In this document: positions 1 to 64,000 of the stretch, piece after piece | Numbering within the stretch: the stretch's first letter is position 1 | Layout: the number at the start of each line of letters is the position of its first letter | Assembly: GCA_001599295.1 (NCBI GenBank) | Contig: BCGN01000008.1 | Location: forward strand, 868,001-932,000 | DNA from: Sporopachydermia quercuum | Lineage: Eukaryota | Direction: 5' to 3' | Length of the DNA stretch: 64,000 nucleotides | Position numbers and translations under genes: made by a program | Notes under the pieces: model-generated | Told to the model about the DNA's origin: nothing | Databases searched by the model: none | Seen by the model: the letters and a program-made list of their open reading frames with translations, nothing else

Positions 1-416
1 ATTCCGTCTTTGAAGTTGAGGAATGCTGGACGTATGAATGTTAGAACAGAGCGAGAAGAGGCTATTGAAAGAACACGAATAAACACGGAAGCCTCCGGCT
101 TGCTGAAAATAATCAATTAACAACTTCACTATTCTTCCACTTGAAAGGCATTTCAAAATGGACGCAAAACAGTTCCGGTGCATTAGTGTAATGCCGTTCA
201 TACCTCCTCATTACATAACGAAATATATATAAGAGTAAAGAGCATAGTATATTATATGGTTAAGTTATGGATAATTGATGATCTAGGTAAGACAATAAGA
301 AACAAAACGCACTATTCACATTTGTCAACAAAACATAATTACAAAATATAGAGAAATAGATAAACAATCAGCTCGTCATTTGTTCCGAAATACCATCAAA
401 TACGTTTAACCTCAAC

Positions 417-2164
417 TTATCGGTATCGCCTAAGTAACAATTGATACAGCCAGCTTTTCAAGTTACCTGACCGTATTATATTCTCAGCAATAAATCCAAG
501 TGCTAGAACAGAGCATCCTAAACTCATTGTAAACACTAATGAATAACAATTATGGCCAATGATACACGCGTGAATCTCCTTGCCATCTTCTTTTGTTATG
601 GTTTGAATATGTGAATCAAAAACTACGCCAAACAGGATATTAAAACTATATGAAGTTAAAATAGGTGCCATTGCAGTGAAACCATACGTTTGAGCAAAAT
701 TCTTCAGTCCAAATGTATCAGCTATAATTGATGGGAACAATCCATAACAGAACCCATAAGCTAAACCTGTTGCTGACGATAGTATCCATAAACTATCAAT
801 ATGGCTTATTAACATACCGAACATTTGATTTAGAACTGTTAAAACCCCTGGAACTAACAGAATATAATTCCTTGATAGTTTCAGTTTTGCATCAACATAA
901 TCAGATAAAACACCAGCAGCAATTCTCCCTGAAAAACTTGCTATTGATATAAGTGCAACGTGATACTGTTGAATTTGCTGCACCTTTGGCTCATCCAGAT
1001 TCAAGCTGAATGTCAATGCCCTTATTATATATCCACAAGAGTAAATATATAATTGGCCAACACCAGAAAGAAGTCCCAATATAATAAAACAAGACCAGAA
1101 GGCAAAATGTTTCAATAATCTAATTCCTGCTGCTTCATGTAATTCATTGCTTAGTTTTTCCATTATCAGTTTAGGAGATGTAACCACTGGAGATAAAACA
1201 TCATTAGTCCGGCCAATACCAGGTTCAGCAACAAAGGGTGCAACTTCATTCAACATAGCACTTCCAAGTTTTGGACTGAAATATGCGTTACTACTTCTTG
1301 GGTCTGAAATATCATCATCTGCTTTCAATTTAGGTGTAGATACTCCAGAGCCTAATAAATGTAATTCAATATCTGATCCTCTGGAATTAAGAGCTGTATC
1401 TAATCTAAGATTTGCAGACCCTAATCTTTCCTTCAATTCGTCTTCTAATGATTCTCTATTCTTACCAGCTTGTGGTAAAGGATTATAAGCGATACTAGAA
1501 ACTGTGGCTGATGTTGTCATGAAAGGCAATGACAAAACACTGAAAATAATTGATGAAACTATCAGTAAAACTAATAAGTGTTCAGTACTGCCTGGAAAAG
1601 CCAAAGATGCAATAAACGAGTAAAACGAAGCTGAAAGGCCAAATGCCGACACTGGCATAGCAGAAGCTAATGCTTTTTGTCTTGGGAAATTAACGGTACA
1701 GCATTTGATAGCTGCAGTGACTCCTAATTGACTACCAATCCCAACCAGTGATAAAGACAATGCAACAACCAAAAAATGACCCGTGGCCTTAACGTATGCC
1801 AACCATATAAAATAATATCCTAACGCNTTGATTAACCCACAAAATAATACTGGTAAGAAAAATCCTTTCTTATCAACAAAGTAGCCAGCAATAGGTCCAA
1901 CCAGCGACATTCCTAATGAGCCAATTAATATAATTGATGATGTTTCTGTAGTTGTAAAATTCAATCTAGTAGCTAATTGAGTACTATAAGCTGAAAACAT
2001 ATACATAGTTCCGCTTATAAGGCCTGATTTACTGTTAGTATTGTGTTAGGCCATATTTTTCTTATTTAGGAATCGATCCAATATTATGAACACATACCTA
2101 TTCCAAAGCATGAAGCTAATAAAAACGCTTTACGGACGTTTGGTGATAGAAAAATGACCGTCAT
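417..2164 (-). CDS. MFS transporter, Mch1/nodulin-like family (2 exons)
   Basis: Multi-TM protein with a central hydrophilic loop. Exon 1 is 2164-2098 (MTVIFLSPNVRKAFLLASCFGI). Intron 2097-2024 reads GTATGT...TACTAAC...CAG. Exon 2 (2023-417) joins in frame to give GLISGTMYMFSAYS. Motifs 'YMFSAYS..L', 'PVSAFGLSA' and 'SFSGRIAAGVLSD' are typical of Mch1-like proteins. Confidence 0.8.
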
Positions 2165-3892
2165 TATTATAATCAGTTAGGTGATATTTGTAATCTTAGC
2201 CTTTTGCTGTGTGTTTTCTTTAACAGTAACTGCGTTGAATCCTTATCTGGTTCACCCAATTCATAGTACGTCTTATCGTTTCAAATATCATATCAGCTCA
2301 AACGAGTGACTATTAATAGAATGCATAATAATATGACACGATATGATAGAAGAGAGTCAGGAAAAAAATGTAAAGATTATTCTCTAAACTTGTGCTGCAT
2401 ATACATAAGTTTTCCTGGGCTTTAATGCTCTCTTCAACTCTTCAGAGTAACAAATACACCACTGCTGACTTGGTCCACCTAGCATGTATTTCAATGCAAT
2501 CAGAAGCAAAGCCAACAAATAATAAACAGTAGCTACTTTTTCTTGTTCCTCTGTATCCAAATCCAATTTCCTGTTCTATCAAATTGAAACTGAATACAAA
2601 CTTGCCCCTATTTCTGTCGATATATCTTATGTTTATAACCCATTCACGTATATGTTCTCAATCTCTTACACGGTACGGAGCAGTGGTCAATTAAGTAACT
2701 AAACGTCAGTTAACTAGATCAAAAACTGCAGTTACTTACAAACAATGGAGAACCAGAATAGAATAAAAACAATAAAAATTATTTTCTTCAGACGTTATGA
2801 TTGATCCAACAGGCCTCTTGTCTTCATTGATGTTACATTCAGTCCTCAGATAGTTGATCAACATTGAGTTCTCTTTTATCGAAAACTCTGACTTCAGGAT
2901 GAATATCAGACTTGAAAGAAATAACGTTTGGCGTTTAAGTTACGACTAGATGCATAAATATGTATAATATATGCCAGGGCACAAAGTTAAATAACGTGCA
3001 TGATTGTACATGGATGATGAAAAGTCGAATGCTCGTGGCTGTAACTCAATAGTAAAAGAAAGAATAATGTTGAATAACGATAACAGAACTCGTGAATTAA
3101 ATAAGGTGCAAACATCGTTCTTGAGAATTTTAATCTCATACACTTTATAAAGAGCTTGCATTGTAACCAATGCTAAGACAGAACTTCTTCCTGGTATTAA
3201 AATGCGTACAAGCAGCTGAGCTGGGAAAGTGGTTGAAGGCAAAGTCCAGCAGAAAAATTGTTACCTATCAACTAAACAACTAATATCCCCAGAGTTTAGT
3301 CCCTAAAAGGTATAAAACTCATTTTCCCTAACAAAAGCTCCATACTATACTATTCACCAATGAATCGAATTTACTAGCTTCAATTCAATTGAAGTTATAG
3401 TTATTCCTCTGCATATGCCTCACATGGAAGTAAACTCTATTTCAATACCCAATGAGTATCTTATCGTATGACTGGATCTACTGTATTCTTACAGATCGAT
3501 CTTTCAAGGCCAAACAACGACACTTCAGTCACTCTTTCTAAGTACAGCATTGCTCATTAATTTTCTTTCTATTGCTCAATTGGATATCTTTCTCTCGAAT
3601 TGAACGTTTTACCTTCTTATTCAGNTGNTCAGCCATCTAAATTGATAAGATAGGTAATTTAAGTTGGGCTACACCTTAACTTAAATGTACATCTTAACCT
3701 AAAACACTTAACGTCTCCTCTTGGAGATTTTTCGCATTTTTAGCCGATAAATCTAATGATTTGTATTTGTGTTTCCTGTCACAATTTAACTACAACTCTT
3801 CCGTCCCTGTCTCGGCTGTTTACTAAAAAAGTAGATATGTTAACATTTTGTAACCCACTATATTCCGATTTAATTACTATACACAGCTTGAC

Positions 3893-5230
3893 ATGTCATT
3901 AGTTCGGCGCTGGGCTGTTCCGAAATTTGAAATACATCGGAATCTTGTTCCGCTGCTAAGATATTCAACTTCAAGATCGTTCAGCTCTTCCGAAGCTCCC
4001 AATCCTGCCGAATTGCCTGAAAGTTTGAGAATTGCTTTTTTTGGTTCCGACAATTTCAGTATCACAAACCTTGAGGCACTAGCGAACCTTAAGGCTGACA
4101 ATCCCTCTCTGATTTCCCAACTAGACGTAATAACCCGACCTGCTAAGTATGGTGGAAGGTATCGGCAATATCTAATTGAACCGCCAATAGCGGAGGCGGC
4201 CCAAGAGCTCAACCTTAATCTGATTAGAGCCGATACTACAGAGGAAATAGTCAATCTTGGATCTCTCGGTTATAATATGGTCATTGCCGTTTCCTATGGT
4301 AACCTGATCCCTCAGGAACTACTTCTAGCCACAAAATTCGGAGGTCTGAATGTTCATCCGTCCTTGCTTCCGAAACATTCAGGGGCGGCTCCTTTGCAAC
4401 ATGCGATTCTCTCTGGTGATGAGTTTTCGGGTGTTACGGTACAAACTTTACATCCGACAAAATTCGACCGAGGAGAGATCATTCTGCAGTCGGAAGAAGT
4501 TCCAATAGCAACCGACGAAACATTCGTTTCACTACGAGCCAAATTAGCCGACGTCGGAAGCAAACTACTCAAAAGGGTAATCTCGGAACGATTATTTCTC
4601 CCGGAAACCTACCATGATCTGCACCGGAAGAAAACCTATCCTTTTACAAAGGCTAATAAAATAACAACTGAAATGAGAGAGCTACTTTGGGACACGGAAT
4701 CATCGGAAATGATCGATCGAAGATTTAGAACCCTCGGCCCGCTTTACACCTTCATTGACACTACTAACCCGAAGGCAAAACGGAAACATGTGAGATATTT
4801 ACAGTCACTGGATGCAACTGGTTCCGCTTCTGACTCCAGCTACAGCTCCGGTTCCGATTCCGATTCCGACTCAAAGACGAGAGAAATCCACACCTCTAAA
4901 CGGCAGCATCCGGCTGATTTAGTTAAAATACCGATTTTGCCTATCGAGAAGAAGAGGGTGATTATAGAAGAGTTATCGCTTACTCCGCCGAATGGGAAAG
5001 CTGATACATTGCCTAACCCAGAAATTGGTTCCGGCGCTTTCCGATATTCGGAAGCTTCAGGATCATTTGTTCTCACATGTGGTGGAGATGGAAAACCTAT
5101 TTATATAACCTCGATTAAGCTACAAGGATTTTCTTCAGAATCACCGCAAAAATTTCTCAATTCGTTTAACAAGCGAGGTGTTGTAGCCGCGAAGTTCACC
5201 CGAGCCGATGACCCATCTGCTTCTAAATAA
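3893..5230 (+). CDS. FMT1: Mitochondrial methionyl-tRNA formyltransferase
   Basis: Arg/Ser-rich presequence and formyltransferase motifs RIAFFGSDNFS, AVSYGNLIP, LNVHPSLLPKHSGAAPLQHAILSGD and FDRGEII. Carries a Ser/Asp insertion built from TCCGAT units at about 4847-4873. Confidence 0.93.
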   Translation: MSLVRRWAVPKFEIHRNLVPLLRYSTSRSFSSSEAPNPAELPESLRIAFFGSDNFSITNLEALANLKADNPSLISQLDVITRPAKYGGRYRQYLIEPPIAEAAQELNLNLIRADTTEEIVNLGSLGYNMVIAVSYGNLIPQELLLATKFGGLNVHPSLLPKHSGAAPLQHAILSGDEFSGVTVQTLHPTKFDRGEIILQSEEVPIATDETFVSLRAKLADVGSKLLKRVISERLFLPETYHDLHRKKTYPFTKANKITTEMRELLWDTESSEMIDRRFRTLGPLYTFIDTTNPKAKRKHVRYLQSLDATGSASDSSYSSGSDSDSDSKTREIHTSKRQHPADLVKIPILPIEKKRVIIEELSLTPPNGKADTLPNPEIGSGAFRYSEASGSFVLTCGGDGKPIYITSIKLQGFSSESPQKFLNSFNKRGVVAAKFTRADDPSASK

Positions 5231-6198
5231 AGACGATCATACACCATTTACTGTACATAGTGATTAAATTTACAAAATAGGATGATTTATACTTAAATTC
5301 GGTAGACCAATGGACCAGTGGCCGCTAAGTGTGCAAAAAATGATATACTTAAGTCTGAACTGGGCAATAGAATCTCTACTTTGGGACATTGTTTAGTTAT
5401 CTGTCCGAAGGTGGTCCTCAGATCTAAATCCCTTTTTTTGTAACTCAACTCGGTTTTATTTCCTTTCCTAGTAGTATTTGTCCGGTCAGTCCAATATATT
5501 AACCCCACTCAGCACAAATATTGGTAAGCATCAATTAATCAATAGACTGTTAATCCTTCGTTTTGGTTCTGAAATTTTCCATTTCCAAGTTCCAGATCCT
5601 AATTGTGACTTCCGAACAAGTAGGGCGGTACCTCGTTTGTAACCACGTTGGTAACAATTGGGAAATTGGTCCCAAATCAAAGACAGAATTACGTTAATAG
5701 TCCAGAACCGGAAATCATACCTCCCGGGGAACAGCAAAAACTGGAAATTATATGTTGCAGTCAGTTCCGAAAATTTTATTTTCTATTAGATTTACCGAAA
5801 TATCGGTCTAATTTCCTACCAAGTTCTTTGTGTGCTAAATATAATAAATAAATTCATCTATTAAACATTAAATCTCATTTTAATCAGAGTTTTGCTAACT
5901 ATTCGCTTTTTCCGTATTAAGTGGATATTAATTACTTCCGAAATGTATGAGTTTTCAAAAACACACTAACGAAGCTACCGAGATCTTCCGAAAATGCAAA
6001 ATGATCCGAAAAAATCATAAATTTTATAGTATAGTTATGTCCCGTTTCTAGACAACCTTCTTGGTTTTGGTTGTCATTCGGGAAATATTGGAAGCTAATT
6101 GTGGGCAGAAAATCAAAGGTACAGAACAACCGACTCTTTTAAGCTACTTGGAATCCTTTTGGTACATTTCGGAACACTTTGCAGCATCAGACGCTTCT

Positions 6199-9100
6199 CT
6201 ATACTACTGGCAACTGGAACTTCCGATTGTACTCCCGAACAGCTACTCCAATCTTATTGTACAAAAACAATCTTCCCGAAACATCGGGAATCGGAATGAA
6301 AGGTCCCGCTTTACCTCCCTTCAACTTTAATCCTATTCCGGTAGCTTCCTGACTGATTTCGGCAATAGAATCAAACTTTATAATCCATCTAGTCTCCAAT
6401 TTGTAAATACTAATCAACATTATGCCCGTAAAGGTAACTATAACCGCTAGTTCATCTCCGGGTAAATTAATATGCGCTAAATATTTCTCTTTAAAGTAAA
6501 AGCCTTCATCTACCGATTTAAGCCAAAACTGTCCTTGTGCTTCTCGTACCGAATATGGTTTTAGTAGTCCNTCCACGGGAATATATCTGGGCAATCTTAC
6601 CTTTTCGATCATATTCGGATCAAATACCGAGGTTGTGTTCCGAAGTCCAGCACTAATGTTCCCAGCAAGGTCAAATACGCCAATTGCCGTTTTAGTAGGC
6701 AACCCAACTAGGCCTTTTCCTAACCCTTTAAAGAACCCGGCTGCTCCTTCCTGCTTAGCTCCTTTAAGCGGGGCCATCGCTAATCCGTTAATTCCGCTGG
6801 AAATTCCGTCGAAAAAGGAAGTGGCCCCAACAGTAAATCCGTAAATGGCATGACTCGGCTTATTTCGGTTCATATTTAACCTTCTTTTGTCCTGAAAATC
6901 TTTATCCATAGTTGCCACGGTTAAGCCTTTGGACATGCTTCCGCTGAATCGAGCAAAACTGTCCGAGAAGCCGAAAACCGACTTCTTTAAGAAACTAATT
7001 CCACCTTTGGCTAATAATAAACCTACTTCTTGAGGTCGGTCATTTAGTATGTAACCTTGGTAAGGTTGGTAGAACAAATCCATAACTCCGGATGAAATGT
7101 TGTTGATAAGACCAATGGGATTGCCTAAAATGTCGGCCGAACCGAGGATTTTATGCGTTTGGTAAATAATGTCTTGCATATAGCGTTGTTTCATAGCCGC
7201 AAGTAGTAAAGGAAGCGAGGCTTTAAGGTTTCGGCGATAGAAACAGTTTAGCCTTATTGGAGCATTATTAACGTTTCCGATCGCCATTGTTAAGATATTG
7301 AACACGAACATGCTGGCGGACTGTTTAGGAGACTTAGCAGAGGTTTCGGTATCGATTCGTTCCGTGCGGACAAACGTTAAATTGAATTGAGCGGGATGTA
7401 AATATAGTGTCTCAAAATAAACTTCCGAACCTTCTCCAACATTGCCCGGTTCGGGAACTTTGACCATGTCTTCGCACAACTCTATTTCGCCATCGGGGAC
7501 CTCACTTGNCAACCCAAGTAACTCCACAAACTCCATTAACCCAAACAGGAAATCCTCATCCAACTCTATCGACACCTCCTGCAATAGCAGCGTGGCTAAT
7601 TGTACTACCGTCACATCATTCGCCACATCCTTCACCATAGTAACCATTGCCGAGATTGTCGGATGCGCCTCCATTTCTCGGCTTGTTTTCGGAACAACCG
7701 AAGGGTACAAAAGAATAGGACAAACGCCACCGAATAATTGATTGTCGATTTGCATCCATTTAAGCTTCAAGGTTAGCTTTTGATAGAGCTCCGAGTCTCG
7801 GAAGTGAAACTCTAATCCTCGGAAGGTGAAATAGCACAATTCCTGTTGTCTCTGTGTCACAACAGAAATGCCGATTCCTTCAAACCGAACGTTTAAAGTT
7901 AAGTTTGCTTTGTCGTCATTGTTGTTGGTTACTGCCACAGAAGCGGATATCATATCGGGAGTCCCCGTTCCCGTGCCGGATCCATTATAATCTCCGGAAT
8001 TTAAGCTTGTGGTTGATGAGCCCACTTGTGATTGTGTAAGCCTGAACAAGCTTCCTATTCCGGGCTCTGATTCGTCCGCTTCGGTAATTACAAGCGATTG
8101 CGTTGGTCCGTCTGCAACTACGGCTATTTCTATAGTAACTGCGGGAGAGTCGGGTGTTCCCGGAAGCAATAGGGGCCTCACTGTTCCGATTCTTTCTAAG
8201 AAGACTCTTCTGGCTCTACCCCGCGCTACAATTGTGATTTCTTTCTGCTCGACTGCTGGGTAATCCCAGGCATACTGCATAGTAGAACGGCTATTCAGTC
8301 GGAAGTAAACTGGTTTCATCCGGGCTTTTCCGAGCCTCTCCGCTTCGGCTTCTGCTTCGGACCCAATTTCAACTTCTGTTTCCGTTTCAGGAATTGATTG
8401 GTAAAACGTGAAATCAACGTTTGTGAAGTTTCTTACTGCAAACGGCCATTTACCAGCAGCATCGTCAACATGTAGAAATAAAGTTGGCCCTTCGGAGAAA
8501 ACCGTTAACTTTAACAACGTATAACCCTTCCGTTGCCGCAATAACTTTAAGTAGGTCACTCCTTCTTCCGAAATAGGAAATCCTGCCGACCATACTCCGT
8601 CTGAACCGGGTAATTTAGCCGAAATCAATTTCCGGATTCCCCTAGTTAGGAAATATATCGGAAGTAAACCTCCCGGAGCTAATTCAACCGCTTGTCCCGA
8701 ACCTGATTCCATTATTAGCAATGATTCTCTTATATTACTCTTTATAGCATATCTCGGCGTGATTCTAACCAAGCGAACCTTCCCGTATTTACCCAAGCCG
8801 TCTTCGGCTTGGATACCCAAATAAAGTGCACGGTCTCGGGTCTTTTCGGGCAACGCAATTTCAAACGAGTTACCCGTCATTTCAAAGGTAATTTCGCGGG
8901 ATGAACAACCAGGGATTTGCAACAACAAGGGGCGAGGATTCCCTTCTGGGAAGGAAAACAACAATGGTTTGGATTCTGTACCCGCTACAGTCGAAATTGC
9001 TGAGTTATTCCCGTCATGTATCCGCAATAATTTCCCTGTTTGGTTAAGAATCACGTAATCGGACCGGATAGAGATTTTTGTGCCCTTTTCGGCATAACTT

Positions 9101-12100
9101 AAGCTTAGCCGGAGCTTTTGTCCGTCTTCTCGGCGTACAAATAAAGAATTGGCTCTATTCTCGGAACCGGGGCGGCCTGGAGTGTGAATTAAAGCCGGTT
9201 CCGACTGCCGAGAATAGCCTTCCGCCTGGATTTCGGCTATAATGCCTAATGAGGTTGATCTATCAGCAGCATATACGGCGCTAGTCTCCCCTTTAGGTAA
9301 GAAATGCCGGGTGATCTCGGAGCCGTTCTTCCCAACTAGGCTATATGCTATTGCATATGGTAATAAATTTTCTATTTGTAACGGAGGGCGAATTTCTAGA
9401 CTGCAGTGCGGATAAATCCGTGCCAAGGGATCCTCAGTATTAACAATAGCAAGCGCTTGGAAAAACACTGAATTTTGATCCGCAAAACTCCGACACCGGA
9501 TAGAATAAGACTTGTCCATAACCTCCCGCCATCGAATAATATCTCGCGACCATTCATACCCGGTTTGTCCCGGAGGTTTAACCACAATGCCATGGTTATA
9601 TGTGTATTGAATCGGAATAGCTCGGAATCCTCCCACCGGAACTTCCCAACTCCATTCCGGCTTCCATGTGTGGTCCCGGATTTCTGTCCCGTCAACTGCT
9701 CCGATTTCTACCGCCATATCCGTTCGATTCTCGACCTTAATTGCCCCTCGTAGAAGAATCCGTTTCACACTATGCTGTAACAGCTCCGTTTCGGCAATCA
9801 ACCGCTGGAAAACCCCGGAAGTCTTTGGCATCAAAACATACACCTCTTCCCCCTCCAAAGTTACGGAAATTCCGAGCACAGGTTCAAAAGGGGAATTCAA
9901 TAGCCGAAGCCCTAACACCCCACCTTGAGTATCAACGGATAAGTTCTCCCGCACTGTCCGCCAATCCTCAAAAGCCCACGGAATGGATTCTCCGTCTTGA
10001 AGGACCTTTTTTCGAGGTTTCAAATAAGGTTCTGACCCAATATGCCCACTCCTGTCCCTTCCGGAGCTTTCGTCAACCCAAATCTCAATTGGGTAGCCTG
10101 TTTGGTTCACAACTTCATAAGGAGCCATTTCTCCTCGGTCTTTTCCGAAAACATCCGAATCCGACTGCAGAAACTCCGAAACATGTGAAAATAGGGCGAT
10201 ACTCTGGTCAGTGACGGATACTTCCACTAGTTTACCGGAGATGATGTCCACAACCAGATTTCTTCCGTTTTTCCCTCCCGCGGGACGAGTCACGTGGATT
10301 CCAAGATCCCAGGGCTCCACCATCGGCTCCCATCCTGATTTGGAGTAGTTAAACACGTTAATATACGACGTGATTGTGGTGTCGGCATCTAGGTCCGCGG
10401 ACCAGTTTTTGGTCGAGATCGTGAATGGCTCTATGCCGAAATCTAATACGGGTAACTCATGCACGGCTCCAATGAAAACTATGCGGAGGCCTTCAATATC
10501 GGCGTTTAAAGTTTCGCCTCGGATAATAACGGGATTGTTTTCTGCTGCAGCAAGAACTCCCGATGCCTTGGTGGAGCTTGTGGACATTGTAGAGATTGAG
10601 TTTGCGTATTGTTTGAGTCGAGATTTGAACTCCTTAGAGAAATCAGCCACAAGACCGGCGGCTTCCGCTGGGTCGTCTCCAGAACCTGACCTATTGCCTC
10701 CCGATTGTGAATATTTACCCTGACCCGCAGTAATCGCCGAACTTGTAGTATTTACCGTTTTCGATGCTTGGGAGAATACAGTTAACGCTAAATGGATGTC
10801 CCGCAATGAAACTCGGAACAACATCGGCTCAACAGAGATCTGGATCCGTGTTAAAAGCTTATTTGGGTCTGGAGACCGTTCATCGACAGAAACACTTAAA
10901 GAAAAGTCGTCTAAAAACCTAAGGCGAGCCTCTTCTCGGTTCATCCGAAGTAAATACATGCCGAGGTTATTCGCTTGTAAGGTTAAAGTTTCGTGGTAGG
11001 ACAAAAGCAGTTGTTCTAGTTTCAGGACAACGGCTTCTGATTCGGAATTCGTCGGGTCGGCAATAAGAAACACCGAAGATTCCACGATATTTACTGAAAA
11101 TGACGTTTTAGGTCCGGGATTGCCCGAGTTTTCTTCCGGATTGTAATTAGCCGTGACAATACCCATTGAATCTTTGGTATTATTTCCTGTTTCCCGATTA
11201 CTATCTTCTCCGAAATCATCTTTTCCAGTTCCGTAATCCTCCTCTCCTTCGTCTTCATCCATCTCTTCCGNTATCACTAGCCGCTCTCCGGCATGAATGC
11301 CGTTGTCGTAGAACTTCTGCAACAAAAACAAATAATCTAATGACATGATTACTTCCGGACTATCAACCGAAATCATATAAACGGTATGACGAGTTTCCGG
11401 TTCTCCCGAAGAGAAACCGGAAACGATAAACTGGTATTCGTCTTGACTACTTGATGGGATGATTTCTGTAAATTGGCTTTCAGTGTTTTTTCGAACGTCT
11501 TTAACAGTGAATGATTTTGTATGGATATCTGCTTTGAAGTTGCCGTCGGATGTTTGTTTGAACCGAGCTCCGATTCCGTTCAATGAGAAAGTTGTTAATT
11601 GGCAACCTTCAACCGAAATTTTATCGGCAGTGTCAATAAGCAGGGTAAGGGCGAGTTTCTGAAGAGTGAACTGTAGCTCGAATGCCGAGGGAGACGGGGA
11701 GGGAGGGGTCGAAACTGGAACCGGAACCGAAGTGGAAGTGGAAGTGGAATTAATGGGATCTGAATTCGATATTGTTTGCGATTGGTCTTTAACAATCAAT
11801 TCCATATTCCCTCCGTTAGTGTTTCTCCTTTCGGCTCCAGTTTCCACACTATCTCCTATGCTCGAAACATCTTCAGTTTCACCTCCTATTCCGGAAAACA
11901 CCTCGGGAATATGTTTCACAATCTCCATAATCAGCGCCAGTTGTAAATCAGATAGCCGAACTTCAACATCCGCCATTCGGCTAATCACCACAATCGCAGG
12001 GCGATCTTTGGCATTGTCCACTATGGAAATATCAAAGCCGAGATCCAATCGGTCTAGAATTTCCAGCTTTTGCACCTCAAAGTTACCGAGATGGAAAACG

Positions 12101-15100
12101 GATCGAATACTCGTAGATTTAATTCCCGCGGATATGAAGTTTTCTGGTCTAATGAGTTTCGGGACGTCACAATTACTGCTTTCACTTCCATCGTCTTCTC
12201 TGCTTTCGTAATCCCGAAATTCATTCCGAGCATAAAATTCACCTAATCTCACAGTAATCATGTTGTATTTGCCGTCTGAGAAGGGAACGATTCTTGGGAA
12301 GACTATAATCGGGGTTTCCACTCGGACGTCGAATTTCATCTTTTGTACTTCTTCTGTTTGTACCTGATCTAAAGCCGCCATCCGAGCCGAGTCATAAAAC
12401 TCTTTCATCTGTTGGAACCGAGATAAAAAGCTTAGTAGTTTACCGATAGGTTCTTCTATGAAGTTGATCCGGATACTTGACACATTAAGGTTCAATACCG
12501 AAGTATGGGCTTCTGCTTCCGATAGTGCTATTACTCCTTCCTCTTCCCCTTGCACTTCNACTGCCGGCTCTGCTTCAGGGACCAAAGGTTGTACGCCGAG
12601 AGTTTCATAGTTAAACGTCAAAAGATTGGATCCGTCGATAGAAACGAGTTTCCGCATTACTGAGTTCCGAGCTGATCCGATGTTCACGTCATCATGAACA
12701 GTTAAAGCTCCGACAGATCCCGAGACTTTCATCCGATCGGCAATAAGATCTACCGAAATTCCCGCTTCAGATAACCCAATAGTTGCCAATTTGACTCCGT
12801 CGTCATTCAGTATCAGTACAATATTCTGAAGGCCAATTCTAACGGTAATTAACCCTGGTGTCTGTGGTTCCGAAGAAGCTGAATTTTGGCTTGCAATGTT
12901 TTCTTGGTTAGGTGATAATGCAGAAGACTCAGTATTCAAATAAGGTTCGGGGACCTCTGGATTTGTAAATGTCATTAGTGCAAAGTTTAATAAAGTTAAC
13001 CAGCTAGATCGGTTGACAACTATTTGTAACGATTGCAGGTCTAATTTTATAGTCTGGTCACAAATAGGCTCGTCGGCATTATTGCCTGCTTGAGAACTAA
13101 GGTTATTATTGGGCCGAGCCGTTCGGGTATAATCTAAACAAAATAATGGAGAAGACACAATGGAATCTTCCGAGATTTCGGATATCTTATCAGCCGTTTT
13201 AGGTTCCAAAGTATTTCCAAAACTGGTAATGAGCCGAGAGAACTCAGCAATTGAACTCTTCTCAATGAAATCATCAACTGCTAATGAACCGAGAATTACA
13301 TTCACAAACATCTCATCGATTGTTCGGGAGAACCGGAGACGGAATTTACTCCCAATTAGGTCAATCAGCTTAGTTTCCTTGGCGACATCGTCAGAGTCGC
13401 ATCTGTACAAGGAAAGTATGATTTCATGTACGCTAAACTCTAGTTCTAAGGTCTTCTGTTTAACGGGTTCTTCCGAAAGGACGGAAGAGTCGTCGGAAGA
13501 TGAGACTTCCTGTTTAGGCAATTTCTCAGAGATTTTCACCTGGTTGTCCGCCGGTTTTAACGCTATCTCCGATTCAACCTCNGAGGTTGAATCGGACTCA
13601 GATGTATCAACTTCTGAAGCTGCGTCGGAAAAGATATCAATATCGCCTTCATTATCTCTTCCGCTTTCTGCTTCTGGCTCCGTTTCCGGTTCTGATGACT
13701 CCAAGCCTAATTCATCTATTAACGGAACAATCGACTCCCGTTTCCCGAGGAATTCCCGGACAAACTTTTCTCCATCGTCAAATGAATTTGCGTCTTCGTT
13801 CTTATTTCCATTCTTTTTAATACTATTGCCGCTATCACTATCTTTTCCGAAATCAGGAATACATGTATCTAATAACTTCATTAAGGTCTTGTACTGGAAA
13901 TCGGATAAAGCGGCTCGGAATCTCGGCAATGTGCCGGAAACCCGGATCCGTGACATGTTTTCAACTCTTGGTAGAATTGAAAGCTCCACAAGCATTGTAA
14001 TATCAAACTGGTCTAAAATTGAATAGGTTGTTGAACTTTCCGACATTTCTTCTAAGCTGCTTTCCGCTATGCCTTCCGATTTTTCAGGAAACTGTATCTT
14101 CTCCGGTGTCTTGTTGCCTTTATGTAACTCTTGGAAAGTATCGGCCAATGTCGGACCAATTAAAACTTGAGTGTTCTCTAACCGAAGGTTGAACCTATCG
14201 TACAACAGCATCCGTAGGGTTTCCCAATCGCCTTCCGAATATACCCGATCGATCCGTTCTGTGAGATCTGTGAACTGTTTCCGGTCTTGTAAATCGGAAG
14301 TAATACTAATATGGCCCGCGTCGATGATTCCGCATGGAGCATTGCCGTTTGTGTAGTCTAAGGGAATAATTATAAGTGGGGCTTGTAAATCCAATCTAAC
14401 TTTTATGGTTTTGTGGCCTTCTAAGGCATATTCAAGACCCATCCGTGTTTGTTTCGTAACCGTCTCAACGGTAGCTTCCGCTGCCGAGATTATTGCTCCG
14501 ATTGTATCTAAATGAGCCGAAGGCGGCCTGAAAAAGCCGAAAATACGTTCTAAAAATGTAGCGTGGTAATAAATTGTGAGCGAGTCGGAACGCATACTTA
14601 AGGCCGAGTCGGCCGATCCGTCGAGCGGATTGGATTCGAATGACATTTCAAAGAATGGCCTGACAGGTTCGGAAACGATAACACTAGAGGCGGAAGAAAT
14701 TGCGGAATCAATGGCCAAATCAGAATTGATACCGGAAGGCGTTTCGGAATTGATACCGGAAGGCGTTTCGGAATTGATACCTAAATTGGCACCAACAGCG
14801 GTTTCCGGAATTCGAAACTTACCGGAATGGATATCGGAATGTACCGATTTAACGGAAATGATATTCTTATAAAGAGTATTTCTACTTCCATCTTCAACCC
14901 GAAACTCCCGAAGTTTTACATCCGTTCGGAATGAATCTGGCCGTTTCAGTACAGCAGCGGAAAATTCTTCGAAGACTAGACCAGCTATTGTGTTCTGATT
15001 CTCCCCATGAGGATCCTGAATGATCCGAAGACTTCCCCGGGTCAAACTTAAAGCCAAAGCGGAAACTATCCGATCTTTCGGATAGTTTATTGCTTCCGTT

Positions 15101-16813
15101 ATCTCTTTAGCTTCGTCATTATATCCGATAGTCTCATACAATTCTTTCCGTTGTTCATCCGTTATTTCCATGGTTTCCATTGCGTCCATCGTTTTCTCAT
15201 TATCACCATCACCAGCATTACTTTCGGTATCACTAATGGTCTCGGGTTTCTTCTCATTTTTAGTAGAACCACCCCACCAGCTACCCCACCAGCTTGTGGA
15301 CTCCCCACTTCCTTTTTTAGGTATTTCTTTCCGTTCTTTCCGAAGCTCAGATTTAGCTAGCGCTCGGTAAAATCTTATATCCTCAACCGAGATTTCATCC
15401 TCAATTGCCGTAATTTCCGCTTTTTCTTCGGGTGAAAGCGTCTCGGTTAAAATCTGCTGCTTATATAACTTCAAGTACCGTTTCCGAACATCTCGTCGAT
15501 GTTTGAAATATTCCCAGCTCCATTCATAATGCTGCCGGTGGACTTCGGAATGAACTGCTTTAGCAGCATACACAAACCAGGCTTTCGGATCATCCCGAAC
15601 CGAGGTTTTCGGTCGAAACTGTTTGTACGCTCTGGTTTTGAAATACCAGTGGAATTTGGACGCTGTCCAAAGAGCATCTCGGTATTGGTCGGAATCTAAG
15701 TTGAAAGCTATTTCCTCAAACAGTAATTCTACCGAAGTTTTAGGCTGCGTCTCTGTGGCACCGGCTTTATTCATTGTGATCCGACCCGTACCCGAAATAG
15801 GGCTCATTATNTATTGGAAGTCAATTTTTGAGTTACTATTGGACTCTGAAACCATATCGGTATCCTGTCGGGTTTTTGGTTCCGTGATACTCCGAAACTC
15901 GGCTAGTAATTTCTCGGGATCGGATTTCACTTCTGCTGCCGAGACCTTATGCAGGTACTTGCCATCGGATCCAGTATTGAAATACATTGCTAATGAATCC
16001 AATGTTATAAGTTTATGTGTAATGGCTTGGGACACGGAAATGAAATCCGGTTTCCAATCCGAGGTTGCTGAAACAGCCGAGAGTTCGGTCAAGGTTATAC
16101 CTACCGAATAGGGAAATAAGGTAACGTCCAAAGAGGAATCTTCGTACCTAATATGGATATTTTGGATGGTTATTTGTAGATTGTCTACAATTTTAGTAAT
16201 CAAGCTTTCATTGAAGCTTTCGTTTTTGGCAACTTCTTCCGAGGTGAGTTCCTTATTAGGTTTGTTTTTCTCAATAAGATTAAGGTCTTTGATTTCTTCC
16301 CGTTTCCGAAGTAATGCCTTTTCCGCCTCCGCCTTTGCATCATACTCATTGGAAAAAGCAGGAATAGCTAAAAGGTACAAATCTTGCACCACGATTTTCA
16401 CCGGTTTGGACTTAAGGTTCGACCACGGAATTTGTAATGTGAGTTCTCCGAGATGTCCCGCAAGCACTTGTAGCGGGATTTCCAGTTTATCCAAGGCTTC
16501 CGGCCGAAGTTTCAGATTTCGGAGCTTCACATCTCCAGACCAAATGCCGATATTTAACTGTTTTGGGTCGAAATTTTCAACCTAGAAGAATGAAAAACGT
16601 TAGGGGGGTAAAGGGGAGTAATGTGAGGTAGTGTAGGATTAACTTTTGGAACAATTGTGGGTATTTGTGGGAGGTACTTACATAGGATCCCTAAATAACG
16701 TTAGTATGTTTCTCGGATAACTTTACCAAAAGCAGTAAAGCGAAAACAGGTACACAAGACTCAAAACTTACGATTATTCGGTTCAAAATGCCGGCGGCTA
16801 AAGATTCAAGCAT
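6199..16813 (-). CDS. VPS13: Vacuolar protein sorting 13 lipid-transfer protein (3 exons, about 3477 aa)
   Basis: Exon 1 16813-16772 (MLESLAAGILNRII); intron 16771-16691 (GTAAGT..TACTAAC..TAG); 9-nt exon 2 16690-16682 (GSY); intron 16681-16582 (GTAAGT..CCCTAAC..TAG); exon 3 16581-6199 (VENFDPKQLNIGIWSGDVKL...). Chorein N-terminus and VPS13 C-terminal motifs (HKILGSADILGNPIGL, GFFKGLGKGLVG) are present. Confidence 0.96.
13568..13596. repeat. Perfect 29-bp palindrome inside VPS13
   Basis: TCCGATTCAACCTC-n-GAGGTTGAATCGGA: 14-bp arms around an ambiguous centre base at 13582. Confidence 0.95.
14723..14781. repeat. 24-bp tandem repeat (about 2.5 copies) in VPS13 encoding INSETPSG
   Basis: GAATTGATACCGGAAGGCGTTTCG x2, followed by GAATTGATACC. 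Confidence 0.95.
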
Positions 16814-19800
16814 TGTGGCTATTGCTGTTCCGTTCCGTTCACTCCGTTTGTTCCGAAGTGCGAATGATTTCGAGCCACCAGAAACACAGACACAGAGGAA
16901 TTTAAGTTATATGTTGGCAGCTGAAATTCGGCTTTCAATACNAAGTCTTTTTTTTTGGTAATTAACGTTCCGTAAGTGTTCTTGGATACTTTTCTAACTA
17001 GGAATTGACGGAGAAGCTCGGATGTACTGCTTTAAACCAGTTTACAAATGTCAAGTCCAAAACTCAATGATCAATCCAGACAAGCCAAATCCTTCTTCAG
17101 AAACAACGGTTAGAAACACAGTGAAAACTCAGCTTGAAAAAGCAAATCACAATTATGGTTATTATGACACTTTTAATGATAGAAATTGTAAATGTTGTGC
17201 TGATTTGATGGTGTTTTATGAATTGATACTATACAAACAATAAGTGATAAGAAGGAAGAAAGGCAATGATTATGTCATGCAGGGAGTTGAAACTGTGATT
17301 GGGAGGTGTGACACAAGAGATAGGAGATGGGACAATGTCAGTAACTTTTACTGACAGAAAGGCAATTTCGAGAGAGAGATAGCAGGAAAAGATGAGCCTA
17401 ATAATAAGCATTCAATTAATAAGACTTCTGAAATCAGACAATTTCTGAGGGTCCAATTATATCTTATATGAATTTCTATAGAAATAATTATACATTATGT
17501 CACAGTGTGTGATGATTTGCCTCAAATACCCAACGTGACATTATTGATACAATAGTATATGCATTTCTATGTATGATATGCATTAAACNTTTACATCATA
17601 CATTTACTATGCAGAACTTGCGTGACATCATATTGATGACAACATGAAAGAAGCTCAAAGTAGCTATTATTCAGATTTGTGTGGATTTAAGAAATGATTC
17701 AATTAAAAATGACCATTTTCTCACTCTTGTAAAGTTTATAAAACTTTGAAATTCAGCATGCGAGCCTTTGTTGTTTGAAAGTACGAAGAGTACTGAGGAG
17801 GGAATCTGAAGCTATTAGAAGTTACGCTATTTTAACACTTAATCCGTATGAAGATATTAGCTTTTAAGTACAGTTCTGGGAGTAATCTTTTCCATTGTTT
17901 TAATGTCATTTTGCGTAAATCTGAACCAAGTATAAATGTATAATCAATAAGCTCTGCTGGATCATTTGGTTATTTGATTGCCATTTAAGATTTGCATGAT
18001 ACAGTAGTAATGTATATTTCTTTAAACTCTAATCATTGAAAATCTTCTTGTTATCAAAAATAAATAAAAAAATAAAAAATAACTGAATAGCAGTGAGATA
18101 ACGGAAGTATTGTAGTTTAAATCTTATTTTATATGCTAACTATCTTCTTTTTACAGGGACCCTCTTAGATGCATTTTCTTCAGTTAACAACAAGTATTGT
18201 TTCCCCACAATCAGATATCAATAATTATCTTTGCAGATACTAAGCATTGTACATATGCAAGGAAAAAATGGCAAAAGCTTGTTCATCAATATCAGANTTC
18301 GGCTGTACAAAACTTATTTGCAATATGAATGGTTGTGATTCGTTTATTAATCATTACAATTTACAATAAATCAATGATCAAATATCAGTCAGTTTATACA
18401 ATTGCTTTAACATTGCTAAATTAACTAAAACTACCATTTCCAAAATTATGCGAAATTATATAAATATGCCGATTGAAGTTAGGAAGATTAAGGTTACATA
18501 TTGTATGCAGGTTTTGGCATCAAAAACTCAATTGTTGGAATTCTTGCTCGATCTGAAGGTAATAATCAAACAAAACCTCGCGGATAATGGAGGCTAACAT
18601 TTCAATGCAATTGTATGATAATTTCAAACCAGTAGGATAACGTCTACACAGTGGTTTTGATAGATTCGCTTTACACCTAGGGTATAAGGAAAGGTACCAA
18701 TGAAGTCCAAAAGGCGGTTCGATATATTACTGACATGATCCCGTTATACATTTAAGTGCATAAGAGGTTTAACTTTAATGACATCTAAGGAGGGTCTATC
18801 AGTTTCTTCTTTTGTTATCTACACAATTCTACGAATATTATTTTGGTAACAAATTCGTGTCATCTAAACTCAACAANGATTTATTGTATAACTTCTATAA
18901 AATCATTCTATCATATACTACATATTTTGGTTGCATTTAATCGTTCGAAATTTCATCGTGAGAAACTCTAATTATGCAATAGACCAGACCCTATTTCCAG
19001 TTCCAGATTAGCCACGGCTAACAGCACATATTAATCTTCTCTATCAATACTAGTTTCACAACTATACTTCCATTTACTCAACGACAAAAAGACCAAGTAA
19101 ATAATGGCTATTAAATAATAAGACACCATTTTCTCTTCATACATGTCCTATACTGTTCATAGATTAGAAATAATCTCCTGAATAGTTTTTCCGAGGAGTT
19201 AACCAAAGACTCCTTTCCATCTATAAAGACCCCTTGTATTCTAGACCTTCAGCTCGGTTATACTCCCCATTTAATCCTTGTAACAAAGGCTAACTTCTCC
19301 ATTTTTTGTTCCCTTTTCCATATTTACCTTCTGGAGATATACTACAGAATAGAGGCCTCATGGCACGCACATCCCGTCTGAAACTGGAGAGTACTGGAGA
19401 AAATAGACCATTCTGTTAGGTAGTGTTCCACCTTAAGTGGTAAAATTCTACTTAAATGCTTGACTCCTCTAGGAGTGCTAACCCGATTGTGGGATAACCA
19501 CTGATATGCATGACTACCTTAAGCAGGAACTCAACGACAACAGTTTGAATGTTTGTCATTGTTTTTTTGCTATTAATTGCTTAACTCTTCTATATTGAAT
19601 TAGTTTATTGATCGCTTTTTGATAGATTAACCAGAAACTATCTACAATTAGTTCAAAAAGGACATTTACAAAAGGATAAGAACAATTACAATAGGGTCAA
19701 TTGAACCTTCACAAAAGAACACCAATAGCAATCACAACACACTTTTATCTCGTGCTTGTTATTCATCGTTCTAACGGCTATTTACTATCATTAACATCAT

Positions 19801-19959
19801 TGATCGTCTTAGTATTAATTCAATAACTGAAAGAAACCTCCTCTTCTTATCTGTTATTGTTAATCCAGAGAGAATCACACACAGATACAAGTTATTTATA
19901 TATAATTAGATCAACTTCCACTACATAAAGTGTATCTAATTTCCAAGATCGATTTGAAA

Positions 19960-21660
19960 ATGTCGGAAAAATACTTTATTGGTGTGGACGTGGGAACTGG
20001 CTCTGCAAGAGCTGCTATTGTTTCTTCAACTGGTGAAATCCTATCATTGAGAACTAAACCAATCTCAAGAGAAGAGCTGAAAGAGAACTTTATCACTCAG
20101 TCAAGTAATGAAATCTGGTCGGCAATTTGCTACTGTGTTAAAGAATCAATCAAGGAGTCATCAATTGATCCAAATTTAATAAAAGGCATTGGCTTCGATG
20201 CTACTTGTTCGCTGGTTGCAATTTCTGCCAAAGATGACACCCCTTTACCAGTTGGACCTGATTTCAATGATTCCAATAGAAACATTATCTTATGGATGGA
20301 TCATAGAGCTGATAGTGAAACTAATACTATTAATGGAACTGGAGCAGATTTGCTTAAATATGTTGGTGGTAAAGTGTCTATTGAAATGGAGATACCTAAG
20401 ATGAAGTGGTTAAAGGACCATTTACCAAAGGATAGACATTTCAGTGAATATAAACTATATGATTTGACCGATTTTCTTACGCATAAAGTAACAGGAACCG
20501 AAATTCGTTCCTACAATTCTACAGTTTGTAAGCAAAATAATGTGCCAGGAAAAGGATTTGACGAGCCATTTTTTGAGCAAATTGGTTTGAAAGGTAATAT
20601 TGAACAGTTAGCCCCAAAATCCCAGTTTTCAATAGCAGGTCATTTCATGGGCAACCTAACTGAAATCGCTGCTAAAGATTTAGGCTTGAATATTGACTGC
20701 AAAGTTGGTTCTGGTGTGATTGATGCTTATGCAGGATGGATTGGCACTATTGCTGCTAAATTACCTAACGAAGAAGCTCCCAGCTTAGAATTAGCGGCTA
20801 ATAGACTTGCGGCTATTGCTGGTACATCTACGTGTCATATTGTGTTGAATAAGGAGCCAGTTTTTGTACCAGGGGTTTGGGGACCTTATTTAGACGTTTT
20901 ATTGCCAGGATTTTGGGCTGCTGAAGGTGGCCAATCAGCTACTGGAGAATTGCTACATCATGTTTTAATATCACATCCTGCGTATAATGAATTGAAAGAA
21001 GAAGCTGATAAGCAAAAAACGTCGCCATTCGTTATTTTGGATAGGTTATTAACAGAACTAGCCGAAAGGAAAGGTAAGCCTGTTTCATATCTTGCTAGAA
21101 ATTTGTTTTACTATGCAGATGTTCACGGCAATCGATCACCTTTGGCTGACCCTAATATGAGAGGATCGTTTATTGGGGAGTCCTTGGACGTTTCTATTAC
21201 ATCATTGGCTCTGAAATATTATGCGGCAGTTGAATTCATTGCTTTGCAAACCAGGCATATTATTGATGTAATGAATAAATCAGGACATAATATTACTAGT
21301 GTTTTCTTATCTGGAGGCCAATGCAGGAACAAGATTTTGGTTCAATGTATGGCAAATGCATGTGGTATTAAAGTAGTGGGTCCAAGATACATCGATGCTG
21401 CTGTTGTGTTTGGAGCAGCTGTTTTAGGTGCCGCAGCTGATACTCATGGCGAATTAGTTAAAGTGAATAAGCACCCAGACGAGAAGTTATTGTGGAATGA
21501 AATGGTGAAGCTTACAGGAGAAACAGGACTAGTAGTGGAACCTCAGGATAGCTCTACCTATGATAGAAGACTTCTTGAAGTGAAGTACGAGATATTCTTG
21601 GATATGTTGGAAGCTCAAAGAAGGTATAGAAGAGAAGTTGCTGATATTCAATCAATGTGA
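19960..21660 (+). CDS. FGGY-family carbohydrate kinase (D-ribulokinase, YDR109C-like)
   Basis: Motifs YFIGVDVGTGSARA, GIGFDATCSL, ILWMDHRA, AGTSTCH, VPGVWGPY, EGGQSATG and HGNRSP. The first ATG is at 19960; the ORF track starts at an upstream GTG. Confidence 0.9.
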   Translation: MSEKYFIGVDVGTGSARAAIVSSTGEILSLRTKPISREELKENFITQSSNEIWSAICYCVKESIKESSIDPNLIKGIGFDATCSLVAISAKDDTPLPVGPDFNDSNRNIILWMDHRADSETNTINGTGADLLKYVGGKVSIEMEIPKMKWLKDHLPKDRHFSEYKLYDLTDFLTHKVTGTEIRSYNSTVCKQNNVPGKGFDEPFFEQIGLKGNIEQLAPKSQFSIAGHFMGNLTEIAAKDLGLNIDCKVGSGVIDAYAGWIGTIAAKLPNEEAPSLELAANRLAAIAGTSTCHIVLNKEPVFVPGVWGPYLDVLLPGFWAAEGGQSATGELLHHVLISHPAYNELKEEADKQKTSPFVILDRLLTELAERKGKPVSYLARNLFYYADVHGNRSPLADPNMRGSFIGESLDVSITSLALKYYAAVEFIALQTRHIIDVMNKSGHNITSVFLSGGQCRNKILVQCMANACGIKVVGPRYIDAAVVFGAAVLGAAADTHGELVKVNKHPDEKLLWNEMVKLTGETGLVVEPQDSSTYDRRLLEVKYEIFLDMLEAQRRYRREVADIQSM

Positions 21661-23308
21661 TTATCAGTGGAAATGACGACTGATCAAATAATTAATGGGA
21701 AATTTGGTGTAAAAACAATGAGCTGGATGAATATTTATGATGATTATAATAGGATAAAATAACTTGTTTCCTACAACTTTCAAATATAATGAGTTAGTTG
21801 ATTCTTAATGTTAGTTTTCGGAGAGGATGTAGAGTATTTCGAAGAATATGTCAGTACTCTGGAAATAATATTGTAATAATCCAAATATAGGAGATAATAA
21901 TTGATAAGGTCCCAATCTTCCGAACCTGATAGTAAAAAATTCAAATTCCGGATACGATGAAAATTGAAGAACGTCCATATGCTTAATACATTATTTATTC
22001 AACTTTCAATACATCAAAGAATATCATTTTTACAGCAAAAAGCTTTATTTTCGAATTGGATTTAAGCATTATATTTGAAATACCATCACTCCTCGTCTTT
22101 TCCAGTCTTCTTCCTATTCCGGAGACCTTAACCAGTCTTAACCTTACTCCACCAGCCATTTCTTCCTATGAATGATGTTTTTTCCTGTCTCCCTCCTGTG
22201 ACCATCATATCTCCCCACAATCACTCAAAATCATCTCTCACTCTTCTATACTTTTTCTGCCTATTCTATGTAGCAGTCTCTCACGTCAAACGATTCGATA
22301 CAATAAATGTTTTTGAACCTCGATCTCGTTCAGGTTATTTGTTTACGCTTTTCCACAACAAGATTTACTATTGCTAAAACTGGTAGTTGTGGTGCCAAAC
22401 CTTAATATACACCCATACACCATGAATCTTTACTATGTAAAGCACGTACTTGAAAATGAAAAAAATTCCACAGTAAACCCGTTTTTGTATGCTCGACTTG
22501 CCATCATCGTTCTCTGTCATGTGACATGACTACTGTTCTCGAGACTTTCAACTCTTTTTGTAGTTACCAACCGTGTCCCAAACAAAGTTTAATTCCACAA
22601 ACCGCAAACAGTAGCACAACAAGCAACCTAGCAAGCAAGCAAGCAAGCAATAGAAACAATAGCAACATTATCAAACACTCTTTTTACTGTATAATCACTG
22701 ATAAAGGGTACATACAGAGAAAAGCCTCCAATTTTCTGCTGGCAACATAATTTTTTCTTTTTCTCTTTCTAATTGACGTTTAACTGCCAACATTACGGCA
22801 AAACAATTCACATTGATTTGAATCTGAGGTGTCAAATTGTCTGTTGTGAATCAAAGGTGTACATTCGTTTCGTTTTGGCAGAGCAGTGGTACAAATTCTG
22901 TTTGCAGTGGAAACTACTTCGTTAGCATAGCATAGATAGCAGTTATAACTGAATACCATCTAGTGGTTTCTATGAATTATTATTTAAAGATCATCCTAAG
23001 TGTTCGCATACTGATTTGATATTTTCCGTGTGGATAGTCAGTGTCTCAAGTTCTTGGATCGAACATCAGAAGTTACAAACAGCATCGTCAGCAACTTAGA
23101 AGCAATTAAGGAAAACCAATATTTTCAGCGGGGGAAGAAGCAACTCTCTTTTAATTCACAATAGATTTTCAAACTAACTGGTATTCGTGCATTTTACTTA
23201 GCACACTTCCACGCGAGCTTTGCAACACAATTACAACAAATCAATTGATAGTCCAAGTAACAATTGGTATAGTCAACTAATCAATTCGGGCAAAACATAA
23301 TTCACAAA

Positions 23309-26300
23309 ATGCATGGCCTACGATCATCAAGCCGGCAGAGGAATCACTCCGGAACAAAATGTATGGCAAAATTAGGATTTCTATCGTGCGTATCGATGCT
23401 CCTTTCACAAGCTGCCGGCCAGCTAAACTCTTCCAACCTCGTTTCAATAAAGGAGATCAGCCAACCACAACTGAACTTTGATGTACTACAATCAGTGACA
23501 TTTCTCGGTGATTTTGACTCTGGTGAGCTACTGTCGTACCAAGGACAAAACAATTTCACATTTGCTGCATCAACCCCAGATTTCGACGCCTTGTCGGATG
23601 ATCAATCAGCGCTTCCGCTTCTGTACGCAGATCTTGGCTCGAACAACCCGTTTCTATCGTACTTGAGTTCCGTATCAGTGGTGAACGGTTCTATAGACAC
23701 CATGTGCTCATTTACATCCGAAAACTCTTCGTCCGACCTGCTATATCTCGGAGGCCAATTTGCCTTACAATCAGAGTCTGTTCATGCCGAGAACTTTACA
23801 GCTCTTAATACTAGCTCAGGCGAAATAATAGAACTGTTCGACCAGACATCGGATAACCTCACAATAGATGGAACAGTGAGCGTCTTATATTGTAATCCTT
23901 ATGATAATAACGTGTATCTAGGGGGAAACTTTAATTTCAACAATACCGTTGGTGCCGCCATATTCAATACAACGTCCCACAGATTACAAGCACTACCATT
24001 CCAAGGTTTCGGCTCTGGAGCAGAAGTAAACACCATCACAGCATATAAACCCTACCCAGGAAACAATCAGAATGTCATTTTTGGTGGAAAATTCAATAGT
24101 CTAGGTAACGATACTCTGCTAGAACTAGTGTCCTACGCCAATAGTACTAGTAATGGCAGCACGAGCAGCATCAACAGCAAGGAAAACCTAACACTGGCTG
24201 ATTTCGAACCAATAGTGAACTTCAATCTGGCTAACATCTGGGCAGAAGGTACTACATCACAAATTAATGGACTTTCAGAACCGAGAAATATAATTTGTCC
24301 GTCAGAAAGCACGCCCGCTGACAGTACATGGCTTCTGGAACCAGGCCGCGGAGGTACGTGGTCTTCTAGTTTACCATATGTTGTGAATCCACGTACCCTT
24401 AGACTGTATAACGTGGATAACGACGCTATTTCTCAGCTAACAGGAGGGGAAACATACGGAACTAAAACCTTCCGCGTGATTTCATTCCCAGAGAATGGTA
24501 TAATGAATCTCACATATATTGATCCTCAAACAGGAGAAACAGAGCATTGTGATGCTTGGTGTCCTTTGTACCAACGAAGTGAGCTAGCCACAGCTGCATC
24601 AGAAACAACGGATGATGAAATGATTGAACAAGGATGGTCAGCTGAGTATCAGGAATTCAAATATGTTAACGATATACCCGTGACAGGTATTCAAATTCTG
24701 ATATTAGATTACTATGGGCAAGGTGCTGGTCTTTCAGGATTGAGCCTTACAAAGCAGGATTCCAGCACATTTGCCAATCAATCTCTCAACGAACCATCTA
24801 CGTGTAGAGCAGGAAATGCAGATAACTCCGAAGGTGAAGCAGCTTATGCCATAGCGGCGGATACTGTGTCTTGGAGTACTGGAGACCTCATCACAGGCCA
24901 AACAGCTTCCTATATATCTGCTGAAGTCCCCATGAGCAATGGATCACCTACTGAACAAGCTTGGGTCGAATTTTACCCTGAAATATCAGTGGCAGGCAAT
25001 TACACGATTCAGCTTTGGACACCCGGTTGTATAGACGATAACTCCTGTGCCGATAGAGGTATTTCCAACGTGACATTCGTCACAGGAGATCCTCAATATG
25101 ACAGAAGCATGTATATATATCAGACCAACAATTATGACAAATACGACATTGTTTATGACGGCTATATTCCTTATGACAACAGTACAAATGGCACAGTACC
25201 TTATGTTCGAGTAGCGCTTATCTCCAGCTTGGACTCAACTACAGAAAGCGTGACGTTTGTGGCCGACAGAATTGTGACAATCTTACAAGCTATCGATGTG
25301 AATCTCAAACGAACAGATGTGATCAATATTAATGGTATATTTGAATACTCACCAGCAAATTTCACTTCTAATGTTGATTTCCCAGTGGGTAACTCCAGCG
25401 TTAATCAGCTTGGGAATTTTTTAGAAGGNCCTGGTGACTCTACTGATGCTATAATCAACGCTATAGTAGTAGATTCTAGTGAAGAGCAAAATCAAACTGT
25501 TCTTATTGCAGGAGAATTTTCGACAGGTGAATACGGTGATAATATCATTACGTTGAAGCAATCTAACAGCAGCAGCAGCAATAGCAGTATTGATGCATTT
25601 GCAATCGAACCTTTGAGTTCCTATGGGCTCAATGGTTCAGTTGCTGGGATTGTTTCTCTGTCAGACAGCGACAGTGGCGGTCAGTATGCTCTATGGGGTG
25701 AATTCACAGGTCAGACAACTAATAGGTCCTCTCGAACAGTTGCAGGACTAAACTATGTTGCACTTTATGATATCAACAACAACACACTCAGCAGTCTAAA
25801 CGGTGGCATCAACACTGCTCCAACATTAGCTGCACTNATTGATCTTGGTTCTAGAAGCCCATTGTTGATGTTCACTAATCAACACAATGCTTTGTATGCA
25901 TCAGGATACAAACAAAGCCATTTCAACACTTTAGTCTACAATACAACAAGTAGGGAATTTGAGGACTACACGGTGATCAATGCTTCTATTAAAGCTATTG
26001 CCAATGTAGTTCCAGGATCAGGTATATCATTAATCAGTGGAACACTACGATACGCTAATCAATCAAAGGTATCAGGTGCTCTTCTTTCTTCAGGCAATGG
26101 GCTTTTGGAACCAGTGACCACACAAATCACGTTCAATGACCCAGAGAACTCAACCAACATTCTAACTACTGGTTTGTATGTCAATAAATCGTTTTCAGTA
26201 ATTGCCGGGCAGTTTCAAGGGCAAATCGAAGGTGTCAATGGAAGCTCAGCAGCTATAGAGAATATTTATTTTATGAAAGAAGGACAACCAAGAGCCGTTG

Positions 26301-27505
26301 AAGGTATTTCCTGGGAAGACACAGCAGAAGTAGGATCGTTGCTAAATTTCAAAAACTGGTTATTTGTTGGAGGATCTTACGAAGCAGAAATCACAGACGA
26401 CGCAAACAATACTGTTTCTTGTCTTTCATTCTACGATTTAGCTGCAGATAAGTTTTCCAGCTCCCAACCTTCGCCTATCAGTGGATCATCAGCTCTTCAT
26501 GATAATGACACGTCAGTCAGAGCTATGGCAGTCCGACCAAGCTCTAATGATCTTGTTGTAGCTGGATCATTTAATAGAGTTGGTAGTTTATATTGTCCAT
26601 CGTTCTGCTTATACAATTTAGAAAACATGCGATGGACTCAACCAGAAAACACGGCGTCGTCAATTTCGGGCACTGTGAACAAGATTGGTTTTCTTAACGA
26701 AGCAGAATTAATTCTAGCTGGTGATCTAGTGATCAATGACACAGCAGCAGCTTTTGTATCATACAATTTTGACACGTTCGACTTCAAAACGCTCCCCGAA
26801 TGGTCTGACAGTAGTTCAGAAGGTGAAGTACTGGACTTCGTGATTACAGAACAAGGCTCAAATTCATATATATTTGCCTCAGGTATAACAACGGAGGAAA
26901 GTGAATCACGATTAGCAGAAAGGCAGGAAAATAGCAACGGTACCAACATCTTTCTCACGTTGTACAATCAAACACAATGGGATTCGCTACTGAATGGATT
27001 AAGTCCAAAATCAAATATTGAATCAATTCAATTGCTGCCGTTACAGGACAAAACCAATGCTCCAGTTCCATTTGATGAATATATTTTATTAGCATCAGGC
27101 TCATTGATATTCGAAGATTTATCGGTAGTGTGTTCATCAGCTTTCTACGATGGTACAAAATGGACACCATATGTCGCTACCAGCAGATTTACGTCTGATG
27201 GAGCTAGACCTGGTACTATATTCTATGTCTCAACGCAGGATTCAGAGTCAATTACTCCAGTTGTCTCCCATCGGAAATCTGTTATGAAAACCGGATTTGT
27301 TGTGCTGGTATCTCTGGCTATTGCAATTTTGATCATGTTAATATTAATTGGTTTGTTCTTACTTATTAGTTGGTGGAGACGAAGAAGCTCGGGATACCGG
27401 CCAATGCCAAGCCGTATATCTGAACAAGAGATGGCGGAGACTATTCCTCCTGCGAATTTATTAGAAGAGATTGAAATTATGAGAGCAAGAAAAGAGAGGT
27501 CATGA
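23309..27505 (+). CDS. RAX2: Rax2 cell-polarity/bud-site selection type I membrane protein
   Basis: Signal peptide (the real start may be ATG 23363), large N-glycosylation-rich ectodomain with CDAWCPL, TPGCxxDxSCxxRG and YQTNNxxKYD, a C-terminal TM helix and a short tail (RISEQEMAETIPPANL). Confidence 0.9.
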   Translation: MHGLRSSSRQRNHSGTKCMAKLGFLSCVSMLLSQAAGQLNSSNLVSIKEISQPQLNFDVLQSVTFLGDFDSGELLSYQGQNNFTFAASTPDFDALSDDQSALPLLYADLGSNNPFLSYLSSVSVVNGSIDTMCSFTSENSSSDLLYLGGQFALQSESVHAENFTALNTSSGEIIELFDQTSDNLTIDGTVSVLYCNPYDNNVYLGGNFNFNNTVGAAIFNTTSHRLQALPFQGFGSGAEVNTITAYKPYPGNNQNVIFGGKFNSLGNDTLLELVSYANSTSNGSTSSINSKENLTLADFEPIVNFNLANIWAEGTTSQINGLSEPRNIICPSESTPADSTWLLEPGRGGTWSSSLPYVVNPRTLRLYNVDNDAISQLTGGETYGTKTFRVISFPENGIMNLTYIDPQTGETEHCDAWCPLYQRSELATAASETTDDEMIEQGWSAEYQEFKYVNDIPVTGIQILILDYYGQGAGLSGLSLTKQDSSTFANQSLNEPSTCRAGNADNSEGEAAYAIAADTVSWSTGDLITGQTASYISAEVPMSNGSPTEQAWVEFYPEISVAGNYTIQLWTPGCIDDNSCADRGISNVTFVTGDPQYDRSMYIYQTNNYDKYDIVYDGYIPYDNSTNGTVPYVRVALISSLDSTTESVTFVADRIVTILQAIDVNLKRTDVININGIFEYSPANFTSNVDFPVGNSSVNQLGNFLEXPGDSTDAIINAIVVDSSEEQNQTVLIAGEFSTGEYGDNIITLKQSNSSSSNSSIDAFAIEPLSSYGLNGSVAGIVSLSDSDSGGQYALWGEFTGQTTNRSSRTVAGLNYVALYDINNNTLSSLNGGINTAPTLAAXIDLGSRSPLLMFTNQHNALYASGYKQSHFNTLVYNTTSREFEDYTVINASIKAIANVVPGSGISLISGTLRYANQSKVSGALLSSGNGLLEPVTTQITFNDPENSTNILTTGLYVNKSFSVIAGQFQGQIEGVNGSSAAIENIYFMKEGQPRAVEGISWEDTAEVGSLLNFKNWLFVGGSYEAEITDDANNTVSCLSFYDLAADKFSSSQPSPISGSSALHDNDTSVRAMAVRPSSNDLVVAGSFNRVGSLYCPSFCLYNLENMRWTQPENTASSISGTVNKIGFLNEAELILAGDLVINDTAAAFVSYNFDTFDFKTLPEWSDSSSEGEVLDFVITEQGSNSYIFASGITTEESESRLAERQENSNGTNIFLTLYNQTQWDSLLNGLSPKSNIESIQLLPLQDKTNAPVPFDEYILLASGSLIFEDLSVVCSSAFYDGTKWTPYVATSRFTSDGARPGTIFYVSTQDSESITPVVSHRKSVMKTGFVVLVSLAIAILIMLILIGLFLLISWWRRRSSGYRPMPSRISEQEMAETIPPANLLEEIEIMRARKERS

Positions 27506-28108
27506 ATGCATTGTTGATAGAAGTAGGAGAAACAATACAGATATTAATGATGAATAGGAAAGAGAATAATGGGAGAGATATGAGAGAAAGATGCAAGGAA
27601 AGAAAGAGAACTATTGTATTATAGAAGCAGGTAAATAATACTAGCATTTACATAAATAAAACTAATATAATAATAATGATAACGTATATTGATAGCATGT
27701 ACAGGATATGATGATATGAAATGATATCTAAGCTGTATTTTCACCCGATCCAGGTCTAATTTTAGTTGCCTTAGTCTGATCTATCAAATAATAATATATC
27801 TTAATCCCCTAAGCCTAGTAGGGAGAACAACGATGATTATATGAGAAAGACTAGCTACTTATGTAAACGGTCTTTACTATTTTCTTAAAGAATATGAATA
27901 CAGAATATCCATATATTCAGCTGAGTGTTAAGATTTAATACACCACTAATCTACAGCACCAAATTACTGCTACTCCTTAAAACAGTCCATTCTATTCTAT
28001 TCTATTATCATTTCTCCTAATAACTAACCATAATATCCACTACCAACTGCTAGCAACTACTAACCTAACAACTAATCACTTATCACCAGCATCCTTTGTT
28101 CGCTAATA

Positions 28109-29911
28109 TCAAGAAATCTCCATTCTAGCAACATCAGATTTAACAATCTTCATTGGTTGCAGTTCCCTCACTCGAACACCAAATCGCTTATCGCGTCCAA
28201 TGGCAATTATCTGCTCAATCAATGCTAATTCATAACTTACTCTTCCCTTCTTCTCAACTTCAAGCTTAGCAAATGATTCAAAACTAAATTCAGAATACAC
28301 CCATGACGGTTTGCTGACATTCTCTCCACCAGTGAGTCTCAAAGCTTCTGATTCTAATAACAGCACAGTAGTGGTCTCGCCAGCGGTTGCAATTGGTTCT
28401 GCTTGTTTGAAAGCTGATTCCAGCGACTTTTCACTGATTCCTAACGATGGGAATATAAGACTGTCATCCGTAATACTTCCTGACGTTATAGACTTCTTAG
28501 ATTCACTTTGCCTGAATAGCTCTTTCATTGGAACATAAAGGGCCACTTTTATAGGTTTGGAAGCGACCAAGAAATGATTCACCAGTTCTGACATCCCCAA
28601 CCTTGAAGTAGTTATATCCTTCCTGATCTTAGGAATATCAGCAAGTAGCATATCGTCAGCTGAGCCAGGGAAGAAATCAGAAAGGTAGGATAACTTGAAA
28701 GTATAAACAGACCGCTCTGAGTTGATTTTACCTAAAACTGCCTTAGAAGTTCTCAGCTTCAATTGATAATGTTGAGAGAAATCTCTAATAAAGACTGAAG
28801 GTTTATGATTAGCAATCAGATTCTTTGCATTCTCTTTAGCTCCAGTGTAATGATCAACATCTCGAACAGAGACAAAACCAGGATTTTCTGCAAGTAAAGC
28901 TGCTATTCCAGCAAATTGTAAATCAACAACATATGCTTCGCCTGGTAAAACAATAAAGTCTTCTGCTTCGTTAACGTCAGAAGTAATATTGCCATCTTCT
29001 TTCTTCAATAGAGCTCCCGTTTCCTCATTGACAGAAACAGAAAGTCTCTCTAAAAACCAAGTTTCTTGATCTCTTTCGGACCATTTCACGCCTTTATATT
29101 CTTTTTCCTCGATTATGTTTTCTGCTTGACCAGCCAGGAAACGTCTTATTCTTCGAACTTTAGACTCAGGAACAACGACACAGTTGAATGATTCAGCTAC
29201 TTTGTTAACAAGACTTTTGATTAAAGAGCCAGTGACCTTTTCTGGCACGGCAACTCCATACTGCTCTATATTGATTTTCCGTAGTAACTGTTTAAACAGG
29301 GCTGGATTGGTGGATAATGTAATTAATGATACAACTAGTTCAGTAGCGATATGAGAAGCACAGATAGCGTCAGCCTTTGGACCTAAAAGAGGACCAGGAG
29401 GAACCAATTTTCCAGATTCGTTTGCTACTAAATCAGGATAAATCACCATTGTATGAGTGACTTGAGCTGTGTAACCATCGATATGAGCTCCAAGATTGAG
29501 TTTTACAATGTCTCCTTGTTTAAGGAATTTACGGGAAGCTTCATCGATTTCTGGAGCATAGTTTTCAACAAAATAGTCAACAGAAATTGAAGTTGGCTCA
29601 GAAATCCCCTTTTCATATTTCACGTTGTTGAATTCCTCATTGTCGTTTGCGGATCCTGCCTTCTTCTTCCTCTTGTATACGTTATCAATAGCTCTGGTGA
29701 TGTACGCATCAGTCAGAAAGCATAGCTCTGAGATGCTCAGCACAGATTCCTGGGGAACCGATTTATAATGATAGCTTTGATTAATCAGATCAATTAAATA
29801 TGCCAAAGCAGTCTGAGATATTTGGCCTGCTAATCTGTATTTATCTACAGTGCTTTGAACCAATTGGTTTCTCTCATCTAGTAGATACCCTTGATGAACT
29901 GTGAGATCCAT
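28109..29911 (-). CDS. ARX1: Arx1 pre-60S export factor (MetAP-like fold)
   Basis: Motifs KYRLAGQISQTAL, GDIVKLNLGAHIDGYT, GPLLGPKADA and VRRIRRFLAGQAE. Confidence 0.93.
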   Translation of the reverse strand: MDLTVHQGYLLDERNQLVQSTVDKYRLAGQISQTALAYLIDLINQSYHYKSVPQESVLSISELCFLTDAYITRAIDNVYKRKKKAGSANDNEEFNNVKYEKGISEPTSISVDYFVENYAPEIDEASRKFLKQGDIVKLNLGAHIDGYTAQVTHTMVIYPDLVANESGKLVPPGPLLGPKADAICASHIATELVVSLITLSTNPALFKQLLRKINIEQYGVAVPEKVTGSLIKSLVNKVAESFNCVVVPESKVRRIRRFLAGQAENIIEEKEYKGVKWSERDQETWFLERLSVSVNEETGALLKKEDGNITSDVNEAEDFIVLPGEAYVVDLQFAGIAALLAENPGFVSVRDVDHYTGAKENAKNLIANHKPSVFIRDFSQHYQLKLRTSKAVLGKINSERSVYTFKLSYLSDFFPGSADDMLLADIPKIRKDITTSRLGMSELVNHFLVASKPIKVALYVPMKELFRQSESKKSITSGSITDDSLIFPSLGISEKSLESAFKQAEPIATAGETTTVLLLESEALRLTGGENVSKPSWVYSEFSFESFAKLEVEKKGRVSYELALIEQIIAIGRDKRFGVRVRELQPMKIVKSDVARMEIS

Positions 29912-30095
29912 TATGAGAGAGTGTGTGTGAGTGAGAGCGTTGATTGAACGTCTTCAGGGTATTCTGTAAAGTAAAAATTGAAGCTGTGGATGGTGAAGGT
30001 GGCTTATGAATGAAATGCAAGATTTTCAATAGCTCATAGATGATAATAGGTATATTGATAATTGTTATTTCATAGTTGATAATTGTATGTGAGGG

Positions 30096-30105
30096 TGAAA
30101 AATTT
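30096..30105. promoter_or_regulatory. RRPE element upstream of ARX1
   Basis: TGAAAAATTT about 185 bp upstream of a ribosome-biogenesis gene. Confidence 0.55.
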
Positions 30106-30469
30106 CTGCTAGGAAATAATAAAAAAATTTTTACTATGGAGAAGTAAGATTAGAGGTTTGCAAGGTTTATGCAAGAATCTTGCGGACTGCCCATGGATAA
30201 ATATCGGAGAGGATGTAACAGGAATCGGAAATAATTGTACCTAAGAGTGGAGGTTGGTNCATAGAGAATAGGTAAATATTCAGAAAGTGAGAATTATGAA
30301 CAATAAGTATGATAATGAACAATAGGACAATGGCTTATGTGTAAGAACTTTAAATTGAAATTATTGACTTTCACTATTCAGACATATTACAGTACATCTT
30401 ATATTCATTCTGCTCTAAAATGAAAGCCCAGTTATTCAGTAATTGTTCTCTTTTGTTGATAAGGTAAAA

Positions 30470-30485
30470 TTACCTATTTAGGAAA
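30470..30485. promoter_or_regulatory. Mcm1 (CArG/ECB-type) site with nearby forkhead-like sites
   Basis: TTACCTATTTAGGAAA matches the 16-bp Mcm1 consensus. ATAAACAA (about 30538) and GTGTTTAC (about 30597) are forkhead-like. Confidence 0.6.
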
Positions 30486-30762
30486 TCATATATCAGATGA
30501 CTGAACTATATCTAATCGGGAAATTTATTTGTTAGTGATAAACAAAAGGGATTTGTGGAATTTCGCACTTTTGTTTTTCCATCTATAACAACAACGGTGT
30601 TTACTGACGAAAATTGAATACAAATATCCCTAAAAAGATCTGTTCGTCATGGGGTTTCAGACTGTTTTATTGCGTATTTGAACCGCTCTATCTCAGTAGA
30701 ATCGCGACTAAAGCGAAGGGATCAAAAGAAAAAATTAGATATCCAACAGGCTATTCTTCACA

Positions 30763-32838
30763 ATGACATTACACTCTCTACCAACTTCCATGCAGGAGAA
30801 ACGAACTATAGGTAGACCGATTTCTGGTCAGAAGAGAAGCTCGTTTACCAGAGATGATGAGAATGAGAACAATGTAGAGTATAGTTCCGATAGGAATCAT
30901 AGCATCGACTCAAATGGGCTCAACAAAGATACGGAAAGGACCAGTATCAATCATGAAAGTAAAAGAATGTTTAAGGTGAAGGAGATACCAAAGTTTGGCC
31001 TTGGTATTGGTAAAAGCAAAGCTATGAAAAGCGATCGTGATTCTGAAGGAGTATCAAAAGTTGGGATAACTATTGAATCGTTGAATGAGAATTTGTTGAT
31101 TGATAGCGAGATGGATTTTATGAAGGAAGAAGAAGCCGATGATAGTGATGTGGTAAGAGGATCCAGGACCGGCAATATTATAACTGACTGTAATAACAAT
31201 TCAGAGGAATCAGAGTTTTACAGAGCTGGTAAGATTTTAGAAACTGTTGAAGAGTTCAAGTTCGGGATTCTGGAGGAAGAAGTAGAAAGGGAACTAGAAG
31301 AATACCAAAGAAAATATCAGGATGAATACCTGAAGGAATACCCAAACCAGGAGGAAAAAAAGATGCCGAGCTTGAAAAAAGAACAATTGAATACAGAAGG
31401 ATCCTTGAGCAAGACAGAGAATTCCCAGGACCATGTTAATTTTGATCGTAGTATATCTCAGGTTAAAGATTCATCTGTTGAGTTTATAGGGCAAAGTGCT
31501 CTGAATGTTTTGACAGATAAAGTCAATATGCCACAACAACAGAAGGCGAGTTATGGTAAAGAAATAGTGTTTGGCTTGAGTATACCAGAAGGTATTGTTA
31601 TTAATGATGGCGATGAAGGTGAACAGCAGGAGCATAGCATTGGGAAAGAAGATTATTATGTTCAAGAAGAAGATGAAGAAGATGAGGATTTCAGTGATTA
31701 CGATTATAGTGATTCGCAAGATAAACAAAGCGAAGTCTATGAGTGCCATTCTGGTAATGAGTTTGAAGAAACAGACAAGATAGATCAAGAAAATCTTTAT
31801 GGGTTTTCTAAACATTTGGAGAAATCGGAAGAGAATCGAATGGGTGATCTATCTTTATTTGATTTATTACATGATGCGTCTAGCGATAACCACACCAAAA
31901 TCCACAACAAAAGTACTCGTACTACAAAGATCACAACTCATTCTACTTCTAGAAATGCTATGAATACATCTCTTGATACCCCAGGTGATACCCCAGGTGA
32001 TACCCCAGGTGATACCCCAGGTGATACTCCAGGTGATACTCCAGTTGATACCCCAGTTGATGCTCCTGCTATCCTAGCTAATACCCCTTTCAATTTTATA
32101 GATCCAAATCTAGATTTCTCTTCACTTGGCAAGAAAGCTCAATTAAACATATTATCAACACGTTCTACAATTTCTGAGCTTACGAGTCAACTAGGTAAAC
32201 TATCAATTGCCTTTAATGACGATTTCTTACCGATTAATACCATCAATTATAGAAAGGCATTGGGCATTATTCGCTCTGAATACGAAGGGTCCGGGGATGT
32301 ATCAACAGATGTTTCGTTCCAAGAGAAAGACAATACAAAAATAGTAGAAGAACAGAGCGTAGTACTGGATGAAGAGGAAGAAAAAGAAATTGCAATATCT
32401 GAAGTACCCAATGATGCGTATGAAGCTAAGCAAACAAATAGTAAACCCTTGCTAAAAGATATAGATCCTAAAACTCCTTTTGAGAGTGATATCTTGTTCA
32501 ATCACGAACCAGAAGCTATACAAACCGATTATATGGATATACCCAATAGGTACAACATCAAATCNCTACTCAATGATGACTTGCCTTATAATATTAAGGC
32601 ATCACCATTTTTTGATGAAAACGAAGATTACCAAGACAGAATTGCCCTATTTACAATATTACAGGATGCTATCGGTTCTGAATCGATTACTGAATCATCT
32701 GGTGAAAATGAATCAAATGACGTCAATCCTGAAGTGGATTCTGAATATGAAGTTTCTCCTATCCGTCAGTTTTTCAATGACCAAAAGTATAAGATGTCAC
32801 AATTTGTCTATAGAAAGAAAAAACATCCTACTTGTTGA
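30763..32838 (+). CDS. Acidic, probably disordered 691-aa protein of unknown function (securin/Pds1 candidate)
   Basis: Long uninterrupted Glu/Asp-rich ORF with no recognisable folded domain. See the findings for the motif and synteny argument. Confidence 0.8.
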   Translation: MTLHSLPTSMQEKRTIGRPISGQKRSSFTRDDENENNVEYSSDRNHSIDSNGLNKDTERTSINHESKRMFKVKEIPKFGLGIGKSKAMKSDRDSEGVSKVGITIESLNENLLIDSEMDFMKEEEADDSDVVRGSRTGNIITDCNNNSEESEFYRAGKILETVEEFKFGILEEEVERELEEYQRKYQDEYLKEYPNQEEKKMPSLKKEQLNTEGSLSKTENSQDHVNFDRSISQVKDSSVEFIGQSALNVLTDKVNMPQQQKASYGKEIVFGLSIPEGIVINDGDEGEQQEHSIGKEDYYVQEEDEEDEDFSDYDYSDSQDKQSEVYECHSGNEFEETDKIDQENLYGFSKHLEKSEENRMGDLSLFDLLHDASSDNHTKIHNKSTRTTKITTHSTSRNAMNTSLDTPGDTPGDTPGDTPGDTPGDTPVDTPVDAPAILANTPFNFIDPNLDFSSLGKKAQLNILSTRSTISELTSQLGKLSIAFNDDFLPINTINYRKALGIIRSEYEGSGDVSTDVSFQEKDNTKIVEEQSVVLDEEEEKEIAISEVPNDAYEAKQTNSKPLLKDIDPKTPFESDILFNHEPEAIQTDYMDIPNRYNIKXLLNDDLPYNIKASPFFDENEDYQDRIALFTILQDAIGSESITESSGENESNDVNPEVDSEYEVSPIRQFFNDQKYKMSQFVYRKKKHPTC
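31975..32058 (+). repeat. 12-bp coding minisatellite, 7 units (DTPG x5, DTPV x2)
   Basis: GATACCCCAGGT x4, then GATACTCCAGGT, GATACTCCAGTT and GATACCCCAGTT. Confidence 0.95.
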
Positions 32839-33151
32839 TCTACAACTGCTATTTGAGATTCTACTAAAAGTAGAAAACAGCAACAGAGTTAATACCACTA
32901 ATAATGACATCGTCAGTGAACTTTATCGCCAGGACAATTTTATTACAAATACTGAAATTGTCATCACTTTCTACAGCATTCATTGATAATTGAAGCTATT
33001 AGGTATGCAAAATTAACCATATTACCATTGAAACCCTGAAGCTTATGCTGAACCCCAAAAAATTCATTCTTCTCACTCTATTTTATGTTACTAATAATAC
33101 ATTAAACAGTTAACTAGAATTATCTCATTTCCTTTCTTTCCGACCCTTAAT

Positions 33152-34381
33152 TTAACTTGCTAGATTATAATGCTGTGCCAGAAACCTGTTGCGATTTGTC
33201 GTAGGACCAAGGTTAGTGATCTGTCGTATGTTTGTTGCTTTATATCCATTAGATAAACAGTACAAACTACAACCAACGAAGGGCCCCAGATTTTCTAAAG
33301 CAGCAAACTGGAAATTGTAACATTTATACTTATCCACAGTTCTTGATTCATATAACTTTCTAAGCACTCTTAGTTTTAGTCCTGGTATATTATTTAATCC
33401 ACCCGTGAAAATAAATTGCATCGATAGAACCCTTCTCAGATCAATATCAAGTCGAACTAGCACTTTCAATATCATTTCGCATACCGTATCATCATTGTCT
33501 GAAAAGATTATTGATTCCATTGGATCATCGCCTTCATTGAAAAATGATACTAATGCTGGTTTGTATCTAAGATGATTTGGTACTGATAGGTTATACTGTT
33601 TATAATGAAACTGATAGGTTCCATCAGCTAACTCATCACTTGAATCAGTAGGAATGTAAACAGCTTGAGCAATAAACTCTTGAACTAAATCAAAGAGGTC
33701 TTCTTTATCAACGTTTCGTAAATATGGTAGTAGATACTTTAACATAGTATAGTGAAGATGGAACCCAGAACGAACGGTTGTTGCTACTTCCTGTTGAACT
33801 ATTCTCAGGTCAAAAACAGGGAACACTCTTAACTCATCCCAACCAAGATCAATCACCAATCCATTCATTACACCAGCAGAAATACAAGCACATAAAGGTG
33901 AAGAAACAAATGTTACACTGGGAGCATGTAAATGGAAAAACAGCACTTTCATGACAACCGTCTTCAACTCACTAGACATCAAAGGTGTCTCTAGCACAAC
34001 AACACAATGATCTTGAGGACTTATCAAGAGTTCTCTATGATAAATATGTCTAATGCAACGTTCTAATTGACTTTCTAAAGTATCTTTGTCTTCAGATAAT
34101 AGATTTCCTATTGCTCTATCAAACGCTACCATTTTCTCGAATTGTTGGAACTGCCAACTAAATTCTTCATCATCAACAAGAAGCATTGAACTGTCAGCTA
34201 TAATTGTCTTTAAAAGATCATTTTCATTTTCAGGAGTTGTGAAAGGTAAAAAAGCTCTTGTTTTCCTTGTTAGTTTATTATTTGTTCTTATTTTACATAC
34301 TGGAGATATACTGGGGGATGCGAACCCTGCTTGTACNATTCTGGACCCAATCTCCAGTATTACTACAGCTTTATCATCCAT
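33152..34381 (-). CDS. ARP10: Divergent actin-related protein, Arp10/Arp11 (dynactin) type
   Basis: Actin-fold motifs VILEIGSRxVQAGFA, VVVLETPLM, GLVIDLGW, VFPVFDLR, LDIDLRRVL and FTGGLNNIPGL. Confidence 0.72.
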   Translation of the reverse strand: MDDKAVVILEIGSRXVQAGFASPSISPVCKIRTNNKLTRKTRAFLPFTTPENENDLLKTIIADSSMLLVDDEEFSWQFQQFEKMVAFDRAIGNLLSEDKDTLESQLERCIRHIYHRELLISPQDHCVVVLETPLMSSELKTVVMKVLFFHLHAPSVTFVSSPLCACISAGVMNGLVIDLGWDELRVFPVFDLRIVQQEVATTVRSGFHLHYTMLKYLLPYLRNVDKEDLFDLVQEFIAQAVYIPTDSSDELADGTYQFHYKQYNLSVPNHLRYKPALVSFFNEGDDPMESIIFSDNDDTVCEMILKVLVRLDIDLRRVLSMQFIFTGGLNNIPGLKLRVLRKLYESRTVDKYKCYNFQFAALENLGPFVGCSLYCLSNGYKATNIRQITNLGPTTNRNRFLAQHYNLAS

Positions 34382-35027
34382 GACCAGGTCACTCTAGTGA
34401 GCTGAATTCTAATATATTGTTAATATAGATGTGATGATAAAGATAGTTGATCTAATGTTGAAAACAGCATGAAAATGATCTGCTTAATTGTTAATTGTTG
34501 ATTCAATTAAGTAGATAGATCAATGATAAATTGGATAATTCTGAAATAAATATCAACAGTCTCATTACAGGGCATGCAGTTGTAATTATGAAATGTCCAG
34601 AAATATTTCACTTCTTCCCGGACAGACCCGATAATAGGCCAGGTCCTGGTAATCAGGACCCGAAGACGACCCAGGTAATTGTCCACTGTCCGGGGTAAGA
34701 CTATTGAGTCTCGACTCCACTGGGTTTTGGGACAAGCAAATCAAATCAAATCAAATAGGGCATTTAATGAAGTTATGGCTTTTTACCGTTCTACTAATTG
34801 CTAGATTATCATGTTGGCAGAATGTTGTCGTAAGAGTTACACCTTGCTCTCTGACTAAGTGGGTTTCTAGTCACACGATTGGTATTGTTTGAGCGCTGTA
34901 ACATAGTCGTTTCATAGCCGATAGTTGTTTAACAATTCACCGTTGGTACACCTTGGACCTTTGCTATCGAAAGAGCTCTTTTAATTTCTATTTTAACATC
35001 TGTTGATATCATTTGTCATTTCCTACG

Positions 35028-36707
35028 ATGTTCAAATACTCTTTGCCTTTAGCTAGTGCAGGAATTGCGAACTTCTTCTTGGGATTCGGAAGGTCCCATC
35101 CAAGTCATCCAACAGGATCAGAAGTCTCACCGGGTGCCGGTGGGTTCCCTGGTAACAATAATAACAACGATGATGACAAAAAGAAGGATTCAATTAAAAA
35201 TGGCAATTTAGCGGTTGTAGATGAAAACGCACCATCAGTTCCTGCAGTACCTGATGCTTTAGTTAATCCCTCAGGGTTTTTCAAGTATGGATTTCCTGGT
35301 CCCACACATGACTTAGAAATGAAGACAGAGTTTGTTAGTTGTTACGATAGAAGCACTAGAAATCCAAGCTGGGTAAGTTATTCCTTTGCATTTTTGCTGA
35401 TTTTACTGTACGAACTATGTGAAATTGAAGGACGGACTGTTTGTTCAAGATGACAAATGGATGCATCAAAAGAAGTAATGAAAAGATAGTTTGGTGTTGA
35501 TTGAACTCAGTACGCCACTGATATCAATGTGAAAACCAAGAAGAGAGTATGAATTTACATAAGAATTCAAATNCAATGCATTAGAGATGGTAGTATTTAG
35601 AGAATGAGGAAAACAGCTAGAGTGGCACTCTTTTCCATAGGAAAGATATACTAGAACATGTTATGATCCAAATGATTGGGTGAACAACAGTTTGTCTTAA
35701 GCTGAGGGTTATTAAGATTCCTGTACTTTATTCCTTGTGAGTACCATAAGGACAGTATACTATAATAATACTGCTTTGATCTACTTGTGTACTTCCATTT
35801 AATCCTGAATTTCGAATACCTTAGAAATGAAAACTCGATTGATCTGTTTTACTTCTTTCTCAACAACGGTGCACATTGTACCATTTCCTATTCTCTTTTA
35901 ATACTCTTACTAACATACCATAGGTAGTTGAACATATAACACCACAATCCTTGGAGAAAAAGGATTCAGGTGTTGATAGGAAGAAATCCACGTTCTTTGA
36001 AGACGAAGTGATTCCCCAAAAGTTCCGCGCACGTTTAGCTGATTATTTCAGATCGGGTTATGACAGAGGACATCAAGCACCAGCTGCTGATGCTAAGTTC
36101 TCTCAAAAGGCAATGGATGAAACATTTGCATTAACGAATATGTGTCCCCAAGTTGGGGAAGGCTTCAACAGGGATTATTGGTCACATTTTGAGATATTCT
36201 GTAGAGATTTGACCAAAAGTTATAACTCTATCCGCATTGTTACTGGCCCTTTATATTTACCAAGAAAATATCCTGATGGTAAATGGAGGGTATCCTATGA
36301 GTTAATAGGTAATCCACCTAACATTGCAGTTCCCACGTAAGTTTTATCGTTACGGAAATTGAGAATTATATGGGGAATTTGATAAAAAGACATATATCGG
36401 CAAACTAACAATTCATAGGCACTTCTTCAAAGTAATTGTTGCTGAGAGTCCCAAAACCAATCCTAGTTCTGATGCAGTAGCAGTTGGAGCATTTGTTTTA
36501 CCTAATGCACCAATACCAAATGATGTTCCATTGACGGAATTCGCAGTTCCTTTGGATTCAATTGAGAGATCTGCTGGACTTGAATTACTGACCAAATTGC
36601 CTGTGCAGAAAAGGAAGGAATTATGTAAAGAAGTTGACTGCCTGTTAGTTATTAGACAGTTCAACAAAAACAAGGATTTATTAGCATTACCAGCAGCAAA
36701 GAAATAA
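35028..36707 (+). CDS. NUC1: Mitochondrial endonuclease G (3 exons, 348 aa)
   Basis: Exons 35028-35372, 35924-36336 and 36419-36707. Introns 35373-35923 (GTAAGT..TACTAAC..TAG) and 36337-36418 (GTAAGT..AACTAAC..TAG). Junctions give RNPSW|VVEHIT and AVPT|HFFKV. Catalytic motif YDRGHQAPAAD is present. Confidence 0.95.
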
Positions 36708-37158
36708 ACTGAGGACTACATGAAGGTAACAGAAAGTGATCCTGTTGTGATAATGAAAAAAAAATAATTTTTTGTTCTTCATTATGTTGATCATAACTTA
36801 TATTTGCATTTGCATAAACGTATAACCCAGTGCATAAGATTAGATGCTTCAATCAATAGCAGTTGGTTTCATCTGGATCTTATATTCATTGAATGAATTA
36901 GATACATCCTTTTTCAAAGTATTTTCATTCTGTATTATATTGAGTTGGTACTATTTTCTATGAGCTGTAATGTAAATTCAAATCATTCACTGTAGATCAT
37001 ATTTATTTGAGTCGAAAATTCGATCTCCAAATAGAGTTATAGTGATACCGAATAAAGTTATTTTCTGAAATTGAGTTTCATCGAATCTGGACAAATCAAG
37101 AAGATAGTTTAACTTCGTTAGACTATACGAATTGTGAATACACAGAAAATTATTTCTA

Positions 37159-37600
37159 TGACTCAATTGATAGTAATTTCTATATTGAAGAAGAGTTGAT
37201 GTATTAGATTTGGGAACTTTGAGAGTGGACTGATATCAGTGCAATCCACTTTAATCGGTTTCCTATGAAATCAAGGTAGGTTTTCCAGTGCATAAAGTTA
37301 TAACCTTATTAGCATGTACGTAATTCACTCTTTTTGAATCGCTAATCGCTTTTCCTACATACTAATTAAACTGAAAGAGCTGATCCTAGTTGCAGAACTA
37401 AAAAGATTAAATTCTCAATGCTTGACATGAAGTACTGATCTTCTTCAGCTAANTTTACGTACCAATTTCTTGACCGAGTACTCCCACCAGTATTCAAGCA
37501 TTAGTGCTTTGACGTTTAAGGCTACACGAATCTTATGCAATAATCCTAAGCGAATTGAAACTCTAATGAGAATATTCAGATGCAGTTTTCAAATGACTCA
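37159..37600. promoter_or_regulatory. Two Gcn4/AP-1-type TGACTCA sites upstream of PYC
   Basis: TGACTCA at 37159-37165 and 37594-37600, each preceded by A. Confidence 0.45.
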
Positions 37601-38624
37601 CTCGCTTGCTGCCTTAACATAAATAAGAATTTATGTGAATGAAACGGTTCAAACAATTACCTTGTTTTGAGTATTGACTGCCATTGTATTTAGTTGACCC
37701 AGCCAATCTTTGTAAGATCTTTTATAATCAACCGTTCAGATTTATCTTGACTGACTGTGATCTACTTAGTTTCCGATTGAAATATTGTGAAATATGAAAA
37801 CACAGTGTATGCTTTGATAAGTCTAAAATCCTATAAAACTTCACAGAGTACAAGGCAAAAAGAAAGAAAAAGCAAAAGAAAACATGAANCTCAGTGTGTT
37901 TAATGTATATCTATGATGAAACTAGAAATTTTACTAGAAATTTTCAATCATCTTTCTGATTGACTGCTGTCGTAGTATTTCAGTAGATTCCCCGAGAGGG
38001 ATATAGTTGAGGATAAACTTCCATTGTCATGATATAATAGCATCTATAGGCAAACCTTGTTTTATTTAAAGCGATACACATAGGCCTTCTCTGAAGCTAC
38101 ANATTTGACAACTAACAAGAATTATGGCTATATTATGTAATTTATTCAACCCACTCAGAGCTTGCTGGTTTTCACCGGTTTCTACTATTTTTTCTATCAT
38201 CTTTCCCGTCATAGCCGATCCTCCCAGGTCCTATATTAGACTCGTAATTTTATTCTAACTTGACCCAGTGCAAATTAGCTTAAATTATTTTGAGTTAAGA
38301 CGTGAGATTTAAGCTTTGGACCTTTACTTTTAATATCAAACCTTAAGTTGCCTAACAGAATNTGTTATTTTTTTCTTTCATCACCTGTCTCATATCATTC
38401 TACTACACCTTGCCTTGCCTTCTTTCTCTTTATACTATAAATCTACTCCCTGATCCTTCTTTTGAACTGTACTTACTTGAATTAAACGTATTACCGAATT
38501 CTTTAATGGTTTGTCGTTTGTAATTTATTTAGTCCTTGTATCTCATCAGAATTATTTCCGATTTAGATCCCAGCAATCAAATGGTTTCTATTTGACCTGC
38601 TCCAATTGAATAACCAATTAAGAG

Positions 38625-41600
38625 ATGTCCAAAGTCAAGATGGAATCAGAGGATGCTATTATGTCTAATATTAGACATAGTAGCATTATTCTAGATTCAA
38701 TGAATAAAATACTTGGTAAGTAATTCGAATTCTTACTGTTGTTTTTCTAAATGATCATAGTAGTATTCTAATAAATATCTTCATTTATCTAGTTGCCAAT
38801 CGTGGTGAGATCCGTATGTCATGAAAGGTTTAGTTTGGCTTAACTTTGAGTGCTGATTTTCACAGCATTTGAATAGTTAAGATAACCATTATAAGTAAAC
38901 AACATATAAATAGAGATGCTAACCACATGGTTGAAATCGATTGATCATTTGGTGTGCTTACCAACTGATTGATTTATCCTTTGGTTCATTCTTAACAGCT
39001 ATCAGAGTAAGTAATTTCTTGGTGATTTGGTGTGTTAGTAAGTGAACAGCAGAGAAAGAAACAAGGCTCGATTTCATTGGTATAGGAATAAGCTAGATAT
39101 CCATTCAGTAACATCAATGATGATATTATCAATTATGACATTCTAACATATGATGTTCAAATAGATTTTTAGGACTGCTCATGAATTGTCGATGCAAACA
39201 GTTGCAATTTATTCTCATGAGGATAGATTATCAATGCATAGGCTGAGTAAGTATATGTTTGATTGGACAGACCAAAAGTAAGAAAAGGCTAGAATCTGAT
39301 GATGTTAAGAATTTTGCTTGGATTATAATTCAGTGCTGTCGTCATTTCTTTAGGTTTTATTTTTTCCGCTGATTCATCCCTGTTAATGAAGGTTGGAGCA
39401 TGCAGGAGTAGTATCAAGCTTTTTGTATTGCTAGACCATCTGCACCTAAGCGATCAAATCATAAAATATTCAATCGACAAACAGTAACTTTTTAACTTTT
39501 TACACTCACAATGAGCTCTCACGACGAGCGAATTCATTCTAATTATAACATGTTCTTGTTCTTGCCTTGCCTTTCTTGATCTCTAAATGTAACCTTGTCA
39601 AACTGTTACTAACTATTAATAATTTACAGAAGCTGATGAAGCGTATGGATAACTTTGAACCTACATGGCTTGTATTATACCCCGGAAATTTGTATCCATA
39701 TCTAAATAAAACTCAATCTAACATTATTACCAGTTATGTCATTGGAAAGAAAGGCCAGTTCTCTCCTGTTCAAGCTTATCTTCAAATCGATGAGATCATA
39801 AAAATTGCCAAAGCTCATAACGTTAATATGATCCATCCTGGTTATGGATTCTTATCAGAGAATTCTCAATTTGCTAAAAAGGTAGAAGAGGCTGGTATTA
39901 CTTGGATTGGCCCTTCTTATGATATTATTGATGCTGTTGGTGACAAAGTGTCAGCCAGGTGCTTAGCGATTGCTAATGATGTTCCAGTAGTACCAGGAAC
40001 CCCTGGACCAATAGAAACCTTGCAGGAAGCTGAAGAGTTTGTCTCTAAATACGGTTATCCTATTATCATCAAAGCAGCATTTGGCGGTGGTGGCCGAGGC
40101 ATGAGAGTTGTTAATGAACATGAAAATCTGAAAGACTCTTTTCTTAGAGCCTCATCAGAAGCTAAAGCTGCTTTTGGTGATGGTACAGTTTTCATTGAAC
40201 GATTCTTACATAAACCAAAACATATCGAAGTCCAATTGCTAGCAGATAACCATGGTAATGTTATCCACCTGTTTGAAAGAGATTGTTCTGTCCAACGACG
40301 ACATCAGAAAGTTGTTGAAATAGCACCGGCTAAAGATCTACCGATTGAACTACGAAATTCTATTTTATCAGATGCAGTTAAATTAGCGAAGTCTGTCAAT
40401 TATCGTAATGCTGGTACAGCAGAATTTCTTGTTGATACTACAACAAATAAACATTATTTCATTGAAATCAATCCAAGAATTCAAGTAGAACATACAATCA
40501 CTGAGGAAATCACCGGAATTGATATTGTCGCTGCTCAGATTCAAATAGCTGCTGGGGCAACATTATCTCAACTCGGTTTAAATCAAGATAGAATATCTAC
40601 TAGAGGATTCTCTATTCAATGTAGAATCACAACTGAAGATCCATCAAAAGGATTCCAACCAGATACCGGTAAGATTGAGGTTTATAGGTCTGCTGGTGGA
40701 AATGGAGTTCGATTAGATGGCGGGAATGGATTTGCTGGTTCAATCATTTCACCACATTATGATTCAATGCTTGTGAAATGTTCATGTTCTGGTTCCACGT
40801 TTGAAATAACAAGGAGGAAAATGCTTAGATCTTTAGTTGAGTTTCGTATTCGTGGGGTTAAAACTAATATCCCTTTCCTATTAGCTCTATTAACTCATCC
40901 AGTATTCAAATCTGGTAAATGTTGGACCACTTTTATTGATGATACGCCATCATTATTTGAAATGGTGTCATCTAAAAACAGAGCTCAGAAACTGTTGAGT
41001 TATTTGAGTGATTTATGCGTCAATGGCTCATCAATCAAAGGTCAAATTGGCTATCCACAATTAAAGACTGAAGCAGTTCTTCCTCAATTGAATGATCCTA
41101 TCACCAATAAAGAAATCGATGTCAGTATTCCTTGCACTAAAGGTTGGAGGTCATTACTCCTTGAAAAAGGTCCTTCTGAATTTGCTAAAGCAGTTAGAAA
41201 CTATAATGGTTGTCTTATCATGGATACCACTTGGAGAGATGCCCATCAATCACTATTAGCAACGAGAGTTAGAACTATTGACCTTCTAGCAATAGCACCA
41301 ACCACTTCCTATGCTTTATCAAATGCGTTTGCTTTGGAATGCTGGGGTGGTGCTACTTTTGACGTTTCAATGAGATTTTTGCATGAGGATCCGTGGGATC
41401 GACTAAGGAGACTACGTAAACTAGTACCTAATATTCCTTTCCAGATGCTGCTTAGAGGTGCTAATGGTGTGGCTTATTCTTCCTTACCGGATAATGTAAT
41501 TGATCATTTTGTTAGACAGGCAAAGGAAAATGGTATTGATATCTTTAGAGTGTTTGATGCTTTGAACGATATTGAGCAGTTAAAAGTAGGTATCGAAGCA

Positions 41601-43058
41601 GTCAGAAAAGTCGGTGGTGTGATTGAAGCTACCCTTTGTTACTCTGGTGATATTCTGAACCCCCATAAAAAATACAATCTGGAATATTATATTAAGATGG
41701 TTGATAAAATCGTGTCTATTGGTACTCATTTTTTAGGTATCAAAGATATGGCAGGTACTTTAAAACCCGGTGCTGCTAAGCTTCTTATTTCTACAATTAG
41801 AAAGAAGTATCCTGATTTACCTATTCATGTTCATACTCACGATTCTGCTGGAACTGGCGTTGCATCAATGTGTTCAGCAGCTTTCTCTGGAGCTGATATT
41901 GTGGACGCTGCATCGAATTCAATGTCAGGATTAACGTCCCAACCATCAATATCAGCTATAATTGCTTCCTTACAAGGAACTATTGAAACAGGATTATCTC
42001 CACTTTACTTGCAATCAACTGATTCCTATTGGAGCCAAATTAGATTATTATATTCCTGTTTTGAAGCTGATTTGAAAGGCCCTGATCCTGATGTTTATGA
42101 ACATGAAATCCCTGGTGGTCAATTAACCAATTTGATATTCCAAGCCCAACAACTTGGCTTAGGAGATTTGTGGAAGGAAACNAAAAACGCATACAAAGAG
42201 GCCAATGCAATTTTGGGAGACATCATAAAAGTCACACCAACCTCAAAAGTTGTTGGGGACTTGGCCCAATTTATGGTTAGTAATAAATTGAGTGTTGATG
42301 ATGTTATTCGTGGGGCAAATCAATTGGATTTCCCTCAGTCTGTTTTGGATTATCTACAAGGATTAATGGGTAGACCTTATGGTGGATTCCCTGAGCCATT
42401 TAGAACAGAAGTCTTAAACGGCAAAAGAAGACGACTGAATGCCCGTCCTGGATTATCTTTGAAATCATATGATTTCAAGTCGATAAGGTTATCTCTTGAA
42501 AGCAGGTTTAATACAATCACTGAATGTGATATTGCTTCTTATAATATGTATCCGAAAGTTTATGAAGAATATAAGAAGATTGTAGAGAAGTACGGTGATT
42601 TAAGTGTACTTCCTACGAGGTATTTTCTTGCTCCCTTGGAAATTAATGAGGAGATTCAAGTTGAGATTGAACAAGGTAAAACATTGATTATAAAGCTAAT
42701 NGCTATCGGAGAGTTATCAAAGCAAACAGGGAAAAGAGAAGTGTATTTTGAATTGAATGGTGAAATGAGAAAAGTTACAGTTGAAGATAAAAGATCATCA
42801 ATTGAAAACGTTAGCAGAGTTAAAGCTGATATTCATAATCCAAATGAGATTGGAGCACCAATGGCAGGTGTTGTTGTTGAAGTTAGGGTCCATGAGGGTA
42901 GTGAAGTAAAGAAAGGTGATCCCGTCGCAGTTTTAAGTGCAATGAAAATGGAAATGATAATTTCTGCTCCAGTTTCTGGTTTTGTCAACACGTTATCTGT
43001 TAAAGAAGGTGATTCTGTTGATTCGATGGATTTGGTTTGTAAAATTGTTAATGGGTAG
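38625..43058 (+). CDS. PYC1: Pyruvate carboxylase (6 exons, 1179 aa)
   Basis: Exons 38625-38715, 38793-38813, 38999-39006, 39165-39246, 39630-39642 and 39734-43058. Splicing restores [50 protein letters not shown]. Also contains ERDCSVQRRHQK, RDAHQSLLATR and the biotinyl motif AMKM. Confidence 0.97.
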
Positions 43059-44652
43059 AAGAATCTAAATTCGTCTATGTGAGTGTGATGTAATTAGGCT
43101 GGATATTTTGATTGACTTGAGTTTTTGGANTCTACCAACTTGTTAATTATAAATGAATTGATTAGATGATGATTACATATGAACAATTGTCTAAGAAACC
43201 TTCTTTTTTGTCATCTTCCTTTGATTAGTTTGGCGAAGTGTATATGCAGAAATCAGCATAGATAGAGTTAGATGCACAGCATATTGATGTTTCTGTTTGT
43301 TGTTCTTGTTATTAATATATTTGACTCATATATAACTATATTCTTATTTCTTGACATCGATTACGTCTATTGACCATGATTCTCGTACTAAAAACAAAGC
43401 AGTTTATACATATATATATATATGTATAGAAACATCAGTCCGTCGCTTTTCCTTTGTTACCATCATCCCCCTTACCAGAACCAAATTAAGTCCATTATCA
43501 GTTGTCGATGAACGGTACGCAAGGTACACTTGCAACTGACATATGCTTCATTGCTAATGTCCCTTTGCCGGAAGGAATAAATCTTATTAGCACGTTGAAC
43601 AAGATAATAGGAGAGGAAAAAGTGATAGCGTATTAGCAGATAAGAAACTGTTCGTTAATGTTGGTGTTGTGTTGGAGCTGGGCTATTTCAACAGAGACTC
43701 CAATCATCAGGAACAGTCTATTGTTTGGTCCATTAATAAAGAAAGAAACAATATGCCATATAGGAGACGTCATTAGGCAGCCCGTTCCAGGAGTATTATT
43801 CAGATTAAGTCCAAATAATAATCAGCCCAAATTCCCTATCGATAAAAGACAAATGACATATAATTGATTTTGTATTGATAATCAGTCTTAGATTCTAAAT
43901 GATCAAATAGCTGATTTTTGCAAAATAAGTTCAGGAGCTTGGACCAACAGCTATATCGATAGAAGGTTGTCACACAGAAGCAGATATGATAATAGTAAAA
44001 CGATCCTCAAGTTCTTTTATACTATTAGATCAGTTTTAAATATAGCAGTTGCCTAGATATTTCAATGCACGGCAATATTGGGTGTGCCTTTATGATATAC
44101 AGTCAACTAAACGATAGTTTTTCTTCCTAATAATACTGTTCTGTTGCTCACTTTTCATGACTAGACAATATTGCTGCCAAGGTTTTTTCATTAATCTTTC
44201 AAGAGCGCAAATGGTAACAACTACCAGCTTTAATACAAAATTATGATCTCGTATAAATGTCGAAACTTAGTAAAAGAATGATAGATGTCGGCATATATAA
44301 ATACAACATTATCGCAGCTATCATCGACAGGAATCCCAATACTAGCTTTTATCCAATGCTCAGAACAAACCAGCAGACCATATAGGTAAAATCGTCCTAT
44401 CAGTTGATTCTCTCAAATATAGAACTTTCACAAAAGTCTTACTGAAAGATGTGAGCAGTTCGTTCAATAATTGTTCATGCGTACCGAAAAGTAGTAATGG
44501 GTTTTTCCTCAGTTAAGCTAATGATTGCTCAAATCATTAAGCCGTAAACCAATAAATAGTCTTGAGTTTCAAAGATCATTATTCACAGGACTTTTTGTTC
44601 TGCATAATTGAATTGCTTTCTTGGCCTCACTCGTTATAAATTTCATCCTAAT

Positions 44653-45381
44653 TTAACTACCATACATCTTTCTTGGCTTGGGAATTCCACTAGGAGGTCC
44701 CATACTTCCTGCACTACTGGGTTTTGTCCTTCCTTTCGTAACAGCTCTTCCATTTGCAACGGTACGTTTTTGGGTAGGACCTACGACACCTGTGGTTCTA
44801 CCAGTAGAGCTGACATCATTCCCACTAGAACTAAGAGCTTTTCGTCCATAGACTCTNCTCTGCAGGACCTCCTCACGAGCCTTTTTCCGTTCTGAAATCT
44901 CTTGTTGTTTTTGTCGTTTCAACGCTTCTTCAGCTTCTTTCTTCTGTCGCTCTTGTTGTGCAATTGCTTCAATCCGTTGTAGCTCAGCTAAACGTACTTC
45001 ATAGTTCTCATCATCCTTTGTTGCCCCTTGCCAATGGGAATTAGATAATAATTGAGATGTATGCGCAGATTGAGACAAAATCAGAATCCACTGATTCAAA
45101 AGCGTATCAGTGGTTTGAGCTGCCTGCAACATATCTTGTAGATTACCATGCGATTTAGTTATGGCATCCAATACGTTTTCTGTTATGTTATTGACGTCTT
45201 GAAGTTCAAGTAATTCTTTCTCTAATGCCGAATTTCTTGCTTGAGAACAATCATGCGTATTGTCAGGAGCATTTTCAGGTATTCTGCTTGGGGTACCAAT
45301 GGTCAAAGGTATGGAATTTTTCATTGATTCTTTCAATTGAAGTAGAGCTGGTTCAAGCTCTTTCAGTTTATCAGATGACAT
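44653..45381 (-). CDS. DUO1: DASH/Dam1 complex subunit Duo1
   Basis: Duo1-type segment ALEKELLELQDVNNITENV...LLNQWILILSQSAH, followed by a coiled coil and a basic tail. An MCB site (ACGCGT) lies at 45408-45413. The gene is convergent with PYC, as in S. cerevisiae. Confidence 0.82.
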   Translation of the reverse strand: MSSDKLKELEPALLQLKESMKNSIPLTIGTPSRIPENAPDNTHDCSQARNSALEKELLELQDVNNITENVLDAITKSHGNLQDMLQAAQTTDTLLNQWILILSQSAHTSQLLSNSHWQGATKDDENYEVRLAELQRIEAIAQQERQKKEAEEALKRQKQQEISERKKAREEVLQXRVYGRKALSSSGNDVSSTGRTTGVVGPTQKRTVANGRAVTKGRTKPSSAGSMGPPSGIPKPRKMYGS

Positions 45382-46507
45382 TATGACAGAGGGTAGTATT
45401 ATATCTGACGCGTGGAACTACCCATAGAGAGCTCTAATAATACAGNTAGTTTGATGAGCAAAATTCAATAGTCATTAACATAAATACTTCCTATCGTACA
45501 TTATCAAGAACTAAATAGCCAAGTTTAATTGTTGAGNCAGTAAAAACCATTTTAGATCAATTATACTATCAACTTCACTTAAAATTTTCATATCTCAGAT
45601 CATCTGCAAAAGAAAACATTCAATTAACGCGCCGTTAGAAAAGGAGATGTTAAATTGTGTCACTGACATTTCCATACCTACAAATCTTACATTTGTGTCA
45701 TGATATTCTTCTGGNACAGTACAAAACCCAAAGAGTGTTCTGATTAGGAAGGACACCTTTAATCTCTGTCCATTATCGTTCCGATAATAACCGAAATAGT
45801 NATGAAATATTTATACTAAACTCACTTTAGGGATGGAAAACCATAGAATGTTGCTTTATTAGTATAATATACCAAACCTGATAATAAAGAAGGAAGAGTT
45901 GAAATATTGCATAAGAGTCTTATTATATACAGGATTTTCATGGAATAGTAAAGATAATAGTATAATAAGAGGTTAAATCAAGAAAAAAAAGATAAGTAGT
46001 AGTAAAACATTAGAGAGGGAAAAAAGAAGAGAAGCTATTAAGAGTCATTAAGCCTGATATGATTGTGTTTTTTTGTCAATGAACGTAGAGTCTGTCAACG
46101 GCGAAGGAAGGGCGGAACGTTGGTAGGTCTTAATATTTCCTTTGATGCAATGTGTTCTTTGATTGTATATGTAGAAGACCGTTGACTTCGACAAAAGGAT
46201 ATTGGTAACCTACTGCTGATTCACTGATAATCATTTGATATAACCATATCAATGTAATTCATTCAAGATAAAACAAATAATNGTATCATAGATATGACTG
46301 GTGATATAGCTCTCTATAATTTTAAACTATAGTACAGTAAGATAAATTCATGATCAAGAACTATTCCGTGCCGTGTTTCGTTGTGATTGATGTGAAGTGT
46401 TGTGTTGATGTTGTACTGTAAATAAACGTCATTGAAAGAATTGGGTATTTAGTTAAATCCTAATAGCGTTGGTCAGAATCGAGTGTGTAGTTGGTAAATT
46501 ATTATCA

Positions 46508-47692
46508 CTACCTGTATTCATCGTTAATTACCTGTTGGAAACTATCTTCGTATTGATAAAAAGAGCTGGGTTCGTTATGATGTTGACCATTGAGCACATT
46601 TGTGGTGCTATAGTTAAGATCTTCGGCATAGTTACCTATTGGGTTCGTTGATAAATCAATACCATTCAATACAGCCGCTACGCCAACTTCAGGTTCTACT
46701 TCAACTTTGACTTCATTACTGTTAGTTGATGTGTTTAATAATTCATTTGTAAGATTGTCATTCGATACAGATTCTTCTTTCTCGGTGTTATGATCTAGAT
46801 CATGCAATAAATTCTCATGGGTGGCGTTATTGAAATGTACCATTTCTGATACACTATCAGCTAAGTGCAAGTCGTTCAAATCATCACCATTATTGTTTCC
46901 ATTCCCATTATTATTATCAACAACATCATTGCTTCCACTCTCATGCGAATGTCCATTGCCATTGCCCAAAGTATTCTCATCATCTAATCCATTTTCTTTA
47001 CCAGTGAAATCAACAATTTCCTCTGATTTTTCATCCCTCCTAACACGTCGTTTCTGATATTCTCCTTTTTCCTGCCTTACTGCTTGCTGCTGTCTATATT
47101 TAGCTAGATATATCTTCAGCACTTCTGAATAGTTCTCAAATCCTAAATTTGTCATGGCAAATAGAATGTCTTCACCATTAATAGTTTTCCGCTTCTCTGA
47201 TATACATTTGTCTGAAGATTCACTAGTAACAAAACTAATAAACTCTGAAACACACTCTTGCATACATTCTTTAGCATCTTTGCTAACTTTCGCATTAGTT
47301 GGCAATGTTTTCTTCATAATTCTTGCCACATTAGCAATTGGTAACCATCGATCTTGTTCGCGAAGTTCAGTCTCAAAATTAACCAAATTCATCGAACTAT
47401 TGCTATCAACTGTCCCTGGGGTTGGTGTTGATGTAGTAGTGATATTACTATTCTCTTGCAGTAATGAATTATTAGTTGATCCTGATGTTGAAGTCATTTC
47501 CATGACTGCTGAGTGTAACAAAGATGAATGGTCACCATTATTAGCCGAGAAATACTGTGGGATATCCGACGATAATGATTTAAACATCACATCTTGGTTG
47601 CTTATCTCATCGACAGATGTTTCTGACTGGTGGTATAAACGATTCATTGTACAGATATGAGATTGACCGTTGTGGGAGAATAAATATATCAT
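46508..47692 (-). CDS. HAP3: CCAAT-binding factor subunit Hap3 (NF-YB) with long low-complexity extensions
   Basis: Histone-fold segment [18 protein letters not shown]...[18 protein letters not shown]...[11 protein letters not shown]...YLAKYR. Start codon is uncertain (47692 or 47647). Confidence 0.93.
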
Positions 47693-48266
47693 ACAATATA
47701 TTTATTTATTGATGTTCTCTTGATTTCCAACTAAATTTCGTACCTGACTATTTATCTTTGTATGGACTCAGGCGTTATTACTGTATAGCCAATGGTGAAC
47801 GAGCAAATATAATATAAGAATTACAATACTGATGTTACTATTTGTTGATCTTGTTATGTACTGCTAGATCTCCACAAAATAACTTCCATTGAACTCCAGT
47901 TGATAATAGTTATGATTCCAACAATGGTTCAAGTTTGTTTACAATATACTTCAATATAATCAAAATAATGAATCAGCTATTGCCATAAATATTATGAGAG
48001 CATATAACCAGCTTCCCATATTAATTCGTAGTACACTACTACCTTGATTGTAAAGCAAACTGCTTATCAGCTCAATACAAGTCCAACGACTAGAAGAGCA
48101 GTGACCACAAAGCAAAGATTTTATATATATTGGTAATAATAAAATAATACTTAAGATATCAGAACCTGTTATTAACGTCGCACTTTCGACAGATTTTCTG
48201 TGATTATTGTCATATTTCAGTAAAATTTTACAAGACGCATAGAAAGCAACGAGGAAACCGAGAAAC

Positions 48267-48446
48267 ATGGAGCAGAATCGGGATGGTATGAAAAATGTAA
48301 AGCCATGTGATTTCTGCCTAACTCAAAATGGATTCCTTGTCCGTTGTTTTAAATGGGACATTTACGGAAAATGGGACGATGAAATTGTCATATGTGAGAG
48401 GAATGGATGGTACGTAGAAAAGGGAGGACATAATAATACAGATTAG
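48267..48446 (+). CDS. Putative 59-aa Cys/Trp-rich small protein
   Basis: ATG..TAG ORF reading MEQNRDGMKNVKPCDFCLTQNGFLVRCFKWDIYGKWDDEIVICERNGWYVEKGGHNNTD. It falls below the 60-aa cutoff of the track. Confidence 0.3.
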   Translation: MEQNRDGMKNVKPCDFCLTQNGFLVRCFKWDIYGKWDDEIVICERNGWYVEKGGHNNTD

Positions 48447-49001
48447 GACTTGACGCGGTAAGATAAAATATTTCAATTTCTTAATTATAGCTTTCAACTA
48501 GACAGTAATGGGGTATGCTCTTGGACAAAATCTTTGTTTATTGCGTCCAATAGTTTTGTCTGTAAACGAATGTCAATGCAATTACCAGTCCAGCAAGATA
48601 GAAGAAGGGTACCTGAATGTCTTGCCTTGAGGATTCTATTCTAATCGAAGGAGTTAATGTACATATTTATCAAAGGAGCAACTAAGTTCAATTTGATAGT
48701 AGCGGAAGTAACTCACTTCTCCCGTATATAATTCATTAATTTCATCTTCAATTCATCTAATAATCATAAATTTTCCCCCAGAATGCTTATAATGAATATT
48801 GAATTTCAAATGTACTAATATGCTTGATCTGACTATCTACAGAAACTTAATTTGTCTTGGCACTTCTTCTCCAAATTCAATCAACTACAACATATCAACC
48901 GAACCACACCTCACGATCGATTAATCTTCGAATCTATACCAAAATCATACTCTACCCATTGTTTATCTAATTGACGCATACATATTTAGTTGGAGTGTAT
49001 C

Positions 49002-50750
49002 ATGTCGGAAAAACACGTGGTAGCAAATACTCCTAATCATGATGTGGCATCTTCAGCAAGAGGTGTGACATATCTAATACTGTCACAAGCATTTGCAAAA
49101 CTATCCACCTTCGCTATCAATCAATTACTTGTTAGGCTCGTGAGTCCTCAGTCTTATGGTGTTAATGCTTTTTTGGAGTTCTTAGTATCTTCAGTTGTTT
49201 TTTTCAGTAGGGAAGCTGAGCGGTTATCATGTCAAAGAATCCCAGTTCCGGCAAAGGATAATGAGAAAAGTGACGAAAGTAGCAAAGAAAGCAACAATGA
49301 ACTCTCTACTGTGATTATTGATGGCACAACTCAAGCTTCTATGCAAGGGGTAATCAATTTTGCATATATTGTATTTCTAACTGGGAACATCATTCTTGTT
49401 GCAGTGTTTGGATACTATTGGCGTAATGTTTCTCAAGAGTACCTGACAACTCCTTTTTTTCTATACGCTCTATTTATTATGGCGTTGGCAGTAGAAACAG
49501 AATTTATTATGGAGCCATTATTCAGTCTTTATCAATACAATCTGAAGTTTAAAGAACGGGCAAAGCTTGAGTCGTTTGGGATCACGTTAAGGTATATTGT
49601 AAATTTGGCAATAATGTATCAATTCAAAGGATCTACGTTAAACGTGGCTGTAATTGCATTTGCAATTGGTCAATTGGTATACTCGCTTATCTTGCTAATA
49701 GGTTACAATACTGATTATAGATTAAATGGCAACTTCGAAAATGTTTCTTTGATTCCTAAGAAGATATATATGGATGCTTCTCGAAATGATTATTACTATT
49801 TCCAGCACGATGTCTTCACGCATTGGAAAAAAGTCTGGCTTCAGATTGGTCTTAAGCATTTATTGACCGAAGGTGATAGACTATTAACAGCTACTTTTAG
49901 TACAATTGAGGATCAAGGAGTTTACTCTTTAGTTCTAAACTATGGCTCATTAGCAGCAAGAATCATTTTTCTACCTATAGAAGATGCAACAAGATCTATC
50001 ATTTCTAAACTTTTAAGAGATAAGAGTAATTTAAGGAGTAATCAAGAAACTGCTCGAAAATCTATACTGATTTTACTGAAGCTTTATACATATTTCTTAG
50101 CACTCCTGGTAATTTTTGTGCCCAAAGTAATACCGTTCGTTTTATCCTATTTAGTAGGAAAGAATTGGAGTGATACCGAAGTTCCACGTATATTGCAAAT
50201 ATATGTATACTATCTTCCTTTTCTTGCTTTCAACGGTGTCTTAGAAGCATTTGTTCAATCAGCCGCAACTGGAAGTCAATTGTTACAACAGTCTCGCTGG
50301 ATGATACTGTTCACAGTTATCTATATATCATTGGCGTATGCTTTCTTGGTTCCATTACAGATTGGAATCTCTGGGTTAATAATATCTAATATGGTCAACA
50401 TGTCCCTTAGAATTACGTGGTGTTATAGTTTTGTTTCCGCTTATTTCAAAGCACATGGGTTACATGGTATATCAATAGTCGATTCATTACCTGAGAGCAA
50501 AATGTTGACTATAATCACTGCTTTTATAGCATTAGAACTCTTTCGTAAAGAGAATATACTGTCATTAGTACAATTCGCATTTGTAGCCCTTAGAGCCATT
50601 TCGCTGCTTGGACTTATGTAAGTATGATTGTTTTTTTGAGTCATTTCACTCTAACTTCAGTTGTCACTCACTATACTAACCTCACATGTTCATAGCTGCT
50701 TTTATGAAAGAAACAAACTGTTCAGAGAATGTCGGTCGATATTTGGATGA
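49002..50750 (+). CDS. RFT1: Rft1 lipid-linked oligosaccharide translocation protein (2 exons)
   Basis: Motifs FFSREAERLSCQR, KHLLTEGDR, QGVYSLVLNYGSLAARIIFLPIE and YLPFLAFNGVLEAF. A 3' intron at 50618-50695 (GTAAGT..TACTAAC..TAG) adds ICFYERNKLFRECRSIFG*. The gene is divergent from HAP3, as in S. cerevisiae. Confidence 0.93.
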
Positions 50751-51275
50751 TTTAGATGATTAGCAAAGAATGCTTAACTGTATTATATTTATAGAATCGA
50801 GTTTCTCTTGTAGTTTAAATCATAAATAATGTTGAAACGTTTCTTCTAAACCGAGATATATGNCAGTCACGTGATTAGNTGTATATAGTGAGACTTCAAA
50901 TGCTTACCACATGCAGATTCCAATTTCCTATCATCTAGAGTAAAACCACAAAGATTTCATGCCGTGTTTGTATTACTTTCTTTGCTTTATTTGTGTATAT
51001 TGAATCAACAGCTGCGACGCTTTTGTAGAGCAGCACGTTAATCTCTACCTAAGCCATTATCTTTATTATTTCTATCAATACACATTTTTCAATTGGTTAT
51101 ACGGTGACGTTGAACATATCAATTTGCCCATCAGACCAGTACACCTCCATGCATGTTGATAACGCCATTAGGGATTGATTATCTGCGATACCTTAATAAT
51201 CCGCAGTATTGTATCAGTGGAGNCTGGGTTTACTTTTAAAGTTCTGAAAGAAAGTCTCAGTAGAAATTTCATACA

Positions 51276-52281
51276 ATGATTGATATAGAACAGTAAGTGT
51301 GTTGTTTTTTAATAGTTGCAGGTCATCGATTTGTTGCGATGCTTTAGATCACATTTTGACAATGAATTTTTGAACAGATCAATTGCCCTCCTGAAAGAGA
51401 ACAAGTACATTCCAGAGCAAGATGTGATAGAACTCTGTATCAAAGCACAAGAACTTTTGATGGAAGAAGCAAATATCCAACTTGTTGACACGCCTGTAAC
51501 GATATGTGGTGATATTCACGGACAGTTTCATGATCTAATGACTCTCTTTGAACAAGGTGGAGAATGTCCAGAAGTCAACTATCTGTTTCTAGGAGATTTT
51601 GTTGACAGAGGGTTTTATTCACTAGAATCATTTCTATATTTATTATGCCTGAAAGTAAGGTATCCGGATCGAATAACGTTGATACGGGGTAATCATGAAT
51701 CAAGACAAATAACAACAGTTTATGGGTTCTACGATGAATGTGTNAGGAAGTATTCATCAGCTAATGTATGGAGATACTGCTGTGAAGTATTTGATTATCT
51801 ATCACTAGGAGCATTAGTTGGAGGTCCAGAAGGTGTATTTTGTGTACATGGAGGATTATCACCGAGTATAGTGACAATGGATCAAATCAGGATGATCGAT
51901 CGGAAACAAGAGGTTCCTCATGAAGGTGCAATGTGTGACTTGTTATGGTCAGATCCTGATTTAATCGAGACTTGGGCTATATCTCCGAGAGGAGCAGGCT
52001 ACTTATTTGGAGGTTCCCGTGTTGAAAGGTTCAATTATACTAATAATATCTCGTTGATTGCCAGGGCACATCAATTGGTAATGGAAGGTTATAAAGAAAT
52101 GTTCAATGGCGGATTGGTGACAGTATGGAGCGCACCAAATTATTGTTATAGGTGTGGAAATGTAGCTGCGATCTTGAAGATTGATGATGATCTATCAAGA
52201 TCTTATACAGTTTTTGAAGCTGCTGTTCAAGATGTAAGGTCCCTTCCATCAAAGAAGCCAGCTGCTGATTANTTCCTGTGA
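51276..52281 (+). CDS. PPH3: Protein phosphatase 4 catalytic subunit (2 exons)
   Basis: Exon 1 51276-51292, intron 51293-51377 (GTAAGT..CAG), exon 2 51378-52281, giving [15 protein letters not shown]. Contains [41 protein letters not shown] and a C-terminal DxFL. Confidence 0.93.
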
Positions 52282-55279
52282 TTTCTTAGAGCGGTTAAGA
52301 CTGTTCCGTGTATTATTATTATTATCATTATTATATTATTATTTACATACATTCGTCATATTATTTGTTGCAACATTTGTAAAGTAACTCAGTATCTAAA
52401 ACTCAACTTGTAACCTCTCTAATACTTCTTTGGTATTAATAAAGAGGTAGTAGTAACATTAGCATCGAAGTATTATCAATATCCTGGCTGTAGCAGAACA
52501 GAACAGAACAGTGTTTATGTAATCTATAATTCATTCTAGTCTTATGAACCATTGCAGCTCAATTTTCCATAGTTTCGAAGTAGTTCTGGCAATCACTAAC
52601 GGAGAAAGGGTTGACTGGCTACGCCTCAGTAACGACACTTTTCACATAGTCTCTTCATTCAAGTTAGTTGCGGTAAGCATGCCGTTATTCCAATTTTTCC
52701 CGAACCTAGCTAAGTTTGCTGTAGTATCAGTAAATGACACTTGGTTATCCAACGGTATAGAGAGAAAAATAGGAGTAAAGTTAAACTTTCAATATAAAGT
52801 TGAAAAACCGTTGATCGGTAAAGTCCGTTCAATCGGAGGTAAAACAGGTAACCTACTTCATCGGGTCATTTAGTAGGAAGGTCTCATATAATCTTCTCTT
52901 ATTCTGTCATTGTATGAAGGGTTTTGAGGATACACTAAATACATTATCACCACCTAACTTTACAAGCCGATATCACTTTCTGAATGAAATTTTGTACTCA
53001 GTACCAGGAATAATATTTGAAACTTACACCTACCTTCGATCAATAATGGTCTGCCTCAAATAATAAACAGAGCCTTTGCACATAAACCAAAGTTAGTAAN
53101 CAACTATTATTTTAGAAACAGTTGGAAACCAAGTTCCATTTTATGCCAATTAGATTGGGTTGTTCATCAAGAATTGCCTATTCTAATAGTAGACGTAGGC
53201 AATAAGGTTTTCATGCGATTGAAGACAACAAAAAACAAAAAAAAAATGACGGAATATGCCGATCGGGATATTACTAATGAGGTGTGAAATACTGGCAGAA
53301 AAGGAAATTTTCAATTTTCAATGATTGAATAATGAAACATGACAAAGGTACCCACTACCAATGTTGAAAATTATGAAATACAACGTCTATGACTATAATG
53401 ATTACAATGAGTTTATTCTTAATTGATCAATAAATACATTTTTCAAGAAATTACAGATGAGCGTTGCTATATTTATCACATCATGTCAATTTGAATAACT
53501 GTAGTCTGTCTTTGATCGTATTAACTACCACTACCCCTCAATCTTTAGTATACCCAAATTATACTAACCAAGTCGAAAGGTTAGCGGGATCATTCAACCA
53601 ACTTTGATCCCAGCTTAGAATTGTATCAAATTAACCCAAAAGAAATGACTGATTTGATTATTTCACACAGCTTCAGTCGTTGAATATATTTTTGTCTCTT
53701 CGTAGCTTGTTTCGCCGGTTTCGGGCCTAGTTTTCGGTCACCCACAGGCAAATCGCTTCTAGGACCAATATTCTTATAATTCAGACGATTCGGGTCAAAC
53801 CCACTGTGATTCTGGGTCGTATCATTATCAATATATGCAACCTATATGCAAGTGAATGTTCCTACAATAAAGTATATCTTAAAGTTAAATCTTAATTCCT
53901 AATACATCGTATCAGTGAAACTTAGTGGAAGTTGAAGTTCACATGAGGTCAAGGATCGAAAGAAAACATAAATCGTTAAAAAGGTCTGAACAGCAATGGC
54001 ACTGATCAAATACTATTGTGAATAAACTCAGAAAAATACCATTGGGGATTTTAATAAACTTTCCACGGTTGATAAGCAAGCATTGTTTTTTGAAACTTCC
54101 TTTAACGAGCGGCCAGATCAAGTATTTTAATCTTTTTATAACCCCTTAACAATTAGCGATAATGATAACACGGACCAAATCGGAGCTGTGGCAACAGCAT
54201 TTCACAGTTTAATTATGCTCTCAAAGAACAATTGGAACTGTCATTTCAATATATGTCTACCTCTTCGTTCATGGGATCAATTGTTACTTGGTTGCAAGTC
54301 TTATATGAATGGTAAATGCGTTGCGGTAGTTTTCTACAACCTAGGATTGGTATAGAAAAAGAAGGTACAAATTCATGTGTTTCTAACTATTCTGTGTAGC
54401 TATCTATGGCTAGAATCATATAGAAAAAAATCGGTACAGACACGATGTTTCACTTCAGTACTCAATTGCTATGCAATTGATGCCCACATAGCCGTTTCAC
54501 TCTCATTACATTTTTCTAATCAGNCTCTTGTAATTGAATTGTACCCCTTAACTCTTTGTAAAGCTCCTATCTACCATGTTCAAGGACAATGACTTTTTTT
54601 TTCACTTTTAGATACGACATAGATAATTCATAGATCAAAGTCTCAAGGGGTAAGTTTTAACTACAAATAATGAATACACGCAACTTCATCTTCTACTTAC
54701 CAAATCTGAAACTCAGGGGTAGAAAAATATAGAAGGGAGATTAATCNGTTGAAATATTCNTCACTCGGAGAACCCTGTTGTGTTGAAATACTTGATTGAA
54801 AAAGATCGTCTAATAATAGCCGAGCGTTAAATATTTGTCGATCTTAATGTACAGTGTTACCAATTGTTTCCCTCATTGACCAGGTAAGTGCTCAATTGCG
54901 AGCAGAGTCCTCAATCTCATCGCATATACTAATGGCTGCAAGAGGAATACGTTTCCATACCGTAGATTTCTATTTTTATTCGTCTCATAGTATATGCATT
55001 ATGATAAATGCTACTTCTTCAATCAACAATGGCATCTTCTGTATAACTAAAAAAGAAGGAAGCAAGCTTGATTGAAACTCAATTTTCAGAATCTCGCTAA
55101 ATCAGACAAATTACTATAAATGATTGATACTGGTTGTTGATAACACATCGTTCATATAACAACTCTTCCAATGCCTTAAACAAAGAGCTCAATTGAAGCT
55201 TCAACTGCTTATGAACAAAATAAAATTTGACTAGTGAAAGTGTTATAAGATGTTAAGAAAACAAACTCTGATATATCTA

Positions 55280-55339
55280 CCTAAATAGGTTTCCTGTTAT
55301 CTAAGAATTCTTTATCTTGCATGAAACTTTAACTTATCT
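55280..55339. promoter_or_regulatory. CArG box plus three clustered GATA sites far upstream of GDH1
   Basis: CCTAAATAGG at 55280-55289. TTATCT (AGATAA on the minus strand) at 55297, 55312 and 55334. Confidence 0.4.
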
Positions 55340-56635
55340 GAAAATCCAGTACGGGTCAATTGAACGTAAGAATATCTCACTCAAATTGACGCTAATACAA
55401 AATGAGAATGGATGGATCATTAGAAGAATGGGAAGAGAAGCAGGTCAATTAATATTAATAGAGATACATGAATATGACACGACATAAGGAATTAACAGGT
55501 TATTAGTAAACAACTGAAGAAAATGGTGTACTTGTGGAGATGTTTGTTGATCCTTGAGTGCTCTAAGATTGAATAGATCTATCTCTGCCTGTCTTCTTCA
55601 TTTCTATTAATTTCATACTCCATTGGCAAAGGTTAATATGCTTGTACATTATTCTAATTCAAGTAAATAGCTTCAAAAGGTTCGAGGCAGTTGTTTTATT
55701 CTATACATTATGGAAGATGGGTCAGATTCCATAATGGTCTTTCCGGTACCAAGAAGAAGTAATTGGNATTGATCAGCAACTCAATTAACGTAACGCTCCC
55801 TAGTGTAAGTAGACAAAACAGTGGCTCAAAACTCATGAATACCCGATTGTAAATTCATTCTTTTTAATTATCTACGAATAGTATTTAAGTCTTTGCAATG
55901 ATTTATTTTTCACTTTCCTTTATACTTTCAATAGTTAGGGTGAAATGTTCAAACACTTTTTTCTCCTACTTACTTCATTTGGTGTGAATCTCTCAATTAA
56001 CTGCAACCCAGAAAAACTTTTCAGTCAAGGTTACTCATTGTCCGATTNTCTTTGGTACCCCTTCGTCTCCGTTCGTAAGGTTTAGTTTAAAGTTCAGGGA
56101 AAATTAATTGAGAACTCTTTAATTTATCGAGCAAGAAATATTATGAAAATAATATGTAATTTATAGGTATTTGTAGAGGGAATAAAATGAGATAATCTCT
56201 TTAATGGGGAAATTTGTTAAATTTTACAGTTTCCTCTCCATTAACTGTTCTATCAATATTAGTATAACTTGTCCTATGATTACTTCTTCTTCAAAGCTCC
56301 CTCAAACTTTAAAGTTCACGTTAAGTTTCATTTTTGCACTTTCCAATCCCGAATCCAAACCGATCAAAACTTTATACTCAACGGTTGGTATACGTAACCT
56401 TCATCTGCTTCAATATAAAGCTGCCTTATCCCTCCTTGTCGAAGATCCATCTTCTCTTCTTCCTTCCCTCCAAATATTATATTTTCTTCTCATCTTCTTT
56501 CCCTTTTTTAGTATAATCAAATAGTTATTTTTGGTCTTGTTTATCAGTACTATCCGGTGTATAAACATCTAGCAGCATTGACAACTTGTTGGCAACTATA
56601 GAGTACCTATAAACATACACATACACAGCATATAA

Positions 56636-58018
<1,383 letters not shown>

Positions 58019-58541
58019 ATTTTACGTCCCATGATATGTACTTATTAGCTTCTTTTATAGCGGAATAACTGTTTAATGATCTTATATAGAAGATGCGCTT
58101 CAATCGTAGTTGAAATAGTATGATGTTACTTAGAGTATTCGTGATTGTATAGCGACTATGAATAACCATTAGTAGAGGCTACTTAAGCAACAATCGCAAG
58201 GGCGGTTAAGATTAGATAGTTAACCCAGAATGATATGGCTTAACTTGCCTTGTGATATAGAAGTGATAACATCTGGAAGAACAGCAACAGTAACAGCAAC
58301 AAGAACATAAATGTTGATTGCTAATGAATACCCTTTCCCGTCCTAATAACAGTCGGATGGGCAATTGGTCCATCGTCATTTGCATATAAGATATTCAAAG
58401 ACGTCTCAACTCATTAACTGAAAACCAAAGTAGAATTGAAGGAAATGCTTCATTTAAAAGATCAAACTCTCTAAGTAGCAAATACAACTATCACTTCTAC
58501 AGCTCAACAAAAGACGACCCTAAATAAGATAAGAAAAAAAT

Positions 58542-58612
58542 TGCGTCAGCCCGGAGTCGAACCGGGGGCTCTTCGATGGCAACGAAGAATTTTACCGCTA
58601 AACCACTAACGC
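58542..58612 (-). tRNA. tRNA-Gly(GCC)
   Basis: GCGTTAGTGGTTTAGCGGTAAAATTCTTCGTTGCCATCGAAGAGCCCCCGGTTCGACTCCGGGCTGACGCA folds as a complete cloverleaf with an oligo-T terminator downstream. Confidence 0.97.
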
Positions 58613-58640
58613 CTGTCGAGTGTGTTTCCTNCTATTCATC

Positions 58641-60558
58641 GACAAGACGTCATATGAATATTAACTCATGCAAATCAATTGCTAGTGAANAATCTAAACA
58701 ATAGTGAGCCACAAATACATAATTATATAAACATCAACTATTCCCTAATCCTCAAGTGTAATCTATTCTTCCTTCTTGTTATATAGCGGAAGTATATATA
58801 CGAGAGGAGCAGGCAAGTGAATAAAGACTTATAGTAACAGATGGAGAGACAAATAAGTGGGAAGGGCAACAGTGGTAGCGATGCGTAGTTCCGATTACGT
58901 ATTGAAAGAGACTAAGAAGGATAACNCATTGTTATACTATAAACATATATACTATAAGAGTAATAACAAGGAACAAATGAGCACTGCTAGAAGAGTGAAA
59001 GGGAGCACAAAGAGAGCTTTTGAACACGTCAAAGAAGACATGGATAGTGAGAGAGAACCCCTTAGGATTGAATACCCACAAATTGAACCAAACGCAAGAT
59101 ACCTTAGAAACTAACTATATGGACAATGCAGCAAAGGTAATGAGAATTACGGTGAAACAGCCTGACGTTTTTATTGGTAGTGATAAGGACTGTAATCGTG
59201 CTATATAGTGGTTAGATAAGTTAGAACTGTATTATCAAATGAATGAAGTTCCAGATACCAAATGGATCATGACTACAATTGGATATGTATCCGANAGAGC
59301 TTATCAGTAGGCTGCAAGATATAGAAGTACAATGGATACGAAAACGGCAAATGACTAGAAGCTTTTTCTGAAGTCTTTCTAATTTCAATTCCAATCTCAA
59401 GAGTTATTAAAAAAATATGAACACGAATATATGCATTTGAAGCAAGATGAGAATGTGCAAGACTACACTAGGAAGTTTAATGAATTGCTTTTGTTGATTG
59501 ATCCTATGTGGGTCGCAAGTGAAGCCATGGTCTTAGAAAGATTTATTGATGGTCTAAGTAGAAGGAATGCTGCCCATGTTCGTTCCAACAATCCTACTAG
59601 TTTGAATAAAGCAATGGGATTAGCTGTGCATGCACAAGAGCTGAACGGATTGAATTATTCACGCAGATACCCAACAACAACTAGAAATGAGTATACATAT
59701 AATAATAAGAACTGGAAGACAAATCAATACAACCGTAACACTAATTATGCAACTTACCCAGAATCAAGATCCAACGATAATAGTAAACCTATCAACGACG
59801 ATAACAAGAGACATAGTGTATTCAGCAACCAAAAACCACGGGCAAGTTCTGCGATATTTGTTGGAACTGTGGAAAAGCCGGGCATAAAACGTATGCATGC
59901 CCTAAACCAAAAAGCTTAAGAAGTCAACAATAGAAACCGGTGTTGACGACAAACGCAAAGGTTTCAACAATACTTTTCACAAGGGAGAAATCAATATTAT
60001 TGAGACTTGGGGTGAAAAATATCGCTTAAACATAAATAAAAAAGAAAACAAATTGAAAAAATGCAGAAGAATTTGACCTACAGCTGGATCACACATTGAT
60101 TTGAGGAGTGAAACATTTTTGAATGTCCAAGAAGAATGTTATTATAATAAACCAGAATCACATGATCTTCTGACAATGAATGGCATAATCAACGATATTC
60201 AGATTGATGTATTGATTGACACTGGCTCAACACGAACTTTATCCTAAAGAATTAGCAGACACTTGGACCTCAAATCCAGGAAAACTCAAATAATGGAGAT
60301 TCGTTCTATATTAGGAGTCAACACAATTTGTAGTGGCCCTGTGACATTCATGATTAAGATGGGACACATTAAAGAAGAAATTGCTGCATATGTTTTATCT
60401 GATTCCAGAAGAATACTTTATACTTAAGAATTAGGGTATAATTGATGTTTATATAATTGTTGTCTAGCCATTATTGTTTTTTGATTATGTCCTAGCAGTT
60501 GATTTGCACGCGTTAATATCTATTTCTGATCACTTCAATATTCAAATGACGTCTTGTC
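58641..60558. mobile_element. Composite element bounded by long inverted repeats (left 58641-58771, right 60408-60558)
   Basis: The left arm and the reverse complement of the right arm share collinear blocks GACAAGACGTCATwTGAATATT, TGCAAATCAAyTGCTAG, AATTATATAAACATCAAyTATwCCCTAATyCTyAAGTrTAA and TATTCTTC. The right arm has a ~22-nt insertion. Confidence 0.8.
58777..60407 (+). mobile_element. Degenerate, truncated Ty3/gypsy retrotransposon (LTR end, PBS, gag, protease; no RT or IN)
   Basis: TGTT...AACA segment 58777-58871 containing TATA and AATAAA; iMet PBS TGGTAGCG at 58873-58880; Gag from ATG 58977 with capsid pattern (PDVFIG..WLDKLE..LKQDENVQDYTRKF); zinc knuckle CWNCGKAGHKTYAC at 59859-59900; protease VLIDTGS (DTG 60218-60226). 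Four in-frame stops and several frameshifts. Confidence 0.9.
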
Positions 60559-61343
60559 ATTAAAAAGCTAGCAAAAGAGTATTTCAATGCAATTTCATTA
60601 TCCCAGTAATATAAAAGTTAACCCTTTTCTTCATCTTGATGATGTATGGTAATAGTTACTAATATATATCAGCATTTGTAACTGATCTTTAAAAAGTGTC
60701 TTCTTGAATTTATTCGAATCTACTAGTTACTTAGAGTTAATTGACAGTCATCAGTTAGTGAGAATAACAGAAGCAGCATATGATATGATTCTCCATCGTC
60801 GTACACCAGTCTACTTCCTAGTTGATTTGATAGAAATGGGTTGAATGACTTGTCGTTATTGCGCTGAAGCGAGTTAATTTAAATTGAAAATGGTTTTCAA
60901 AGAAGGTAAGGAAACATAATCACAACGCTATGCTGAAGGGCTAATCAATTGGTTCAATGCTTCCTACGAAATGGCATGGAAATTAAATTTCTAGGGAAGA
61001 CATGAGAGAACCCAAATTGGAGCCTGAATACAGGCTCAGACCATTATAAAATTATACTGTTTGTCATGATGGTTAAGGTACAAGACAATTACATTTTGAA
61101 CATGCAGATATGAAAGTAGCAAAATTGTAGATGATATCGTCCCGACACATAATGATATCTAGACTATAAACTTGAAACAAATCTAATAGAGTCATCAATG
61201 TACGAATTTCACCGATCTGCGGATTCTGCTCCTCGCTTTTCAATCTAGACATGATGATTCTGGNTCTGGTCGAAAAAACTTGAACTATATAAACAAGATG
61301 ACTCGTAACTAAATAATTATTATATTTCATGAGGNACAACTAA

Positions 61344-61439
61344 GCCTTGCTAGCTCAATCGGTAGAGCGTGTGACTCTTAATGTCTTCTAAAGAATAAAA
61401 GTCATCACAAGGTTGGGGGTTCGAGCCCCCCGTAGGGCT
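61344..61439 (+). tRNA. tRNA-Lys(CTT) with a 23-nt intron (61381-61403)
   Basis: GCCTTGCTAGCTCAATCGGTAGAGCGTGTGACTCTTA[intron]ATCACAAGGTTGGGGGTTCGAGCCCCCCGTAGGGCT gives a 73-nt mature tRNA, followed by a T-run terminator. Confidence 0.96.
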
Positions 61440-61822
61440 TTTTTTTCCGCTTACTTTTATGAAACTGTGAATTTGTTTTCTTCCTTTCACATAGTATCGC
61501 TATCACCTCTTATCTGTTTATTAATTAAGAAAAATAACATTCTGTTTATTGTTATTTCATTAAGTAGGGGACTTATACTTACAGTTCTCAGTACACGGTG
61601 GAGTATCAGAATGCTCCTGTCTCCTGTAAGTTCAATCATAGAAGTTCAACGAAATCATTCATCATTTGTGAACAAAACATGCGGACATCCTTACCCCACT
61701 CGGCTTCCCCTACTATCTATCTCCTTTTCATTCATTACATCAACGCCTATATCTCTCGCCTCTTGCTCATCACCGTCATAAACGACTAGACCCTCTCACC
61801 ACATCTCATCGTAAAGGAACAA

Positions 61823-61885
61823 ACGCGTCAAAATAAGCTTTCTACTTAAACGCGTTGAGTTTCTCCAAGTTTGGTCCTAATTAGG
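61823..61885. promoter_or_regulatory. Two MCB elements and a CArG/ECB-like site upstream of MCM5
   Basis: ACGCGT at 61823 and 61850; CCTAATTAGG at 61876-61885. Confidence 0.6.
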
Positions 61886-62344
61886 TAATTTTCATTAATA
61901 CACCAAACTCCAGTGAATTTTCATTTCTTTTCTATTTACCTATCTTTACTCTCTCTCCTTCAAAATGACAACTTTCACCAAGATCAACATAACATAAATG
62001 TAAAACAACAATCTAATATCATGATTAAGTGATTGACTTTGGAACTCAATCTTGCTTTTTGTAAAGGTTCAAGCAAATGTCAGTAGAACATTCTACTTCG
62101 CTGTTGATCACCATTACTTTATATAGGTCTAGTTAAGGGTGAATAAACCAATCTTTAACAACCAAGTCAATAGATTGTCAACTACTGAAAGCAATTCGTC
62201 ACAACCAAGCTTTGCAAACTAGGCACCATCAATTAATTAAACTCGATATTTGTTGGTTAATTTAGAGTACCTAGAATAGTCTACAGTTGATCTAATCAAT
62301 CATCAGTTATATAGGCCAAATCTCTATCCAAAGCGCATATCAAA

Positions 62345-64000
<1,656 letters not shown>

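What the first reader, a model, noticed from the sequence alone, without database searches (positions are those of the whole stretch)
3740..17030. A ~13 kb domain saturated with TCCG/CGGA on both strands, in coding and non-coding DNA
Seen: from just upstream of FMT1 to just upstream of VPS13 the DNA is more GC-rich and full of TCCG/CGGA/TCGG/CCGA. Hand counts of CCG+CGG: about 23 in 14581-14880 (includes a tandem repeat) versus 2 in an equal 300-nt stretch of PYC (41641-41940). There are 6 in 180 nt of AT-rich intergenic DNA (5881-6060), and TTCCGTTCCGTTCACTCCGTTTGTTCCG lies upstream of VPS13. The signal spans two oppositely oriented genes and their spacer, then fades abruptly, so codon usage or amino-acid need alone cannot explain it. 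Inference: a regional process is writing one motif into this DNA. Options are a local mutation, repair or gene-conversion bias, a protein-binding array or chromosome-structural domain embedded in codons (CGG is the Zn2Cys6 half-site), or an introgressed segment. Regional GC shifts are known in yeasts (Lachancea kluyveri C-left; GC troughs at centromeres), but I do not recognise a motif-specific domain of this size.
Basis: partly seen in the sequence, partly recalled or inferred. Interest (0 to 1): 0.8.

Follow-up and report, generated by a model that had tools for sequence, protein, structure and literature searches.

The report
Sharp-edged CCG/CGG-saturated tract in yeast
A 13-kb stretch of a yeast chromosome carrying two ordinary genes is peppered with the triplet CCG/CGG about six times more densely than its surroundings, with razor-sharp edges, and no known process readily explains it.

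Summary
Window 3800-17020 holds CCG/CGG at 5.7x the density of the other ~50 kb, and TCCGA/TCGGA at 12x. The tract runs from about 100-150 bp upstream of FMT1 to about 200 bp upstream of VPS13, a convergent gene pair. Its edges are resolved to 100-250 bp. Only CpGs inside CCG/CGG are enriched; TCGA, ACGT and GCGC sit at the flank level. Outside these triplets the tract has the same GC as the flanks (0.356 vs 0.347), so the whole GC rise is the triplet. Writing CCG/CGG at random into flank DNA reproduces the tract's tetranucleotide signature. Amino-acid content, codon usage, plain GC and context-free GC-biased conversion are excluded as causes. So are CpG-island-type protection, RNA structure and misassembly. 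Sites are Poisson-scattered, strand-symmetric, in all codon phases and in non-coding DNA. They arose by several substitution types under intact purifying selection. The cause is unresolved. My best guess (0.38) is a tract that evolved under a CCG-directed bias in an unsampled close relative and entered by introgression. A bias or a functional half-site array made in place is nearly as likely. No description in print was found.

The parts
3800..17020 (.). CCG/CGG-saturated tract (maximum-likelihood edges; support 3700-3900 and 16855-17120)
   Evidence: 579 sites, mean gap 23 bp, largest gap 167 bp; GC 0.435 overall and 0.356 outside the triplets
3893..5230 (+). FMT1-like ORF (methionyl-tRNA formyltransferase), 445 aa, inside the tract
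   Evidence: Pfam Formyl_trans_N E 1e-30; best hits 46-49% identity to yeast FMT1; 58 sites against 17 expected
5231..6198 (.). 968-bp spacer between the two convergent stop codons, GC 0.36, still carrying the motif
   Evidence: 24 CCG/CGG sites; 24 of its 29 CpGs lie in CCG/CGG; 7 TCCGA/TCGGA
6199..16581 (-). VPS13 exon 2 (about 3460 codons)
   Evidence: Pfam VPS13_N, VPS13_M, VAB and VPS13_C; tblastn with two orthologues' N-termini; CCG and CGG on the sense strand in all three phases
16585..16775 (-). VPS13 intron (approximate ends), the poorest stretch of the tract
   Evidence: tblastn exon map; 1 site in 191 bp where about 4.6 are expected at the tract's non-coding rate; largest gap 16547-16714
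16776..16813 (-). VPS13 exon 1 (MLESLAAGILNR...)
   Evidence: tblastn, sequence read
16814..17030 (.). VPS13 5' region with four CCG in 28 bp (16828-16855); last dense stretch before the right edge
   Evidence: 8 sites in 217 bp
3745..3892 (.). FMT1 5' region, first motif copies at the left edge
   Evidence: 3 sites in 148 bp, after none in 3001-3600 and 1 in 3601-3800
14723..14781 (.). 24-bp tandem repeat (2.5 copies) inside VPS13, copy number differs between runs
   Evidence: TRF; one unit absent in run X3, and the contigs of X1 and X2 break here
23129..24012 (.). small second patch at the 5' end of the RAX2-like gene (ATG 23309)
   Evidence: 22 sites; 10 in one 300-bp window (P 1.4e-4 per window); 5 of the 36 TCCGA/TCGGA outside the tract lie in 23594-23849
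4..196 (.). possible end of another patch at the window's left end
   Evidence: 7 sites in 193 bp; weak, P 0.009 per window

Best explanation
What it is (shown). The tract is ordinary host-type DNA carrying the ancestrally adjacent genes FMT1 and VPS13, with one extra rule laid over it. The triplet CCG/CGG, preferentially as T-CCG-A, occurs about 480 times more often than the flank rate predicts. The copies lie at random positions on both strands, in all codon phases, in UTR-like DNA and in the spacer. All of the GC excess sits in those triplets. How it arose (inferred). The triplets were reached by several substitution types, including synonymous codon-family switches at conserved Arg and Gly positions. 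The ORFs stayed intact and protein divergence stayed normal for this lineage. So the driver acted gradually. It behaves like a fixation bias toward the motif, or like a complex neighbour-dependent mutation bias. It does not look like one chemical lesion or a hypermutation burst. Why only here (inferred, least certain). The tract has knife-sharp ends, uniform density and a host-like background, and at least one small patch of similar kind lies nearby. I therefore think it most likely evolved under this bias in an unsampled close relative where the bias acts genome-wide. It would then have entered this genome by hybridisation and homologous recombination, with break points near promoter recombination hot spots.
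For: The overlay is a single motif. CCG o/e is 2.14 in the tract and 0.65 in the flanks, while TCGA, ACGA, ACGT, GCGC and ACG/GCG are at the flank level. 72% of the tract's CpGs lie in CCG/CGG, against 33% in the flanks. GC outside the triplets is 0.356 vs 0.347. The background is host-like. Leu, Ile, Val and Lys codon usage is unchanged: TTA 31 vs 32%, ATA 23 vs 26%, GTT 44 vs 48%. Four-fold sites that cannot form the motif are unchanged, at G+C 37 vs 34%. Writing CCG/CGG at about 1 per 26 bp into flank DNA gives r = 0.80-0.82 with the real tract. That equals the r = 0.81 between the tract's own halves; untouched flank DNA gives 0.30-0.35. The process was gradual and selection stayed intact. 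The 3262-codon ORF is open. The ratio of the window's deviation at conserved columns in VPS13 to that in PYC is 2.79, within the 1.8-4.6 of ten other yeasts. Several substitution types were used. Conserved Arg positions are CGN in 33 of 44 (VPS13) against 12 of 43 (PYC). Conserved Gly positions are GGA in 35 of 81 against 20 of 81. Pro CCA is halved while CCT fell by a fifth. The tract is discrete. Its edges are resolved to 100-250 bp and its density is uniform. Neutral saturation is equal in non-coding DNA (CCN->G 28%) and in Pro codons (32%). It is real DNA: contigs of 3 runs from 2 studies cross both edges with 0 differences over 3629-14752. A precedent for a compositionally odd yeast segment read as an introgression is the Lachancea kluyveri arm (passages of PMC9246145; listing of PMC3590768).
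Against: No donor or close relative is known. The best protein hits are 38-49% (tract genes) and 77% (PYC), from the same taxa, so the trees show no discordance, though they could not detect a close donor. The hypothesis only moves the unexplained CCG-directed bias into another lineage. Three of the four patch ends lie within roughly 20-210 bp upstream of a start codon, in DNA that is poorly conserved between species. Homologous exchange is harder there, and a process tied to transcription units would predict such ends directly. The intron is nearly free of the motif (1 site against 4.6 expected), which introgression does not predict. There are no terminal repeats or other insertion marks. Whether the genome is a mosaic of such tracts is unknown.
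Confidence: 0.38

Rival explanations
1. Made in place by a local bias. A repair, gene-conversion or mutation bias toward CCG/CGG acts only on this chromosomal domain. One possibility is motif-dependent mismatch correction in a recombination-active interval bounded by two promoters. Another is a chromatin or replication state that spans the two convergent transcription units.
For: The edges sit about 100-150 bp and 200 bp upstream of the two start codons, and the small RAX2 patch also starts at the gene's 5' end. The background is identical to the host. FMT1-VPS13 adjacency is ancestral: adjacent or near-adjacent locus tags in two other yeasts and shared contigs in several more. Protein trees place the tract genes with the host. 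3 of 7 ambiguous (N) positions in the tract could make or break a CCG/CGG, against 2 of 45 outside (small numbers).
Against: No process is known that is both triplet-specific and confined to 13 kb with such sharp ends. Context-free GC-biased conversion is excluded, because motif-incapable four-fold sites are at 37 vs 34% G+C. Thirteen other ORFs in the window show nothing, apart from the first ~0.5 kb of RAX2. Density shows no gradient toward the edges. Several substitution types converge on the motif, which one lesion or one polymerase error does not produce.
Confidence: 0.3
2. A functional array. The tract is selected to carry as many (T)CCG(A) half-sites as possible for a protein that reads CGG triplets, such as a zinc-cluster protein of the Gal4/Cep3 kind. 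This would mark a special chromosomal domain (centromere-like, structural or regulatory) that overlaps two genes.
For: CGG/CCG is the triplet read by Gal4-family zinc clusters, and the CDEIII element bound by Cep3 has one essential, totally conserved CCG (passages of PMC2246632). That this CCG sits in a TTCCGAA context is my recollection and comes from no call. TTCCGAA occurs 28 times in the tract and 3 times in the rest. Convergence on the motif by several substitution types fits a fixation bias. A function limited to a domain would explain the sharp edges.
Against: There is no preferred spacing or orientation of triplet pairs apart from CCGG (65 cases), and the gaps are exponential with CV 1.01. 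There is no TGT partner at -12. The flank preferences are weak (45% T, 46% A) and independent of each other: TCCGA is 0.93 of its 3rd-order expectation. The tract contains two intact conserved genes, unlike known yeast centromeres (recalled). No binding data exist.
Confidence: 0.15
3. Ordinary regional GC or codon-usage heterogeneity: an isochore-like GC3 domain, a CpG-island-like region, or rare-codon tuning of two low-expression genes.
For: Physically clustered GC3-rich and GC3-poor gene sets are reported in many budding yeasts (passages of PMC9246145). CGG, CCG and TCG are rare codons in the flank genes.
Against: GC outside the triplets equals the flanks. Leu, Ile, Val and Lys codons are unchanged. 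CpGs outside CCG/CGG are not enriched. The motif is also enriched in non-coding DNA. It exceeds a permutation of the genes' own codons: 458 vs 361 +/- 11. Both orientations occur on the sense strand in all phases. VPS13 loci of two other yeasts show no such signal.
Confidence: 0.03
4. Artefact: a chimeric assembly, a contaminant, or a collapsed divergent haplotype.
For: None beyond the compositional jump itself.
Against: All sampled 31-mers of 2500-12400 are present in 3 runs of 2 studies. Unitig-type contigs of 64 kb, 37 kb, 29 kb, 25 kb and 17 kb cross 3800 or 17020 without a break or loose end, so no bubble forms at the edges. Caveats: the runs may be the source strain, and the depth given is a per-contig mean, so it cannot show a local change.
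Confidence: 0.01

Closest known systems
GC-rich left arm of Lachancea kluyveri chromosome C, read as an introgression from an unknown donor
   Same: It is a sharply delimited segment of a budding-yeast chromosome with deviant composition and codon usage, containing normal syntenic genes, and the donor is unknown (passages of PMC9246145; abstract start of PMC3590768).
   Different: That region is about 1 Mb and, as I recall it, generally GC-rich. Here the tract is 13 kb and the whole excess is one triplet. Codon families that cannot form CCG/CGG are unchanged.
Isochore-like GC3 domains in yeasts attributed to GC-biased gene conversion or replication timing
   Same: It is a regional shift of nucleotide bias that is non-adaptive in appearance and physically clustered (PMC9246145 passages).
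   Different: Those domains span tens to hundreds of genes and concern GC3 in general. Here, context-free W->S change is absent.
Vertebrate CpG islands
   Same: It is a discrete domain with CpG o/e near 1 in a CpG-depleted genome (o/e about 1.1 vs 0.6), beginning at gene 5' ends.
   Different: Only CCG/CGG is enriched. Other CpG contexts are as depleted as in the flanks, and CCG is over-represented (o/e 2.1), not merely preserved.
Motif over-representation written by very-short-patch (Vsr) mismatch repair in Escherichia coli (recalled, not looked up)
   Same: It is a repair bias that raises the frequency of one short word and lowers its one-step neighbours. Here CAG/CTG, TCA/TGA and CCA/TGG are the most depleted words.
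   Different: That effect is genome-wide, works by T->C only, and is bacterial. Here it is regional and also uses transversions.
Zinc-cluster (Gal4-family) sites, including the Cep3 site of point centromeres
   Same: The core triplet is CGG/CCG (PMC2246632 passages). The TTCCGAA context of the Cep3 site is recalled, not from a call.
   Different: There are no paired half-sites at fixed spacing and no TGT partner. There are hundreds of scattered copies inside genes.

Membership tests
Introgressed / foreign compositional island | Abrupt compositional discontinuity at both ends | tested here: met
   Edges at 3800 and 17020 with support intervals of 200-265 bp; map
Introgressed / foreign compositional island | Oligonucleotide signature of another genome (general, not one word) | tested here: not met
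   Flank DNA plus implanted CCG/CGG reproduces the tract's signature (r 0.80-0.82); GC outside the triplets equals the flanks; Leu/Ile/Val/Lys codons unchanged
Introgressed / foreign compositional island | Gene trees discordant with flanking genes, or an identifiable donor | tested here: inconclusive
   FMT1, VPS13 and PYC all place the window as an isolated long branch; terminal branch share 9-12%; no relative closer than 49% or 77% identity
GC-biased gene conversion / isochore domain | Context-independent rise of G+C at neutral sites | tested here: not met
   Four-fold codons CTN/GTN/GGN not followed by G: C+G 37% in the tract vs 34% in the rest
CpG island | All CpG contexts spared from depletion | tested here: not met
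   o/e of ACG 0.67 vs 0.67, GCG 0.59 vs 0.50, TCGA 0.84 vs 0.72, ACGT 0.50 vs 0.66
Zn2Cys6 (Gal4-family) binding-site array | CGG/CCG triplet as recognition core | tested here: met
   The enriched unit is exactly this triplet; the family property comes from PMC2246632 passages
Zn2Cys6 (Gal4-family) binding-site array | Triplets in pairs at a fixed spacing and orientation | tested here: not met
   No spacing from 2 to 40 bp stands out consistently (|z| up to 5 at single offsets); only CCGG (65) does; gaps have CV 1.01
Zn2Cys6 (Gal4-family) binding-site array | Occupancy by a zinc-cluster protein | not testable with these tools
   No binding data; no genome to list the species' zinc-cluster genes
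Point-centromere CDEIII | CCG core with a TGT partner 12 bp away | tested here: not met
   TGT frequency at -20..-6 and +6..+20 is 0.009-0.024, against a background of 0.014
RIP-like or deaminase hypermutation | C->T changes, TpA gain, broken reading frames | tested here: not met
   TA and TG/CA fall while CG rises; ORFs are intact and divergence is normal for the lineage
Assembly chimera | Edges not bridged by independent data | tested here: not met
   Contigs of X1, X2 and X3 bridge both edges

The most novel reading that the evidence does not exclude
The tract is made in place. A locus-restricted fixation bias toward the zinc-cluster half-site (T)CCG(A), either selection or motif-directed gene conversion, has rewritten two conserved genes, their UTR-like DNA and the spacer. 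It has even shifted VPS13 to the highest Gly and Glu content among 121 orthologues. This would be a 'CCG island': a protein-read chromosomal domain of a kind not described in fungi.
Probability: 0.3. Interest if true: 0.9.

Novelty: new variant of a known kind. Interest (0 to 1): 0.66.

Why it matters
Regional composition shifts in yeasts are usually explained by general GC effects such as biased conversion, replication timing or introgression. Here the entire shift is one triplet. It is written into codons, including synonymous family switches at conserved Arg positions, into UTR-like DNA and into the spacer, with edges at two promoters. If it is an introgression, an unsampled yeast lineage exists whose whole genome is driven toward CCG/CGG, and that would be an extreme and unexplained neighbour-dependent bias. 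If it was made in place, it is a motif-specific and locus-specific drive or a protein-read domain overlapping genes, for which I know no fungal precedent. Either way the tract is a clean natural experiment. It shows how strongly a DNA-level bias can reshape a large conserved protein: in VPS13, Gly is 6.9% against a mean of 4.9% and R/(R+K) is 0.51 against 0.37. It also shows how such a bias can mislead codon-usage models.

Tried and rejected
- **Whole genome:** none is held, so no genome-wide scan was possible.
- **Earlier notes of this scan:** three look-ups returned nothing.
- **RNA evidence:** no RNA holder was listed.
- **Close relatives:** three protein searches gave nothing closer than 49% (FMT1), 77% (PYC) and 40% (VPS13). 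The one metagenome scan gave only two distant yeast loci, at 49% and 42%. These served as negative controls and show no CCG excess.
- **Border repeats:** only one direct and one inverted shared 10-mer, at the chance level of 1.85. Mobile-element insertion is rejected.
- **tRNA or other RNA genes at the edges:** none; the only two tRNAs are at 58.5 and 61.3 kb.
- **Triplet spacing and periodicity:** none found.
- **Cep3-type TGT partner:** none found.
- **mRNA structure selection:** z is -0.93 for a VPS13 segment and -0.74 for a PYC segment. Rejected.
- **Transition-only (deaminase or T:G-repair) model:** rejected, because conserved Arg positions switched AGR->CGR and conserved Gly positions GGT->GGA.
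- **Amelioration of a GC-rich foreign segment:** rejected, because motif-incapable codons already equal the host's.
- **Literature:** full-text searches found no description of a triplet-specific domain in a yeast. One search served only to document Cep3/CCG.
- **Small clusters at 34.6, 52.6 and 57.0 kb:** looked at and left as unconvincing.
Full report
**Setting.** The window is yeast nuclear DNA of about 36% GC. It carries 52 isolated N positions, none of them a gap. ORFs and Pfam hits give, in order:
- an MFS transporter (417-2006, -)
- FMT1 (3893-5230, +)
- VPS13 (6199-16813, -)
- an FGGY sugar kinase
- a RAX2-like gene
- an actin-related protein
- pyruvate carboxylase (PYC)
- DUO1
- an NF-YB-like protein
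- RFT1
- a phosphatase
- glutamate dehydrogenase
- a Ty3-capsid-like fragment
- an MCM gene

VPS13 has a 38-nt first exon, an intron of about 190 nt and a second exon of about 3460 codons. FMT1 and VPS13 are convergent and are separated by a 968-bp spacer.

- CCG+CGG runs at 27-63 per kb from 4001 to 17000. Elsewhere it is mostly 4-10 per kb.
- On both strands there are 579 CCG in the tract and 385 in the remaining 50.3 kb, which is 5.7x per kb. TCCG is 8.3x, TCGG 8.1x and TCCGA/TCGGA 12x.
- A two-change-point likelihood puts the edges at 3800 and 17020. The 2-lnL support is 3700-3900 and 16855-17120.
- The tract therefore starts about 100-150 bp upstream of the FMT1 ATG and ends about 200 bp upstream of the VPS13 ATG.
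- Density inside is uniform, without a gradient.

**It is not chance, GC, protein content or codon usage.**
- Among 300-bp windows of GC 0.40-0.48, the 66 inside the tract hold 13.4 sites on average (minimum 8). The 64 outside hold 3.6 (maximum 9).
- I resampled synonymous codons with the flank genes' usage on the real proteins. This predicts 128 +/- 11 sites for VPS13 (observed 458) and 17 +/- 4 for FMT1 (observed 58). None of the other 13 ORFs exceeds its expectation by more than about 1 sd.
- Permuting each gene's own codons still leaves an excess: 458 vs 361 +/- 11. For the four 4-mers it is 411 vs 263 +/- 12.
- Non-coding DNA of the tract holds 36 sites in 1524 bp, against 7.0 per kb in 26.4 kb of other non-ORF DNA (P 9e-10). 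TCCGA/TCGGA is 11 there, against 18 in the 26.4 kb.

**It is not an assembly artefact.**
- Three runs from two studies hold all sampled words of 2500-12400.
- Their independently built contigs cross 3800 and 17020 without break, joint or loose end. There are 0 differences over 3629-14752.
- The contigs break only at a 24-bp tandem repeat (14723-14781) and at one N.
- The runs may be the source strain. The depth reported is a per-contig mean, so I use the continuity and not the depth.

**Anatomy of the signal.**
- After correcting for base composition, only CpGs inside CCG/CGG are enriched: o/e is 2.14 in the tract and 0.65 in the flanks.
- TCGG/CCGA reaches 3.5 and CCGG 2.2.
- TCGA (0.84), ACGA (0.55), ACGT (0.50), GCGC (0.31), ACG (0.67) and GCG (0.59) are at or below the flank level.
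- 72% of the tract's CpGs lie in CCG/CGG, against 33% outside.
- T is preferred before the triplet and A after it, at 45-46% each. The two preferences are independent: TCCGA is 0.93 of its third-order expectation.
- Sites occur in both orientations on the sense strand and in all three codon phases.
- Gaps between sites are exponential: mean 23 bp, CV 1.01, largest 167 bp. There is no periodicity and no preferred pair spacing other than CCGG.

**The whole GC rise is the triplet.**
- Outside CCG/CGG the tract has GC 0.356 and the rest 0.347. In coding DNA the values are 0.361 and 0.371. Overall the values are 0.435 and 0.361.
- Codon families that cannot form the motif match the flank genes: Leu TTA 31 vs 32%, CTT 17 vs 17%, Ile ATA 23 vs 26%, Val GTT 44 vs 48%.
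- Codon families that can form it differ sharply: Arg CGG is 37 vs 5%, Pro CCG 32 vs 6%, and Ser TCC+TCG 45 vs 17%.
- Four-fold sites that cannot make the motif have C+G 37 vs 34%.
- The tetranucleotide signature of the tract correlates at only 0.25-0.38 with the flanks. The flanks correlate at 0.79-0.85 among themselves.
- Overwriting flank DNA with CCG/CGG at about 1 per 26 bp raises its correlation with the real tract to 0.80-0.82. That equals the 0.81 between the tract's own halves. It also brings GC to 0.41-0.43.
- So the tract is host-like DNA plus one overlaid word.

**What this excludes.**
- Context-free GC-biased gene conversion and nucleotide-pool or replication-timing effects fail, because motif-incapable sites are unchanged.
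- CpG-island-type protection fails, because the other CpG contexts are not spared.
- A GC-rich foreign segment under amelioration fails, because the background already equals the host.
- RIP-like or deaminase hypermutation fails. TA and TG/CA fall, CG rises and the ORFs are intact.
- Codon tuning and mRNA structure fail. The signal is in non-coding DNA and in both orientations. Folding z-scores are -0.93 for a VPS13 segment and -0.74 for a PYC segment.
- A property of VPS13 as such fails: two other yeasts' VPS13 loci show 2-14 sites per kb throughout.

**How the triplets were made.**
- The most depleted words are the one-step neighbours CAG/CTG, TCA/TGA and CCA/TGG.
- No single precursor accounts for the gain.
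- Pro CCA is halved while CCT fell by a fifth, so the transition route is the faster one.
- Conserved Arg positions are CGN in 33 of 44 in VPS13, against 12 of 43 in PYC. That change needs A->C.
- Conserved Gly positions are GGA in 35 of 81, against 20 of 81. That change needs T->A.
- Several substitution types thus converge on one word. That is what a fixation bias or a complex context-dependent bias produces, not one lesion type. This step is inference.
- The pressure also reaches the protein. Among 121 VPS13 sequences the window ranks first for Gly (6.87 vs mean 4.89%) and for Glu, and fourth for R/(R+K). It ranks 120-121 for Lys, His, Trp and Asp. PYC from the flank shows no such shift.
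- Protein divergence is nevertheless normal for this long-branched lineage. The window's deviation at conserved columns is 0.263 in VPS13 and 0.094 in PYC, a ratio of 2.79. Ten other yeasts give ratios of 1.8-4.6.
- The process was therefore gradual and filtered by selection.
- Saturation is similar at neutral non-coding sites (CCN->G 28%) and in Pro codons (32%).

**Origin.**
- FMT1, VPS13 and PYC all have their best hits in the same scattered yeast taxa, at 46-49%, 38-40% and 77% identity.
- All three place the window as an isolated long branch, taking 9-12% of total tree length.
- FMT1 and VPS13 are adjacent or near-adjacent by locus tag in two other yeasts and share contigs in several more. 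The pair is therefore in ancestral synteny.
- Distant horizontal transfer is thus not supported. A close donor cannot be tested, because no relative or genome was available.
- There are no terminal repeats at the edges.
- A second, small patch lies at the RAX2 5' end (23129-24012). It has 22 sites and 5 of the 36 outside TCCGA/TCGGA within 256 bp. A possible patch end lies at the window's start.

**Verdict on mechanism.** Two readings remain close.
- **Introgression (0.38).** The tract evolved under the CCG-directed bias in an unsampled close relative and was recombined in. This fits the discreteness, the uniform density, the host-like background and the small extra patch. It has a precedent in the L. 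kluyveri arm (PMC9246145 passages). It needs break points in poorly conserved promoter DNA. From memory, yeast meiotic breaks concentrate there, which would make this less odd. It still leaves the bias itself unexplained.
- **Made in place (0.30 as a bias, 0.15 as a selected half-site array).** The edges at two 5' ends, the RAX2 patch starting at a 5' end and the motif-poor intron (1 site vs 4.6 expected) fit a unit tied to transcripts or chromatin. CGG/CCG is the zinc-cluster recognition triplet (PMC2246632 passages). The arrangement lacks any site architecture.

**Prior description.** I found no description of a triplet-specific domain in a yeast in three full-text searches. Supplements were not consulted.

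**Unexplained.**
- The near-absence of the motif from the intron.
- A modest excess of CCG over CGG on the + strand across the whole tract, regardless of gene orientation: 326 vs 243, summed.
- Depletion of T before G even where no C replaces it.

Noticed in passing
window 23129-24012: A small patch with the same CCG/CGG, TCCGA-type enrichment at the 5' end of the RAX2-like gene. It starts a few tens of bp upstream of the ATG (23309) and fades after about 500 bp of coding sequence.
   Followed up: partly
window 1-196: Seven CCG/CGG in 193 bp at the very start of the window, possibly the end of another tract lying to the left.
   Followed up: no
window 14723-14781: A perfect 24-bp tandem repeat (2.5 copies) inside VPS13, encoding a repeated peptide. 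One unit is missing in run X3, and the contigs of the other runs break there.
   Followed up: partly
window, 52 single N positions: Isolated Ns at 0.08% of positions look like masked heterozygous sites of a diploid. 3 of the 7 inside the tract sit where one allele would make a CCG/CGG, against 2 of 45 outside.
   Followed up: partly
window 58542-58612, 59431-59919, 61343-61440: A Ty3-capsid-like ORF fragment lies between a tRNA-Gly gene and a second, probably intron-containing tRNA gene that ARAGORN reads as anticodon tta.
   Followed up: no
window 13160-14026 (+) and 11753-12211 (+): Long antisense ORFs (288 and 152 aa) inside VPS13. They are probably a by-product of the depletion of TCA/TTA/CTA-type words on the sense strand.
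   Followed up: no
window 3893-5230 and 6199-16813: Both tract proteins are longer than their orthologues. FMT1 is 445 aa against a median of 353, with a 50-aa Ser/Asp-rich insertion. VPS13 has 273 residues in window-specific insertions within the 3262-aa ORF.
   Followed up: partly
window 31974-32061: A 12-bp tandem repeat (7.3 copies, 96% matches) inside the 691-aa ORF that has no Pfam match.
   Followed up: no
window 16585-16775: The VPS13 intron is the only sizeable stretch of the tract almost free of the motif. If real, this would point to a process that sees mature transcripts.
   Followed up: partly
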